In this document: in pieces, positions 1-64,000 of the stretch
Layout: the number at the start of each line of letters is the position of its first letter
Position numbering within the stretch: the stretch's first letter is position 1
Assembly (NCBI GenBank): GCA_002269645.1
Contig: NIVC01000103.1
Location: 186,001 to 250,000, forward strand
Origin: Macrostomum lignano
Taxonomy: Eukaryota
Direction of reading: 5' to 3'
DNA: 64,000 bases
Notes under the pieces: model-generated
What the model was told of the DNA's origin: nothing
Databases searched by the model: none
What the model saw: only the letters and a program-made list of their open reading frames with translations
Translations under genes and position numbers: made by a program

Positions 1-89
1 TATTAATATTTTGAAAAATACAGTTAGCAAAGCAAAGGTTTACATCAAATGCCTAGTGTTGGTTTAACAACAAAGTAAGGAATTTTATC

Positions 90-3000
90 ATGACGGATAA
101 GGAAACAACTCAGGAACCAAAGTCTGGTGGTGAGGAGGTTAAGAAAGAGAAGAAGGTGGTTGGTAAGTTTGGGTTTCGTTTTATAAGAATGTGTGATAAT
201 TTTTGTAAGAAATTTTTGTAAAAAAATATAAAATTTTTAGGGTTTTGACTTTTGAGTGCAGTGTAATTGCTGTCGAATTGCTTTTTTACCTATTATTTTT
301 TACAGCATAAAAACGCAATTTAAGGCTTATCCTTAGACCTAACAAAAGGTCACATTTAGGACTATAAATTGAACTTGAAGATAACCTGCTATGAACATTG
401 CAGGGTTTTCTTTTTTGCCAGAGAAAAGGTGCAAAATCGCACCTTATGCTCACTTTCATGGTGTAATTTTATGGCTCAATGTGCAATTTCTCTTATTTCT
501 TTTTTTAAGGCAGTGCAAAGGAAGCTTCACTGGAAAAATAGATTATGAGACTGCATCTACTTTTCAATTTCAGGGTGCAATTTTAAAATTTAGGGTGCAT
601 ATACACATTAAAATGCATCATTTAATTTAATTGCCATTGCTTTTAAGAAACAGTTATAAAAAGATTAAATTAAAAAAAAGTAATATTAAGTTAGATTAGT
701 TTTGTTCTGGTCTTTTGAAAAGAAAAAACATGGATCTTTTCCTACAAATATTAGGCCTAGTTAAATTTCAAATTTATTGATCTAATTCAAAGCCTATAAT
801 ATAATGTCAATAATATAATAATTTATTATTTTGTTTGTTATATATAGTAGTTAATTAACATTTCTAATCATTTTTTTTTCAATATGATTATTTTTTTCAA
901 AAAAAAGTCATTGCATTAGGCTGATTAGTTAAAAAATTCATTTTACATAAAAAATTTATAGATTTTATAAATTATAAATTATATATATATATATTATTCA
1001 ATTGTCTAACCAAGGGAAAAGGGTGGTTGCCCCTTCCAAGTAAAGACTAAAAAAAACAAAGGGCAACTAAGCAATTTGCCAAAATATAAAGCTATCTCTT
1101 CTGTCTTTATCTTCTTTTTATAATCAAAATCATGCTAAGTGCATACCTGAAAAAAAATAAATACAAATGAATGCCAAAAAAATTTAGTGCACACCTATAA
1201 TCTCAAATCTATGTTGACAATAAATAAATGACTTTTTGCATTGCAACAATAAATGACCTTTTTGTGTTAGATAAAGAATCCTTTTTGGTAGATAATTTGG
1301 TTGCATCTTTTTTGCCTATACTATTTATAGTAGAAAATCAATGATCACAAACATTTGTTTAAATGCCTTATTATGAATTTTAAAACCAAAAAGTTTCAAT
1401 TTTTTTCAAAATGAACTTTTCAATCTTTTCCCCTTAATATAATCTAATGATAATGTTTGTATATATAATTATATATTCTTCTACATGATTCTATGAAGTC
1501 CATGCCAGGTGTGCATGCACACTATTTTCTTAGGAGTCATGCACACCAACTATGCACGCCTAACTTTTGGTATACAAGGCCAATGCATGCCTGAATTTTT
1601 GGGCATATACTACTTGATCTGGAGTGTGGCCCCTTTTGGGTCTTTATCTTCCAGAATTTGCCTGAATGACTAAAATTTTTCATTTTTATATAAGCAAAGC
1701 ATATGCAAGAATATAATGGATTGCTAACCTAGCCAATCTTGGATTCACTTCAATGCAGAAATAGAATAGATTGCTAATCTAGCCAATCATGGGTGCAGCA
1801 ACAGAATGGATTGCTAATGCAGCCTGTATGGATAGTGAAATGCCTGCCATTAAAAAACCTTTCAACCATCCCCTCCCCAGCCACCAAGGTGACAGGCACT
1901 GTCAAATGGTTCAATGTCAAGAACGGCTACGGTTTCATCAATCGAGATGACAACAAAGACGACATATTCGTGCACCAGACTGCCATTATTAAGAACAATC
2001 CAAACAAATGGCAACGCTCGGTTGGCGACAACGAGAAAGTCGAATTCGACGTTGTCGAAGGCGAGAAAGGCCTAGAGGCGTCCAACGTCACTGGGCCCGA
2101 TGGCAGTCCTGTGCAGGGCAGCCAGTACGCTTCCAATAGATTTCGACCTGGCGGTGGTCGTGGCGGACCACGCGGCGGCTTTCGCGGCGGCTATGGCGAC
2201 GGCTTCGGGCGGAGGCCCCCCGGTCGCTATTCAAGGCCCTACATGTACGGCCGGGGCGGCGGCATGCCCATGGTGAGTGTATACTCTGGTTTGGGAGTAA
2301 GTTTTTGTCTGTGTCCCGGGTTTGTTCTAAAGGATTTTGGATAATATGGTCTGAGAAGTTTGCTCGGGATTTGGGATAATCAGGTCTGTTGGATTTGCTT
2401 GGGATTTGGGATTATCAGGTCTGAGAGATTTGCTTGGGATCTGGGATAATCAAGTCTGAGAGATTTGCTAGGGATCTGGGATAATCAGGTCTGAGAGATT
2501 TGCTTGGGATCTGGGATAATCAGGTCTGAGAGATTTGCTTGGGATCTGGGATAATCAAGTCTGAGAGATTTGCTAGGGATCTGGGATAATCAGGTCTGAG
2601 AGATTTGCTAGGGATCTGGGATAATCAGGTCTGAGAGATTTGCTAGGGATTTGGGATAATCAGGTCTGAGAGATTTGCTTGAGATTTGGGATCAGAACTC
2701 TAAGCTACTGATCTGCCAACGCCCAAGCTCTGCTTTTATCCAACAAAAGGGCGATCGCGGCTTGCCCGGACCAGAGTACGGCATGGTGCCGATGCACCCG
2801 GCCTTCCCCGGCCCCTATGCTTACCGTGGCGTCGGTGGCGGCCGCCCGATGCGCCGGCCTGCCTATTACGACCCCGGCATGATCAGCAGCTATCGCGGCG
2901 GCTACGCTGGTGGCCTCCCGGCTCAGGCCGGTGGCGGCCCGCCGATGCCCTACCAGTATCCGCCTGTGTACTTTCACCGCGGCGGCGGCGGATTTCGCGG

Positions 3001-3581
3001 CAGTCGAGGCGGCGGCCGGTGGCGAGGCCGAGGCGGCGCCAATCGGCGAAGGGACAGCGGAGGGGAGGCGCCGCCAGCTGCTGTCGATTCTAACAACGAG
3101 AAGTCGAACAGAAAGAATGATGGAAAGGTATTCTAACTATAGAATTACTGTTTTTGACAGAAAATTATTCTATTACATAATCAGTTTTCCCTTATTATGG
3201 TCCCTAATTCGCTCTCCAATCTCAAAGAGAATCGCACCCAATCTCAATAAATCGCTCTCCAATCTCTTACAGAATCGCCTTTAATCTCACAGAATCGGCT
3301 CACATCTCAGAGAACGAATCCCCTACAATCTCATAGATAATCGCCTTCAAACTCATAAAGAAACGCCTCTAATCTTATAGAGAATCGCCTCTAATCTCAG
3401 AGAATCGCCTCACATCTCAGAGAATCGCCTCTAATCTCAGAGAATCGCCTCACATCTCAGAGAATTGCCTCACATCTCAGAGAATCGCCTCCAATCTCAT
3501 GGAGAATCGCTCCAATCTCATGGAGAATCGCCTCCCATCTCATTGCAGACCGGCGAAGACGTGGGCGAGCAGCAGAAGTAG
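90..3581 (+). CDS. YBX1: Y-box binding protein (cold-shock domain + RGG/Gly-rich tail), 4 exons
   Basis: Exons 90-162, 1881-2272, 2750-3127 and 3549-3581 join in frame with GT..AG introns. The product is [60 protein letters not shown] (canonical CSD with RNP1/RNP2-like motifs), then RGG-rich segments, ending GEDVGEQQK*. The symbol denotes the family; exact orthology was not tested. Confidence 0.93.
2345..2695. repeat. 35-bp minisatellite in Y-box intron 2
   Basis: Tandem units of about CTGGGATAATCAGGTCTGAGAGATTTGCTAGGGAT (period 35, e.g. 2441 to 2476). Confidence 0.9.
3200..3540. repeat. ~19-21-bp degenerate minisatellite in Y-box intron 3
   Basis: Repeated AGAATCGCCT(CTA/CAC)ATCTC units running up to the acceptor at 3548. 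Confidence 0.8.
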
Positions 3582-4454
3582 GCCAAGTCAAACGAAAGCT
3601 ATTATAGAGCCGTTGTTGCTTGATGGTTGGACCAAACTATGCGGAGAGCGAGAGGGAATACCGTGACTAAGTAACAGTTAAGTTTTTAGCTAACAAAAAA
3701 TACCAACAAAAGTACAAACAACATGAATATCGTCTCTCCCTATTGAAGTCTATATAATCGTTCTATTTAACTACACACTGTGCCGTCACTACGATTATTA
3801 TATAATAAATATAACCAAATTCGAACCCGAAATCTGTTGTCCGTAAGCCGTTTATTTTTGTCCAGAAGATTTGCAAAATTAAAGTTCCATCAATTGTTTC
3901 ACATCCGCCAGCGTATGATTATAAGTAGTATGTTTAGGTAAGCCCCTAAGCAGGCCTCTTAATTTGTTGTATTGCAAAAGCTGATTTCAATTCTCTTGTC
4001 GCGTATGCCAGTTCGATCGAAATAAAGAGTTCTTTTTCCCTGTTCCCAGTCCAAGTCCCCCCTCCCTACTCCGTTTGGGATTTTTCCTCAGTCTCGGCGT
4101 GTTCTCAAACTTATCTCTTTTCGGTCCGTCAGTCTCAAGTTCCGCCTAACCCTGATCCCAATTGTTATTAACTCAAATATCCCAAGCATATATACTTTAT
4201 ATATTATATATATATACTGTTTTTAGCTAAATTGAGCTGCTGTGTGTGCGGGAGGCGATAGACTTCGAAGCTTGGATAATATTATTAATTAAAGCGCTTT
4301 TCGAGGTCGATGACAATTACGAGCTAGATCGAAAACAGAGACAGAAAGAGGTTGTTTTTTGCCAAGTAAAAACACTGTTTCATCGAACACAAATTGCACT
4401 TGGAAGTCTTTGCATTATTTGTTTTTTAATTACAATTTTCTTCCCAGATTCCAA

Positions 4455-4640
4455 CCTGCCAAGTCCAGTTGCCATCCTCCCAGACTCAGTTGCCACCCTC
4501 CAAGATCTAGTTGCCATCTCCCAGACTCAGTTGCCACCCTCCCAGACTCAGTTGCCACCCTCCCAGACTCAGTTGCCATCCTCCCAAATTCAGTTGCCAT
4601 CCTTCCAAATTCAGTTGCCATTCTCCCAGACTCAGTTGTT
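4455..4640. repeat. 21-bp minisatellite between convergent Y-box and NCBP2 3' ends
   Basis: Units CCCAGACTCAGTTGCCACCCT. They explain the spurious ORFs 4246-4731, 4359-4706 and 4430-4621. Confidence 0.85.
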
Positions 4641-5084
4641 ATCCAGATCCTCAGATATTCAATTAATCAGCTGCATTCCCCGAATCGCCAAATCCTTGGC
4701 AAATAAAAGCAAGTCAATCAGAGGCTTCTAGACATTTGCAAGTGAAAGTACAGGCATATTCAAGCAGGCTAATATTGGTACTGCTGACATAAGAAATGCT
4801 GAATTGTAACCGTTCTCGCCTGGAGCAGGGGGCGTTAATCGCCAGTCGAGAGTGGTACTTTATTTATTTAATAAGTTTAGCTGTTCCTAATACAAACGCA
4901 GACAACGCAAAATCGCAAAATTCTGTACATTTCACTGCACATGCTACTGATGATAGTACAGTACAGATTACAACAGCAAATTGAATTACGCGAATTTAAA
5001 CTCGGGAGAATTTGACTATGACTTATTTCGTATTTACGAATTGTTATTATTAGACAATAGAGAATGGACAGTGAAAAAACGTTT

Positions 5085-8000
5085 CTAGGGGGCGGCTGTG
5101 GTAGCAGCAGCCGGAGCTGCCGCTGAAGGTGCAGCGGCGGTGGAAGCCGCGGTGGCAGCCGGCGCCACCGGCACGGAGGGATCGGTAAACATTCGATCAT
5201 CCTGGCCCATCTTCTGCATGATGATTTTGCCATAGCCTCCGCGGCCCGGGTCGTAATCGACTCTGTATTCGTCGCGCACTTGGCCGCCACTTTTGCCGCG
5301 GCCGTATTGGCGGCCCTCCTGTGGTGTTTTTGGCGAAATGGGATGTGAATGATGGGAATTGGGGACACGTTTGATGGGAGTTGCAGTTGTAACTCGGGCA
5401 GGGTGAACTGGATATGAGATGGCGGCCCAGCAACTGACACTGGGAGGCTCACATAGCCACTCGGGATCTGGGAGGCTGGCCCAGCAACTGAGGATCTGTG
5501 AGGCTGGCCCAGCAACCGAGGATCTGGGAGGCTGGCCCAGCAATTGAGGATCTGGAAGGCTGGCCCAGCAATTGAGGATCTGGAAGGCTGGCCCAGCAGC
5601 TGAGGATCTGGGAGGCTGGGCCAGCAACTAAGGATCTGGGAGGGTGTTGGACCAGCAACTAGGGATCTGGACGGCTGGCCCAGCAACTGAGGATCTGTGA
5701 GGCTGGCCCAGCAACTGAGGATCTGGGAGGCTGGCCCAGCAACTGAGGATCTGGGAGGCTGGCCCATCAACTGAAACTCTGTGAGGCTGGCCCAGCAAGC
5801 AGTAACTGAGGATCTGGGAGGCTGGCCCAGCAACTGAGGATCTGGGAGGCTGGCCCATCAACTGACACTCTGTGAGGCTGGCCCAGCAAGCAGTAACTGA
5901 GGATCTGGGAGGCTGGCCCAGCAACTGGGGATCTGGGAGGCTGGCCCAGCAACTGACACTCTGGGAGGCTGGCCCAGCAACTGAGGATCTGGGAGGCTGG
6001 CCCAGCAACTGACACTCTGGGAGGCTGGCCCAGCAACTGACACTCTGTTGAGGCTGGCCCAGCAACTGGGGAACAGTGGTAGCCCAGTCTGAAACACGAA
6101 CAGCAGCCAACACTCACCTGGAACCCCACATCCCAGTCGGTGCGAATGACCCTATCATCCAATCTGGTGCCATTCACATATCGCATGGCATTCTCAGCGT
6201 CGGAGCGAGTGTAAAATTCTACGAAGCAGAAGCCGCAGGGCGTACGCTTGATCTTGTCGAGGCCCATGACGATGCGCTTGACGTCGCCTGCCCGGCTGAA
6301 CAGCTCGTGGATCTGCTCCTCCCTGGTGTAGAAGGCCAGGTTGCCAACGTAGAGGGTGGAGCTGGATAAAAGCCGTTTCTCCTGCTCATTTTGCGAGCCC
6401 TGGACAAGGATTGTCAAGGGGATCTACTTAACAGTAGGAATACCAAGCCGTTTTCCCGCCAGTCGAACTATCAAGCGGATTTCCTACAACTTTTTTTGCT
6501 GCACCGGAATGAAGCAACCCAGGCACACCAAATGATGTAACTTCTTGTTGCACACCTTCTCAAGCAAGAATAAAGGCGACAGCCATTCTGGACCATCGAG
6601 ATATTCAACGAATGAGAGTCTAGTGGAGTTTTGAGGTTTGCCCACTGTCGAGGCTTGATCAGAGAAACTCAATAAATTTACAACAGGGTGTCTATAGTCA
6701 CCTGGTGCCACCTGCTGTAGGTCCAGAAGCTCCACCAGGGTGAGTAAAAACCAGTGACCAACAAAGTCATAGCTGATGTAGACAAGTGGTCAATGTGCTG
6801 ATTGATTCATAGGGGTGTATTGATTAAATGATTACACTAGAGATTATAGAAAAAATCCAACTTTATGGCAGAATCATTGATTATCTTGATGGTCAAGAGG
6901 GATTTGAGGCAACTTGATTATTGTTTGAGAGGGTGCGCAACAAAAGTTTACCTGTGTACTCATGAATACTCTAGATGCCTGAAATGCTTCATTCCAATGA
7001 AGCAAAAACTTGTCACAGGTGGCATATTTTTTCCCACCCTATGTTGGCAAAAAAAATCGACAAAAAACATGAATTTTTATTCTGGTGTATGCCTGCCATG
7101 ATCTGGACTATGGCCAATAATATATAATATAGAACTATTTTGTTTTATTTATTTTCAAATGATATAGGTTTTGTTATTCTGCAGTAATTATTTGCTGCAT
7201 CTACTGCATGCTGCATTGTTTCTGTGCTTATTAATCACACAATTCTATTGGTATACAATTTATTTAGGGGTTAGACAAGATCTTGATCTCAATCTTGAGA
7301 TCCAAGATCTTAGGGTTTTCTCAAATCTCAATCTTGACTTTAAGATCTAAAAAACATCAAGATTTGAGATAAAAAACAAATGTTTAAGAAGATATCTCAA
7401 TCTATAAGAAACATGCAGCATCAGAGAGCCTAAGGTATCAACATCAATGTCAATATTTTGTTTAAATTTTGTATATTACAAAGAATCCTAAAACTTTTAA
7501 ATATTCTAGGAGCAGTGATTAGTAGTAGTAGTAGTAGTAAATTTGGCTCAGGCAAGGAGCCTATTTTGCCAGTATTATATGATGACGATGTATTTAGTAT
7601 TTGTTCACAAGGTTAAATATTTTTACACAATTGCTAAAAATGAGTTATGATATTTGTATAAGTAAGGTATTTGAAAGAGCATCTGGAATTTTTTATGGTT
7701 TTTTTCAGCCGACTAACGACAGAACAACAATATTCTAAGCAGGGAAAAAAAAAATTGATGTCATTTATCTATGATCTTAATGCAAAACAATTCTTCTAAA
7801 ATGCAATTTAGGACAGTTATAATATACAAGTGATTGTTCAAACATTGTACATTTTTGCATACTATGTAATTTGGTATCACAAAAAATTATTTAAAATTAA
7901 TTAATTTTTATGCTAAAATGACTATTTAAACAATGTTTAATGATAGAAATGCAAAGTTAGTTAAAGGTCCTAAAAAGTGCTTTTACAAAAAAATTTCATT

Positions 8001-8695
8001 GTTCCTATATAGCCCCATAAAAATTTAAATTTTAAAAGTTTAATAACTTTTTTGTTGCATTTCACATAATTCTAAATCTAGTAAATGCTGTTTTTAATGT
8101 ACCTTTATGAAATATGAATTTTGTTGTTCCACTATATGTCTTAAATCTCAATTGAATTTTGAATATCTCAAAGAGTAAGAGGGCAGAGGCCAATCTTAAT
8201 TTTTGAAATTCTTGAAAAATGATATTGAACAACCCCTAAATTTATTAGAACACTCGATTAATTGGCATACTATACTAGTATTCCAATTGCCAAATACTTT
8301 CTGGTGTACATATAACACAATCCGAAATATGGTGGGGATTTCATTGTTTACTTTTAATTAGCCCCCTCCCCCCTAAGACTTTTTGATAGGCCTATAACCC
8401 ACTGTCAGGATTCAGGAAGGTGTCCAGTGTACACAAGAATTTGTGGGCAAAATTTTAGGTGTAGGCCTATGTCAAGTATGCCAAAAATTGGTAATATGAC
8501 TGTCATGTAGGGATGTAGGCTCTACACTCAAATTTCAAAACTTTTTTCTGAAATTTTTCAACTATGAAAAAAGACTAAGACTAAGAGCAATTTCGCTTAT
8601 TTAGGCAAAACATAGCAATATACCTTAAAATGCTGGTCTCGATATGTGCTCAGACGAACTGATTTGGAAGTATCAAAATATTTTCTCTTTGACAT
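5085..8695 (-). CDS. NCBP2: Nuclear cap-binding protein subunit 2 (CBP20), 3 exons, ~195 aa
   Basis: Exons 8695-8624 ([24 protein letters not shown]), 6399-6118 ([63 protein letters not shown]...RTDWDVGFQ) and 5318-5085 ([31 protein letters not shown]...). All introns are phase 0 with GT..AG ends, and the motifs are diagnostic of CBP20. Confidence 0.96.
5420..6070. repeat. 28-bp minisatellite filling NCBP2 intron 2
   Basis: Units GATCTGGGAGGCTGGCCCAGCAACTGAG. The same family occurs at 49320-49812. Confidence 0.92.
7265..8238. mobile_element. Non-autonomous hAT-type DNA transposon in NCBP2 intron 1
   Basis: Imperfect TIRs TAGGGGTTAGACAAGATC / (rc) TAGGGGTTGTTCAATATC. A perfect 8-bp TSD AATTTATT lies at 7257-7264 and 8239-8246. 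An 8-bp TSD with TAGGG termini is typical of hAT. Confidence 0.8.
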
Positions 8696-10344
8696 GATGG
8701 TTCTTATAATATATTGTTAAAATTGTAGTAAAATACTGAATTTCTTGATGCTGGCAGCAACGGCAACGGGTGAGGAGGAGATAAGAAAAACTTGTACGGA
8801 CTCAATAAAAAAACAAAAGTTGCGTTCTAGTATGTTCTAAGTTTCTTAGAACATCTAGATTATCTGATCAATTCTGATTGTATGTTCAATTTTAAATTTT
8901 TACCGTCTAAAAACAAACATAAACATAAAAAAATTACAAAACAAAAAAGTCGTCAAATTCAGTGCAAAGCAAAACGTTTTGTTTTACTTGAACTACGTTT
9001 TCTAGAAAATACAGATGTAATACAACATATTCGTCTTCCGATCTGCAGAAGTAGTTTGTATCTTCAGGAAGGGCTGTGGGTAGCTGTATAGGAAGGCAGG
9101 CCTATACCTGTTCCAGTTGATACTCTGACGGTCTCCTTCGGAGTGTCACGTCCTCTGGTGAACAGCCAGCGATCCTTTTAAAGCTGGAGTGTGCCAAAAC
9201 CAGGGACTGAGTCTGACCAGGACGGGGCCGTTGGCACAGCCTAATATAAATGGCGGGTTGGCGAAGCAAAGGGTGAAATGAAATAGTCCCGGCGAATAGC
9301 CGTCCTGCCGCTTCAAAGAAAAGAGACTGTCTTGGCAAAGAGTACCCGGGGTTTAGTAGGTGGGGAGGCTCCTCCGGGTAGCCACGGCCGTGGGGAGGTC
9401 TTTAGGACCAATTATATGGAGGTACACTATCCCAGGAGAAGGCACGGGCTGCCCCCGAGGTTCACTCGACCCCTGCTAGCCCCGGGGGAGGTTTAGTTTT
9501 GTGCTTGGAGTAGGTGCGCGACGCCCCGACGGTAGGGGGTAGGGCCCGCCCTCAGCCCGACTGGTGTCGCCTGCTCGGCTTGATGGTCAGTCTCTTTTAG
9601 CCTAGCTTAGAAACCTAGTGTACATTAGTACACTCCCAACCTGGATCCTAATTCATTCCTAGTGGCGTATTAAGAGCCTGTTCAATGGCTGAGGCGCCTT
9701 ATTACTTATTTAGTGTTAACGTGTTAGTGCAGAAATTGAAGTAGTAGTAATTTAGTTTTGGCTCAGCAATAGACAAATAGCCTGTTTGGCCAATATAAGC
9801 CAATGTATTTAATTCGGTTTAGTAAACGAGTAGTATTGGAAAGCGCGCCTGAAATATTTTTCGATACCATCGGACGAACATCAACTATACGGAACGACAA
9901 GTATTTTAATATGGAATTCTAAAACAGGAAATATAAATAGGGTATTATTGAGAATGTTGAAACGGGTGATGTATGATCGGAGCTTGATGGAAAGCGCAGT
10001 TCATTCCCTAGAAAACATTGATTTGTTGATTCTTAACAAATGTTATCTTGCTACATCGTACAAGATCTTAACTTTTATTTCTTTTTGTAGCTTCGAATCG
10101 CATATTTTAATAAATTTATTGTCCCATTTGCCATAAAATATAAATAATAATAAAGCTAGAACACTTTGGCCAAATGAATGACAAAACAAATGTACTTCCC
10201 TTCCTGCAAGAACCGAGCAGATTGAGAAGATCTGCTAAGAATGGCACAGAGACAAGATCTGCTAAGTTTGAGAAACAGAATGTCGATCCTCCAGGTTCTC
10301 AAAAGGCGATTTGACATGTACACAACAAAATTACGCATTTAGCG

Positions 10345-11026
10345 TCATAATTCGCGCCTCAATTCCAGGTCGCGAATGAACGCCACGCCGCCGGCGTAAT
10401 CCGGGGCGCCGGCGTCAGCCAGCAGGCAGTCGAAGAAACGCCGAGTGCGCGCCTGCCCCTGTCGGTAGGGTGCCTGTAGCGTTAGCAGCACCTCTGCACC
10501 GGTTCTCGGCAGTACGATTCGGCACGGATGATGTGGCCTGCCAGCTGGAGTCGCCGACGGGGCAACAGGTCGCAATTGGACGGACCATATGCAGGCCAGC
10601 GCGGCGATACAAAGCCGATCTTGAAGGCGGTGCGCAGCAGGCCAGCGTGTGACGCGTCAACTCGTTGCTCAAGCGAATCCGTCAGCGTCCAGGTCTCGGC
10701 GTTGTACAGCAGGACGGTCTCGATCACCGCCTGGAACAATTAGGCCGCCCTCTGGCGGTCAGGTAAGGCCTGGACTGCAGGACTGTCCTCATTGAACGAA
10801 AGGCAGCCCAGGCAAGCCCGCGGCGACGATGCAAATCCTCGCGGACGCCGGGAACCAGACCGCCGAGGTAGACGAACTGCTGACAACGCGGAAGCTCTGT
10901 CGCCTGTCCATCAGCGCCTCGGCACAAAATCGTAGCTTCGATGTCGTCCGGCACGCATGCAGAGCACGACGGTTGACCACCAGGCCGACACTCGCCGCAG
11001 CAGCAACTAGCTTGTCCAGTTGTCAC
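10345..11026 (-). mobile_element. Degenerate RTE-clade non-LTR retrotransposon fragment (end of RT and downstream domain)
   Basis: Frameshifted pieces QQFVYLGG..DLHRRRGLAWAAFRSMR, FQAVIETVLLYNAETWTLT...LLRTAF and RRRLQLAGHIIR match the conserved post-RT motifs of RTE LINEs (YLG, LLYG.ETW, RRL.W.GH..R). Confidence 0.82.
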
Positions 11027-11199
11027 AGCACGGGTTATTATTCACTAGCTAGTTATTCACTAATGTACTTGTACGCTCGTAGAAATAAATAATGATATGA
11101 AAATGACGATAATTACCAAATATGACAGTTTTATTTATGTGTGAGATAGGCAGTCACATGTGTACATGTAGCCAACTTTTTAACACGTTTAATATGCAT

Positions 11200-12422
11200 G
11201 AATAATGAATTAAAATGAATAACATAATCAAAAAATTGATGCGATTTTGCGTACAAACACTTTTGCATCAATTTTCAATCGTGTGTCAATCGAACAGTAT
11301 GTACATGTAACAAGGACCGCCGAGAATTGCCCGCCGAGAATTGCCCGCCGAGAATTGCCCGCCGAGAATTGCCCGCCGAGTTTTTCCCGCCGAGAATTTC
11401 CCGCTGAGTTTTTCCCGCCGAGAATTGCCCGCTGAGTTTTTCCCGCCGAGAATTGCCCGCTGAGTTTTTCCCGCCGAGAATTGCCCGCTGAGTTTTTCCC
11501 GCCGAGAATTGCCCGCTGAGTTTTTCCCGCCGAGAATTGCCCGCCGAGAATTGCCCGCCGAGAATTGCCCGCCGAGAATTTCCCGCCGAGAATTGCCCGC
11601 CGAGTTTTTCCCGCCGAGAATTGCCCGCTGAGTTTTTCCCGCCGAGAATTGCCCGCCGAGAATTTCCCGCCGAGAATTGCCCGCCGAGTTTTTCCCGCCG
11701 AGAATTGCCCGCCAAGAATTGCCCGCCGAGGTTTGCCCGCCGAGAATTGCCCGCCTAGTTTTTCCCGCCGAGAATTGCCCGCGATGTTTTTTTCTGCAGC
11801 GCATTTGGCAGCTGGATTCTGTCTGCAATGCCCCCCCCCAAAAAAAATGCATTTGATTTGCAGTCTCACTATCAAAACATTTTGATCGGGTAAATCTCTT
11901 TGTTAAAACTTACTGCATTGGGGAGGCGATGCAGACAAAATCTGCCGCGTGGCCAAAATACGCTGCAGGAAAAAAGCAATGCGGGAAAATCTCGGCGGGC
12001 AAACCTCGGCGGGAAAAACTCGGCGGGCAATTCTCATGGACCCTAGACACTGTATATGGAGTTCTTACATGACCCCAACCATATACCGTACGTTCGTAGT
12101 ACGCTCGTGTTAGTATCAGTATAGCTTTATGTACAGGAAAATATAGACGTTTGCAACACACGCAGCAGTACTGTATACTAGTATTCTTTAGAAATATGCA
12201 CTTGCATATCACACAAAGAGATTCACCATCCTGCTGCTAGGTAAAAGTTAAGTATATGCAACAGTTCTTAAATACAGTTCAAATTAATAAATTGATTGAA
12301 TAATGAATTAAAATGAATGAGATATAAATCAAACAAAATTGGATGCGATTTTGCGTACAAACACTTTTGCATCAATTTTCAATCGTGTGTCAATCGAATA
12401 GTATGTACATGTAACAAGGACC
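11200..12422. repeat. ~120-bp direct repeat pair bracketing the foldback element
   Basis: 11200-11318 and 12298-12422 share GAATAATGAATTAAAATGAAT...GATGCGATTTTGCGTACAAACACTTTTGCATCAATTTTCAATCGTGTGTCAATCGAA.AGTATGTACATGTAACAAGGACC. Confidence 0.9.
11319..12035. mobile_element. Foldback/MITE-like element with internally repetitive inverted arms
   Basis: The left arm is a ~14-bp GCCGAGAATTGCCC array (11319-11780) plus a unique segment (11780-11850). The right arm (11915-12035) is an imperfect reverse complement of the unique segment plus a few repeat units (CTCGGCGGGCAATTCTC). Confidence 0.6.
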
Positions 12423-12758
12423 TCATGGTAGTTATAAGTCTAGCCTAGTTTTCTTTAGTTATCGCTGCGGTGAGATGAGGCTATAAAAATTCAATGCATA
12501 AGAATAACAAAAACATGTTTACACCATCTGTTTTGCCACGTGCCCTGCAGCTACACTATCATCGCACAACCTTTTGTAAAAACCGTGGTTGCCATACTTG
12601 AAAAAAACAACAGATATAAAATGTCTCTTGCAGTTTTTTTCAGTAATTGTTTTCTTAACGAGGTCAATGCTAAAAATAGAACAACATAACATGCTCGTTG
12701 TACTCGTTGCGAACGCCAAAAGATAGACTGCAATATCGCAAGCTGATTGTCCACGCAG

Positions 12759-15700
12759 TTAATACTGATGGTAGATGTCAGGTCTGTAAAGTGTTGAATA
12801 ATTAAAACTCTGCCGGGGTTTTGATTCCTGGCAAATAATTTTAGCATGTCTTAAAACAGCAGCAAACTTACGGTCTCACGTTAGCCACCGACTGGGATCT
12901 GGAATTGGATGGAGGATCCCATTTGAGGCTACTAGACACTGCATAGGGTGATAGTTTGAAATCTGATCGACTTGTCAAATCAGTGTCAGATTATAAGCAC
13001 TTTACGTATTCTCACCTGGAAGCCGTCACGTCTGAGTAGATCGGCTCATCCGAAGCGCTGTAAGATTACAATAAATAACCAATTAAACAGGTAATAAAAA
13101 ATCTCATCTCAAATTTTCCTCGGCCACGTGCTATGTGTAAATATAACAATTGGATGAGCCTAAACATGCAGAAAATTTAAGATAGGACGTCAGGCCTTGT
13201 CGCTTCCTGGTTCGCTTTCCCACGGAGCAAAAAGAGGTTTCCCTGAAAAAACAGTATAACAAAAAACAGCACAGATTTCTGCTTGGGAAACTCACGGATT
13301 CGCGTAGACATAGTTGTCGAAGTGTTCGGGAGAGCCTGCAGAGGAGCCGCTGGTGGGCCTGGAAATATAATTCTACCGATTGTAACAATAAATTCTTGAG
13401 GGATCAATGTCTAGAGTTAACAATGTCTGGACCGCTGTTCAACAAAAGAACATTAATAGCAGGAAAACGTACGCTCGTAACGCGTAAAATAACGGAGAAC
13501 TCCTCTGAAGGCTGTTCTGAACGTTAACGACACGGTAAATGTACGTCTTCATACATGATACGTTCGTACATGTAATAGCAGTGGCCCTTTGCTAAACAGC
13601 GGCTCTGACATTAATATGGACAATGCAAGTATTAAGCAGAGGCAAAAAAACTCACCTGGAAAGTCGACCGCTCTTTACCAGAGCAACACCTGCGACCACT
13701 GCGACTAGCAGAACGCAACCAGCGACGGAGGCGCTAGAAACGATGATGGACTTCTGCCAGGCATCGAGACCAGAGTTGGCGGCTGACTCAGCCACCGCTC
13801 GCAGCTCGCAGGCCGCTCCTGAGAAACCTGGAGCACAGCTGCATCGATGCCGACCTGTCGGGGCCACCTGACAGCTGCCACCGTTGAGGCACACAGCCGA
13901 AGTGTTTGAGGAATCGCTGCAATTCACCCAGTCGGGGCCGAGCTCGCATCGGCTGCCGCTAAAAGCGGGCAGGCAGAGACACTTCATGCCTCCGCTGTCA
14001 GCTGACAGGGTGCAGGTCCCGTTGTTGGCGCAGTAGCCATCGGTGCACAGCGACTCCTGGCAACGACTGCCGTTGAAGCCTCGCTGGCATTCACAGGTGA
14101 AACCGCCGAAGTTATTCTTACAAGTGCCGCCATTCTGACAAGGTGAAGCATCCAATGAGCACTCGTCAACATCCTTGTCACAGAACTGTCCTGAGAAGCC
14201 GCTTGAGCAGTGGCAGCTAAAGTTCCCAAAACTGTTCTCGCAGGTTCCGCCGTTTTTGCAGGGCGCTGGCAAAGTTGCGCACTCGTCGACATCGAGCTCG
14301 CACAGGCGACCAGAGAATCCAGATGGACAGCGGCAGCTGAAGCCTCCAGCTGTGTTTGCGCAGGTTCCGCCGTTCGCGCATCTGGGCGATGTCTGCAAGC
14401 ACTCGTCGATGTCCAGTTCGCACTGACGTCCAGTGAAGCCTGACGAGCACTGGCAGCTGAAGTTACCAAAACTGTTGGTGCAATTGGCTCCGTTTAGGCG
14501 AGTGCCTGGCGACAGACACTCGTTGATGTCTTGATCGCACAGAGTTCCTGTGAGTCCCGATGGACAGCTGCAAATGAAACTGCCTGGCCTATTCAAGCAG
14601 GTGCCACCATTGGAGCACGGTGAGCTTAGGCACTCATCAACGTCCTGTTCACAAAGTCTGCCTGAATATCCATCAGCACACTCACAGGTGAAGTTTCCAA
14701 AGGTGTTTGTACAAGTGCCGCCGTTTGAGCAAGGCGATTTCAAGCACTCATTGACGTCCTCGTTGCAGAGTCTTCCTGTGTATCCAGATGTACACTCACA
14801 GGTGAAGTTTCCAAAGGTGTTTGTACAAGTGCCGCCGTTTGAGCAAGGCGACTTCAAGCACTCATTGATGTCCTTGTTGCAGAGTCTTCCTGTGTATCCA
14901 GATGTACACTCACAGGTGAAGTTTCCAAAGGTGTTTATACAAGTAGCACCGTTTGAGCAAGGTGACTTCAAGCACTCATTGATGTCCTTGTTGCAGAGTC
15001 TTCCTGTGTATCCAGATGTACACTCACAGGTGAAGTTTCCAAAGGTGTTTATACAAGTAGCACCGTTTGAGCAAGGCGACTTCAAGCACTCATTGATGTC
15101 CTCGTTGCAGAGTCTTCCTGTGAATCCCGGAAGGCACAAGCAAGTGTAGCTTCCAAAGGTGTTCACACAGGTGCCACCATTCGCGCACGGAGACGTCAAG
15201 CATTCATCGACGTCCTGGTCACAAAGTCCACCCGTATATCCAGGCTTACACTGACAGGTAAAGTTCCCAAATGAGTTCGTACAGGTTCCGCCGTTCACGC
15301 AAGGAGACGTCGTGCACTCGTCAAAGTCCTCGTCACAGTGCGTACCTGTGAATCCCGGACTACAATCACAGGAATAATTCCCAAAACCGTTCACACAAGT
15401 AGCACCGTTTGAGCAGTTAGAGATTCCAGTAGCGCACTCGTCCACATCAAGGTGACAGTGAGTGCCAGTAAAACCAGGAGAGCAGATGCACATGTAGCTA
15501 CCAAAAGTGTTTTCACAGGTGCCTCCGTTTAGACAAGGATTTGCGCCAGTTGCACACTCGTTGACGTCAGTCTCACAGCGACTGCCGGTGAAGTTCGCTG
15601 GACATGCGCAGTTGGCAACTCGGCCAACATCCGAGCAGGTACCGCCGTTCTTACAGGGACTGACCAAGCAGGGCCTCAGCTGTTTGCAGCTGTCTCCCAT

Positions 15701-17335
15701 CCAACCTGCAGTTCAATGATGAGCATCAGTTGAATATCAGCAAACTGATAACGTGGGGCTAATAAATTCGAAGAATTAGGCCACTCACCTTCCATGCACA
15801 CCTTGCCGCCATTCGAATCACAAGTATAGTGACCCGTGGCATTGTCATTGTGCGGTTCGCAGAAGGTGTTGCAATCCTGGCCATAGTACTTGTCGTAGCA
15901 GCTGAACCAGTAGGCTAGTATGAGTCTGTGCGACGTTGTCGGATTGCTCAGCTCCAAGTTGGTTTTCGTGGCGCTCTTCTTGGCGATCAGAGTTGCCGAG
16001 AAGGTGTCCATCGGGTCGTCTGGAGGAATTGGATCTCTGTCCGTCACCATCACCGTGATGTACAGGTAGCCCTGGAGGAGAGCAATGGGGAGAGGACTTC
16101 GGTCAGCCCAGACTTTTGTATCCTGAGAAATCTGCACCCTTTCTCTGCCTCTACTTTGGTTACCGACAGAAAAACCGCCTCTCTGATTAACGAATTTCCC
16201 GTTTCGGAAAATGCTGACGTGGGGTATATGAATCTAGGGTTCGTGAAAGTGCTTTCTTCACCCAAGCTATACAGTGTAGCCCGCCAGCAATTGCAAAGCC
16301 AATAAGGATACTCATTGTGACAGTCTCACCGGGTTTTCATACTTCATTGCTATCGGCACAGGATTTGAGACGTCGCCAAATTTGCTACCAAAATTGACGG
16401 AATCCGTGTTTGAGTATTCACCAGCTTGTTGATAGTCGTGTAGGCCGTTGCTGCAAGATTGAGAGCAGGTGAAGCATATAGTCACCTATAAGAGATACTT
16501 AAAAATAGCCGTAGAGCTCACCCTCCAGGTGTCGCCCTGTCCGCTACGAGCCTGAATGACGGGTCGCAGGGTGACTGCCAGAAAAAGCCGAACGTGTCGC
16601 AGTAGGTGCCGTCCAGGCAACGGCTGTCGTGGTTTTTGTAGGTGTAGAACTGAATCTGCATGTAGCCTGCGCCTGCCGCCTGCGTGAAGGACGAAAGTGT
16701 TGCATGACTGTTTACTGAGTATAGAGTAAGGTTGGTACAGGTGGGCTAGTACTTTAGTAGTCCAGTTATGTAATACGGTGCAGAGACAGTATGGCTACAG
16801 GTACAGGTGTGCTGCAGTTACAGTATGCCTACAGTATGGCTATGGGTACAGGTGTGTTGCAGTTACAGTAGTATGCCTACAGTATGGCTATGGGTACAGG
16901 TGTGCTGCAGTTACAGTAGTATGCCTACAGTATGTCTCTGGGTGCAGGAGTGCTACAGTTACAGTAGTATGTCTACAGTATGTCTCTGGGTACAGGTGTG
17001 CTGCAGTTACAGTAGTATGTCTACAGTATGTCTCTGGGTACAGGTGTGCTGCAGTTACAGTAGTATGTCTACAGTATGTCTCTGGGTACAGGTGTGCTGC
17101 AGTTACAGTAGTATGTCTACAGTATGTCTCTGGGTACAGGTGTGCTGCAGTTACAGTAGTATGTCTACAGTACAGGTTGTGCTGCAGTTACAGGTAGTAA
17201 AGTTTGTGTAAAACATGTCATGTAGTTATACAGAAGATTTAACTATGCAATAATACTCACAGTCCTTGACAGCATGATCAAAACAAGAACGATTGCGCAA
17301 CCAATTTTGCACAGCGAGATGCTCGTCTGCATCAT
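12759..17335 (-). CDS. DSL-domain (Delta/Serrate-like) single-pass membrane protein: signal peptide, C2/MNNL-like region, DSL, 16 EGF repeats, TM, short tail
   Basis: Exons 17335-17261 ([25 protein letters not shown]), 16679-16522, 16450-16330, 16071-15789 (ending [38 protein letters not shown]), 15705-13656 (WMGDSC + 16 EGF + [27 protein letters not shown]), 13057-13016, 12928-12872 and 12783-12759. Phases are consistent throughout. The last three small exons are less certain. Confidence 0.88.
16780..17190. repeat. 48-bp minisatellite in DSL gene intron 1
   Basis: Units GTGCTGCAGTTACAGTAGTATGTCTACAGTATGTCTCTGGGTACAGGT. They generate ORFs 16778-17197 and 16807-17211. Confidence 0.9.
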
Positions 17336-18180
17336 AACAATTCTATTGGAATACGGAGTTATTAATGACGTCAGAGACAGCTCTGGTTACGTGCGTATTC
17401 TAAAACCTAGCGTCTTGATTATACATTGCCATATTTATACACACAGGAAATTTACAATCCTGCTGTTTTCCATAAACAGGCCAAATTTCTGTTATGCAGA
17501 TGCCGCTGAACATAAAAAACATAACAATTTTTGAGCGAAAATTCGAGAAGTGTCCCATTGGCTTAGTGCCTTTTCAGGAAAGCTTGGATGCCATCGTGTT
17601 TACCACGCTTTTCGGCATAAATATTTTCTTTGAAAGGCAAGACAAAAGTAAAAACTGATGGCCGAGTGTCTGTTTGACCCCTGCAGACAATGATTTATTT
17701 TTAGAGTTTGAAAAAGTGGGCACAATGAAAAAATGGGGCAACAGTTGTGCGAAATTTTGAAGTTAAGAATAACAAACAAAGCTCAAGCTGGCTCCCCAGA
17801 GAATGCCTGGTAGACAGACACTTAGAAAGTTGAGCTCTCTTTTGCATTCTCTAAAGATTGGTGGAAATCATGGACTATGTGCTATAAGTATTTTTTCGCG
17901 TGGATCGTGTTCATGAAGCCCTAAAAGTGGCATCTGGAGTGGAAGCTGAGCAGAGATTTTTTGACGACTTTATCGAATCAAGACGGGATTTTTGTCTGTG
18001 AGCTGGCCACTGAGATGAGGGAAGGAAATATTTATCAGAGTTTGCCGGACTGCCAAGTACGAGTAAAAAGTGCAATCCAGGCACATTGTCTTTTCGAGTT
18101 AGCTCGTACTCACAAGACTATCACTAAGACACTCAATGTGGCGTATACAGTGCAGCGAACGCATGTTTTCAACCTATTTT

Positions 18181-21100
18181 TCAAGGCTGCAGCTTCCAGA
18201 CGCGAACGTACTCGTAGTTCACCTGCATTGCGGTCTCGTCGTTCTCGTCTGTCCAGGTGGGCAGCCACAGGTGCTTGGCGCTGTAGAAGTTGCCCATCGC
18301 ATTGCCGTCGGTGTTGCGCCAAGGCTTCGGGTAGGGCGAGTTGGTCAGCTCGTGCCGAAGTAGTTCACACCGCCGACCGCCACGTTCATGATGATGTAGA
18401 AGGGCTTGTCGAACGGGGCCAGACGGGTCGCTCCGCCCGACGCTTTCCACGGGTTCCAGGTCGCTTTGTCAAGCGGCTGCTGGGTCTTCTCGTCCACCCA
18501 GAACTTCTTGCCGTACTCCCAGAAGCCCTTGGGCGGGTTGACCGTCATGACGTGCTTGCCGTCGAGGGAGAAGCTGTTGCCAAAGGTATTGCCGCCGCTT
18601 AGGTTCCTGGAATTTTTCAGTTATGGAAAATTCGTTTAAAACTGCATTGCTTATTGCTTTTAATACATGTCTACTACAGGTCTGGTGGCACAGATTTCGA
18701 CAAGAGATCGCGATAGGCCCCTAATTACGGTAAGATTTTGGAGGCAAGGTTAGGGCCTAGAATGTTGGTCTCTCTCATTGAGCGACGGGTCCTCACTGCA
18801 TGTACTTCTAACCCAAATTAACCTCGTTCTCATACCTACTAAAAATCGGACATATCCCTTGTGAGAAGAAGCACGACTGCACATTCTATTGTAGCTTCAT
18901 GTGCTTTATTTCATAAACGTTACTATTCACTATTGTCAGCTTCTTAAAGCTGCCCTAAATCGACCAGCCCTAAGCTTTCTAGCCTAAGAATATTATCATC
19001 CCTTTGAGCAGTGGCAGCATAGCCTCCTCTAAACCCTTTGCATCTCAACATTCCACACTGTTCGATCAGCAACTCCTCCCCTTAAGACATAGGCAAACCC
19101 ATAAACCTATAAACATTGTCCAGCAAGCGACTGCCGCTTGAGCCTTGGCATCTCAGCAAAGTCAAAATCTGTTATGCGAAACTGACAACTCGTACATGAA
19201 GCTGTGAGAGCCCATCAATGCTCACTTTGTGGCATGAGTCTTCGAGTAGCCATTGTAAGGCCACTTGGGTCCCCAGTGCAGAGTCATGTCCATCTGGTCG
19301 ATTCCGACGCTCTGACCGTCGGGACCCCGCAGGTTACGGTTGCCTCGGGCCTCGACCAGGTTGATCTCACCTGAGGCTGGTTACTCGCCATACTCGTTGC
19401 GCCGCGGCAGCAGCCAGATGGCGGGCCAGATCCAGTCTCTGGTGGGCATCTTGGCCTCAACCTGCCATGACGGAAAGAACACATGGTGGCACAAGGACTA
19501 CTCGATTTGAAGGTTGATTTTGAAATGCTCACAAAGAAGCAACATGACTCAAGATCAATTGTGACTGGCAAAGCATGCGCATAGAGGAATGGCAAGTCAG
19601 CCAGCACTCAGTCTGTATCACCTGAAAACCTGATGCTGCAAAGATCTCAAAGTTGACAAAAATGACTCCAAATATTTTACAACGTGATCTTACATTACAT
19701 CACCACCTGAGTCTTTAAATATGAAGCTCTATGGAAATTAACTGCCGCAATTTGACTTTTGACCGCCAGTGACATTTGACTGTCAGTGTCAGTTGACTGC
19801 CAGTGTCAGTTGACTGCCAGTGTCATTTGACTGCCAGTGACATTTGACTGTCAGTGTCATTTGACTGCCAGTGACATTTGACTGCCAGTGTCAGTTGACT
19901 GCCAGTGACATTTGACTGTCAGTGTCATTTGACTGCCAGTGACATTTGACTGCCAGTGTCAGTTGACTGCCAGTGAGATTTTGATAGCCAGTAACATTTT
20001 GACTGCCACTGATATTTTTACTACTGAAAATATGACTGTGAATTTACCCATAAATGACTAGGAATTTATCTCTAAAGGACTAGGAATTTATCCCTAAATG
20101 ACTAGGAATTTATTCCTGACGCTAAACCTAACTCTGGCATTAAATCTAACCAAACCTCAACACCAACCCTAACCCAAGCCTAAGCAGTCGGGAGTCGATT
20201 TGTGGCTATCGAATGAAAGCATCTCAAGTCTCCACTTCACCCTGACTTCGATACGTCCGTAGCGGAATGCGAAGTTGTTGACGGTGCGCAGTCGGGCGGA
20301 CTGGATCGGGTTGACAATGTTGCCGCCTCCCGCAGTCCTGGAGCAGCCCACCCACCGGTTTCCGGGGCACAGATTAGCTGGTGAGCTGCCCCACAGCTCC
20401 AGATGGCCGTTGCGGACGAACTCTTCGCCACGATCCTCGGCGGTCAGGGTCGGCTTGATGAACAGCTTGCCAACGCGGGTAGTTCCTTCGGTTGTTGTGG
20501 TAGTACTGGAACTCTTTGTGTTGAAAGTTGATCAGCACAAGTTGATCAGACAGGATATCGATTAGAAACAGAAATCAAAACAGAGATGTATCCTCTGCTT
20601 GCCCCTACTTGCCGATGCCTAAAACAAAAGGTTTTCATTCTTTCGCCTTCAAAACCAGGTCCATATGGCTTATTGTTTCTGACATAAAGCTTGATCCAAG
20701 AGCAACATGAAACACCCAGAAAGCCACGTACAAAGCCCAGGTGAAATAAACAAAAAGGAGCAGAGAAAAGGGCTCTACAAGATTAGGATGTAAGAACGGC
20801 AAGCGATCTTGCTGTGACCCTTACATCGCCACCTCCAGCCGTGATCTCGCGCTCCCATTTGTCAAAGTCAAGGAAGTCGAAATTGTCTTCAAACACTAAG
20901 CAGGGATAGCCTGTGCACACCTCTAAAAATATTGTCGGTAGATGCTGATTGATTTGAGAAATTTCAAACAAACGTTTGAACCTGCGTCGAACCTGCGATG
21001 TAAACCTCCAGGAAGCAACATTACAGCGGCATCGCAAACCAACGGCTTGGCAATGTCCAATGCAATTTGCGGGTTACATTAACTAAATAACTCACCTGCG

Positions 21101-21710
21101 GGAGGGACATTGGTAGGCGGTACTGGGCCGCCATGCAGTAGCATGCGTTCCCTGAATTGGCTGAGGTCCTTGAGTCGGCTGAGGTCCTTTCGAGGTTGTG
21201 GTCGGCGGCGGGGACGTTGTGGTGGTGTTTGGCGGCGCTGTCCTGTACTCCCAGCGCTGTCCGGTTCGCTGGAACCCCTGACCGTTGACGATGGCCACGT
21301 ACCAGTAGGAGACATAGTCTCCGTCTTTGAGGTTCACCCGCTGCCGGTGCACCAGCTGGTTGTTAACGGCATCGCGCAGGTCGACGTTCACGTCGCCAAC
21401 TTCGACGCCACTTAAGAGCTTGTTGATGGAGTAGTGCAGTCCAATGAGGCTGGCTCCGCTGCCTGATGTTTTTAGTAGATTTTTTGGTTAATTTTCGTTT
21501 ACCCAACAATCCATGGAAACCCAACCAGAAGATGTCTTGGGCAATTATCAAATAAAAGATCAAGGATTAGAGAGACATAAGGCACAGCTGCCACCAAATT
21601 AAAGACCAAAACAACGAAATAAGCAGAGAATCCCTCGTACTCACTAGTAAAGGCAAACTGCAGTTCCTGGCGGCTGTAGCGGGCACAGTTACATCGTTGG
21701 TGGCAGAGCC
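18181..21710 (-). pseudogene. Tandem pseudogene copy of the CBM39-GH16 beta-1,3-glucanase gene
   Basis: Exon-by-exon paralog of 23505-26149 with multiple lesions: no ATG/signal peptide in the exon-1 remnant (~21645-21710); a 4-nt insertion near the end of exon 2; a lost acceptor and 5-nt deletion in exon 4; TGG>TAA stop and catalytic EIDLVE>EINLVE in exon 5 (~19350-19385); exon 6/7 fusion by deletion; and a 1-nt deletion at ~18350. Confidence 0.9.
19755..20020. repeat. ~18-bp minisatellite in pseudogene intron
   Basis: Repeated TGACTGCCAGTG(T/A)CA(G/T)T units. Confidence 0.8.
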
Positions 21711-21829
21711 TGTGGTACAGTTTTAGTGTATTAAATATATATATAACAGCTTAAAGGAGAAAGGTAGACGCAAGGAGCTATCACGGTTCCCGAACTGCTG
21801 CGACAAGCGCAAAAATGTTTATTTAAATG

Positions 21830-22105
21830 CGCGGTGCTTTGATGTGCCAGCGGCCCAGGCTCGATTCCAAGTGCAGTCACACAATAATTTGGGGCTGAAT
21901 TGGAATCTCGGCTTGGCTCTGCTCGCGTAATTAACGGCCTTGAGAGCCAACCCCTAAGGCTGTGCGTATGACTGCGTACGTAACCACACGCTTGCGTGCC
22001 TGCTCACTGCTTAGGGCAGTCGGCGGAATGAGCAGTAATGCCTCTTGCTGGTTGTGCGACAATGTCGCTTAAAGTGCGCCATGGAGCACACAGCGCACTA
22101 TCTCG
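21830..22105 (+). mobile_element. SINE copy (5'-degenerate), same family as 33595-33956
   Basis: Shares TGTGCCAGCG.CCCAGGCTCGATTCCAAGTGCAGTCAC...GGGGCTGAATTGGAATCTCGGCTTGGCTCTGCTCG...GAGAGCCAACCCC.AAGGC and the 3' part AAAGTGCGCCA with the full copy. Confidence 0.8.
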
Positions 22106-23504
22106 AACGTAAAAACACGATCGAATAGCAACTTACTAAGAAAAACGAACTGCGATTCCCGACCCTCGTAGCAGGCGTAAACTTGGCAGGCGAATTCATT
22201 TCTAAAGAAATTTGGCCGTTTCAGTTATACTGAGAGTGAAAGACCGGTTATCACAAGATTATATGGAAGCTTGTATAAATATACACAAAGGTCATACGGT
22301 ACGATCGTTAAGAAGACGGTGCGGTTACATGTATTTTTCAAACAGTAAGGCGAATCTGCAGTGGCTTTCAGCTGTTATGAACGAATGTATAGCTGGGCAC
22401 GCAGTTAATCAGGTGTATATACTCTACCAACTACCCTAATTTTTTATGAGGCAGGTATACTACGAGTAGTAGCTAGTTTGCATTCTTGTACTTACGGCTT
22501 TTAAATATGAATTTATGGGTTTTTTTGGGCGTTAAGGCCGGTTTAAATTACCCCGAGCAGCTCCGTGGGGCAAATACTGCTCAAATAAATAAACAGTATA
22601 TGCATTTGCACTACTGCTAGTAGGTTTAGCCTAGGAAAATATCAGAGTTGGGCTTAATTAGGGATTTCTATAGAAATAGGAAGCGGTTGGGGACTCAAGG
22701 ATAAACTTTTGTTTTACTGTATCTTCAGATAAAAAATATAAAGTTCCAGTTGGATCCCATGGTAACTTATTCACGTCAACCCGAGGAAAATGGCGCGGAA
22801 GAGCTGATATTGATTAATCTGAATGATCTGATTGACTAAAAGCTTACGTGATTGTAATAATGTTATTCTTCTGTATTTAATCCCACATAAAATGGTTAGG
22901 GAATCTCAGGAATTATAATGTGGGCAGCGTAGTACAAATCTAAATAAACCAGTAGCCCTTATCCAATATTTGCGGTGGTGACAAAGAAAAAAGCTAAATA
23001 GAAACGCATGTAGAAGATTTACCGTTTCAAGTGGCGTCAAATCACGCTTTGAAATCTTACACAAACAAAAAAGTAGCAATGTAGATTGACAAGTTTGAAA
23101 TTGTTTTTGATCGTCAGCCAAGCTTTATTTGTCGTGCATCTGTCCATTTTGATATTGAGACGAGACACTAGATTTGCATTTCCCCGTTTGTCATCGAACT
23201 TGCAGCTGCTTATGTTATGCTGAGGAAAGATATTTACTAGTGTCGTAGGCAACTCTTTTTCTTGAGCCCGACTACAACTTCTGCCTCGAAAATTTCATCA
23301 AAAACTCAAGCCACGCATAGAGAGTTCAATGAAAGAGAGAAACAAGTAAGTTTACTCGTAGTAACTGAAAATGCAGGTACAAGTATTTTATGGGTTTCGA
23401 TTTGGTATCTTTGTATTTGACTTAGGTACAACTTGAATTGAGTTAAAAATCAAACTACAAGATCTCATCACAAAGCCAATATAATGCAGTCTTAATCGAG
23501 TCTT

Positions 23505-26149
23505 TCAAGGCTGCAGCTTCCAGACGCGAACGTAGTTCACCTGCATTGCGGTCTCGTCTTTCTCGTCCTTCCAGGTCGGCAGCCACAGGTTCTTGGCGCT
23601 GTAGAAGTTGCCCATCGCGTTGCCGTCGGTGTTGCGCCAAGGCTTCGGGTAGGGCGAGTTGGTCAGCTCGTCGCCGAAGTAGTTCACACCGCCGACCGCC
23701 ACGTTCATGATGATGTAGAAGGGCTTGTCGAACGGGGCCAGACGGGTCGCTCCGCCCGACATTTTCCACGGGTTCCAGGTCGCTTTGTCAAGCGGCTGCT
23801 GGGTCTTCTCGTCCACCCAGAACTCCTTGCCGTACTCCCAGAAGCCCTTGGGCGGGTTGACCGTCATGACGTGCTCGCCATCGAGGGAGAAGCTGCAGGT
23901 AAGAGCAAAGATTTGGTTTCTCTCTAAATCGCTACCCAATGCTTTTCCGGTCGAAGCTTTTCAAAAAAATCTTACACAAGTCCAATTTCCGGTCCCCACT
24001 CGAGCTGGTACTTGTGGAAGTCTGTGCCGAACGTCTTGCCGCCGCTTAGGTTCCTAAAATTTAATTATACAACTTCAAATTATTGTTAATCAGAAACATA
24101 ACAATTAGAATTACTACTAAGTCTACCAATGCCGGGGCTCACTTGGTGGCGTGAGTCTTCGAGTAGGCGTTTAGAGGCCACTTGGGTCCCCAGTGCAGAG
24201 TCATGCCCATCTGGTCGACTCCGGCGCTCTTGCCATCGGGACCCTGCAGGTTACGGTTGCCTCGTGACTCGACCAGGTCGATCTCGCCAGAGCATGGCCA
24301 CTCGCCATACTCGTTGCGCCGCGGCAGCAGCCAGATGGCGGGCCAGATCCAGTCACCGGTGGGCATCTTGGCCTCAACCTGCGTTGACAGATGATGAAAT
24401 GTTACGCTGCCAAAGGTTAGCAAAATTATTTAAGTTGAAGCCCTTCTGCTACATACTATATCGGTACATTTATAATCATTCTGAATATGAACGCAAACGA
24501 GTCAAAAGCTTCGTGATCAGCGAAAATAAACCTATCTGACCTCAATGCGTCCGTAGCGGAATGCGAATGTGTTGGCGGTGCGCAGTCGGGCGGACTGAAT
24601 CGGGTTGACAATGTTGCCGCCTCCCGCAGACCTGGAGCAGCCCCACCACTGGTTTCCGGTGCACAGGTTGGCCGGTGAGCTGCCCCACAGGTCCAGGTGG
24701 CCGTTGCGGACGAACTCTTCGCCGCGATCCTCGGCAGTCAGGGTCGGCTTGATGAAGAGCTTGCCGTCGCGGGTGAAGCTGTTCCGTCGGTTGTTGTGGT
24801 AGTACTGGAACTCCCAGTTCTGCAAGCGACACGGAGTGTGATGAGATTGCCATTCACGAGAGAAGAAATACTAATTGGATCAAGAGAGGGATTTAGAGAA
24901 TATAAAGTCTTGTCAGAAAAGGAGATTAGAAAGTATTGCAGAACGATACGATTGTATCGGAAGATCAAACAAGGATACTTCAAAGACACTTACGCCGCCG
25001 CCACCAGCCGTGATCTCGTGCTCCCACTTGTCAAAGTCCAGGGAGTCGAAGTTGTCCTCGAACACCAAGCAGGGATAGCTGGTGCACTCTGTCAATAAAT
25101 TTTGGTGTCAGCGACAAGGTGAGTCTTCTTTTTAAATGATCATTGTCGTAGAAACAAAAACCCGTCAAAGCATTGTTAAAAAGAAGTGACCTTCAGTCAG
25201 GTGACATCCCAGGAACCCATTTGAGTGGGAAACGTCAAGCGAAGTTACACTTGTTCTACATGTAGGACAATCTGCTCACGCACCAGAGGGAGGGGCACTA
25301 GTAGGCGGTACTGGGCCGCCAGTAGCTGGTGGTTTCTGAGTTGTCTGAGGTCCCTGAGTCGGCTGAGGTCCTTTCGAGGTTGTGGTCGGCGGCGGGGACG
25401 TTGTGGTGGTGGTTGGCGGCGCTGTCCTGTACTCCCAGCGCTGTCCGGTTCGCTGGAACCCCTGACCGTTGACGATGGCCACGTACCAGTAGGAGACATA
25501 GTCTCCGTCTTCGAGTTTCACCCGCTGCCGGTGCACCAGCTGGTTGTTAACGGCATCGCGCAGGTCGACGTTCACATCGCCGACTTCGACGCCGTTGACG
25601 AGCTTGTTGATGGAGTAGTGCAGCCCGATGAGGCTGACTCCGCTGCCTGATGTTGGTCGTTGAGTTGTTGATTTTTTAACTCTTCATCCGCCCGCCATTG
25701 GTAGTCACGATTGCAACCAATACCTAGACTCAGGAAAGGCCTTTTTAAACTTTTAAACCCAAGGAGGTAATTTGATAAGGACATTCTGCACAGCTGCTTT
25801 GACAAGACCTTATGAGCCTCACCAGCAACTACCATTACTAATTTATGACAGAATGCCGAAGGATGTGGCCCGCCACCACTACTAAAAAGTACATGCACAC
25901 GGTGGTAGCTGTATCACAGAGACTTATGATGCGACAAAACCATCCTACCAGAAAAAACCTGGAGGAAGCTAGAATGTGAATAAAACATAGAAATGTCCAG
26001 AACAAGAGCTCTACTCGCTTGCGGTACTCACTAGGAAAAGAGAACTGCAGATCCCGACCGTCGTAGTTAACTGCAGCGTTCGGTGCGGCAGCCTCCGCGC
26101 CGGCCGTCACTGCGGCAGCCAACAGGAAAAAGTTGGCAAGTTTATTCAT
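23505..26149 (-). CDS. Secreted beta-1,3-glucanase / glucan-recognition protein (CBM39 + Thr/Pro linker + GH16), 7 exons, ~518 aa
   Basis: Exons 26149-26032, 25646-25284, 25088-24994, 24819-24541, 24378-24143, 24053-23976 and 23892-23505 sum to 1557 nt in frame. The protein has signal peptide MNKLANFFLLAAAVTAG and CBM39-like GVSLIGLHYSINK...KLEDGDYVSYWYVAIVNGQGF. GH16 motifs are LVFEDNF, GGGNWEFQYY, WIWPAIWLLP, WPCSGEIDLVESRGN (catalytic E-x-D-x-x-E intact), PFDKPFYIIMNVAVGG and MQVNYVRVW. Confidence 0.94.
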
Positions 26150-26200
26150 GTTATTTAAAAGGTCCTTGCTAGGGTGAGGAAAGACGAGATTATCGGAGCA

Positions 26201-26208
26201 TATTTATA
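26201..26208 (-). promoter_or_regulatory. Candidate TATA box of the intact glucanase gene
   Basis: TATAAATA on the minus strand about 50 nt upstream of the ATG at 26149. Motif and position only. Confidence 0.4.
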
Positions 26209-28111
26209 CATGAAGTCGCGCCAAGAGAGGCGGCATGTCTATTGAGGCTGTCATGCGTTTAGAACAGGTGCGCCAATCGGGAAGGTGAATTGACAGAGTC
26301 TCAGGTTAAAAAATATCCCTAACAAAGGCACGTAGCACGCCAGGTGTCAAGGTTCTGCGACCTAGACCGAAGCAACCAGGCTGCAATGGATAAACAGCTT
26401 CAGAGCCAGGGAGAAACAAATGCCAATCTTTTATCAGAAAAGAATGCGTGATTTTTCCTGCAAGAATTAACCTGACTAAAAACGGTTAGTTCGTACAAGC
26501 AGCAATTGGCAACGTTTTGTGTTGCTAGGTCGGCAATTTTGCTGAAAACAATTTTTAAAGTAAGTACTATTACGAGCGTATCAAAACAAAGTAAATCCAT
26601 GTCCTTCTCATCGGTGAAGGTTCAATAACACGCCACTGTCAAGTCAGATTTGAACTGTTTTCACAGACGGAAAATTGGAATATGCAGGAGGCGCTTTGGG
26701 ATTGGGCATGACAAACGAATGAAATCGAATTAAGCCGAAAAGTTCATGAAGAATACGAAAACCCGGAGAGCCTCCAGAAACGTTCAATGGACTACTGAAG
26801 TGGGACGATAGAGGCTGGTAAGGAGCGCATACTCGTATTTGTCGTACCGCTGGTGCCTTTAGTCAAGGAGTCCTACGATTGGCATCTGGAGTGGAAACTA
26901 ATTTTTCACTAGCTTATTTCTTAAAACTCCCTTCATTATTTGCGAGTAACATTGCTATCTTGAGTCGGTTTATGAATATATCTTTTGGCTTAAAATATTT
27001 TGTTGGATTGGCCTTTTCCCATTTCTCTAAAAAGACCCGTATTGCACAGCGGGTAGGAATGAAATGATATGTCGTTTGGTGTTACGACTCCTTTGGATTC
27101 AACCGTTCGGAAATTTGACAGCGTCGCATTTGTTGACCTTCTCTTAAGCAACTTCAAATGATCGCTATATCCACTCCAGATGCTAAATATAGATTTAGTA
27201 TTTTGTCTATGGCAAAACCCCATTCTGCGCTATGTGTTCTCTCTAATGGACCATCCTATATGCACCAAGCGATACGAAAATATACTCGTACGTAGCTTAA
27301 CGGTGCATTTCTAAGAAAGTCTAGAGTAACGTTATGTACTTCTGGTATCCATGAGGTTTAAGGTTTAGAGCCACGGCAGCCATAAATGTAGTCAGTGTCA
27401 TTGTAACAAATACAAAGCCCCAGTTCCTGATCACAGAAACAAATATGTCAGCACCAATTTAGAGCAGTATTCCAGTGCTAATTTAGCGCTCTACGCAATA
27501 TTTTTGCTTCTAAAGTCATGCTAAGCCCAAAAATAAAGATTAAAAACTCTCCAAATTATAGTTTTCGGTCTCCTTGGCTGTCCCGCCGAGGTGAAATTTA
27601 AAAAAGAATTAGTCAAGACCGAGCCAAAGGCAAGGTGAAAAATTATTGCTGCGCATCTCAAATAATTCTGCAACTGCAGCCAGTCAGGGTGTAAAAAAAA
27701 GAAGCCGCACGAAGGCCGCCCCATTCGCTTTTTCATGAGTAATAAAAATTTGCCAAAAAATGCTACCGCTGTTGGACACTCAAGCACTCTCAGACCCTAT
27801 GGCGAGATCAAAGAGCGGCTAGAAAACCTGCGCAAACAATGGCGGCAAGCAGGCCATTGGCTGCATTTTAACGTTTTGTTTGGTGCGCAAGCGGTGCTGA
27901 AGTGGCTTTATTTTATTGCACCGCGACAGCCTCTTAAAAAATGCGCGCGCCGATGCCAACGCCAATGATGAGGGTAGTGACTCTGGCAGAAAAAAACGAA
28001 AACGGAGAGGGACAACCGGTGATAAAAAGAGCAAGAGTATCCGACTGGATTCTTAAAATTGAGACTGCTCTCAGGTATTTTGCCAGGCAAATTGAGTATT
28101 GAGTAGTAACG

Positions 28112-31100
28112 ATGGCAGAGGCGGCTGCACCTGATGGCGATCTAGTTGACCTGGAGCATAAGCAGGTGAATACTTGAAATTTATCATATTCGTATATCTG
28201 AGTCTTTATGTCACTGCTTTACCACGCGGTTCACGCGTCCCAAGTCCACCCCCTGGGTTAAATTTCCAGACACCGGAAGCAGAAGCGCCACAGGCAACTG
28301 AGGCACCGGTGGAGACGTCCAAAGCTCGACTGTCCATGGTTGACGCTGTGCCAGATGACGAAGACGAGCTGCTGATGAAGCTGCAAGACGATGCTGCGTA
28401 CGATACGGATTTGGAAGGTTTGTAAAGTTTGGGAATTGTTGATGTGGCCATCAAAGGGACAGTGAGGCGGGACATCAAAGGGACAGTGAGGCGGGACATC
28501 AAAGAGACAGTGAGGCGGGACATCAAAGGGACAGTGAGGCGGGACATCAAAGGGACAGTGAGGCGGGACATCAAATGGACAGTGAGGCGGGACATCAAAG
28601 GGACAGTGAGGCGGGACATCAAAGAGACAGTGAGGCAGGACATCAAAGGGACAGTGAAGCGGGACATCAAAGGGACAGTGAGGCGGGACATCAAAGGGAC
28701 AGTGAGGTGGGACATCAAAGAGACAGTGAGGCAGGACATCAAAGGGACAGTGAGGCGGGACATCAAAGAGATAGTGAGGCGGGACATCAAAGGGACAGTG
28801 AAGCGGGACATCAAAGGGACAGTGAGGCGGGACATCAAAGGGACAGTCAGGCGGGACATCAAAGAGATAGTGAGGCGGGACATCAAAGGGACAGTGAAGC
28901 GGGACATCAAAGGGACAGTGAGGCGGGACATCAAAGGGACAGTCAGGCGGAACATCAAAGGGACAGTGAGGCGGGACATCAAAGGGACAGTGAGGCGGAA
29001 CATCAAATGGACAGTGAGGCGAGATATCAAAGGAACAGTGAGGCGGGAGATCAAAGAGGCGGGACATCAAAGGGACAGTGAAGCGGGACATGAATTCAGC
29101 TAAAGTGTGCTCAATAAACCCTTGCAGAAGCGCCTAAGAAAGAGCGGCCGGACATAACGGGAGTGAGACGCGGCGTGTACTTGAAGCGCTGCTCGGAGGT
29201 CGGCGCGCATCCGGTTGGCCGCTACGTGAAGCGGCCAGCAGACAGGAAGCTGCGACTGTCGCACCGCTGCATGTCAGCCAAAGAGGCGGACGCCATCACG
29301 TACGCGCTGGAGCTGTCGCCGGACGTGGCGGATCTCAACATGCGCGACAATCGGCTGGGGCCGGAGGGCTTCGATTTTGTCAACTGTCTGCTAAAGGACA
29401 ATGTGCACTTGTATAAACTGGTGAGCTGATGGGCTGAGTTGGGTTCCTATCTAGTTCCAGTAGAGTAGGCAGCTGATGTAGAGTAGGCAGCTGATGTAGA
29501 GTAGGTAGCTGATGTAGAGTAGGCAGCTAGAATAGAGTAGGCAGCTGATGTAGAGTAGGCAGCTGATGTAGAGTAGGCAGCTGATGTAGAGTAGGCAGCT
29601 GATGTAGAGTAGGCAGCTGATGTAGAGTAGGCAGCTGATGTAGAGTAGGCAGCTAGAATAGAGTAGGCAGCTGATGTAGAGTAGGCAGCTGATGTAGAGT
29701 AGGCAGCTGATGTAGAGTAGGCAGCTGATGTAGAGTAGGCAGCTGATGTAGAGTAGGCAGCTGATATAGAGTAGGCAGCTGATGTAGAGTAGGCAGCTGA
29801 TGTAGAGTAGGCAGCTGATGTAGAGTAGGCAGCTGATGTAGAGTAGGCAGCTGATGTAGAGTAGGCAGCTGATGTAGAGTAGGCAGCTGATGTAGAGTAG
29901 GCAGCTGATGTAGAGTAGGCAGCTGATGTAGAGTAGGCAGCTGATGTAGAGTAGGCAGCTGATGTAGAGTAGTCAGCTGATGTAGAGTAGGCAGCTGATG
30001 TAGAGTAGGCAGCTGATGTAGAGTAGTCAGCTAAAGTAGATAGCAGACAGACATGAGAGTACGGGCTCTTAGTTAACCGAATCCTCAGTATCAGTAAAAC
30101 CGCGTCATGCAGTGAAGCCTCTTACCGCAACGCAGAACATCAGCGGCAACGCGCTGGGTCGCGAAGGCATGGCGCAGCTGAAAAGCGCCCTCCTGCGCAA
30201 CAACACCATCTCAGCGTTGGACGCATCCGGCAACGATTTCGACGAGCGGACCGGCCAGGACTGGAAAGAGATCCTGCTGGCCAATGACCGGCTGAGTCAG
30301 CTGAACCTGTCGCACAATCAGCTGGGCAGCGATGGAGCCACAGCTCTGGCCGAGGGCATCAGTGAGTGGCTGCCATTGGGGAGAGGATTGGTCTGGTGCA
30401 GTGACGTTCTCGTGGCGGTTTGTAGCGATTCGGAATGGGATCTATTGCGATTCAGAATGTGGTCTATTGCGATTCGGAATGGGATCTGTTGCGATTCGGA
30501 ATGGGATCTGTTGCGATTCGGAATGGGATCTGTTGCGATTCAGAATGTGGTCTATTGCGATTCGGAATGGGATCTGTTGCGATTCGGAATGGGATCTATT
30601 GCGATTCGGAATGGGATCTGTTGCGATTCAGAATGTGGTCTATTGCGATTCGGAATGGGATCTGTTGCGATTCGGAATGGGATCTGTTGCGATTCGGAAT
30701 GGGATCTATTGCGATTCGGAATGGGATCTGTTGCGATTCAGAATGTGGTCTATTGCGATTCGGAATGGGATCTGTTGCGATTCGGAATGGGATCTGTTGC
30801 GATTCGGAATGGGATCTGTTGCGATTCGGAATGGGATCTGTTGCGATTCGGAATGGGATCTGTTGCGATTCGGAATGGGATCTGTTGCGATTCGGAATGG
30901 GATCTGTTGCGATTCGGAATGGGATCTGTTGCGATTCGGAATGGGATCTATTGCGATTCGGAATGAGATCTGTTGCGATTCGGAATGGGATCTGTTGCGA
31001 TTCGGAATGGGATCTGTTTGCAATTCGGAATGGGATCTATTGCGATACGGAGATGGATCTATTGCGATTCGGAATGGGATCTATTGCAATTCGGAATATT

Positions 31101-34100
31101 GCAATTCGGAGGGTGTCTAATGAAATTCGGAGGGAGATCTATTGCGATTTGGAAGGGTGATTTATTGCAATTCGGAACGGGATCCATTGCAATTTGGAAA
31201 AGCGATTAAGTTTGCGTCCATCCAGCGTCGCATTGCATTTTTTCAGGCGCAAACGATTCTCTGTGCAATCTGAATCTCAGCTGGAACTGCATCCGGCTCA
31301 AGGGCGCGGTGGAGCTGGCCAAGGCTATTCGTGTGAGTTTGCTGCGCTGGCTTGCATGCAGATTATTTGCATTATTCACCAACCACTAACAAAATCTCAC
31401 GCAGGTGAACAAGTCTCTACGCGAGTTGCACCTGCAGTTCAACGGTTTCAGCAGCGAAGGCGCGCTGGAGGTGGCCGCCTCGCTGCTGGAGAACCGGACA
31501 CTCCGGCTGCTGGACCTTAGCGGCAACCGGATCTGGCGTCAGGCCGCTGGGCCCTTCGCCAGAGCGCTCAAGAAGAATAAAAAACTGCGCGTGCTGCGGG
31601 TGAGCAGCTTGCTTCCGGTTATTGTTGTAGGAGGTTATGTGTCTGACTTCCGGTCACTGGAAATGTTGATAGTATGGACTCAATTAAAAATTCTGATTTT
31701 GACATCCGGTCTCGTGAACTGATAGAATGGAACTTCCGGTCACGAGAACTGATAGAATGGAACTTCCGGTCTCGTGAACTGATAGAATGAAACTTCCGGT
31801 CATGTGAACCGATAAAATGGAACTTCCGGTCTCGTGAACTGATAAAATGGAACTTCCGGTCTCGTGAACTGATAGAATGGAACTTCCGGTCTCGTGAACT
31901 GATAAAATGGAACTTCCAGTCACGAGAACTGATAGAATGGAACTTCCGGTCTCGTGAACTGATAAAATGGAACTTCCGGTCTCGTGAACTGATAGAATGG
32001 AACTTCCGGTCTCGTGAACTGATAAAATGGAACTTCCAGTCACGAGAACTGATAGAATGGAACTTCCGGTCTCGTGAACTGATAAAATGAAACTTCCGGT
32101 CATGTGAATCGATAAAATGGAACTTCCGGTCACGAGAATTGATAAAATGTAACTTGAAATGTGAAGGTTGATAGTATGGAATTTCCGGTCACTTGAAATT
32201 TTGATAGCATAGATAACTCCCGGTTACTTAAGGCCGATTAGTATTGAACTTCCGGTCACTTAAAATGCTGATGGCGCAAAACTTCCGGTAAAGTCTAGTA
32301 ACCAAACACCAATCTCAATGCGAATCAATATTTTTCAGTTGCGAACCAACCCGCTGCTAAATGACGGCGTCATGGAGATCCTCAAAGTGTTGCACGCAGA
32401 GGAGCAGATTTCTCTGGAAATGCTGGATGTTGAGGTGAAAATTTTATTGAAATTGTAAGAACCTAAGCATCTAAGAAGCTAAGCATCTAAGAAGCTAAGC
32501 ATCTAAGAAGCTAAGCGTCTAAGAACCTAAGCATCTAAGAACATAAGCGTCTAAGAACCTAAGCAGCTAAGAACATAAGCGTGTAAGAACCTAAGCATCT
32601 AAGAACCTAAGCATCTAAGAACATAAGCGTCTAAGAACCTAAGCATCTAAGAACATAAGCGTCTAAGAACCTAAGCATCTAAGAACCTAAGCATCTAAGA
32701 ACCTAAGCAGCTAAGAACCTAAGGATCTAAGAACATAAGCGTCTAAGAACCTAAGCATCTAAGAACCTAAGCATCTAAGAACCTAAGCAGCTAAGCATCT
32801 AAGAACCGAAGCATCTAACATCCTAAGCATCTAAGAACCTAAGCATCTAAGAACCTAAGCAGCTAAGAACCTAAGCATCTATGAACCTAAGCATCTAAGA
32901 ACCTAAGAATCTAAGAACCTAAGCAGCTAAGCATCTAAGAACCGAAGCATCTAACATCCTAAGCATCTAAGAACCTAAGCATCTATGAATCTAAGCATCT
33001 AAGAACCTAAGCATCTAACATCCTAAGCATCTAAGAACCGAAGCATCTAAGAACATAAGCGTCTAAGAACCTAAGCATCTAAGAACCTAAGCATCTAAGA
33101 ACCTAAGCAGCTAAGAAGCTAAGCATCTAAGAACATAAGCGTCTAAGAACCTAAGCATCTAAGAACCTAAGCATCTACGAACCTAAGCATCTAAGAACCT
33201 AAGCGTCTAAGAAGTTAAGCATCTAAGAACCTAAGCATCTAAGAGCCTAATTAGAACGAATCGACCTTCACTGCATCCAGGACATCACGGTGACCCAGGA
33301 GCTGATGTCGCTCTACCGATCGATTCGAGCCAACAACCCGAAGTTCCGCATCAGAATTCGAACTGTGATCAAGCGAGACGGCACAGTTGAACGCGTGCGC
33401 GATGAATTCAGCACAGAGAATCCGCTGGAGGTGCTGCTGATGTTCATGCAGGAGAAGAACTTGAGGCTGATTGATCTGTTCAAGGTGAGTGCAATGTCAC
33501 GGGACTGCTTGGGCTCTGTGCGGTTCTATACTGAGTTATGATTGAATATAGTTACAGTTATTACTCTGGCCCAGTTGGTTAAATCTGGTCATAGGGGGGC
33601 CGTAGCCCAGCGGTAGCGCAGCTGCTCTGGTGTGCCAGCGACCCAGGCTCGATTCCAAGTGCAGTCACATTAATTTGGGGCTGAATTGGAATCTCGGCTT
33701 GGCTCTGCTCGTGCAATTAACGGCCTTGAGAGCCAACCCCCAAGGCGCAGTGAAGTGTACATGCCTAACAATTGATAAAGTTAGGGCCGCTGTACACTCC
33801 TGTGTGAGTGTGTGCCTGCGTACGTATCCGCGCGCTTGGATGCCTGCTCAGGGGAGTCGGTGGAATGGGCAGCAATGCCTCTCGCCGGTTGTGTGCCTAT
33901 GTCGCCTAAAGTGCGCCAGGGTGCACACAACCCCCCTGCCTCTAATAATAAATAAATAAATCTGGTCATAGTAAGACTCTTTGTGGTTGTGACCATTTTT
34001 GGTCATATAGTGTGGCTATTTGTTGTCATAGTGTGACGTGTGGCTAGTTGTGGTCATAGTGTGGCTATTTGTGGTCATAGTGTGGCTAGTTATGGTCATA

Positions 34101-35545
34101 AAGTGGCTATTTGTGGTCAGAGGGTGTTTGTGGGCATAATGTGACGATTTGTTGACATGGTATGACTATTTTTTGCCAAAGGCGTAGATTCACCATTCAC
34201 TTTGGTTAAATAGCACTTTAACACTTTAGGACTTTAGGACTTTAGGAAACTGTGCAGAAATCAACGTGTTTCTTCTTTGGATCAGGGGATTAGAGAAAAT
34301 ACTCAACATATCCATAGTGAGCTCCAACCAACCCGCACACAACGCTCCAGAACCTGGACAAAGACCAGAGCAACTCCATCTCCCGCGACGAGTTCGTCAT
34401 CGGCCTACGCGACTTTGAAGTGCCGCTCACTGAGGATCAAATCGATCAGCTGATTGACACGCTGGACAAGGACGGCGACGGCGAGATCGACTTGGCCGAG
34501 ATTCTCAACATCAACAAGGAGTTCCGCGATGTGAAACGGCGGGCCATCCATCGGGTGCGACAGCGGCGCGCCACGGTTCGAGTTCGGGACGCCGAGATTG
34601 CAGCCAGAGCCATCACGCGGCTGCAGACTCTGGCGGCTGCTTCTAGTAGTGAGCTGTTGAGTAAACTGGAGTTAATGAGCATTTACATGCGATACACACA
34701 GCACTAACTAAAATCTGAAAGAATCTTTCACAACTACACCCTTCACCAATGGAACCTTCACCAATACACCCTTCACCAATGCACCCTTCACCAATGCACC
34801 CTTCACCGGTGCACCCTTCACCAATGCACCCTTCACCGATGCACCCTTCACCAATGCACCCTTCACCAATGCAACCTTCACCGATGCAACCTTCACCGAT
34901 GCAACCTTGACCAATGCAAACCTTCACCAATGCACCCTTCACCAATGTAACCCTTCACCAATGCACCCTTCACCAATACTTCCTCACCAATGCAACTATC
35001 TTAAACCTGAGACAACCTAGCTCGTAATACGATCCCTCATTACAACTAAGTGCTCCCAATGTCAAAACGCATGGCCGACAGGTTTCACAGAGGAGCACCA
35101 CTCCTGCTCATCCGAGTCCGACGGTGAAGCCGCACCGGGGCTACCGCCACCGGCTCAGCTGCGCCAGCGCTCCGGAGGTGGCGGCGGCGGCATTCTCAGG
35201 CGGCCATCGACCGCGGCCGGTCCAGCCGGAAAAGTGCTGCCGAACATCTGGTCGGGTAGCAACTACCAGCTCCAGCAAAAGCAACAACAGCAGCAAAGAA
35301 AGAAACAGCCGGAGACACCGGCTTCAGCTGGCGGCAGCAAGTCGCTGAGATTCGCCGCGGCAGCTGGCGAAGGAGGCAACCCGGCGGCAGCGGCTGGAGC
35401 TGGAACTCCAACCAGAAGGCGGACGTCGGTGCTGAGTTCCGCTGTCCGACAGCGCAGAGAGTCGCAGCAACGTCAACAGGAGCAAAATAAGAGTTGGCTT
35501 CCAACCAGCAAGTCGTTGGGCAAGCCGCAGTCCAAGAGAAACTGA
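28112..35545 (+). CDS. LRRC74: LRRC74-like leucine-rich repeat (RI-type) protein with C-terminal EF-hand pair, 10 exons
   Basis: Exons 28112-28165, 28270-28417, 29128-29420, 30136-30361, 31247-31332, 31405-31599, 32339-32434, 33281-33484, 34351-34648 and ~35082-35545 join in frame. Motifs are YDTDLE, LRRs ([50 protein letters not shown]) and EF-hands [13 protein letters not shown] and [12 protein letters not shown]. The last acceptor is ambiguous (35082 or 35091). Confidence 0.87.
28445..29090. repeat. 24-bp minisatellite (LRRC74-like intron 2)
   Basis: Units GACATCAAAGGGACAGTGAGGCGG. Confidence 0.93.
29462..30030. repeat. 18-bp minisatellite (intron 3)
   Basis: Units GTAGAGTAGGCAGCTGAT. 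Confidence 0.93.
30425..31190. repeat. 22-bp minisatellite (intron 4)
   Basis: Units GATTCGGAATGGGATCTGTTGC. Confidence 0.93.
31700..32150. repeat. 30-bp minisatellite (intron 6)
   Basis: Units CTCGTGAACTGATAGAATGGAACTTCCGGT. Confidence 0.92.
32455..33245. repeat. 16-bp minisatellite (intron 7)
   Basis: Units CTAAGCATCTAAGAAC. Confidence 0.92.
33595..33956 (+). mobile_element. Complete tRNA-derived SINE with target-site duplication
   Basis: tRNA-like head GGGGGCCGTAGCCCAGCGGTAG (A box) ... GGCTCGATTCC (B-box-like) and a 3' (AAAT)n tail. TSD TAAATCTGGTCATAG lies at 33580-33594 and 33957-33971. Partial relatives occur at ~21830-22105, ~35630-35652 and ~62285-62455. Confidence 0.88.
34730..34995. 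repeat. 15-bp minisatellite (intron 9)
   Basis: Units CACCCTTCACCAATG. Confidence 0.9.
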
Positions 35546-35651
35546 TGAGACAGCATGTACTGTATGTGCACAAACACGTGTAGCCCCTGGCTTCATTCAT
35601 CTGCGGCTTGTGTGCATGAAAAATTCACAGCCATGAGGGCCAACCCCCAAG

Positions 35652-35652
<1 letters not shown>

Positions 35653-35711
<59 letters not shown>
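35653..35711. repeat. (CA)n microsatellite, left flank of CAC...GTG element
   Basis: Pure CA run. A second CA run at ~45319-45355 flanks the other end of the element. Confidence 0.95.
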
Positions 35712-35715
<4 letters not shown>

Positions 35716-35716
35716 A

Positions 35717-38700
35717 CGCACCGGGCACTTGTTGGTACGGTATACAATGGTGGGCACTTATTTTGCAATTTTTTTTGACACACGAAAACACACACATACA
35801 CACAGTGCAATGACCTATTAAGTATTTTTTGCATTTAAATGATGAAAAAAAGCATGCATTGAAACAAAAAAGCACGCCCCATACTAATAGTATGATCTAT
35901 TGAAAGTGAAGGAATAGCATATCATCGTGTAACTATATTGTCCTCAGTCCAGCGAATTCAGCATTACTTGAAATACAAAAGGTTTCGTTAAAGCCAATCC
36001 ACATGAAGGAAAAACTAGTTATAAGCAGTCTATTTACCTTTACCTTTACTAATACGCTATAATGCTGTACGCAATATGCCTGACTAATATGAATAAAAAA
36101 TTCAATTACACTTGCGCTTAGGAAAAAACCTAAAATTGACAGTGAAACTGAAAAACTGAAACGCAGAGATTAGTTAAGCAGATTAAACAACAAATTCCGG
36201 TCGAGTGAGAAAACAGGAGTCTCGTTATTTAGAGCACTCTGGCATCTAGCATTACTCTCGTAGACTATTAGCTGCTCTCCTGAGTTCGAAGCTGGCAGGT
36301 CCGTTGCAGTCGGCATCGATTGAGTCGACTGCCAATTTAGTCAATGGGTTTCGTTTCTTCTTTTCACTGGAACCTGTGGTGGGATTAGCAAAATATCGAT
36401 TTCGCATATCTATTTAGTGATTTCAAGGACGACAAAATCATTCTTCTCTGCATGTCAGCTCCAGAAGATGCTAGTTTGCTTGCAGCTTTCTGTAGGAGCA
36501 TTCTACTTTAGTAAAGTGTACCCATTCTAAAATAAGCTGTTTTTAATATGTCCCAACAAGTCTCTGTGCAGTGTGTCATCCGTTTGCCCATCAATTTGTT
36601 CTGGAGCCCTTTATTAATTGAGTTCTTTAGGTGACTTAACAAATGCGGAAAAAACTAGACACACACACACAGTGGCCCAACACTTCGTGTCCCAATAATT
36701 GCTAGGAAAAATGCACTGCAGTGTTTAAGCATCTCCTCTGAGGGGCCCTTGCATGCATAGCTATAGAATCTGCTAAGACCCGATCTGAGAGTTAAAAGTA
36801 CAAAAAGTTATAACGCTTCTAGACACGAAAACGAATGCAGCCACAGCATGAACTAACCTTTCATTGAAGCTTCTGCTTTAAAGACTTTGATGCTGTGAAG
36901 CATTCTGGCATCTAGCATTACTCTCGTAGACTATTAGCTGCTCTCCTGAGTTCGAAGCTGACAGGTCCGTTGCAGTCGGCATCGATTGAGTCGACTGCCA
37001 ATTTAGTCAATGGGTTTCGTTTCTTCTTTTCACTGGAACCTGTGGTGGGATTAGCAAAAGATCGATTTCGCATATCTATTTAGTGATTTCAAGGACGACA
37101 AAATCATTCTTCTCTGCATGTCAGCTCCAGAAGATGCTAGTTTGCTTGCAGCTTTCTGTAGGAGCATTCTACTTTAGTAAAGTGTACCCATTCTAAAATA
37201 AGCTGTTTTTAATATGTCCCAACAAGTCTCTGTGCAGTGTGTCATCCGTTTGCCCATCAATTTGTTTGGAGCCCTTTATTAATTGAGTTCTTTAGGTGAC
37301 TTAACAAATGCGGAAAAAACTAGACACACACACACAGTGGCCCAACACTTCGTGTCCCAATAATTGCTAGGAAAAATGCACTGCAGTGTTTAAGCATCTC
37401 CTCTGAGGGGCCCTTGCATGCATAGCTATAGAATCTGCTAAGACCCGATCTGAGAGTTAAAAGTACAAAAAGTTATAACGCTTCTAGACACGAAAACGAA
37501 TGCAGCCACAGCATGAACTAACCTTTCATTGAAGCTTCTGCTTTAAAGACTTTGATGCTGTGAAGCATTCTGGCATCTAGCATTACTCTCGTAGACTATT
37601 AGCTGCTCTCCTGAGTTCGAAGCTGACAGGTCCGTTGCAGTCGGCATCGATTGAGTCGACTGCCAATTTAGTCAATGGGTTTCGTTTCTTCTTTTCACTG
37701 GAACCTGTGGTGGGATTAGCAAAAGATCGATTTCGCATATCTATTTAGTGATTTCAAGGACGACAAAATCATTCTTCTCTGCATGTCAGCTCCAGAAGAT
37801 GCTAGTTTGCTTGCAGCTTTCTGTAGGAGCATTCTACTTTAGTAAAGTATACCCATTCTAAAAAAGCTGTTTTTAATATGTCCCAACAAGTCTCTGTGCA
37901 GTGTGTCATCCGTTTGCCCATCAATTTGTTCTGGAGCCCTTTATTAATTGAGTTCTTTAGGTGACTTAACAAATGCGGAAAAAACTAGACACACACACAC
38001 AGTGGCCCAACACTTCGTGTCCCAATAATTGCTAGGAAAAATGCACTGCAGTGTTTAAGCATCTCCTCTGAGGGGCCCTTGCATGCATAGCTATAGAATC
38101 TGCTAAGACCCGATCTGAGAGTTAAAAGTACAAAAAGTTATAACGCTTCTAGACACGAAAACGAATGCAGCCACAGCATGAACTAACCTTTCATTGAAGC
38201 TTCTGCTTTAAAGACTTTGATGCTGTGAAGCATTCTGGCATCTAGCATTACTCTCGTAGACTATTAGCTGCTCTCCTGAGTTCGAAGCTGACAGGTCCGT
38301 TGCAGTCGGCATCGATTGAGTCGACTGCCAATTTAGTCAATGGGTTTCGTTTCTTCTTTTCACTGGAACCTGTGGTGGGATTAGCAAAAGATCGATTTCG
38401 CATATCTATTTAGTGATTTCAAGGACGACAAAATCATTCTTCTCTGCATGTCAGCTCCAGAAGATGCTAGTTTGCTTGCAGCTTTCTGTAGGAGCATTCT
38501 ACTTTAGTAAAGTGTACCCATTCTAAAATAAGCTGTTTTTAATATGTCCCAACAAGTCTCTGTGCAGTGTGTCATCCGTTTGCCCATCAATTTGTTCTGG
38601 AGCCCTTTATTAATTGAGTTCTTTAGGTGACTTAACAAATGCGGAAAAAACTAGACACACACACACAGTGGCCCAACACTTCGTGTCCCAATAATTGCTA

Positions 38701-41700
38701 GGAAAAATGCACTGCAGTGTTTAAGCATCTCCTCTGAGGGGCCCTTGCATGCATAGCTATAGAATCTGCTAAGACCCGATCTGAGAGTTAAAAGTACAAA
38801 AAGTTATAACGCTTCTAGACACGAAAACGAATGCAGCCACAGCATGAACTAACCTTTCATTGAAGCTTCTGCTTTAAAGACTTTGATGCTGTGAAGCATT
38901 CTGGCATCTAGCATTACTCTCGTAGACTATTAGCTGCTCTCCTGAGTTCGAAGCTGACAGGTCCGTTGCAGTCGGCATCGATTGAGTCGACTGCCAATTT
39001 AGTCAATGGGTTTCGTTTCTTCTTTTCACTGGAACCTGTGGTGGGATTAGCAAAAGATCGATTTCGCATATCTATTTAGTGATTTCAAGGACGACAAAAT
39101 CATTCTTCTCTGCATGTCAGCTCCAGAAGATGCTAGTTTGCTTGCAGCTTTCTGTAGGAGCATTCTACTTTAGTAAAGTGTACCCATTCTAAAAAAGCTG
39201 TTTTTAATATGTCCCAACAAGTCTCTGTGCAGTGTGTCATCCGTTTGCCCATCAATTTGTTCTGGAGCCCTTTATTAATTGAGTTCTTTAGGTGACTTAA
39301 CAAATGCGGAAAAAACTAGACACACACACACAGTGGCCCAACACTTCGTGTCCCAATAATTGCTAGGAAAAATGCACTGCAGTGTTTAAGCATCTCCTCT
39401 GAGGGGCCCTTGCATGCATAGCTATAGAATCTGCTAAGACCCGATCTGAGAGTTAAAAGTACAAAAAGTTATAACGCTTCTAGACACGAAAACGAATGCA
39501 GCCACAGCATGAACTAACCTTTCATTGAAGCTTCTGCTTTAAAGACTTTGATGCTGTGAAGCATTCTGGCATCTAGCATTACTCTCGTAGACTATTAGCT
39601 GCTCTCCTGAGTTCGAAGCTGACAGGTCCGTTGCAGTCGGCATCGATTGAGTCGACTGCCAATTTAGTCAATGGGTTTCGTTTCTTCTTTTCACTGGAAC
39701 CTGTGGTGGGATTAGCAAAAGATCGATTTCGCATATCTATTTAGTGATTTCAAGGACGACAAAATCATTCTTCTCTGCATGTCAGCTCCAGAAGATGCTA
39801 GTTTGCTTGCAGCTTTCTGTAGGAGCATTCTACTTTAGTAAAGTGTACCCATTCTAAAATAAGCTGTTTTTAATATGTCCCAACAAGTCTCTGTGCAGTG
39901 TGTCATCCGTTTGCCCATCAATTTGTTCTGGAGCCCTTTATTAATTGAGTTCTTTAGGTGACTTAACAAATGCGGAAAAAACTAGACACACACACACAGT
40001 GGCCCAACACTTCGTGTCCCAATAATTGCTAGGAAAAATGCACTGCAGTGTTTAAGCATCTCCTCTGAGGGGCCCTTGCATGCATAGCTATAGAATCTGC
40101 TAAGACCCGATCTGAGAGTTAAAAGTACAAAAAGTTATAACGCTTCTAGACACGAAAACGAATGCAGCCACAGCATGAACTAACCTTTCATTGAAGCTTC
40201 TGCTTTAAGACTTTGATGCTGTGAAGCATTCTGGCATCTAGCATTACTCTCGTAGACTATTAGCTGCTCTCCTGAGTTCGAAGCTGACAGGTCCGTTGCA
40301 GTCGGCATCGATTGAGTCGACTGCCAATTTAGTCAATGGGTTTCGTTTCTTCTTTTCACTGGAACCTGTGGTGGGATTAGCAAAAGATCGATTTCGCATA
40401 TCTATTTAGTGATTTCAAGGACGACAAAATCATTCTTCTCTGCATGTCAGCTCCAGAAGATGCTAGTTTGCTTGCAGCTTTCTGTAGGAGCATTCTACTT
40501 TAGTAAAGTGTACCCATTCTAAAAAAGCTGTTTTTAATATGTCCCAACAAGTCTCTGTGCAGTGTGTCATCCGTTTGCCCATCAATTTGTTCTGGAGCCC
40601 TTTATTAATTGAGTTCTTTAGGTGACTTAACAAATGCGGAAAAAACTAGACACACACACACAGTGGCCCAACACTTCGTGTCCCAATAATTGCTAGGAAA
40701 AATGCACTGCAGTGTTTAAGCATCTCCTCTGAGGGGCCCTTGCATGCATAGCTATAGAATCTGCTAAGACCCGATCTGAGAGTTAAAAGTACAAAAAGTT
40801 ATAACGCTTCTAGACACGAAAACGAATGCAGCCACAGCATGAACTAACCTTTCATTGAAGCTTCTGCTTTAAAGACTTTGATGCTGTGAAGCATTCTGGC
40901 ATCTAGCATTACTCTCGTAGACTATTAGCTGCTCTCCTGAGTTCGAAGCTGACAGGTCCGTTGCAGTCGGCATCGATTGAGTCGACTGCCAATTTAGTCA
41001 ATGGGTTTCGTTTCTTCTTTTCACTGGAACCTGTGGTGGGATTAGCAAAAGATCGATTTCGCATATCTATTTAGTGATTTCAAGGACGACAAAATCATTC
41101 TTCTCTGCATGTCAGCTCCAGAAGATGCTAGTTTGCTTGCAGCTTTCTGTAGGAGCATTCTACTTTAGTAAAGTGTACCCATTCTAAAATAAGCTGTTTT
41201 TAATATGTCCCAACAAGTCTCTGTGCAGTGTGTCATCCGTTTGCCCATCAATTTGTTCTGGAGCCCTTTATTAATTGAGTTCTTTAGGTGACTTAACAAA
41301 TGCGGAAAAAACTAGACACACACACACAGTGGCCCAACACTTCGTGTCCCAATAATTGCTAGGAAAAATGCACTGCAGTGTTTAAGCATCTCCTCTGAGG
41401 GGCCCTTGCATGCATAGCTATAGAATCTGCTAAGACCCGATCTGAGAGTTAAAAGTACAAAAAGTTATAACGCTTCTAGACACGAAAACGAATGCAGCCA
41501 CAGCATGAACTAACCTTTCATTGAAGCTTCTGCTTTAAAGACTTTGATGCTGTGAAGCATTCTGGCATCTAGCATTACTCTCGTAGACTATTAGCTGCTC
41601 TCCTGAGTTCGAAGCTGACAGGTCCGTTGCAGTCGGCATCGATTGAGTCGACTGCCAATTTAGTCAATGGGTTTCGTTTCTTCTTTTCACTGGAACCTGT

Positions 41701-44700
41701 GGTGGGATTAGCAAAAGATCGATTTCGCATATCTATTTAGTGATTTCAAGGACGACAAAATCATTCTTCTCTGCATGTCAGCTCCAGAAGATGCTAGTTT
41801 GCTTGCAGCTTTCTGTAGGAGCATTCTACTTTAGTAAAGTGTACCCATTCTAAAAAAGCTGTTTTTAATATGTCCCAACAAGTCTCTGTGCAGTGTGTCA
41901 TCCGTTTGCCCATCAATTTGTTCTGGAGCCCTTTATTAATTGAGTTCTTTAGGTGACTTAACAAATGCGGAAAAAACTAGACACACACACACAGTGGCCC
42001 AACACTTCGTGTCCCAATAATTGCTAGGAAAAATGCACTGCAGTGTTTAAGCATCTCCTCTGAGGGGCCCTTGCATGCATAGCTATAGAATCTGCTAAGA
42101 CCCGATCTGAGAGTTAAAAGTACAAAAAGTTATAACGCTTCTAGACACGAAAACGAATGCAGCCACAGCATGAACTAACCTTTCATTGAAGCTTCTGCTT
42201 TAAAGACTTTGATGCTGTGAAGCATTCTGGCATCTAGCATTACTCTCGTAGACTATTAGCTGCTCTCCTGAGTTCGAAGCTGACAGGTCCGTTGCAGTCG
42301 GCATCGATTGAGTCGACTGCCAATTTAGTCAATGGGTTTCGTTTCTTCTTTTCACTGGAACCTGTGGTGGGATTAGCAAAAGATCGATTTCGCATATCTA
42401 TTTAGTGATTTCAAGGACGACAAAATCATTCTTCTCTGCATGTCAGCTCCAGAAGATGCTAGTTTGCTTGCAGCTTTCTGTAGGAGCATTCTACTTTAGT
42501 AAAGTGTACCCATTCTAAAAAAGCTGTTTTTAATATGTCCCAACAAGTCTCTGTGCAGTGTGTCATCCGTTTGCCCATCAATTTGTTCTGGAGCCCTTTA
42601 TTAATTGAGTTCTTTAGGTGACTTAACAAATGCGGAAAAAACTAGACACACACACACAGTGGCCCAACACTTCGTGTCCCAATAATTGCTAGGAAAAATG
42701 CACTGCAGTGTTTAAGCATCTCCTCTGAGGGGCCCTTGCATGCATAGCTATAGAATCTGCTAAGACCCGATCTGAGAGTTAAAAGTACAAAAAGTTATAA
42801 CGCTTCTAGACACGAAAACGAATGCAGCCACAGCATGAACTAACCTTTCATTGAAGCTTCTGCTTTAAAGACTTTGATGCTGTGAAGCATTCTGGCATCT
42901 AGCATTACTCTCGTAGACTATTAGCTGCTCTCCTGAGTTCGAAGCTGACAGGTCCGTTGCAGTCGGCATCGATTGAGTCGACTGCCAATTTAGTCAATGG
43001 GTTTCGTTTCTTCTTTTCACTGGAACCTGTGGTGGGATTAGCAAAAGATCGATTTCGCATATCTATTTAGTGATTTCAAGGACGACAAAATCATTCTTCT
43101 CTGCATGTCAGCTCCAGAAGATGCTAGTTTGCTTGCAGCTTTCTGTAGGAGCATTCTACTTTAGTAAAGTGTACCCATTCTAAAATAAGCTGTTTTTAAT
43201 ATGTCCCAACAAGTCTCTGTGCAGTGTGTCATCCGTTTGCCCATCAATTTGTTTGGAGCCCTTTATTAATTGAGTTCTTTAGGTGACTTAACAAATGCGG
43301 AAAAAACTAGACACACACACACAGTGGCCCAACACTTCGTGTCCCAATAATTGCTAGGAAAAATGCACTGCAGTGTTTAAGCATCTCCTCTGAGGGGCCC
43401 TTGCATGCATAGCTATAGAATCTGCTAAGACCCGATCTGAGAGTTAAAAGTACAAAAAGTTATAACGCTTCTAGACACGAAAACGAATGCAGCCACAGCA
43501 TGAACTAACCTTTCATTGAAGCTTCTGCTTTAAAGACTTTGATGCTGTGAAGCATTCTGGCATCTAGCATTACTCTCGTAGACTATTAGCTGCTCTCCTG
43601 AGTTCGAAGCTGACAGGTCCGTTGCAGTCGGCATCGATTGAGTCGACTGCCAATTTAGTCAATGGGTTTCGTTTCTTCTTTTCACTGGAACCTGTGGTGG
43701 GATTAGCAAAAGATCGATTTCGCATATCTATTTAGTGATTTCAAGGACGACAAAATCATTCTTCTCTGCATGTCAGCTCCAGAAGATGCTAGTTTGCTTG
43801 CAGCTTTCTGTAGGAGCATTCTACTTTAGTAAAGTATACCTATTCTAAAAAAGCTGTTTTTAATATGTCCCAACAAGTCTCTGTGCAGTGTGTCATCCGT
43901 TTGCCCATCAATTTGTTCTGGAGCCCTTTATTAATTGAGTTCTTTAGGTGACTTAACAAATGCGGAAAAAACTAGACACACACACACAGTGGCCCAACAC
44001 TTCGTGTCCCAATAATTGCTAGGAAAAATGCACTGCAGTGTTTAAGCATCTCCTCTGAGGGGCCCTTGCATGCATAGCTATAGAATCTGCTAAGACCCAA
44101 TCTGAGAGTTAAAAGTAAAAAACTTATAATTTTTGTGGTTGGACACGTAGGCTATTGAATGTCAATGGATTCAGACGAAATGTCAAGTTTTACTCAAAGC
44201 TTTTACAGCCTACCGGTTAAAGTCGACGGATCCTTTGGCAATTGCGCCACATGACAGTTGAGCAAAGATGATATCCCTGAAGTAGAGATAGAAATAAGTA
44301 GGAGCAGTATTTTTTATAGCATTTAAATATAAATGCTTCTTGTTTCCGACAATTTCTTTTAATACCACTTACATTTTTATCGCTGTGCCATTCCATGCTG
44401 TTCTTTCCATACCATGGTGACTCGGGTGCCATGGCAGAGGCAGAGTTGACCATTGATTTCAGCATAGCGAGTACATGCCAATTTTGTTTACCGTAAGTTT
44501 GCGGGGTGGCGTCAATAATAGACCAAAATAAATGTACACTTAACTAGCAAGGGGACTCTGGTAAATTGGAGCCATGTACACAGGGGGGTAGGGCTTAGTC
44601 CTAACATGTACGGGGTAAGTCCTAATAGAAGTGGGCTATTGTAAACGACACTGTAGCACACAGTCCCAACAATTTATAGAATATCGAATGCACGCAGCAG

Positions 44701-45313
44701 TCAATAGCAAGTCCTAACAAGAGTAGGCTGTTGTATTAAACACTGCAACACTGTCCTAACAATTTAGTTCGTGTAGAGTACTACTGATGCCCATCACAGT
44801 CAGAAGTACATGTAAGCCCTTGTCATTTCTTTAGGTTTATCTCCATCCAGAACCATCCTTTGACAATAAAATACCCTTAAAAGTGTTTTGCTATGCTTTG
44901 CTTTGTATGTATTTAATGTATGCTATGTATATAAGTCTTGAAATAAAGACTGCAGCAAATGAATGCGCTTGAAATCTACTATTAGTAAAAATATGAGAAA
45001 AAACCAATAAAAATATACGGGAGCAGATTAGCCATTTCAGTGTCCCAATAGTGATTTGGTCGAATTTTGTATCATTTTTCATTATTGGGACGCCAGTTTT
45101 TGCTTAATTATGGACTCAGAAAGTAAAATTATTAAAAATGAGTTGCACCATCAAAAAGAGGCTGTCGAGCTGAATCCATAGAGTATTTTTTTGAGCTGCT
45201 ATTGTAAGTTTTTTGGAAGTGTTGGACGGACTTGATGGGACAGTCCCAACATTTTTTTTGGCCCAACAGCGCGGGTCCCGTTGTATGCGTATGGCCCAAC
45301 AAATGCCCCGTGC

Positions 45314-45314
<1 letters not shown>
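35717..45314. mobile_element. Putative non-autonomous DNA transposon (CMC-like CAC...GTG termini) containing the 665-bp array
   Basis: Inverted termini CGCACCGGGCACTTGTTGG (35717-35735) and rc of 45296-45314 CGCACGGGGCATTTGTTGG match at 17/19 positions. (CA)n lies immediately outside both ends, and TGTTGGG(C/A)C-type subterminal motifs recur at 44560-45300. No transposase ORF was recognised. Confidence 0.55.
36236..44123. repeat. Tandem array of 12 ~665-bp units (last partial), nearly identical
   Basis: Unit starts (CATTCTGGCATCTAGC) at about 36236, 36901, 37566, 38231, 38897, 39562, 40227, 40892, 41558, 42223, 42888 and 43553. Confidence 0.97.
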
Positions 45315-45361
<47 letters not shown>

Positions 45362-46634
45362 AGGCACACGGTTGTGGGCCGATGTCGCAAAGACTGTCGC
45401 GACAGGGTGCTCACAACCTTCAATATTTATTATTATTTACTATTACCTCCTTGCCAGAAGAGTTTCTATACTTCCCCGTGGCGCGAGTTGTTTAACAGCA
45501 CCATTGAAGATTCAAAAGCCTGCGAGTTTTGACCTTCAATGTCATTTTCAATGAATTTCTAAAAAACGGTTGACCAAAGGGTTCTTAGATGTTTACTTTT
45601 CAGAGTTGCTACATGAAAGTGCGTACCTTGGATAAAAGACTAGACTGGCATGTACCTACTCGTATAGCCGTTTCTTAGAAAAAATTTAACTTTTTCTAAG
45701 AAACATCCCAGCACCAGCATAGAAAGACGCTAAGAATAAGCTTTGATCTCTGAATGACGTCAGTCTGTATCCAAGATAACATGTAGCTCATTTGCCATTA
45801 AGCTAGATTGGCAACCCGCGGCTTCATGCAGAAAGATAAAAGTAAGTTCGTGTCACTTTTGTCACTCAGTATTATTTATATTCATTGGCATACCTCGCTC
45901 GGTGTACAAGCATAACAAAGGAATATTTTTCTAAACATTTGCTTGATCAACTATTATATAAACTATTACTTTATGAAGAGCTCTTAAATTTGTGTTTTTG
46001 TTGCATTGTGATGTACAAAACAGTGAGACTGAACGCAGTTGTGTGTTTAATTATTTACACACTGGAATCAAGAAACAGAAAATATAGAAAGCAGTTCAAA
46101 TAAAAGCACTACACAAAGAACTTATTTAAAAATTATTTAATCACGTTGCAAAAAAGGTGCTAGCAGGGTATGGAAGATCGAAGACATCGGGGGAGGGGTG
46201 CTGCCGTCGCGCTGTCCCAGCTGGGGAGGCGAATGTCCACGGGCAGGTCAGTGTGTTTCGCAAGTGTTGTGGTGTACCACCCTGTGATTAGACGTGTAGG
46301 CTCAAAGTTAAAGTCAAACTCTGTGTTTACACTGAGTCCGTTTCTGCTTCAGATGGATAATTTGCAAACTAAATATTTGTGATGTATAGTAGCGCGTAGA
46401 ACTAAAATAAATACTTCTATTGATATCTTTTCCTGAAAAACAGTGCTTTGTAAAATTTCTGAATCAGTAATATAGTGCTTATAATAACTTAGTTTAAATA
46501 CACTAATCGCACAATTTCGAATTTGGTATTTGTGACCTTGAGGTTCGCGCGTTTCGTCAGTTCGTTCAGCTTAAAAAGGAGACAACATTTGCGAAATGTG
46601 TCTAGAAGCTTTATGACATAAAATAATTTTAAAC

Positions 46635-49600
46635 ATGGAGGGTAGTCTAGCTCACATAATTGCTGGCGGGTAAGTAACTTTCTACTTCTTTACACTTTAG
46701 GAAATTAGGACTTATAGGTCTTGTTCTTTATTATTAATATAAACTTCGCTTTCCGGCTTTTTAATCTTACCGTATCTATATACGAGCTATAATATATTGT
46801 GTAGCATTTGAGAACTGGCTATTGACATTTTGCACTGGGGCGGATCCAGGTGGAGCCAAGGGGGCCATGGCCATTTTCTGCATATGATTTGTGAAGATTA
46901 CTGCATATAGTCTAGAGACATAGACATTGGTATAGATTTCCCTAATCCTAGTTGTAGTAGGGGTAAGTAAAGTAGGCTAGGCCTAATTAACAATAATAGA
47001 ACCTAGCCTTGTTGGAATTGGAATAAAGTCTTAAATGTTTCAGGCAGTGTCCAAAGTCCAAAGCACCCTAGAAGATTAGTGGACTTACAAACAAAATCAA
47101 AGCATTAAACATTAGTAGTGGTACTAGACACTTTAGTATAGGGGTTGGCAAACTCTGGCCCTTGATCCAGATCCAGCCTGTGACACCTTTAAGTCTCTCC
47201 TGCAGAATTCTTACTATCTAGCGATGTAAAAGTGGAAAATAAAAAGCTTCTCTTATTTTATTTTAAAAGAATGTAACTTAAATAAATTTATTTAAATAAA
47301 ATCTTTTTAGTTAAAAAAGGCATTTTAACCTAATAAGCAAAATATTGTCAAAAACTTCAATATGAATTCATGAATATGTGCTATATTCTATTGTGAATAT
47401 ATAACATTAAACAGTTAACAAATAGGGAATTTAATGCTATGCACATATGTGCAAGTTCAAAGTTCTAAGATACTTCTATGTCATATTGTTCAAATTTTGA
47501 AGTTATAGTTGCAGTTTTAAATAAACAAATTGCTTTTATTTTTTACCTTTATGAAAGGCTTTGTCTTTAATTTTCAGTATATACATATAATATAGTAAGG
47601 GTTAACAATATATAGTCAAGTAACAAAATTTGTCAACAATATAAAATATAAAAGTGCTAACAAATTTGATGTTAATGAAATTGATAGCTTTGCATATGAC
47701 TACCTAGGACCTTATTGCATGTGGTGCATTTGGTAAATAATCAAATACCATATACATCATTATTATATTATTGTACAATATAGGAATTGTAGGCTTTGCT
47801 AAGTCGAATAACTTTTAGTGATAACATTTAATATTTATTAATTATAAATTCACAAGATATTGATATTGATACTAGGCCTATGCAATTCTCTTTTTTAGTC
47901 TGTCTTTTAGACCCTCTATTGGTCCATTGGAATATAGTGTATGACATATGTTAGATCATACATGCGCAATAGTTGGTCGAGTTGGCCGATCCAGCCGACT
48001 GATTTGGCGGCCAACCAAGGAAGTCGCAAAAATGCCCACCTAAAAAAACAAAAAGTAGTAGTACTAAGTAGCTGATGAGGCATTTTGGCTTTATAAGACA
48101 GTCATAGTTACTCTTACCGTTTACCCAAAATTGCGTTAATTTTGCTTTCGGGTTTTTTTACATGTAATTCGCATTTTTGGCCAAAAACTACGTCGCATTT
48201 TTGTTAAAACTAAGTCACACGGCTGACCGAATTTTGGAGGTTGCGCATGTATGTGTTAGATACATTCAAGTAGCTAGTACTTTGGAAGGATTTGCATTGT
48301 CTTTACCATATATATATAACCTTTAAAAGTATACTGAACACTGACCAAATGCAACTTAGTATTTTGACTAAAAATGGGACTTAGTTTTGTAACCTATGCC
48401 AAAAATAAACTAAGAATTCATTTAATTTGTTGTCAAATGTGTAAAGAATTAAAAATATCCTAAAAAGTTATCAATTTTCATGACCCTTTGTTTACCATCC
48501 ACATTAGGTAGATTGGCTAGGTTAGCTGGCAGTTGTGCATATATATTGGACAGAAAGCATAAGTTTTATCTAAAATCCCAATTGAAATTAAAAAAAATAA
48601 GACTTGTAACCTATTTAAAGCAAATTGTGCAATAGAAATGTAGCAAAATATAACTGTTTAAAATAAGGTTTAAGCTAAACACTTGACAATATGAAACTAT
48701 AATTTAATATTAGAGATTGGATGGGATACTGAACATCTGAAAAAAAATACTTGTAGTACTTGCATCCTGTTCTATAGTCTCATCTTATCATTTAATTGAT
48801 TCTGCCAGGGTTGCTGGTACCACTGGTGCCCTGTTCACTTCACCACTGGAAATTGTGAAGACCCGACTACAGGGCTCAGTGAACACCTGGTCAGGTCCTA
48901 CAGCTGTGCTCAGTACAGCAGGAGCCGGGCCTCAGTCTCAGCTGTTAATTCAACAAGGCGGCTTAGCAGCCCGGCTCAGATATGTGCCCAGCAACCACCT
49001 GTCAATCATGTCCTGCGTTCGTCATATTTACCGGGCCGAGGGCGCTAGGGCGCTGTTTAAAGGCCTCACAATGACCATCGCTGGCGTGCTGCCGTCTCGA
49101 GCAATCTACTTTGGCGCCTACTTTAATGGCCAAGAAATGTTTGCGCCAGCTTACGCCAAGGGCACGCATGGCAACGTGTTTGCCGCCTCGTCATTTGCCA
49201 GCTTCGTGTCGTCCACGCTGACCAATCCGATTTGGTATGTCAAGACCCGGATGCAGCTCGATCAATCGTGAGTCGGACATTTCTTGACTGGCTTTGCTCA
49301 AAATGGCTTTTTTATTGCTGCTTAGCTTGCTATCTGTCGCCTCCCAGATCCTCAGTTGCTGGGCTAGCCTCCCAGATCCTCAGTTGCTGGGCCAGCCTCC
49401 CAGATCCTCAGTTGCTGGGCCAGCCTCCCAGATCCTCAGTTGCTGGGCCAGCCTCCCAGATCCTCAGTTGCTGGGCCAGCCTCCCAGATCCTCAGTTGCT
49501 AGGCCAGCCTCCCAGACCCTTAGTTGCTGGGCGAGCCTCCCAGAGTGTCAGTTGCTGGGCCAGCCTCCCAGATCCTCAGTTGCTAGGCCAGCCTCCCAGA

Positions 49601-52600
49601 TCCTTAGTTGCTGGGCCAGCCTCCCAGATCCTCAGTTGCTGGGCCAGCCTCCCAGATCCTCAGTTGCTAGGCCAGCCTCCCAGATCCTTAGTTGCTGGGC
49701 GAGCCTCTCAGAGTGTCAGTTGCTGGGCCAGCCTCCCAGATCCTCAGTTGCTGGGCCAGCCTCCCAGATCCTCAGTTGCTGGGCCAGCCTCCCAGAGTGT
49801 CAGTTGCTGGGTCATCACAATCACCTTCTCACGTTCTCAGATGTTGGGTTGTCAAGTTGCCCCCTAGTCATGTGGCAGCTCGCTTGAACTTATCTGTTTG
49901 AATTAGAATATGATAATAATTTTTACAGGATTTTTAACGTAGCGAAACGGCTATCCAGGGTTTCCAGGTGCTATCAGTAGTCCAACTGAACTGCAAGTGA
50001 AGTGTACAAAGTGTAACAGGGTTGTTATTGAGCTTTTGGGTCACGCTGTTTAGCTTTTAAGCGAATAGTGAAATGTAAGTTGGAATGCAGAATCGATAAT
50101 TTTCTGCAGTATTTTTACAGAAAACAACCTAATTAGTTTAGAGCAACTTTACTAAGCAAGACCAGGAGACTAGCATGACCGATGTACATTCGATGCTGTC
50201 ACCTGATTCCATTTAGACTAACAAGTTTAACTAATAAAGTTTCCATGCATTAACCGCGTGAAATTTCGCCAAGCTGTTATGAAATTGGGAAAGTCGTATG
50301 CACGTAGCTTTTACAGCTTCTATTTTTAATTAGTGTCTGGCATAGTCTGCCATTATGGCGGGTTTTGGGTTCGTGTACAGAGCAAGTACTGCGTGACCTT
50401 GTTTAACTCTAACTGGGGGTGTCTGGTAATGGTGGTAACTTAAGCTGGGAATTCCCTCGTCACGCAGTATTCTCGTGCTCTTGCATAGTTTGTTGGCTTT
50501 GGTACCTTGCCCTGCTTTGCACTTTTATGCTGTTGTAGTTAGCTGAAGTGAGTCAGTGGCCACTTGTTTGAATTTCGTGTGGAAAGTAGTCTTCAACGCA
50601 ATCAAATATTACCTAGTTAGCAGAGACCTACTAAACCAGAGGGTCACCAGGGACTCACTGAAGAATCTGAGGGTCACCAGGGACTCACTGAAGAATCTGA
50701 GAGTCACCAGGGACTCGCTGAAGAATCTGAGGGTCACCACGGGCTCTCTGAAGAATCTGAGAGGCACCAGGGATTCGCTGAAGAATCTGAGGCTCACCAG
50801 GGACTCTCTGAAGAATCTGAGTGTCACCAGGGATTCGCTGAAGAATCTGAGGGTCACCAGGGACTCGCTGAAGAATCTGAGGGTCACCACGGGCTCTCTG
50901 AAGAATCTGGTGGTAACCAGGAACAATCAGTGAATCGCAGTGACCCAGTGAACAATCAGTGAGTCAGCAGTGACCCAGTGAACAATCAGTGTGCCAGCAG
51001 TGACCCAGTGAGCAATCAGCGAGTCAGCAGTGACCCAGTGAGCAATCAGTGAGTCAGCAGTGACCCAGTGAGCAATCAGTGAGTCAGCGTGACCCAGTGA
51101 GCAATCAGTGAGTCAGCGTGACCCAGTGAGCAATCAGTGAGTCAGCAGTGACCCAGTGAGCAATCAGTGAGTCAGCGTGACCCAGTGAGCAATCAGTGAG
51201 TCAGCAGTGACCCAGTGAACAATCAGTGAGTCAGCAGTGACCAAGTGATCAATCAGTGAGTCAGCAGTGACCCACTAAACAATCAGTGAGTCAGCAGTGA
51301 CCCAGTGAACAATCAGTGTGCCAGCAGTGACCCAGTGAGCAATCAGCGAGTCAGCAGTGACCCAGTGAACAATCAGTGAGTCATCAGTGACCCAGTGAGC
51401 AATCAGTGAGTCAGCAGTGACCCACTAAAGAACGAGTGTTAACAGTGAATTAGCAAATGGAGTCAACTACAGATCTGAACCCATCATTGCATCTCACCAA
51501 TTATCCCCCCAGACCGTCAGCCAAGTCCCTGACAGTGTGGCAGTGCACCGTTGACACCTGGCGTCGTGGCGGCTTCTTCGCCTTCTTCAAAGGCATTCAA
51601 GCCTCCTACATCGGCATAGTGGAGACTTCGCTTCAGTTTGTACTCTACGAGCATCTCAAACGAAGCTTAATGCAAATGTCGCGGGGCGCTGATTCCAGCG
51701 CTAATCGTGATTTGACTTTAACTAGCGCCGACGATGTCCTTTACTGCACTCTTGCTAGCGGCATATCAAAGACTGTGTCCACTGTTACCTGCTATCCGCA
51801 CGGTGAGTTATTGGTTTAATTGCCAAACTGGAAATGTCGGACTGGCATCTTATGAGCTGGCTTTATTAGCGTCAGACATCACTGATACCCTGTTAACCTC
51901 CTCCCCTGACACCTTGTTGACCTCCCTCCCCTCCCCTGACACCTTTTTGACCTCTCTCCCCTCCCCTGACACCTTGTTGACCTCTCCCCCCTCCCCTGAC
52001 ACCTTGTTGACCTCCCTCCCCTCCCCTGACACCTTGTTGACCTCCCTCCCCTCCCCTGACACCTTGTTGACCTCACTCCCCTCCCCTGACACCTTGTTGA
52101 CCTCTCTCCCCTCCCCTGACACCTTGTTGACCTCTCTCCCCTCCCCTGACACCTTGTTGACCTCCCTCCCCTCCCCTGACACCTTGTTGACCTCACTCCC
52201 CTCGCCTGACACCTTGTTGACCTCTCTCCCCTCCCCTGACACCTTTTTGACCTCTCTCCCCTCCCCTGACACCTTGTTGACCTCTCCCCCCTCCCCTGAC
52301 ACCTTGTTGACCTTCCTTCCCTCCCCTGACACCTTGTTGACCTCTCCCCCCTCCCCTGACACCTTGTTGACCTTCCTTCCCTCCCCTGACACCTTGTTGA
52401 CCTTCCCTTCCCTTTCCTGACACCTTTTTGACCTCTCCCCCCCTCCCCTGACACCTTGTTGACCTTCCTCCCCCCCCTGACACCACTGTGGTCTCCCCTC
52501 CCCTGATACCACTGTAGTCTCCCCCCTGACACCATTGTGGTCTCCCCTCCGCTGCGCGGATAGCAGTGTTTCAGTTTCAGTATTCAAATTTAATTTTCAC

Positions 52601-54578
52601 TCCCTGCGTAATTGACAGGTCACGTGATTTCAGTTAGATATTCCACCCCATAGCTGTGTGGGTGTGGCACATAGCAAAGAATACAAATGGAGGGTGTGTT
52701 TCGCTTTCAGAATTGGCCTTGAATGTTCTGAATTTAATGGGTTAGAGAGAGAGAGAGCGTCAGGACAAGGGGAGTGCCGCACTGGCGCACACACCTTTCG
52801 TTTCGCATATTGCGTTCAATTAAAGTTCGCTCGCACTCGCTCTGCTCTGTATCGCATTTACTAGCGTAGCTGTGTTCAGCTAAAGATATCGACTATTCGA
52901 TTGCATTACAAATATTTTAGTAGTACTGTGGTCTGAGATTCGGAGTTCTCATTTAAAATAATAATTTAGTATAGGAGAATCACGAGTCTGTCTACGCTGG
53001 TTCTGTCTCACTGCCAGAGTACAGTCGGTGTACGCAAAAATGCATTTTTGAGTTTGGCTGCCCACATAATAGGAGAGAGGAATCCAGTCTCAGTTTGATG
53101 CAGACTCAAACTGGTTTTCCACTGCTTTGGAGATGTGAAATCTCTAGCTCTGTAAGCCTCTCCTAGTTTCTAACTAATTGTTTATACTAGATAGACCTTT
53201 TCTTAGGCTAGGAATTATTTGAAAACAATTTTAACTAACGCGCTCATAAGATTGCAAAACAATAAAGCGCGTAAATATAATAGAATAGTAATTAACTTTA
53301 AAGACTAGGAAATAACGCATTTATTGTTGTTTTTCATAAAATTCAAAAGCGTTTCCTCTCCCGACGTCTGATCTGAATCGATAGCAAATGCTTTTTTACT
53401 ATAATCATTCCACATGTTTTTCCCCGAAGTTTCCAGTTTTCATTTTGCTACTAATCTATTTATTGGGAGCCTTATAGTGTACATGTTGGACTTTCAGTCT
53501 AAAAATAGCTTCTTTCCCAGTTGCTCGATATTTACGAACGCTTTCTGGGAAATTTATAAGGGAAAGAAATAGTGGGTGCGTTTTTTGAAGACGTCTTTTA
53601 CTGTACATTTGTTGATTGGCGTTTCCTCATTTGTCCGGATTTTTTTACGTTTTTAGGCCAGAGAAAAGGAGAAGGAAAGGTCGAGGACTCGAGGGCGTTT
53701 AGTGCGGGAAAACATGGGGCCACACCCACCGAAAATTTACGTCAGTCAAACGGAGGGGGCCAGGAAAGAAAAAATAAACTTTCCGGCAGAGGTCTGCTCT
53801 GTACAGGGCGTGCCGCGTCGTATGTACACTGCCTTCGATGTACATTTAAGAAAGCGTCCACTTTGATTAGATTTTCCTTACCCTCCTTTGGAATGGAATG
53901 ATTTTCCTTACCCTCCTTTGGAATGGAATGGCGAAGAGAAGCTAGCTGAACCCCCCGTCGCGTGCGGTCGTAAACCCCCCCACTCCCCGTTCCCCCTTAC
54001 CCCCGATGCCTCCCTTAGCCAGCTATTTTTCTCTTCTCCGTCCCTCTGCACTTTAACCGGCGCTCACGCGACCGGTTTCGCCCGGCCTTGCAGTGACACT
54101 CAAAATGTGGCTAGTGGGTAAAATTGTCTCAGATTTTCTTTTAATATTTTTTTTCGGGCCAGAGAACGGTTAGGCGCTATAGGACAAGTAAAGTCGTCCT
54201 GACCCACCCCTATACTGCACACTCCTTTAGCTGAATAAAATAAATGACACGCGGCAAGTGTTTATAATGTTCGCGATTTAAAATAAAGGACATTGTGAAC
54301 TTTTATTTTCAGGTTTAAGCCATACACTGGTGACCATAAATAGTTACCGTTTTCTTTTTCCGATTACAGAAGTGCTTCGCACGCGTCTACGCCAAGAGGG
54401 CAGCCGATACCATGGCCTGGCCCAGTCTCTGCGCCTCATCGTACACGAAGAGGGCTTTTGGGCATTGTACAAAGGCATGCTAACTCACTTTGTACGCCAG
54501 ATACCCAACACATGCATCGTGCTGACTACGTACGAGGCAAGTCTGCATTTGTTTCGGGCAAAAAATGTTTTATTATAG
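46635..54578 (+). CDS. SLC25A36: Mitochondrial carrier, SLC25A33/A36 (pyrimidine nucleotide carrier, Rim2-like), 4 exons
   Basis: Exons 46635-46669 (MEGSLAHIIAG), 48809-49267 (GVAGTTGALFTSPLEIVKTRLQ...LFKGLTMTIAGVLPSRAIYFGAY...TNPIWYVKTRMQL), 51513-51802 (FFKGIQASYIGIVETSLQFVLYEHLK...TCYPH) and 54370-54578 (EVLRTRLRQEG..Y..L....EEG..ALYKGMLTHFVRQIPNTCIVLTTYE). There are three Px[DE]xx[KR] carrier motifs. A33 versus A36 cannot be resolved from sequence alone. Confidence 0.92.
47957..48253. mobile_element. hAT-type MITE in SLC25 intron 1
   Basis: Perfect 13-bp TIR CATACATGCGCAA / TTGCGCATGTATG. A perfect 8-bp TSD TGTTAGAT lies at 47949-47956 and 48254-48261. Confidence 0.85.
49320..49812. repeat. 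28-bp minisatellite (same family as NCBP2 intron 2)
   Basis: Units CCTCCCAGATCCTCAGTTGCTGGGCCAG, including the CAGAGTGTCAGTTG variant also seen in the NCBP2 array. Confidence 0.92.
50635..50910. repeat. 30-bp minisatellite (SLC25 intron 2)
   Basis: Units GGGTCACCAGGGACTCACTGAAGAATCTGA. Confidence 0.9.
50925..51425. repeat. ~30-bp minisatellite (SLC25 intron 2, abutting the previous array)
   Basis: Units GTGACCCAGTGAGCAATCAGTGAGTCAGCA. Confidence 0.9.
51895..52550. repeat. 30-bp pyrimidine-rich minisatellite (SLC25 intron 3)
   Basis: Units CTCCCCTGACACCTTGTTGACCTCYCTCCC. Confidence 0.92.
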
Positions 54579-56189
54579 TGGAGACAGCTAGCTTGGATAG
54601 CACTACCAGCCTCATCAACTCAAATGAGTTGCTTCTTGTCGCAAAACGAAGCAAAGCGCAACTTGGCGTTGATACACTTCAAATTGATTTTGCTTGTTGT
54701 AATTGCGCAGGAGAATCAATATTTAACTGTAAAACTTTAATTTTCTTGCTTGCTTTACTTACGTGGCAGATGCTTTCTGTTGCATCAATTCATCCATCCA
54801 GTGTCGTTTGTGTTTATTTTATTGCTTTTTTTCCACATATTTTCATAAACCATATCTCTTGCGTTTGTACTAATAATGTAATAAATGATTCTTCCGCTGC
54901 AATAAAATCATTTCAATACGTTTCAGTTCAAGTTATTTTGTTCCTGATCTTACTTAATGCGCTGCTTACTCAAGCTTTTCTGATACCTGTCTGTGAGGCT
55001 GGACTAATTTTATCGATTTTCGATATTGGGGCTATTTCAGATTGGAGGCCAACACCGAAACCTGGTAAAGTTTTAAAGAAAATATTCAAAACCTTCATTT
55101 GATAGCTCTTAACAGTGGTTTGGTTTGCATTGTTGATAGTCTATGCTTTCCTAATGTCCTGAAATTGGTTCACCACCACAACAGACTGCCACAAATTGAA
55201 TGCCGAAACTAAACCCTATCCTAAACCTCCTAAACCCTAAACTAAACCAATCTAAACCCTAAACTAAGCCCCAGTCTTAACCCTAACCTAAATCGTCGGC
55301 AATCCTCCCTCCGGAACAGCAAAGTTAAGTTGGTCTTTGATCTCCCTATGCGCGCTATTCCATATTTGAAAAAAATTGACCTCTCAGCAACCTTGGAATT
55401 TCTGTGTATAAACAAACCAACGATAAGTTCTGTTGGTCTATGTATTAATACTAATATTAGAAAATGCTGAGAAACACACTACTAATGCCAGTAGGAGCTA
55501 TCGTGTTTTTTGTTTATATAATTTGCCGCCTTGATTTACTGTTTCAATTTGTGTCTGAATTGTATAGTTTTCCCTCGTTTTCCTAATGGATTATTTACTA
55601 ATTAATTTCTGTGCAACAGTTGAACTTTGGCGAGAGTCATTGCTTGCGCGCTACTATAAAGAATAGCAGAGTTTGCAACTAACTGTTTTTCTTTCACCTG
55701 TTGCTTGCGGGCAAATTGTCAAAAGAAGAGAAGAAAGATTCCCATCGCGCGTTGCGCCTTGCCTGCCATTTTCCAAGGCTCATTTATCTTGCTTCTATAT
55801 CCGCGACTGACTACTGCTGGCTCTCATGCCTGCCATTTTTTTAGCAAAGGTTGCGGCCAATTTGGTTTTCTGTGTATCCATGTGGTCCCTCTGAGGTCCT
55901 AGCACTGACTGACTCTTTGGACTGACTTTGCAGAGACCAAGCACAATATATTTACAAATATATCTATTATATCTGATAAGCCCATAAAGGGTTTATTGAC
56001 ATCAGCAACTGTGTTTTCATTAATAAACTCTCTCAAGCAGTTTTTAAATATGGTTTTTAACGTCATTTTCTATTTAGATGGAACATCTACTTACTATTCA
56101 CGTGCGACTGCGAGTAGTTTGGGGTGGGTGCGACCTAAAATCAGATAAGATTTATCTGTCTTTCATAGACTCTCCACTCTCTCAGTACA

Positions 56190-56895
56190 TGAATCAGCCT
56201 CTCCGCTCCATCGATACCCATAAATTAGCCTCTCCTCTCCATCAATATCATTGAATCAGCCTCTCTGCTCCATCACCTTGAATCAGCCCCTCGGCTGCAT
56301 CAATATCCTTGAATCAGCCTCTGCTCCATCAATATCATTGAATCAGCCTCTCGGGTCCATCATTTGAATCAACCTCTCTGCTCCATCAATATCATTGAAT
56401 CAGCCTCTCGGGTCCATCATTTGAATCAACCTCTCTGCTCCATCACCTTGAATCAGCCTTTCAGCTCCATCACCTTGAATCAGCCTCTCAGCTCCATCAC
56501 CTTGAATCAGCCTCTCAGCTCCATCACCTTGAATCAGCCTCTCAGCTCCATCACCTTGAATCAGCCTTTCAGCTCCATCACCTTGAATCAGCCTCTCAGC
56601 TCCATCACCTTGAATCAGCCCCTCAGCTCCATTAATATCCTTGAATCAGCCTCTGCTCCATCAATATCCTTGAATCAGCCCCTCAGCTCCATCAATATCC
56701 TTGAATCAGCCTCTGCTCCATCAATATCATTGAATCAGCCTCTGCTCCATCAATATCCTTGAATCAGCCTCTGCTCCATCAATATCATTGAATCAGCCTC
56801 TGCTCCATCAATATCCTTGAATCAGCCTCTGCTCCATCAATATCATTGAATCAGCCTCTGCTCCATCAATATCCTTGGATCGGCCTCTCCGCTCC
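56190..56895. repeat. ~27-bp minisatellite downstream of the neuropeptide gene
   Basis: Units TTGAATCAGCCTCTCAGCTCCATCACC, with CAATATCA variants. Confidence 0.9.
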
Positions 56896-57168
56896 ATCAG
56901 TGCTGAATTCGAAGTCAGTTTATCCAAAAATTTCATGAGTCGTACAGAAAATGAGCGTACAGTAGCTTATGCCTGCGTGAGAGAAATAACTTGCAGCTTA
57001 TTATAGTTTGCCAAGCGCATTACCGCCTCATCAATTGCTGATTAAACAGTTGGTGTATTTTCTCAACCGACAAAACAGGAGCACACAGCGGCGGAGCATA
57101 GCGAATTAAACAGTTTCAATTTATATAGTAGTTTGTCTGCTGTGGAAAATATCTGGCGCAGTGTTCAA

Positions 57169-57483
57169 TCAGCGGGCGCCAGCAGCCGGTCTCCAGACGG
57201 CGCTCTGCCTCTTCTTGCCGAAGCGGAACATCTGGCGCTTGCCGTAGCGAAACATGCCCCGCTTGAGGGCGGACAGGTACTCGGCGCCTGTCATTGGCGA
57301 CGGCTGTTGAGCTGTCCACCACCACGGACGGTGACGGACCGGGGCAGCGGCACGCCAGATGCTTGTTGGACTCTTGACGGGACTCTCCGGTGTGCAGCTG
57401 CAGTTTACAGCGCCGACGGTTAGCAGTGTTGCAACCAGCAGCTGTAGAGCAACTGTGGAACTGGGTCTGGTAAACTCTGGCAT
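57169..57483 (-). CDS. Neuropeptide precursor, FMRFamide-like/RYamide type (predicted GMFRYamide and pQMFRFamide), 104 aa
   Basis: ATG at 57483 is followed by the hydrophobic signal-like MPEFTRPSSTVALQLLVATLLTVGAVNC. The C-terminal region AEYLSAL-KR-GMFRY-G-KR-QMFRF-G-KKR gives two similar peptides, each bounded by dibasic sites and ending in an amidation Gly. Confidence 0.8.
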   Translation of the reverse strand: MPEFTRPSSTVALQLLVATLLTVGAVNCSCTPESPVKSPTSIWRAAAPVRHRPWWWTAQQPSPMTGAEYLSALKRGMFRYGKRQMFRFGKKRQSAVWRPAAGAR

Positions 57484-57949
57484 TCTCGATTGTTCCGTTC
57501 CTGGAAGTCTCAGCGTTGAATCTCTCAAAGCTCTGTGCTCGGCTCTGCTCAACACTTCACTTTTTAAATCGGGGCGCAGAGTTCGGGATTGGCAGCCAAT
57601 CAAACAGAGTGACAGATGGCGGCCTGTGCATAATAATAAAACACATTCTTTGCTTTGTTAATGGCTTCCACATGTTCAACAAATCCAGGCTGTAGAAGTG
57701 GAATTTCAAGTCAACATTACCGGATAATGGACAACTCGGAAAAGCAGCTTTTGGCTCCTTGAGCTCGAGCAGAGAAATGGAAAGGGGCACAATGTGTCTG
57801 GTTTTGATGTTTGTCATGCAATCGTAAAAACCAATGCTTTTAGCTCTGTAATGGCAATGCATGTCTGATCCTCTGCTGCTTGCAGTTCAAATACGCATCT
57901 TTGTGAATTTCTGTCCGGTTTCATTTACTGGCAGGATGGCCAGGAGACC

Positions 57950-58780
57950 ACTTTCAGGTACTTATTGAATGACTAAATTGCAGTTTCAGGCGCTTACTGA
58001 ATGACTAAATTGCAGTTTCAGGCGCTTACTGAATGACTAAATTGCAGTTTCAGGCGCTTACTGAATGACTAAATTGCAGTTTCAGGCGCTTACTGAATGA
58101 CTAAATTGCAGTTTTAGGCGCTTACTGAATGACTAAATTGCAGTTTTAGGCGCTTACTGAATGACTAAATTGCAGTTTCAGGCGCTTACTGAATGACTAA
58201 ATTGCAGTTTTAGGCGCTTACTGAATGACTAAATTGCAGTTTCAGGCGCTTACTGAATGACTAAATTGCAGTTTCAGGCGCTTACTGAATGACTGGAGTG
58301 GAGGTTCAGGTGCTTACTGAATGACTGAAGTGGAGGTTCAGGTGCTTACTGAATGACTGGAGTGGAGGTTCAGGTGCTTACTGAATGACTGGAGTGGAGG
58401 TTCAGGTGCTTACTGAATGACTGGAGTGGAGGTTCAGGTGCTTACTGAATGACTGAAGTGGAGGTTCAGATGGTTACTGAATGACTGAAGTCCAGTTTCA
58501 GGTGCTTACTGAATGACTGGAGTGGAGGTTCAGGTGCTTACTGAATGACTGGAGTGGAGGTTCAGGTGCTTACTGAATGACTGGAGTGGAGGTTCAGGTG
58601 CTTACTGAATGACTGAAGTGGAGGTTCAGATGGTTACTGAATGACTGAAGTCCAGTTTCAGGTGCTTACTGAATGACTGGAGTGGAGGTTCAGGTGCTTA
58701 CTGAATGACTGGAGTGGAGGTTCAGGTGCTTACTGAATGACTGGAGTGGAGGTTCAGGTGCTTACTGAATGACTGAAGTG
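57950..58780. repeat. 32-bp minisatellite, copy 1 (followed by ~105-bp unique tail to ~58890)
   Basis: Units TTCAGG(C/T)GCTTACTGAATGACT + AAATTGCAGT, switching to GGAGTGGAGG units at ~58290. Confidence 0.93.
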
Positions 58781-59199
58781 CACGTGGAGATTTAAATGCT
58801 ACAGAATTCAGAAAAGCTTACTAAATAAACAGGAAATTAGTTTCTGATGTACAAGAAACATGAATTATTAATTAGAAACGTGTATTTATTTAAAACCACG
58901 AGAAGATTAAACTTTCTGCCGGTCAAAGTAAATCTAATTCTATGGCTAAATTGGTAGTATCCGTTCTTGCCGGATGACTATTCTAGGTTTGGACTCTACG
59001 ATCAAACTTACCTGCGCATACAGAGCAGAGCGTACGGCTCGTACACTATACAGAAACTGTGACCAGCGAAACTAAAATAAATTATCTGAATTTGAATTTG
59101 AATTTATCTGAATTTGAGCAAAAGACAATAGCCAAAAAAGTAAACAGAAAGGATGCAAACATACGAGGTAGTTAGTTTTGTATGTTGGAAAGTGGGTCT

Positions 59200-60180
59200 A
59201 TCCAGTCGATACTTCAACGCCGCGAATGCCAGCGCTTGGAAGCAATCGAACAAACTGGACATCCTGGACATCGGCTGCGAAATAAACTGAGCCCCAGGAA
59301 CTTTTTAGCACCTTTTCGTAGGTCTGGGCTGGGCAGGAATGTTGGAAGTAAGTTTGTTAGAATTTTTTTTTGTTTCCCTTTTTTTCTTACCTGGGATTTT
59401 TCTCCGGAAAATGCTGCTCAGGGACTGCAACTGTTTGCAGCATGGAAGTCGGTCGCTTCCTGCCATTTCCAGTTCGCTCTACCAAATCGCGGATGCTGGC
59501 TTCGAGATATTTGATGAAGGTATTCTGGCCACCACAGTTGCAGTACAGAACCCAAGCGTTTTGCACCATTTGAAGGCACATACGCAAACCCAGCTAGTGG
59601 AAACATTTTGTTGTTTTTCTGCCGGCATCATAGGGCTGCAGGGTGCCGTCCAGCATGTCCACTCCACCCATGCAGCGATTGTAAGTTAGCACACTGCGGC
59701 TCTTCTGCACTGCCACATGCTGACCAGCTCGATTGGTCTTGACTTTCTCGGCCTTTGACGCAACGATCTTCGTGTCCAGCAAACACAAGGTCTTGACTCC
59801 ACTCTGCTTTTTCTCGACAGCCTTCACAATCAGAACACGTCTCTTCCTAGCAAAAGCTACATTATTCGGAGCCACTACAGTCTGCCGAAGCTGAGCCGGA
59901 ACTCCTCGGTCTGGCCTCACGGTGCCCGTCAGGAACGTTGAATGGTCGATTAGGAACTGGGACAACCTGTATGATGTAAACCATGATGTCGGTAAATATT
60001 CTGTACCCTTGGTCTAGAATGTCCTTGGTCAGCTCAGCTACATGTACGATTCGCTCACTGAGAGAACGACAAACTTCCGATTTTCTTCTGGAGTTGAGTG
60101 CACAAGGAATTGTTGGAATGTACTGTTTAAAACGAATTCTCAATTTTAGCAGCTTCGCCATCGGCAAACTCCCGTCCTTC
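59200..60180 (-). mobile_element. Degenerate piggyBac-family transposase remnant
   Basis: Frameshifted fragments RFKQYIP, DILDQGYRIFTD and SVLTYNRCMGGVDMLDGTLQPYDAGRKTTK (piggyBac YN..MGGVD..D...Y...RK..KW motif), plus a broken Cys-rich C-terminus near 59230-59300. No TTAA-CCC termini were found. Confidence 0.8.
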
Positions 60181-60694
60181 CTCGCCGTCAGGCCCTTCTA
60201 TGGTTGGAGGATTGTCATCCAGAGCTTCTTCGATACCAACCTCCTCGCCAGGCTCCTCGTCTATTAGGAGGATTCGGGGCTTGCTTCACTTTCAGAGGTC
60301 ATTTAGTCGATCCCAGAGGCAGACGCCATGTACTGTGGGTTATCAGTGAGTAAATACTGACAAATTTAGCGAGAAAAGGCTAACAAAAAGATAGTGAAAG
60401 TGTTACTGTAAGAAAGCTATAGTCTTACTGCAAAGAGGACTTACTGTCTGCGCACAGTTTCCTATGGTAAGCACTGCATACCAAACAGGCAGCAAGTGAG
60501 ACTGCTTTACTGGCTAAAGCGATAGAACTGTTCATTACCTTCCCGTCTAGCGTGTCAGTTTGAGCCAAGCTGGATCAGTAAGCCTAGCCGGCAGGAATGG
60601 GAGTGGCATCCTATACCAGAAAAAATCTATGGTAAGCACTGCTTACCAAGCAGCCGGGAACAGACAACTTATGGATTCTGGATGACCAGCAGAG

Positions 60695-61690
60695 CCGTTT
60701 CAGGTGCTTACTGAATGACTGGAGTGGAGGTTCAGGTGCTTACTGAATGACTGAAGTGGAGGTTCAGGTGCTTACTGAATGACTGAAGTGGAGGTTCAGG
60801 TGCTTACTGAATGACTGAAGTGGAGGTTCAGGTGCTTACTGAATGACTGAAGTCCAGTTTCAGATGCTTACTGAATGACTGAAGTCCAGTTTCAGATGCT
60901 TACTGAATGACTGAAGTCCAGTTTCAGGTGCTTACTGAATAACTGAAGTGGAGGTTCAGGTGCTTACTAAATGACTGAAGTGGAGGTTCAGGTGCTTACT
61001 GAATGACTGGAGTGGATGTTCAGGTGCTTACTGGATGACTGAAGTGGATGTTCAGGTGCTTACTGAATGACTGGAGACCAGTTTTAGATGCTTACTGAAT
61101 GACTGAAGTGGAGGTTCAGGTGCTTACTGAATGACTGAAGTCCAGTTTCAGGTGCTTACTGAATAACTGAAGTGGAGGTTCAGGTGCTTACTGAATGACT
61201 GAAGTGGAGGTTCAGGTGCTTACTGAATTACTGAAGTGGAGGTTCAGGTGCTTACTGAATGACTGAAGTCCAGTTTCAGATGCTTACTGAATGACTGAAG
61301 TCCAGTTTCAGATGCTTACTGAATGACTGAAGTCCAGTTTCAGATGCTTACTGAATGACTGAAGTCCAGTTTCAGATGCTTACTGAATGACTGAAGTCCA
61401 GTTTCAGATGCTTACTGAATGACTGAAGTGGAGTTTCAGATGCTTACTGAATGACTAAAGTAGAGGTTCAGGTGCTTACTGAATGACTGAAGTGGAGGTT
61501 CAGGTGCTTACTGAATGACTGAAGTGGAGTTTCAGATGCTTACTGAATGGCTGAAGTGGAGGTTCAGGTGCTTACTGAATGACTGAAGTGGAGGTTCAGG
61601 TGCTTACTGAATGACTGAAGTGGAGTTTCAGATGCTTACTGAATTACTGAAGTGGATGTTCAGATGCTTACTGAATGACTGAAGTGGAGA
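60695..61690. repeat. 32-bp minisatellite, copy 2 (followed by the same ~105-bp tail to ~61790)
   Basis: Same unit as 57950-58780. Both arrays end in GTGGAGATTTAAATGCTACAGAATTCAGAAAAGCTTACTAAATAAACAGGAAATTAGTTTCTGATGTACAAGAAACATGAATTATTAATT. Confidence 0.93.
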
Positions 61691-61960
61691 TTTAAATGCT
61701 ACAGAATTCAGAAAAGCTTACTAAATAAACAGGAAATTAGTTTCTGATGTACAAGAAACATGAATTATTAATTACAAACGTGTATTTAGGCCAGGACACT
61801 TTGTGATTGCCGTTTCTAAAAGAAAAAACCCTAAAGACTTTAAAACTTGGTTTATTTACGAGGTTCACTGTAACTGTGTGCCTATAAGGCCTAAAAAATA
61901 TTGCTCAAACACGCGAGTATCAGAATTATTGTCATGTTCCGTCAAGCTTAATTACGCCTG

Positions 61961-63405
61961 TCACAGGTCCATCGTTAGCGGGACCGAACTTTCAATTCCA
62001 GCTCCATTGCTGAAAAATTTCAGAAGATCAAATATAATAAGAGATATCGAATGAAAGAATAGATTAAAAGCGCAGATATTTCTACTACAAGTAGACTAAT
62101 TAGGACCTTACCCGGCCTCTAATTTCTCTTCGATGGTCGCAGCCAGCAAGAGTTTCGGGCTGAGCGTGACGGCCGCAGCAGATTTGCCGAACTTTGAGCC
62201 TCTCTGGAACATGTATCGAACTATTAATTAGAAGTAATAAGGTAAGCTTGCTAGCTTAGGTTCGCCTAGGGTTGTAGTGCCGTTCACAGCCGTGAGGGCC
62301 AGCCTCCAAGGCACAGAGAGCGTACATGCCTGATTAATAAACAGTCAGGGCGATTGTACACCCTGTGTGAGCGGTGTGTATGAGTGCGTGTTTGCGTAAA
62401 GTATTGGAGTGCTTGCATGCTCAGGAGTCAGTGGAATGAGCAGCATTGATTATCATAATTAAATCAAACTCAACCACCAGATCTACTTGTCCCATGCACA
62501 TACCATGTCAGACACTACAGGTGCCGACTGTCTTCTAAGACCGAGTCGATAGGGAGCAGGGGGAGCTGCGTCGATTGTCTGAAATTCGGTTTTGAATGTG
62601 TATAATTGAAAACATAATTTTTTCATAGCAGGTGCGAACCTGTCTCTCTCCCTGCATCCACTGTCTCTCCCTGCATCCACTGTCCCTCTCCCTGCATCCA
62701 CTGTCTCCTTCTGCATCCACTGTCGCTCTCCCTGCATCCACTGTCGCTCTCCCTGCATTCACTGTCTCTCTCACTACATCCACTGTCCCTCTCCCTGCAT
62801 CCACTGTCTCTCTCACTACATCCACTGTCGCTCTCCCTGCATCCACTGTCTCTCCCTGCATCCACTGTCTCTCTCCCTGCATCCACTGTCCCTCTCCCTG
62901 CATCCACTGTCCCTCTCCCTGCATTCACTGTCTCTCCCTGCATCCACTGTACCTCTCCCTGCATCCACTGTCCCTCTCCCTGCATTCACTGTCTCTCTCA
63001 CTACATCCACTGTCCCTCTCCCTGCATTCACTGTCTCTCCCTGCATTCACTGTCTCTCCCTGCATCCACTGTCTCTCTCCCTGCATCCACTGTCTCTCTC
63101 CCTGCATCCGCTGCTCAGTTGGAACCTTGAACTCCTCCTCCGTGGCATCGTCGCTGACGACAGGCGGGGCCGAGTCCCGCTGACTCGGCAGGGTGTCCAG
63201 CGGCGGCAGCGGCGGCGCCGAAGGCTCCTTTGGCTCCGGCAGGCGTCGGCGCACCCGAATGTGGACAACACCGTCGGCGACCACAGCGTCGACAAGTCGA
63301 CGAGCGACCTCTTCGGTGCTGGACGATGCCGCAGAACTGGGTGACTGGGAGAGGGCGGGCTGGCCGTCCACCGACAAGATTTCGTCGCCAGGGTGAATTC
63401 CGCAT
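61961..63405 (-). CDS. 3' exons of a PDZ-domain protein (5' part outside window)
   Basis: Exon 63405-63126 encodes the PDZ C-terminal half CGIHPGDEILSVDGQ...VARRLVDAVVADGVVHIRVRR. In-phase candidate exons follow at 62578-62504, 62203-62112 and 62009-61961, ending SSVPLTMDL*. The downstream exon chain is inferred from splice signals and phase only. Confidence 0.62.
62640..63105. repeat. ~21-23-bp minisatellite in PDZ gene intron
   Basis: Units CTCCCTGCATCCACTGTCTCT. They generate the MQGERQW-type ORFs. Confidence 0.9.
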
Positions 63406-63523
63406 CTGTTGGGCGAAATCGGGAAAATGCTGGAATATGCTTAGAGTAGGATGTACTCGTATGTATGTATGTTTTGCTTAACATCACTCGTGATGACTTG
63501 TATGGGGATTTGTATAGGGATAG

Positions 63524-63975
63524 GTGGCAGGTAAGGGAGGGAGGTGGCTGGGTAAGGGATTGAGGTGGTGGGGTAAGGGAGTGAGGTGGCTGGGTAAGGG
63601 AGTGAGGTGGCTGGGTAAGGGAGTGAGGTGGTTGGGTAAGGGATTGAGGTGGTGGGGTAAGGGAGTGAGGTGGTGGGGTAAGGGAGTGAGGTGGCGGGGT
63701 AAGGGAGTGAGGTGGCGGGGTAAGGGAGTGAGGTGGTGGGGTAAGGGAGTGAGGTGGCGGGGTAAGGGAGTGAGGTGGTTGGGTAAGGGAGTGAGGTGGC
63801 GGGGTAAGGAAGTGAGGTGGTTGGGTAAGGGAGTGAGGTGGCGGGGTAAGGGAGTGAGGTGGTTGGGTAAGGGAGTGAGGTGGTTGGGTAAGGGAGTGAG
63901 GTGGTTGGGTAAGGGAGTGAGGTGGTTGGGTAAGGGAGTGAGGTGATTGGGTAAGGGAGTGAGGTGGTGGGGCTA
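63524..63975. repeat. 21-bp G-rich minisatellite
   Basis: Units GGGTAAGGGAGTGAGGTGG(T/C)(T/G). Confidence 0.92.
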
Positions 63976-64000
63976 GGGAAACGTTTTAGGCGCGGATTTA

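What the first reader, a model, noticed from the sequence alone, without database searches (positions are those of the whole stretch)
57169..57483. Compact neuropeptide precursor predicting GMFRYamide and pyroGlu-MFRFamide
Seen: a single coding exon with a signal-like N-terminus and KR-GMFRY-G-KR-QMFRF-G-KKR. Established: dibasic cleavage plus a C-terminal Gly yields amidated peptides, and an N-terminal Gln cyclises to pyroglutamate. Flatworm and mollusc FaRPs end in -IRFa/-MRFa/-FRFa. An MFR[YF]amide pair, one RYamide and one RFamide, is not one I recognise. The preceding EYLSALKR also echoes the YYSALRH helix of NPY/NPF, hinting at a truncated NPF-related origin (speculative). Such short genes between repeats are easily missed by annotation.
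Basis: partly seen in the sequence, partly recalled or inferred. Interest (0 to 1): 0.7.

Follow-up and report, generated by a model that had tools for sequence, protein, structure and literature searches.

The report
Flatworm sNPF-type (npp-4-like) neuropeptide gene
This is a real, tiny single-exon neuropeptide gene of the flatworm Macrostomum lignano predicted to yield GMFRYamide and (pyro)QMFRFamide; it is a new, unusually compact member of an already known family (flatworm npp-4, the spiralian LFRFamide/short-neuropeptide-F type), not a new kind of peptide.

Summary
On the minus strand, 57483→57169 is a 104-codon ATG-to-TGA ORF with a signal-like N-terminus and KR-GMFRY-G-KR-QMFRF-G-KKR. 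It is not chance. The amidation/cleavage motif occurs once in the window's six frames, versus 0.01 per simulated 64 kb. The ORF is a GC island. Against a homeologous copy, dN/dS is 0.14 in this frame only, and the peptide block shows only synonymous changes. The genome is Macrostomum lignano. Two sister copies are already in GenBank as 'hypothetical protein' (PAA50885.1, PAA69204.1), from an RNA-seq-based annotation. The RFamide/RYamide pairing is not new. Schmidtea mediterranea npp-4 (DAA33926.1) ends KR-GSVFRY-GKR-QSVFRY-G and also carries xFRFamides, with peptides confirmed by mass spectrometry. It is the entry Yañez-Guerra et al. 2020 list as the planarian sNPF-type precursor. Cephalopod LFRFamide precursors mix FRFa and FRYa too. 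The 'truncated NPF' idea failed a profile test. Verdict: a new member of a known kind. The exact MFR[YF]amide peptides were not found in the searchable literature, but McVeigh 2009 and Koziol 2016 could not be read. Interest is modest.

The parts
57169..57483 (-). Complete single-exon CDS (104 codons + TGA) of the neuropeptide precursor
   Evidence: 96% identical to PAA50885.1, whose CDS is one 315-nt block. dN/dS 0.14 in this frame only. GC 62.5% against 40-45% in the flanks.
57400..57483 (-). Predicted signal peptide (residues 1 to ~25-28): n-region MPEFTRPSST, h-region VALQLLVATLLTVGAV, candidate cleavage VGA|V or VNC|S
   Evidence: Hydropathy and the -3/-1 rule. A heuristic only, since SignalP was not available. 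The one substitution here (V23A) is conservative.
57265..57399 (-). Pro/Trp-rich spacer (approximately residues 29-73, ...SCTPESPVKSPTSIW...RPWWWTAQQPSP...AEYLSAL)
   Evidence: Apart from V23A in the signal peptide, all amino-acid differences among the three copies fall here (R44Q, V49A, P53L, P63L, T65A). This fits a weakly constrained linker.
57244..57264 (-). KR + GMFRY + G: first peptide unit (residues 74-80 plus Gly81 as amide donor), giving GMFRY-NH2
   Evidence: Sequence. Identical in three copies, with one synonymous change CGC/CGT at R79. Aligns with KR-GSVFRY-G of Smed-npp-4.
57217..57243 (-). GKR + QMFRF + G: second peptide unit (residues 81-89), giving QMFRF-NH2 or pQMFRF-NH2
   Evidence: Sequence. 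Invariant in three copies. Aligns with GKR-QSVFRY-G of Smed-npp-4.
57172..57216 (-). KKR cleavage site + C-terminal tail QSAVWRPAAGAR
   Evidence: Sequence. Amino-acid-invariant in three copies, with a synonymous AGA/CGA change at R98. No amidation signal and no cysteines.
57561..57600 (-). Putative core promoter: ATTGG...CCAAT palindrome (57600-57588) and TATA-like TTTAAAAA (57568-57561), about 80 nt upstream of the ATG
   Evidence: The partial GenBank model of copy g1 begins at the equivalent of window 57522, i.e. ~40 nt downstream of the TATA-like box. There is no ATG between it and 57483 (read). This is an inference: the flanks are ~92-94% conserved throughout, so conservation does not single these boxes out.
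56900..57168 (-). Probable 3'UTR / downstream unique sequence up to the 29-bp minisatellite. No canonical AATAAA; variants TATAAA (57125) and AATAAG (57002)
   Evidence: The poly(A) site is not determined here.

Best explanation
Window 57483-57169 (minus strand) is one of at least three near-identical copies of a Macrostomum lignano gene (Mlig023008 family) encoding a 104-aa preproneuropeptide of the flatworm npp-4 type. That type is the platyhelminth representative of the spiralian LFRFamide / short-neuropeptide-F (sNPF) family. Inferred mechanism: (1) the hydrophobic N-terminus directs the protein into the secretory pathway and is removed around residue 25-28; (2) prohormone convertase (PC2-type) cuts after K74R75, K82R83 and K90K91R92; (3) a carboxypeptidase trims the basic residues; (4) peptidylglycine alpha-amidating monooxygenase uses G81 and G89 to amidate, giving GMFRY-NH2 and QMFRF-NH2, and the latter may cyclise to pyroGlu. 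The peptides are released from neurons and act on rhodopsin-type GPCRs of the sNPF/NPY-receptor group. By analogy with flatworm FaRPs and with sNPF/LFRFamide in other protostomes, they would modulate muscle, feeding or energy-related behaviour. Shown here: the ORF, its motifs, purifying selection, copy structure and sequence relationship to npp-4. Inferred: signal cleavage, processing, amidation, pyroGlu, neuronal expression, receptor and physiology.
For: The ORF and motif are exactly as described. The motif is far beyond chance and unique in the window, and the N-terminus is signal-like. Window copy versus GenBank copy g2: 14 nt differences, 9 at codon position 3, dN/dS 0.143, the lowest of six frames, binomial p 3e-4. 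Over residues 66-104 there are only 2 changes, both synonymous. A third copy (g1) also keeps the block. The three loci are colinear, with the same Mito_carr neighbour. GenBank gene models in assembly NIVC01 derive from an RNA-seq genome-guided transcriptome (Wudarski 2017), so transcripts exist for g1/g2. Smed-npp-4 has the same size class (110 aa), a signal peptide and mixed xFRFa/xFRYa units, with MS-verified peptides and expression in cephalic ganglia and pharynx. BLASTP gives KRG-MFRYGKRQ-MFRFG vs KRGSVFRYGKRQSVFRYG, 13/18 identical, pairwise E 4e-5. hhalign against the npp-4/LFRFamide alignment gives E 2.6e-4 and score 29, against score 18 for the NPY family. The exact npp-4 sequence is DAA33926.1, the accession listed as 'sNPF-type, Schmidtea mediterranea' by Yañez-Guerra 2020. 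Lophotrochozoan sNPFs are 5-6 residues ending RY/RFamide, and the Platynereis ones were first called RYamide (Thiel 2021). Mollusc LFRFamides activate the oyster sNPF receptor (Zatylny-Gaudin & Favrel 2014). A profile of the block retrieves VFRYa/VFRFa/LFRWa precursors with the Pro-rich ...PFRFG end typical of spiralian sNPF/RYa, and no FMRFamide precursors.
Against: Similarity to npp-4 is confined to ~18 residues that consist largely of processing signals (KR, G, GKR) plus FR[FY]. The signal peptide and spacer share nothing, so orthology rather than convergence cannot be proven from sequence. HMMER over 1.84 billion representatives found no significant relative outside M. lignano. Met at position -4 and five-residue length are not seen in the npp-4/LFRFamide peptides I could read. 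The Pro-rich terminal PFRFamide peptide of trochozoan sNPF precursors is absent, though it is absent in Smed-npp-4 too. Pfam has no model that detects even the known members. No SignalP/NeuroPred run, no peptide, no expression pattern and no receptor data were available. Transcript support is for the sister copies; the window's own allele is not on record.
Confidence: 0.78

Rival explanations
1. It is a genuine amidated-peptide precursor but not an npp-4/sNPF orthologue. On this view it is a Macrostomum-lineage FaRP-like gene whose FR[FY]-G-KR units resemble npp-4 by convergence, or through descent from another RFamide gene such as the YIRFamide/FLP type.
For: Similarity is limited to the short peptide block. 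There are no detectable orthologues in other taxa. The spacer and tail are unrelated to Smed-npp-4. MFRF/MFRY with Met at -4 was not seen in the family members read.
Against: The order and details match the last two npp-4 units (G...FRY-GKR-Q...FR[FY]-G), beyond the generic RFamide signal. Both species are flatworms with precursors of the same size class. The profile built with it retrieves sNPF/RYa-type rather than FMRFamide-type precursors. The F-R-[FY] core is the npp-4/GNFFRFamide signature rather than the [YF]-I-R-F of flatworm FLPs.
Confidence: 0.13
2. It is a truncated or derived NPF/NPY-family precursor. EYLSALKR would be the remnant of the NPY C-terminal helix, and a longer ...EYLSALKRGMFRY-NH2 peptide would be the real product.
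For: EYLSAL loosely resembles the [RN]YL[RK]xL of planarian NPFs. The region after the signal peptide is Pro-rich. NPY/NPF and sNPF/PrRP systems are regarded as ancient paralogues (Yañez-Guerra 2020).
Against: hhalign probability is 3.6% and only GxxR[FY]GKR is aligned. There is no RxR[FY]amide or GRPRF end. A canonical KR site splits the would-be peptide. It is 52-55 residues from the signal cleavage to Tyr80, against 36-40 in NPFs. There was no Pfam hormone_3 hit. MAFFT instead places GAEYLSALKR where relatives carry an additional xxFRFGKR unit.
Confidence: 0.04
3. It is not a functional secreted-peptide gene: either a fortuitous ORF in a transcribed GC-rich island, or a decaying duplicate.
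For: The flanks are nearly as conserved as the ORF between copies (92-94% vs 95.6%), so conservation alone proves little. There is no canonical AATAAA downstream. The window's copy is not itself annotated.
Against: The substitution pattern is strongly biased to synonymous sites in this frame only. The reading frame is intact in three copies, with an invariant peptide block. The joint occurrence of a signal-like N-terminus (6% of ORFs) and a tandem amidation motif (0 in 100 simulations) argues against chance.
Confidence: 0.04

Closest known systems
Schmidtea mediterranea neuropeptide precursor-4 (Smed-npp-4, DAA33926.1 / UniProt E3CTL2; family named by McVeigh et al. 2009, peptidomics in Collins et al. 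2010; listed as sNPF-type by Yañez-Guerra et al. 2020)
   Same: [quoted passage not shown] Both carry short peptides with an F-R-[F/Y]-amide core flanked by KR/GKR, with RFamide and RYamide units in one precursor. The terminal pair G..FRY-GKR-Q..FR[FY]-G is 13/18 identical.
   Different: There are two units instead of five. The peptides are 5 residues (x-M-F-R-[FY]) rather than 6-7 (xx-[V/A]-F-R-[FY]), with Met rather than Val/Ala before the Phe. The first unit follows a long Pro/Trp-rich spacer rather than sitting right after the signal peptide. A 12-residue C-terminal tail follows KKR, whereas npp-4 ends at the last Gly.
Mollusc LFRFamide precursors (= molluscan sNPF; e.g. Crassostrea, Lymnaea, Sepia; Argonauta hians GAB1599637.1)
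   Same: Multiple short x-[L/V/I/F]-F-R-[F/Y]-amide peptides separated by GKR, with FRFa and FRYa mixed in cephalopods. This was the best profile match. Oyster LFRFamides are ligands of an sNPF-type receptor.
   Different: These precursors are much longer with more copies. They carry a characteristic Pro-rich final peptide (...PHTPFRFa / ...THPFRFa) that is absent here. They have Leu rather than Met.
Annelid 'RYa' precursor (Platynereis), re-annotated as sNPF
   Same: Five- to six-residue peptides ending RY/RFamide (Thiel 2021). The environmental relatives retrieved by the profile carry VFRYa / VFRFa / LFRWa units.
   Different: It shares the Pro-rich C-terminal peptide with other trochozoans (Conzelmann 2013), which is not present here. 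The Platynereis sequence itself was not available to me for alignment.
GNFFRFamide (Moniezia expansa), one of the four FaRPs isolated biochemically from flatworms
   Same: A short flatworm peptide with the same F-R-F-amide end. Collins et al. treat npp-4 as its relative.
   Different: It is a hexapeptide with Phe, not Met, at -4. Its precursor was not examined here.
Flatworm NPF / planarian npy-1 to npy-11 (NPY superfamily)
   Same: An RF/RY-amide end followed by GKR, and a small precursor.
   Different: NPFs are a single ~36-40-aa peptide directly after the signal peptide, ending GRPRFamide. There is no profile similarity beyond the amidation site.

Membership tests
Flatworm npp-4 / spiralian LFRFamide-sNPF-type precursor | [quoted passage not shown] | tested here: met
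   The protein is 104 aa with an uncharged 16-residue hydrophobic core at residues 11-26, small residues at -3/-1, and Arg6 in the n-region. This is a heuristic only; SignalP was not available.
Flatworm npp-4 / spiralian LFRFamide-sNPF-type precursor | Two or more short (5-7 aa) peptides with a hydrophobic-F-R-[F/Y] C-terminus, each followed by Gly and a di/tribasic site | tested here: met
   KR-GMFRY-G-KR-QMFRF-G-KKR. Compare SSVFRFa, GSVFRYa and QSVFRYa in Smed-npp-4 and NSLFRFa, SSVFRYa in Argonauta.
Flatworm npp-4 / spiralian LFRFamide-sNPF-type precursor | Detectable sequence similarity to a named member | tested here: met
   BLASTP against Smed-npp-4 gives 13/18 identical, pairwise E 4e-5. 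hhalign against npp-4 + Argonauta gives E 2.6e-4, probability 42.5%. The similarity is restricted to the peptide block and is too short to reach significance in database-wide searches.
Flatworm npp-4 / spiralian LFRFamide-sNPF-type precursor | Pro-rich final peptide (...P-x-x-P-F-R-F-amide) shared by trochozoan sNPF/RYa/LFRFamide precursors | tested here: not met
   The tail is QSAVWRPAAGAR, with no RF-G. The feature is also absent from Smed-npp-4, so it does not define the flatworm branch. It is present in Argonauta and in P0008, P0012-P0014.
Flatworm npp-4 / spiralian LFRFamide-sNPF-type precursor | Mature amidated peptides exist in vivo | not testable with these tools
   This needs LC-MS/MS. 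Predicted [M+H]+ values are 672.329, 727.371 and 710.344.
Flatworm npp-4 / spiralian LFRFamide-sNPF-type precursor | Neuronal expression | not testable with these tools
   Smed-npp-4 is expressed in cephalic ganglia and pharynx. No expression data for Mlig023008 were found.
Flatworm npp-4 / spiralian LFRFamide-sNPF-type precursor | Peptides activate an sNPF-type GPCR | not testable with these tools
   This has been shown only for oyster LFRFamides (cited). To my knowledge from the papers read, no flatworm npp-4 receptor pairing has been reported.
NPY/NPF family | A single 36-40-residue peptide immediately after the signal peptide | tested here: not met
   It is 52-55 residues from the predicted signal cleavage to Tyr80, interrupted by K74R75. 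Planarian NPFs are shown for comparison.
NPY/NPF family | C-terminal R-x-R-[F/Y]-amide (GRPRFamide in flatworms) | tested here: not met
   The ends are M-F-R-Y and M-F-R-F, against the invariant R-P-[RY]-[FR]-GKR in alignment A2.
NPY/NPF family | Profile similarity over the helical region | tested here: not met
   hhalign A1 vs A2 gives probability 3.6% over 12 columns covering only the amidation site. There was no Pfam hit (weak hits may be filtered).
Luqin / RYamide family | Conserved pair of cysteines in the C-terminal part of the precursor (established knowledge of the family; review PMC7041311 listed, not read in detail) | tested here: not met
   There is no cysteine downstream of residue 30.
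FMRFamide / flatworm YIRFamide (FLP) family | Peptides ending [F/Y]-[M/I/L]-R-F-amide | tested here: not met
   The core here is M-F-R-[FY], with an aromatic residue at -3. The block profile did not retrieve FMRFamide precursors. The spp-11 sequence itself was not aligned.

The most novel reading that the evidence does not exclude
The compact Macrostomum precursor preserves, next to its sNPF-type pentapeptides, a vestige of the NPY/NPF helix ([E/N]-Y-L-x-x-L; compare NYEQLL in the Smed-npp-4 spacer and RNYLRKL in planarian NPFs). That would be sequence-level evidence, from an early-branching rhabditophoran, for the proposed common origin of the NPF and sNPF precursors. A milder variant is that MFRYamide and MFRFamide are a previously undescribed Met-type sNPF pair with distinct receptor preferences.
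Probability: 0.06. Interest if true: 0.6.

Novelty: new member of a known kind. Interest (0 to 1): 0.3.

Why it matters
It gives the regenerative model flatworm M. lignano, which is transgenic- and RNAi-tractable, a named, testable sNPF-type/npp-4 ligand gene where GenBank currently has only 'hypothetical protein'. Macrostomorpha branch early within Rhabditophora. A minimal two-peptide precursor with one RYamide and one RFamide helps tie together the flatworm 'FRFamide' (npp-4), annelid 'RYa' and mollusc LFRF/LFRYamide names as one family. It also supplies ligands for deorphanising flatworm NPY/sNPF-like receptors, which are of interest as anthelmintic targets in parasitic relatives. It does not change the current picture of neuropeptide evolution.

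Tried and rejected
(1) Database homology with the full precursor found only M. lignano copies. This covered the 5.8-billion word-indexed search and full HMMER over 1.84 billion representatives. The one extra hit, P0002 (E 9.5e-4), is a tandem-repeat protein from a metagenome contig with no signal peptide or amidation sites, and I judged it spurious.
(2) The exact-sequence look-up of the window's protein found nothing on record.
(3) Pfam gave no hit for the candidate, for Smed-npp-4 or for the Argonauta precursor, so it is uninformative here.
(4) Literature searches for MFRFamide, MFRYamide, GMFRY, QMFRF and Mlig023008 found nothing relevant.
(5) McVeigh et al. 2009, which named npp-4 and mined Macrostomum ESTs, is not held under its DOI or PMC id. 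I therefore could not rule out that an M. lignano npp-4 entry is already tabulated there.
(6) The NPF-remnant hypothesis was tested by profile-profile alignment and rejected.
(7) There is no second copy or pseudogene of the unit elsewhere in the window.
(8) Opposite-strand and other-frame ORFs over the same DNA (57133-57423 +, 57359-57661 +, 57116-57325 -) were rejected. Those frames have stops and/or dN/dS of 0.24-4.0.
(9) I tried to place the environmental relatives taxonomically, but the contigs carry no organism label.

Full report
1. What is in the sequence. The finding's coordinates are right, but the gene is on the minus strand. It runs from ATG at 57483 to TGA at 57171-57169, 104 codons: MPEFTRPSSTVALQLLVATLLTVGAVNCSCTPESPVKSPTSIWRAAAPVRHRPWWWTAQQPSPMTGAEYLSALKRGMFRYGKRQMFRFGKKRQSAVWRPAAGAR. 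The window is animal DNA at about 45% GC. It holds a 15-EGF-domain gene, a cold-shock/Y-box domain, an NCBP2-like RRM, LRRs and many minisatellites. The only database relatives identify the organism as the free-living flatworm Macrostomum lignano.

2. More than chance. The pattern [KR][KR]-x3-8-R[FYW]-G-[KR][KR] occurs exactly once in the six-frame translation of the 64-kb window, and that occurrence is the tandem pair. One hundred first-order Markov simulations gave 0.01 single hits per window and no tandem hit. The N-terminus has a 12-residue window with mean Kyte-Doolittle hydropathy of 2.47 and no charge, followed by small -3/-1 residues. Only 5 of 87 ATG-started ORFs of at least 60 aa in the window look like that. 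The ORF is a compositional island, 62.5% GC against 40-45% in its flanks.

3. Evidence that it is a constrained, expressed gene. GenBank assembly NIVC01 (Mlig_3_7) holds two sister copies. These are PAA50885.1 (BOX15_Mlig023008g2, 104 aa, a single 315-nt CDS) and PAA69204.1 (g1, a 5'-partial model). The g2 locus is colinear with the window over at least 15 kb at 88-95% identity. The g2 and g1 loci both have the same mitochondrial-carrier neighbour, and g2 also has a PDZ gene upstream. These are homeologous or allelic copies, as expected for this partly duplicated genome, which has 180 Mb in blocks at least 95% identical (Wudarski 2017). Window versus g2: 14 nucleotide differences in 315, nine at third codon positions. 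Nei-Gojobori dN/dS is 0.143 in the proposed frame, the lowest of the six frames, and the deficit of non-synonymous changes has binomial p = 3e-4. One amino-acid difference among the three copies lies in the signal peptide (V23A) and the other five in the spacer (R44Q, V49A, P53L, P63L, T65A). From residue 66 to the stop there are only two changes, both synonymous. The flanks are themselves 92-94% identical, so it is the type of substitution, not the level of identity, that carries the argument. The GenBank models were produced from an RNA-seq-based, genome-guided transcriptome, so transcripts exist for the g1/g2 copies. The window's own allele is not on record.

4. Gene anatomy. The unit is a 1.05-kb unique island (56900-57952) between a 29-bp x25 minisatellite (56190-56899) and a 32-bp x26 minisatellite (57953-58782). 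Upstream of the ATG are an ATTGG...CCAAT palindrome (57600-57588) and a TATA-like TTTAAAAA (57568-57561). The partial g1 model begins at the equivalent of 57522, about 40 nt downstream of the TATA-like box, and there is no other ATG before 57483. Downstream there is no AATAAA, only TATAAA (57125) and AATAAG (57002). Promoter and poly(A) assignments are inferences.

5. What it is. The key comparison came from the supplementary data of Collins et al. 2010. Schmidtea mediterranea neuropeptide precursor-4 (Smed-npp-4, 110 aa) reads MNSLSITIFVLSILVSWAQSEQKRSSVFRFGKRDQ...ENKRSVAFRFGKRRGVAFRFGKRGSVFRYGKRQSVFRYG. SSVFRFamide, RGVAFRFamide and QSVFRYamide were detected by mass spectrometry, and expression includes the cephalic ganglia and pharynx. 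Collins et al. describe npp-4 as the relative of the classical flatworm 'FRFamide' GNFFRFamide. So a small flatworm precursor mixing RFamide and RYamide peptides with an F-R-[F/Y] core is already known.

The Macrostomum block aligns with the last two npp-4 units, including the leading Gly and Gln: KRG-MFRYGKRQ-MFRFG against KRGSVFRYGKRQSVFRYG, 13/18 identical, pairwise E 4e-5. The exact npp-4 sequence is accession DAA33926.1. That is the entry Yañez-Guerra et al. 2020 list as the 'sNPF-type' precursor of S. mediterranea.

The same family is called LFRFamide in molluscs, where the peptides are ligands of the oyster sNPF-type receptor, and an LFRYamide set exists in Lottia. In Platynereis it was first called 'RYa' and later re-annotated as sNPF, with peptides of five to six residues ending RY/RFamide. 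Searching with Smed-npp-4 returned an Argonauta precursor that mixes NSLFRFa, SSVFRYa, TLFRFa, TIFRYa... and ends with PHTPFRFa. A profile of the peptide blocks retrieved unannotated precursors with VFRYa/VFRFa/LFRWa units and the ...PDQPHVPFRFG end, not FMRFamide precursors.

6. The NPF idea. I aligned six planarian NPY-superfamily precursors from the same supplement and compared profiles. The Macrostomum alignment matches them with probability 3.6% over 12 columns, and those columns are just G-x-x-R-[FY]-GKR. EYLSALKR is not aligned. Against the npp-4/LFRFamide alignment the score is higher: 29.3 against 18.1, E 2.6e-4, probability 42.5%. The defining NPF features are absent: a single 36-40-aa peptide next to the signal peptide, and a GRPRFamide / RxR[FY]amide end. 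MAFFT places GAEYLSALKR in the columns where relatives have one more xxFRFGKR unit. The stretch could therefore just as well be a decayed copy. Both readings remain speculative.

7. Mechanism (inferred from established prohormone biochemistry). Signal peptidase cuts near residue 25-28. A PC2-type convertase cuts after KR75, KR83 and KKR92. Carboxypeptidase trims the basic residues, and PAM converts the C-terminal Gly to an amide. The products are GMFRY-NH2 and QMFRF-NH2, plus a spacer peptide and the tail QSAVWRPAAGA(R). PyroGlu formation on QMFRF-NH2 is plausible but not assured. The mass reported for planarian QSVFRYamide (797.43) equals the un-cyclised form (calculated 797.418). The receptor is expected in the sNPF/NPY-like rhodopsin GPCR group. 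The physiology (neuromuscular or feeding-related modulation) is by analogy only.

8. Differences from known members. There are only two units. The peptides are pentapeptides with Met before the Phe, where the members I could read have Val/Ala/Leu/Ile/Phe. There is a long Pro/Trp-rich spacer (…HRPWWWTAQQ…) and a conserved non-amidated tail. Literature searches for MFRFamide, MFRYamide, GMFRY and QMFRF found nothing relevant. However, McVeigh 2009 and Koziol 2016, the two papers most likely to list a Macrostomum npp-4, could not be read.

9. Verdict. The claim of an unrecognised peptide type is not supported, and neither is the NPF echo. This is a new, compact member of the flatworm npp-4 / spiralian sNPF (LFRFamide, RYa) family, currently labelled 'hypothetical protein'. 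Novelty: new member of a known kind. Interest is about 0.3. No step had to be referred.

Noticed in passing
window 58783-60698 (ORF 59594-59965, minus strand): About 1.9 kb is present here but absent from the homeologous locus L001. It is bracketed by two copies of the same 32-bp minisatellite (57953-58782 and 60699-61689). It contains a piggyBac-type transposase remnant (Pfam DDE_Tnp_1_7, E 3.6e-7). It looks like a transposon insertion accompanied by duplication of the array.
   Followed up: partly
window 13652-15700 (minus strand): A 682-aa uninterrupted ORF with 15 EGF / calcium-binding EGF domains (Delta/Jagged-type hits) and a hydrophobic C-terminal stretch. It includes a nearly perfect internal duplication of one EGF unit ([38 protein letters not shown] twice).
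   Followed up: partly
window 1793-2344 (+), 6142-6354 (-), 30112-30400 (+): Exons encoding a cold-shock/Y-box domain, an NCBP2-like RRM and RNI-type LRRs. In each case the mechanical ORF runs on into an adjacent minisatellite, giving long spurious extensions.
   Followed up: partly
window-wide, e.g. 4877-6113, 11228-11875, 28206-29103, 30400-31160, 49232-49887, 51734-52587, 56190-56899, 62640-63113, 63530-63979: There is a very high density of 21-32-bp minisatellite arrays that stay open in several frames on both strands. Most of the long ORFs listed for the window are such artefacts. Related arrays recur at distant positions: the 49.3-49.8 kb array matches 5.4-6.1 kb.
   Followed up: no
L001 (NIVC01003543.1) 10001-10315 and L002 (NIVC01001340.1) 3001-3357: Two further copies of the gene exist. 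g1 and g2 differ by only two nucleotides, both Pro-to-Leu changes in the spacer of g1 (P53L, P63L). The window copy differs from g2 by 14. This suggests one older and one very recent duplication or allelic split.
   Followed up: yes
proteins P0007-P0014; loci L003 (Logan SRR31840193), L004 (ENA ERZ22147071, 2.6-Mb contig), L005 (ENA ERZ25070167): Unannotated sNPF/'RYa'-like precursor fragments sit in public metagenome or run assemblies from unidentified animals. Several have the ...PDQPHVPFRFG terminal peptide. P0011 carries KR-GNSFRF-GKR-GSAFRY-GKR-Q, the unit closest to the Macrostomum one.
   Followed up: partly
window 57265-57294 (minus strand; residues 64-73, MTGAEYLSAL): In the multiple alignment this stretch falls in the columns where Smed-npp-4 and the Argonauta precursor carry an additional xxFRFGKR unit. 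It may be a degenerated third peptide copy. The Smed-npp-4 spacer has a vaguely similar NYEQLL.
   Followed up: partly
window 57172-57207 (minus strand; tail QSAVWRPAAGAR): The C-terminal tail after KKR is invariant at the protein level in all three copies despite a synonymous change. It starts with Gln, so a further pyroGlu-capped, non-amidated peptide may be produced. No relative was found.
   Followed up: no
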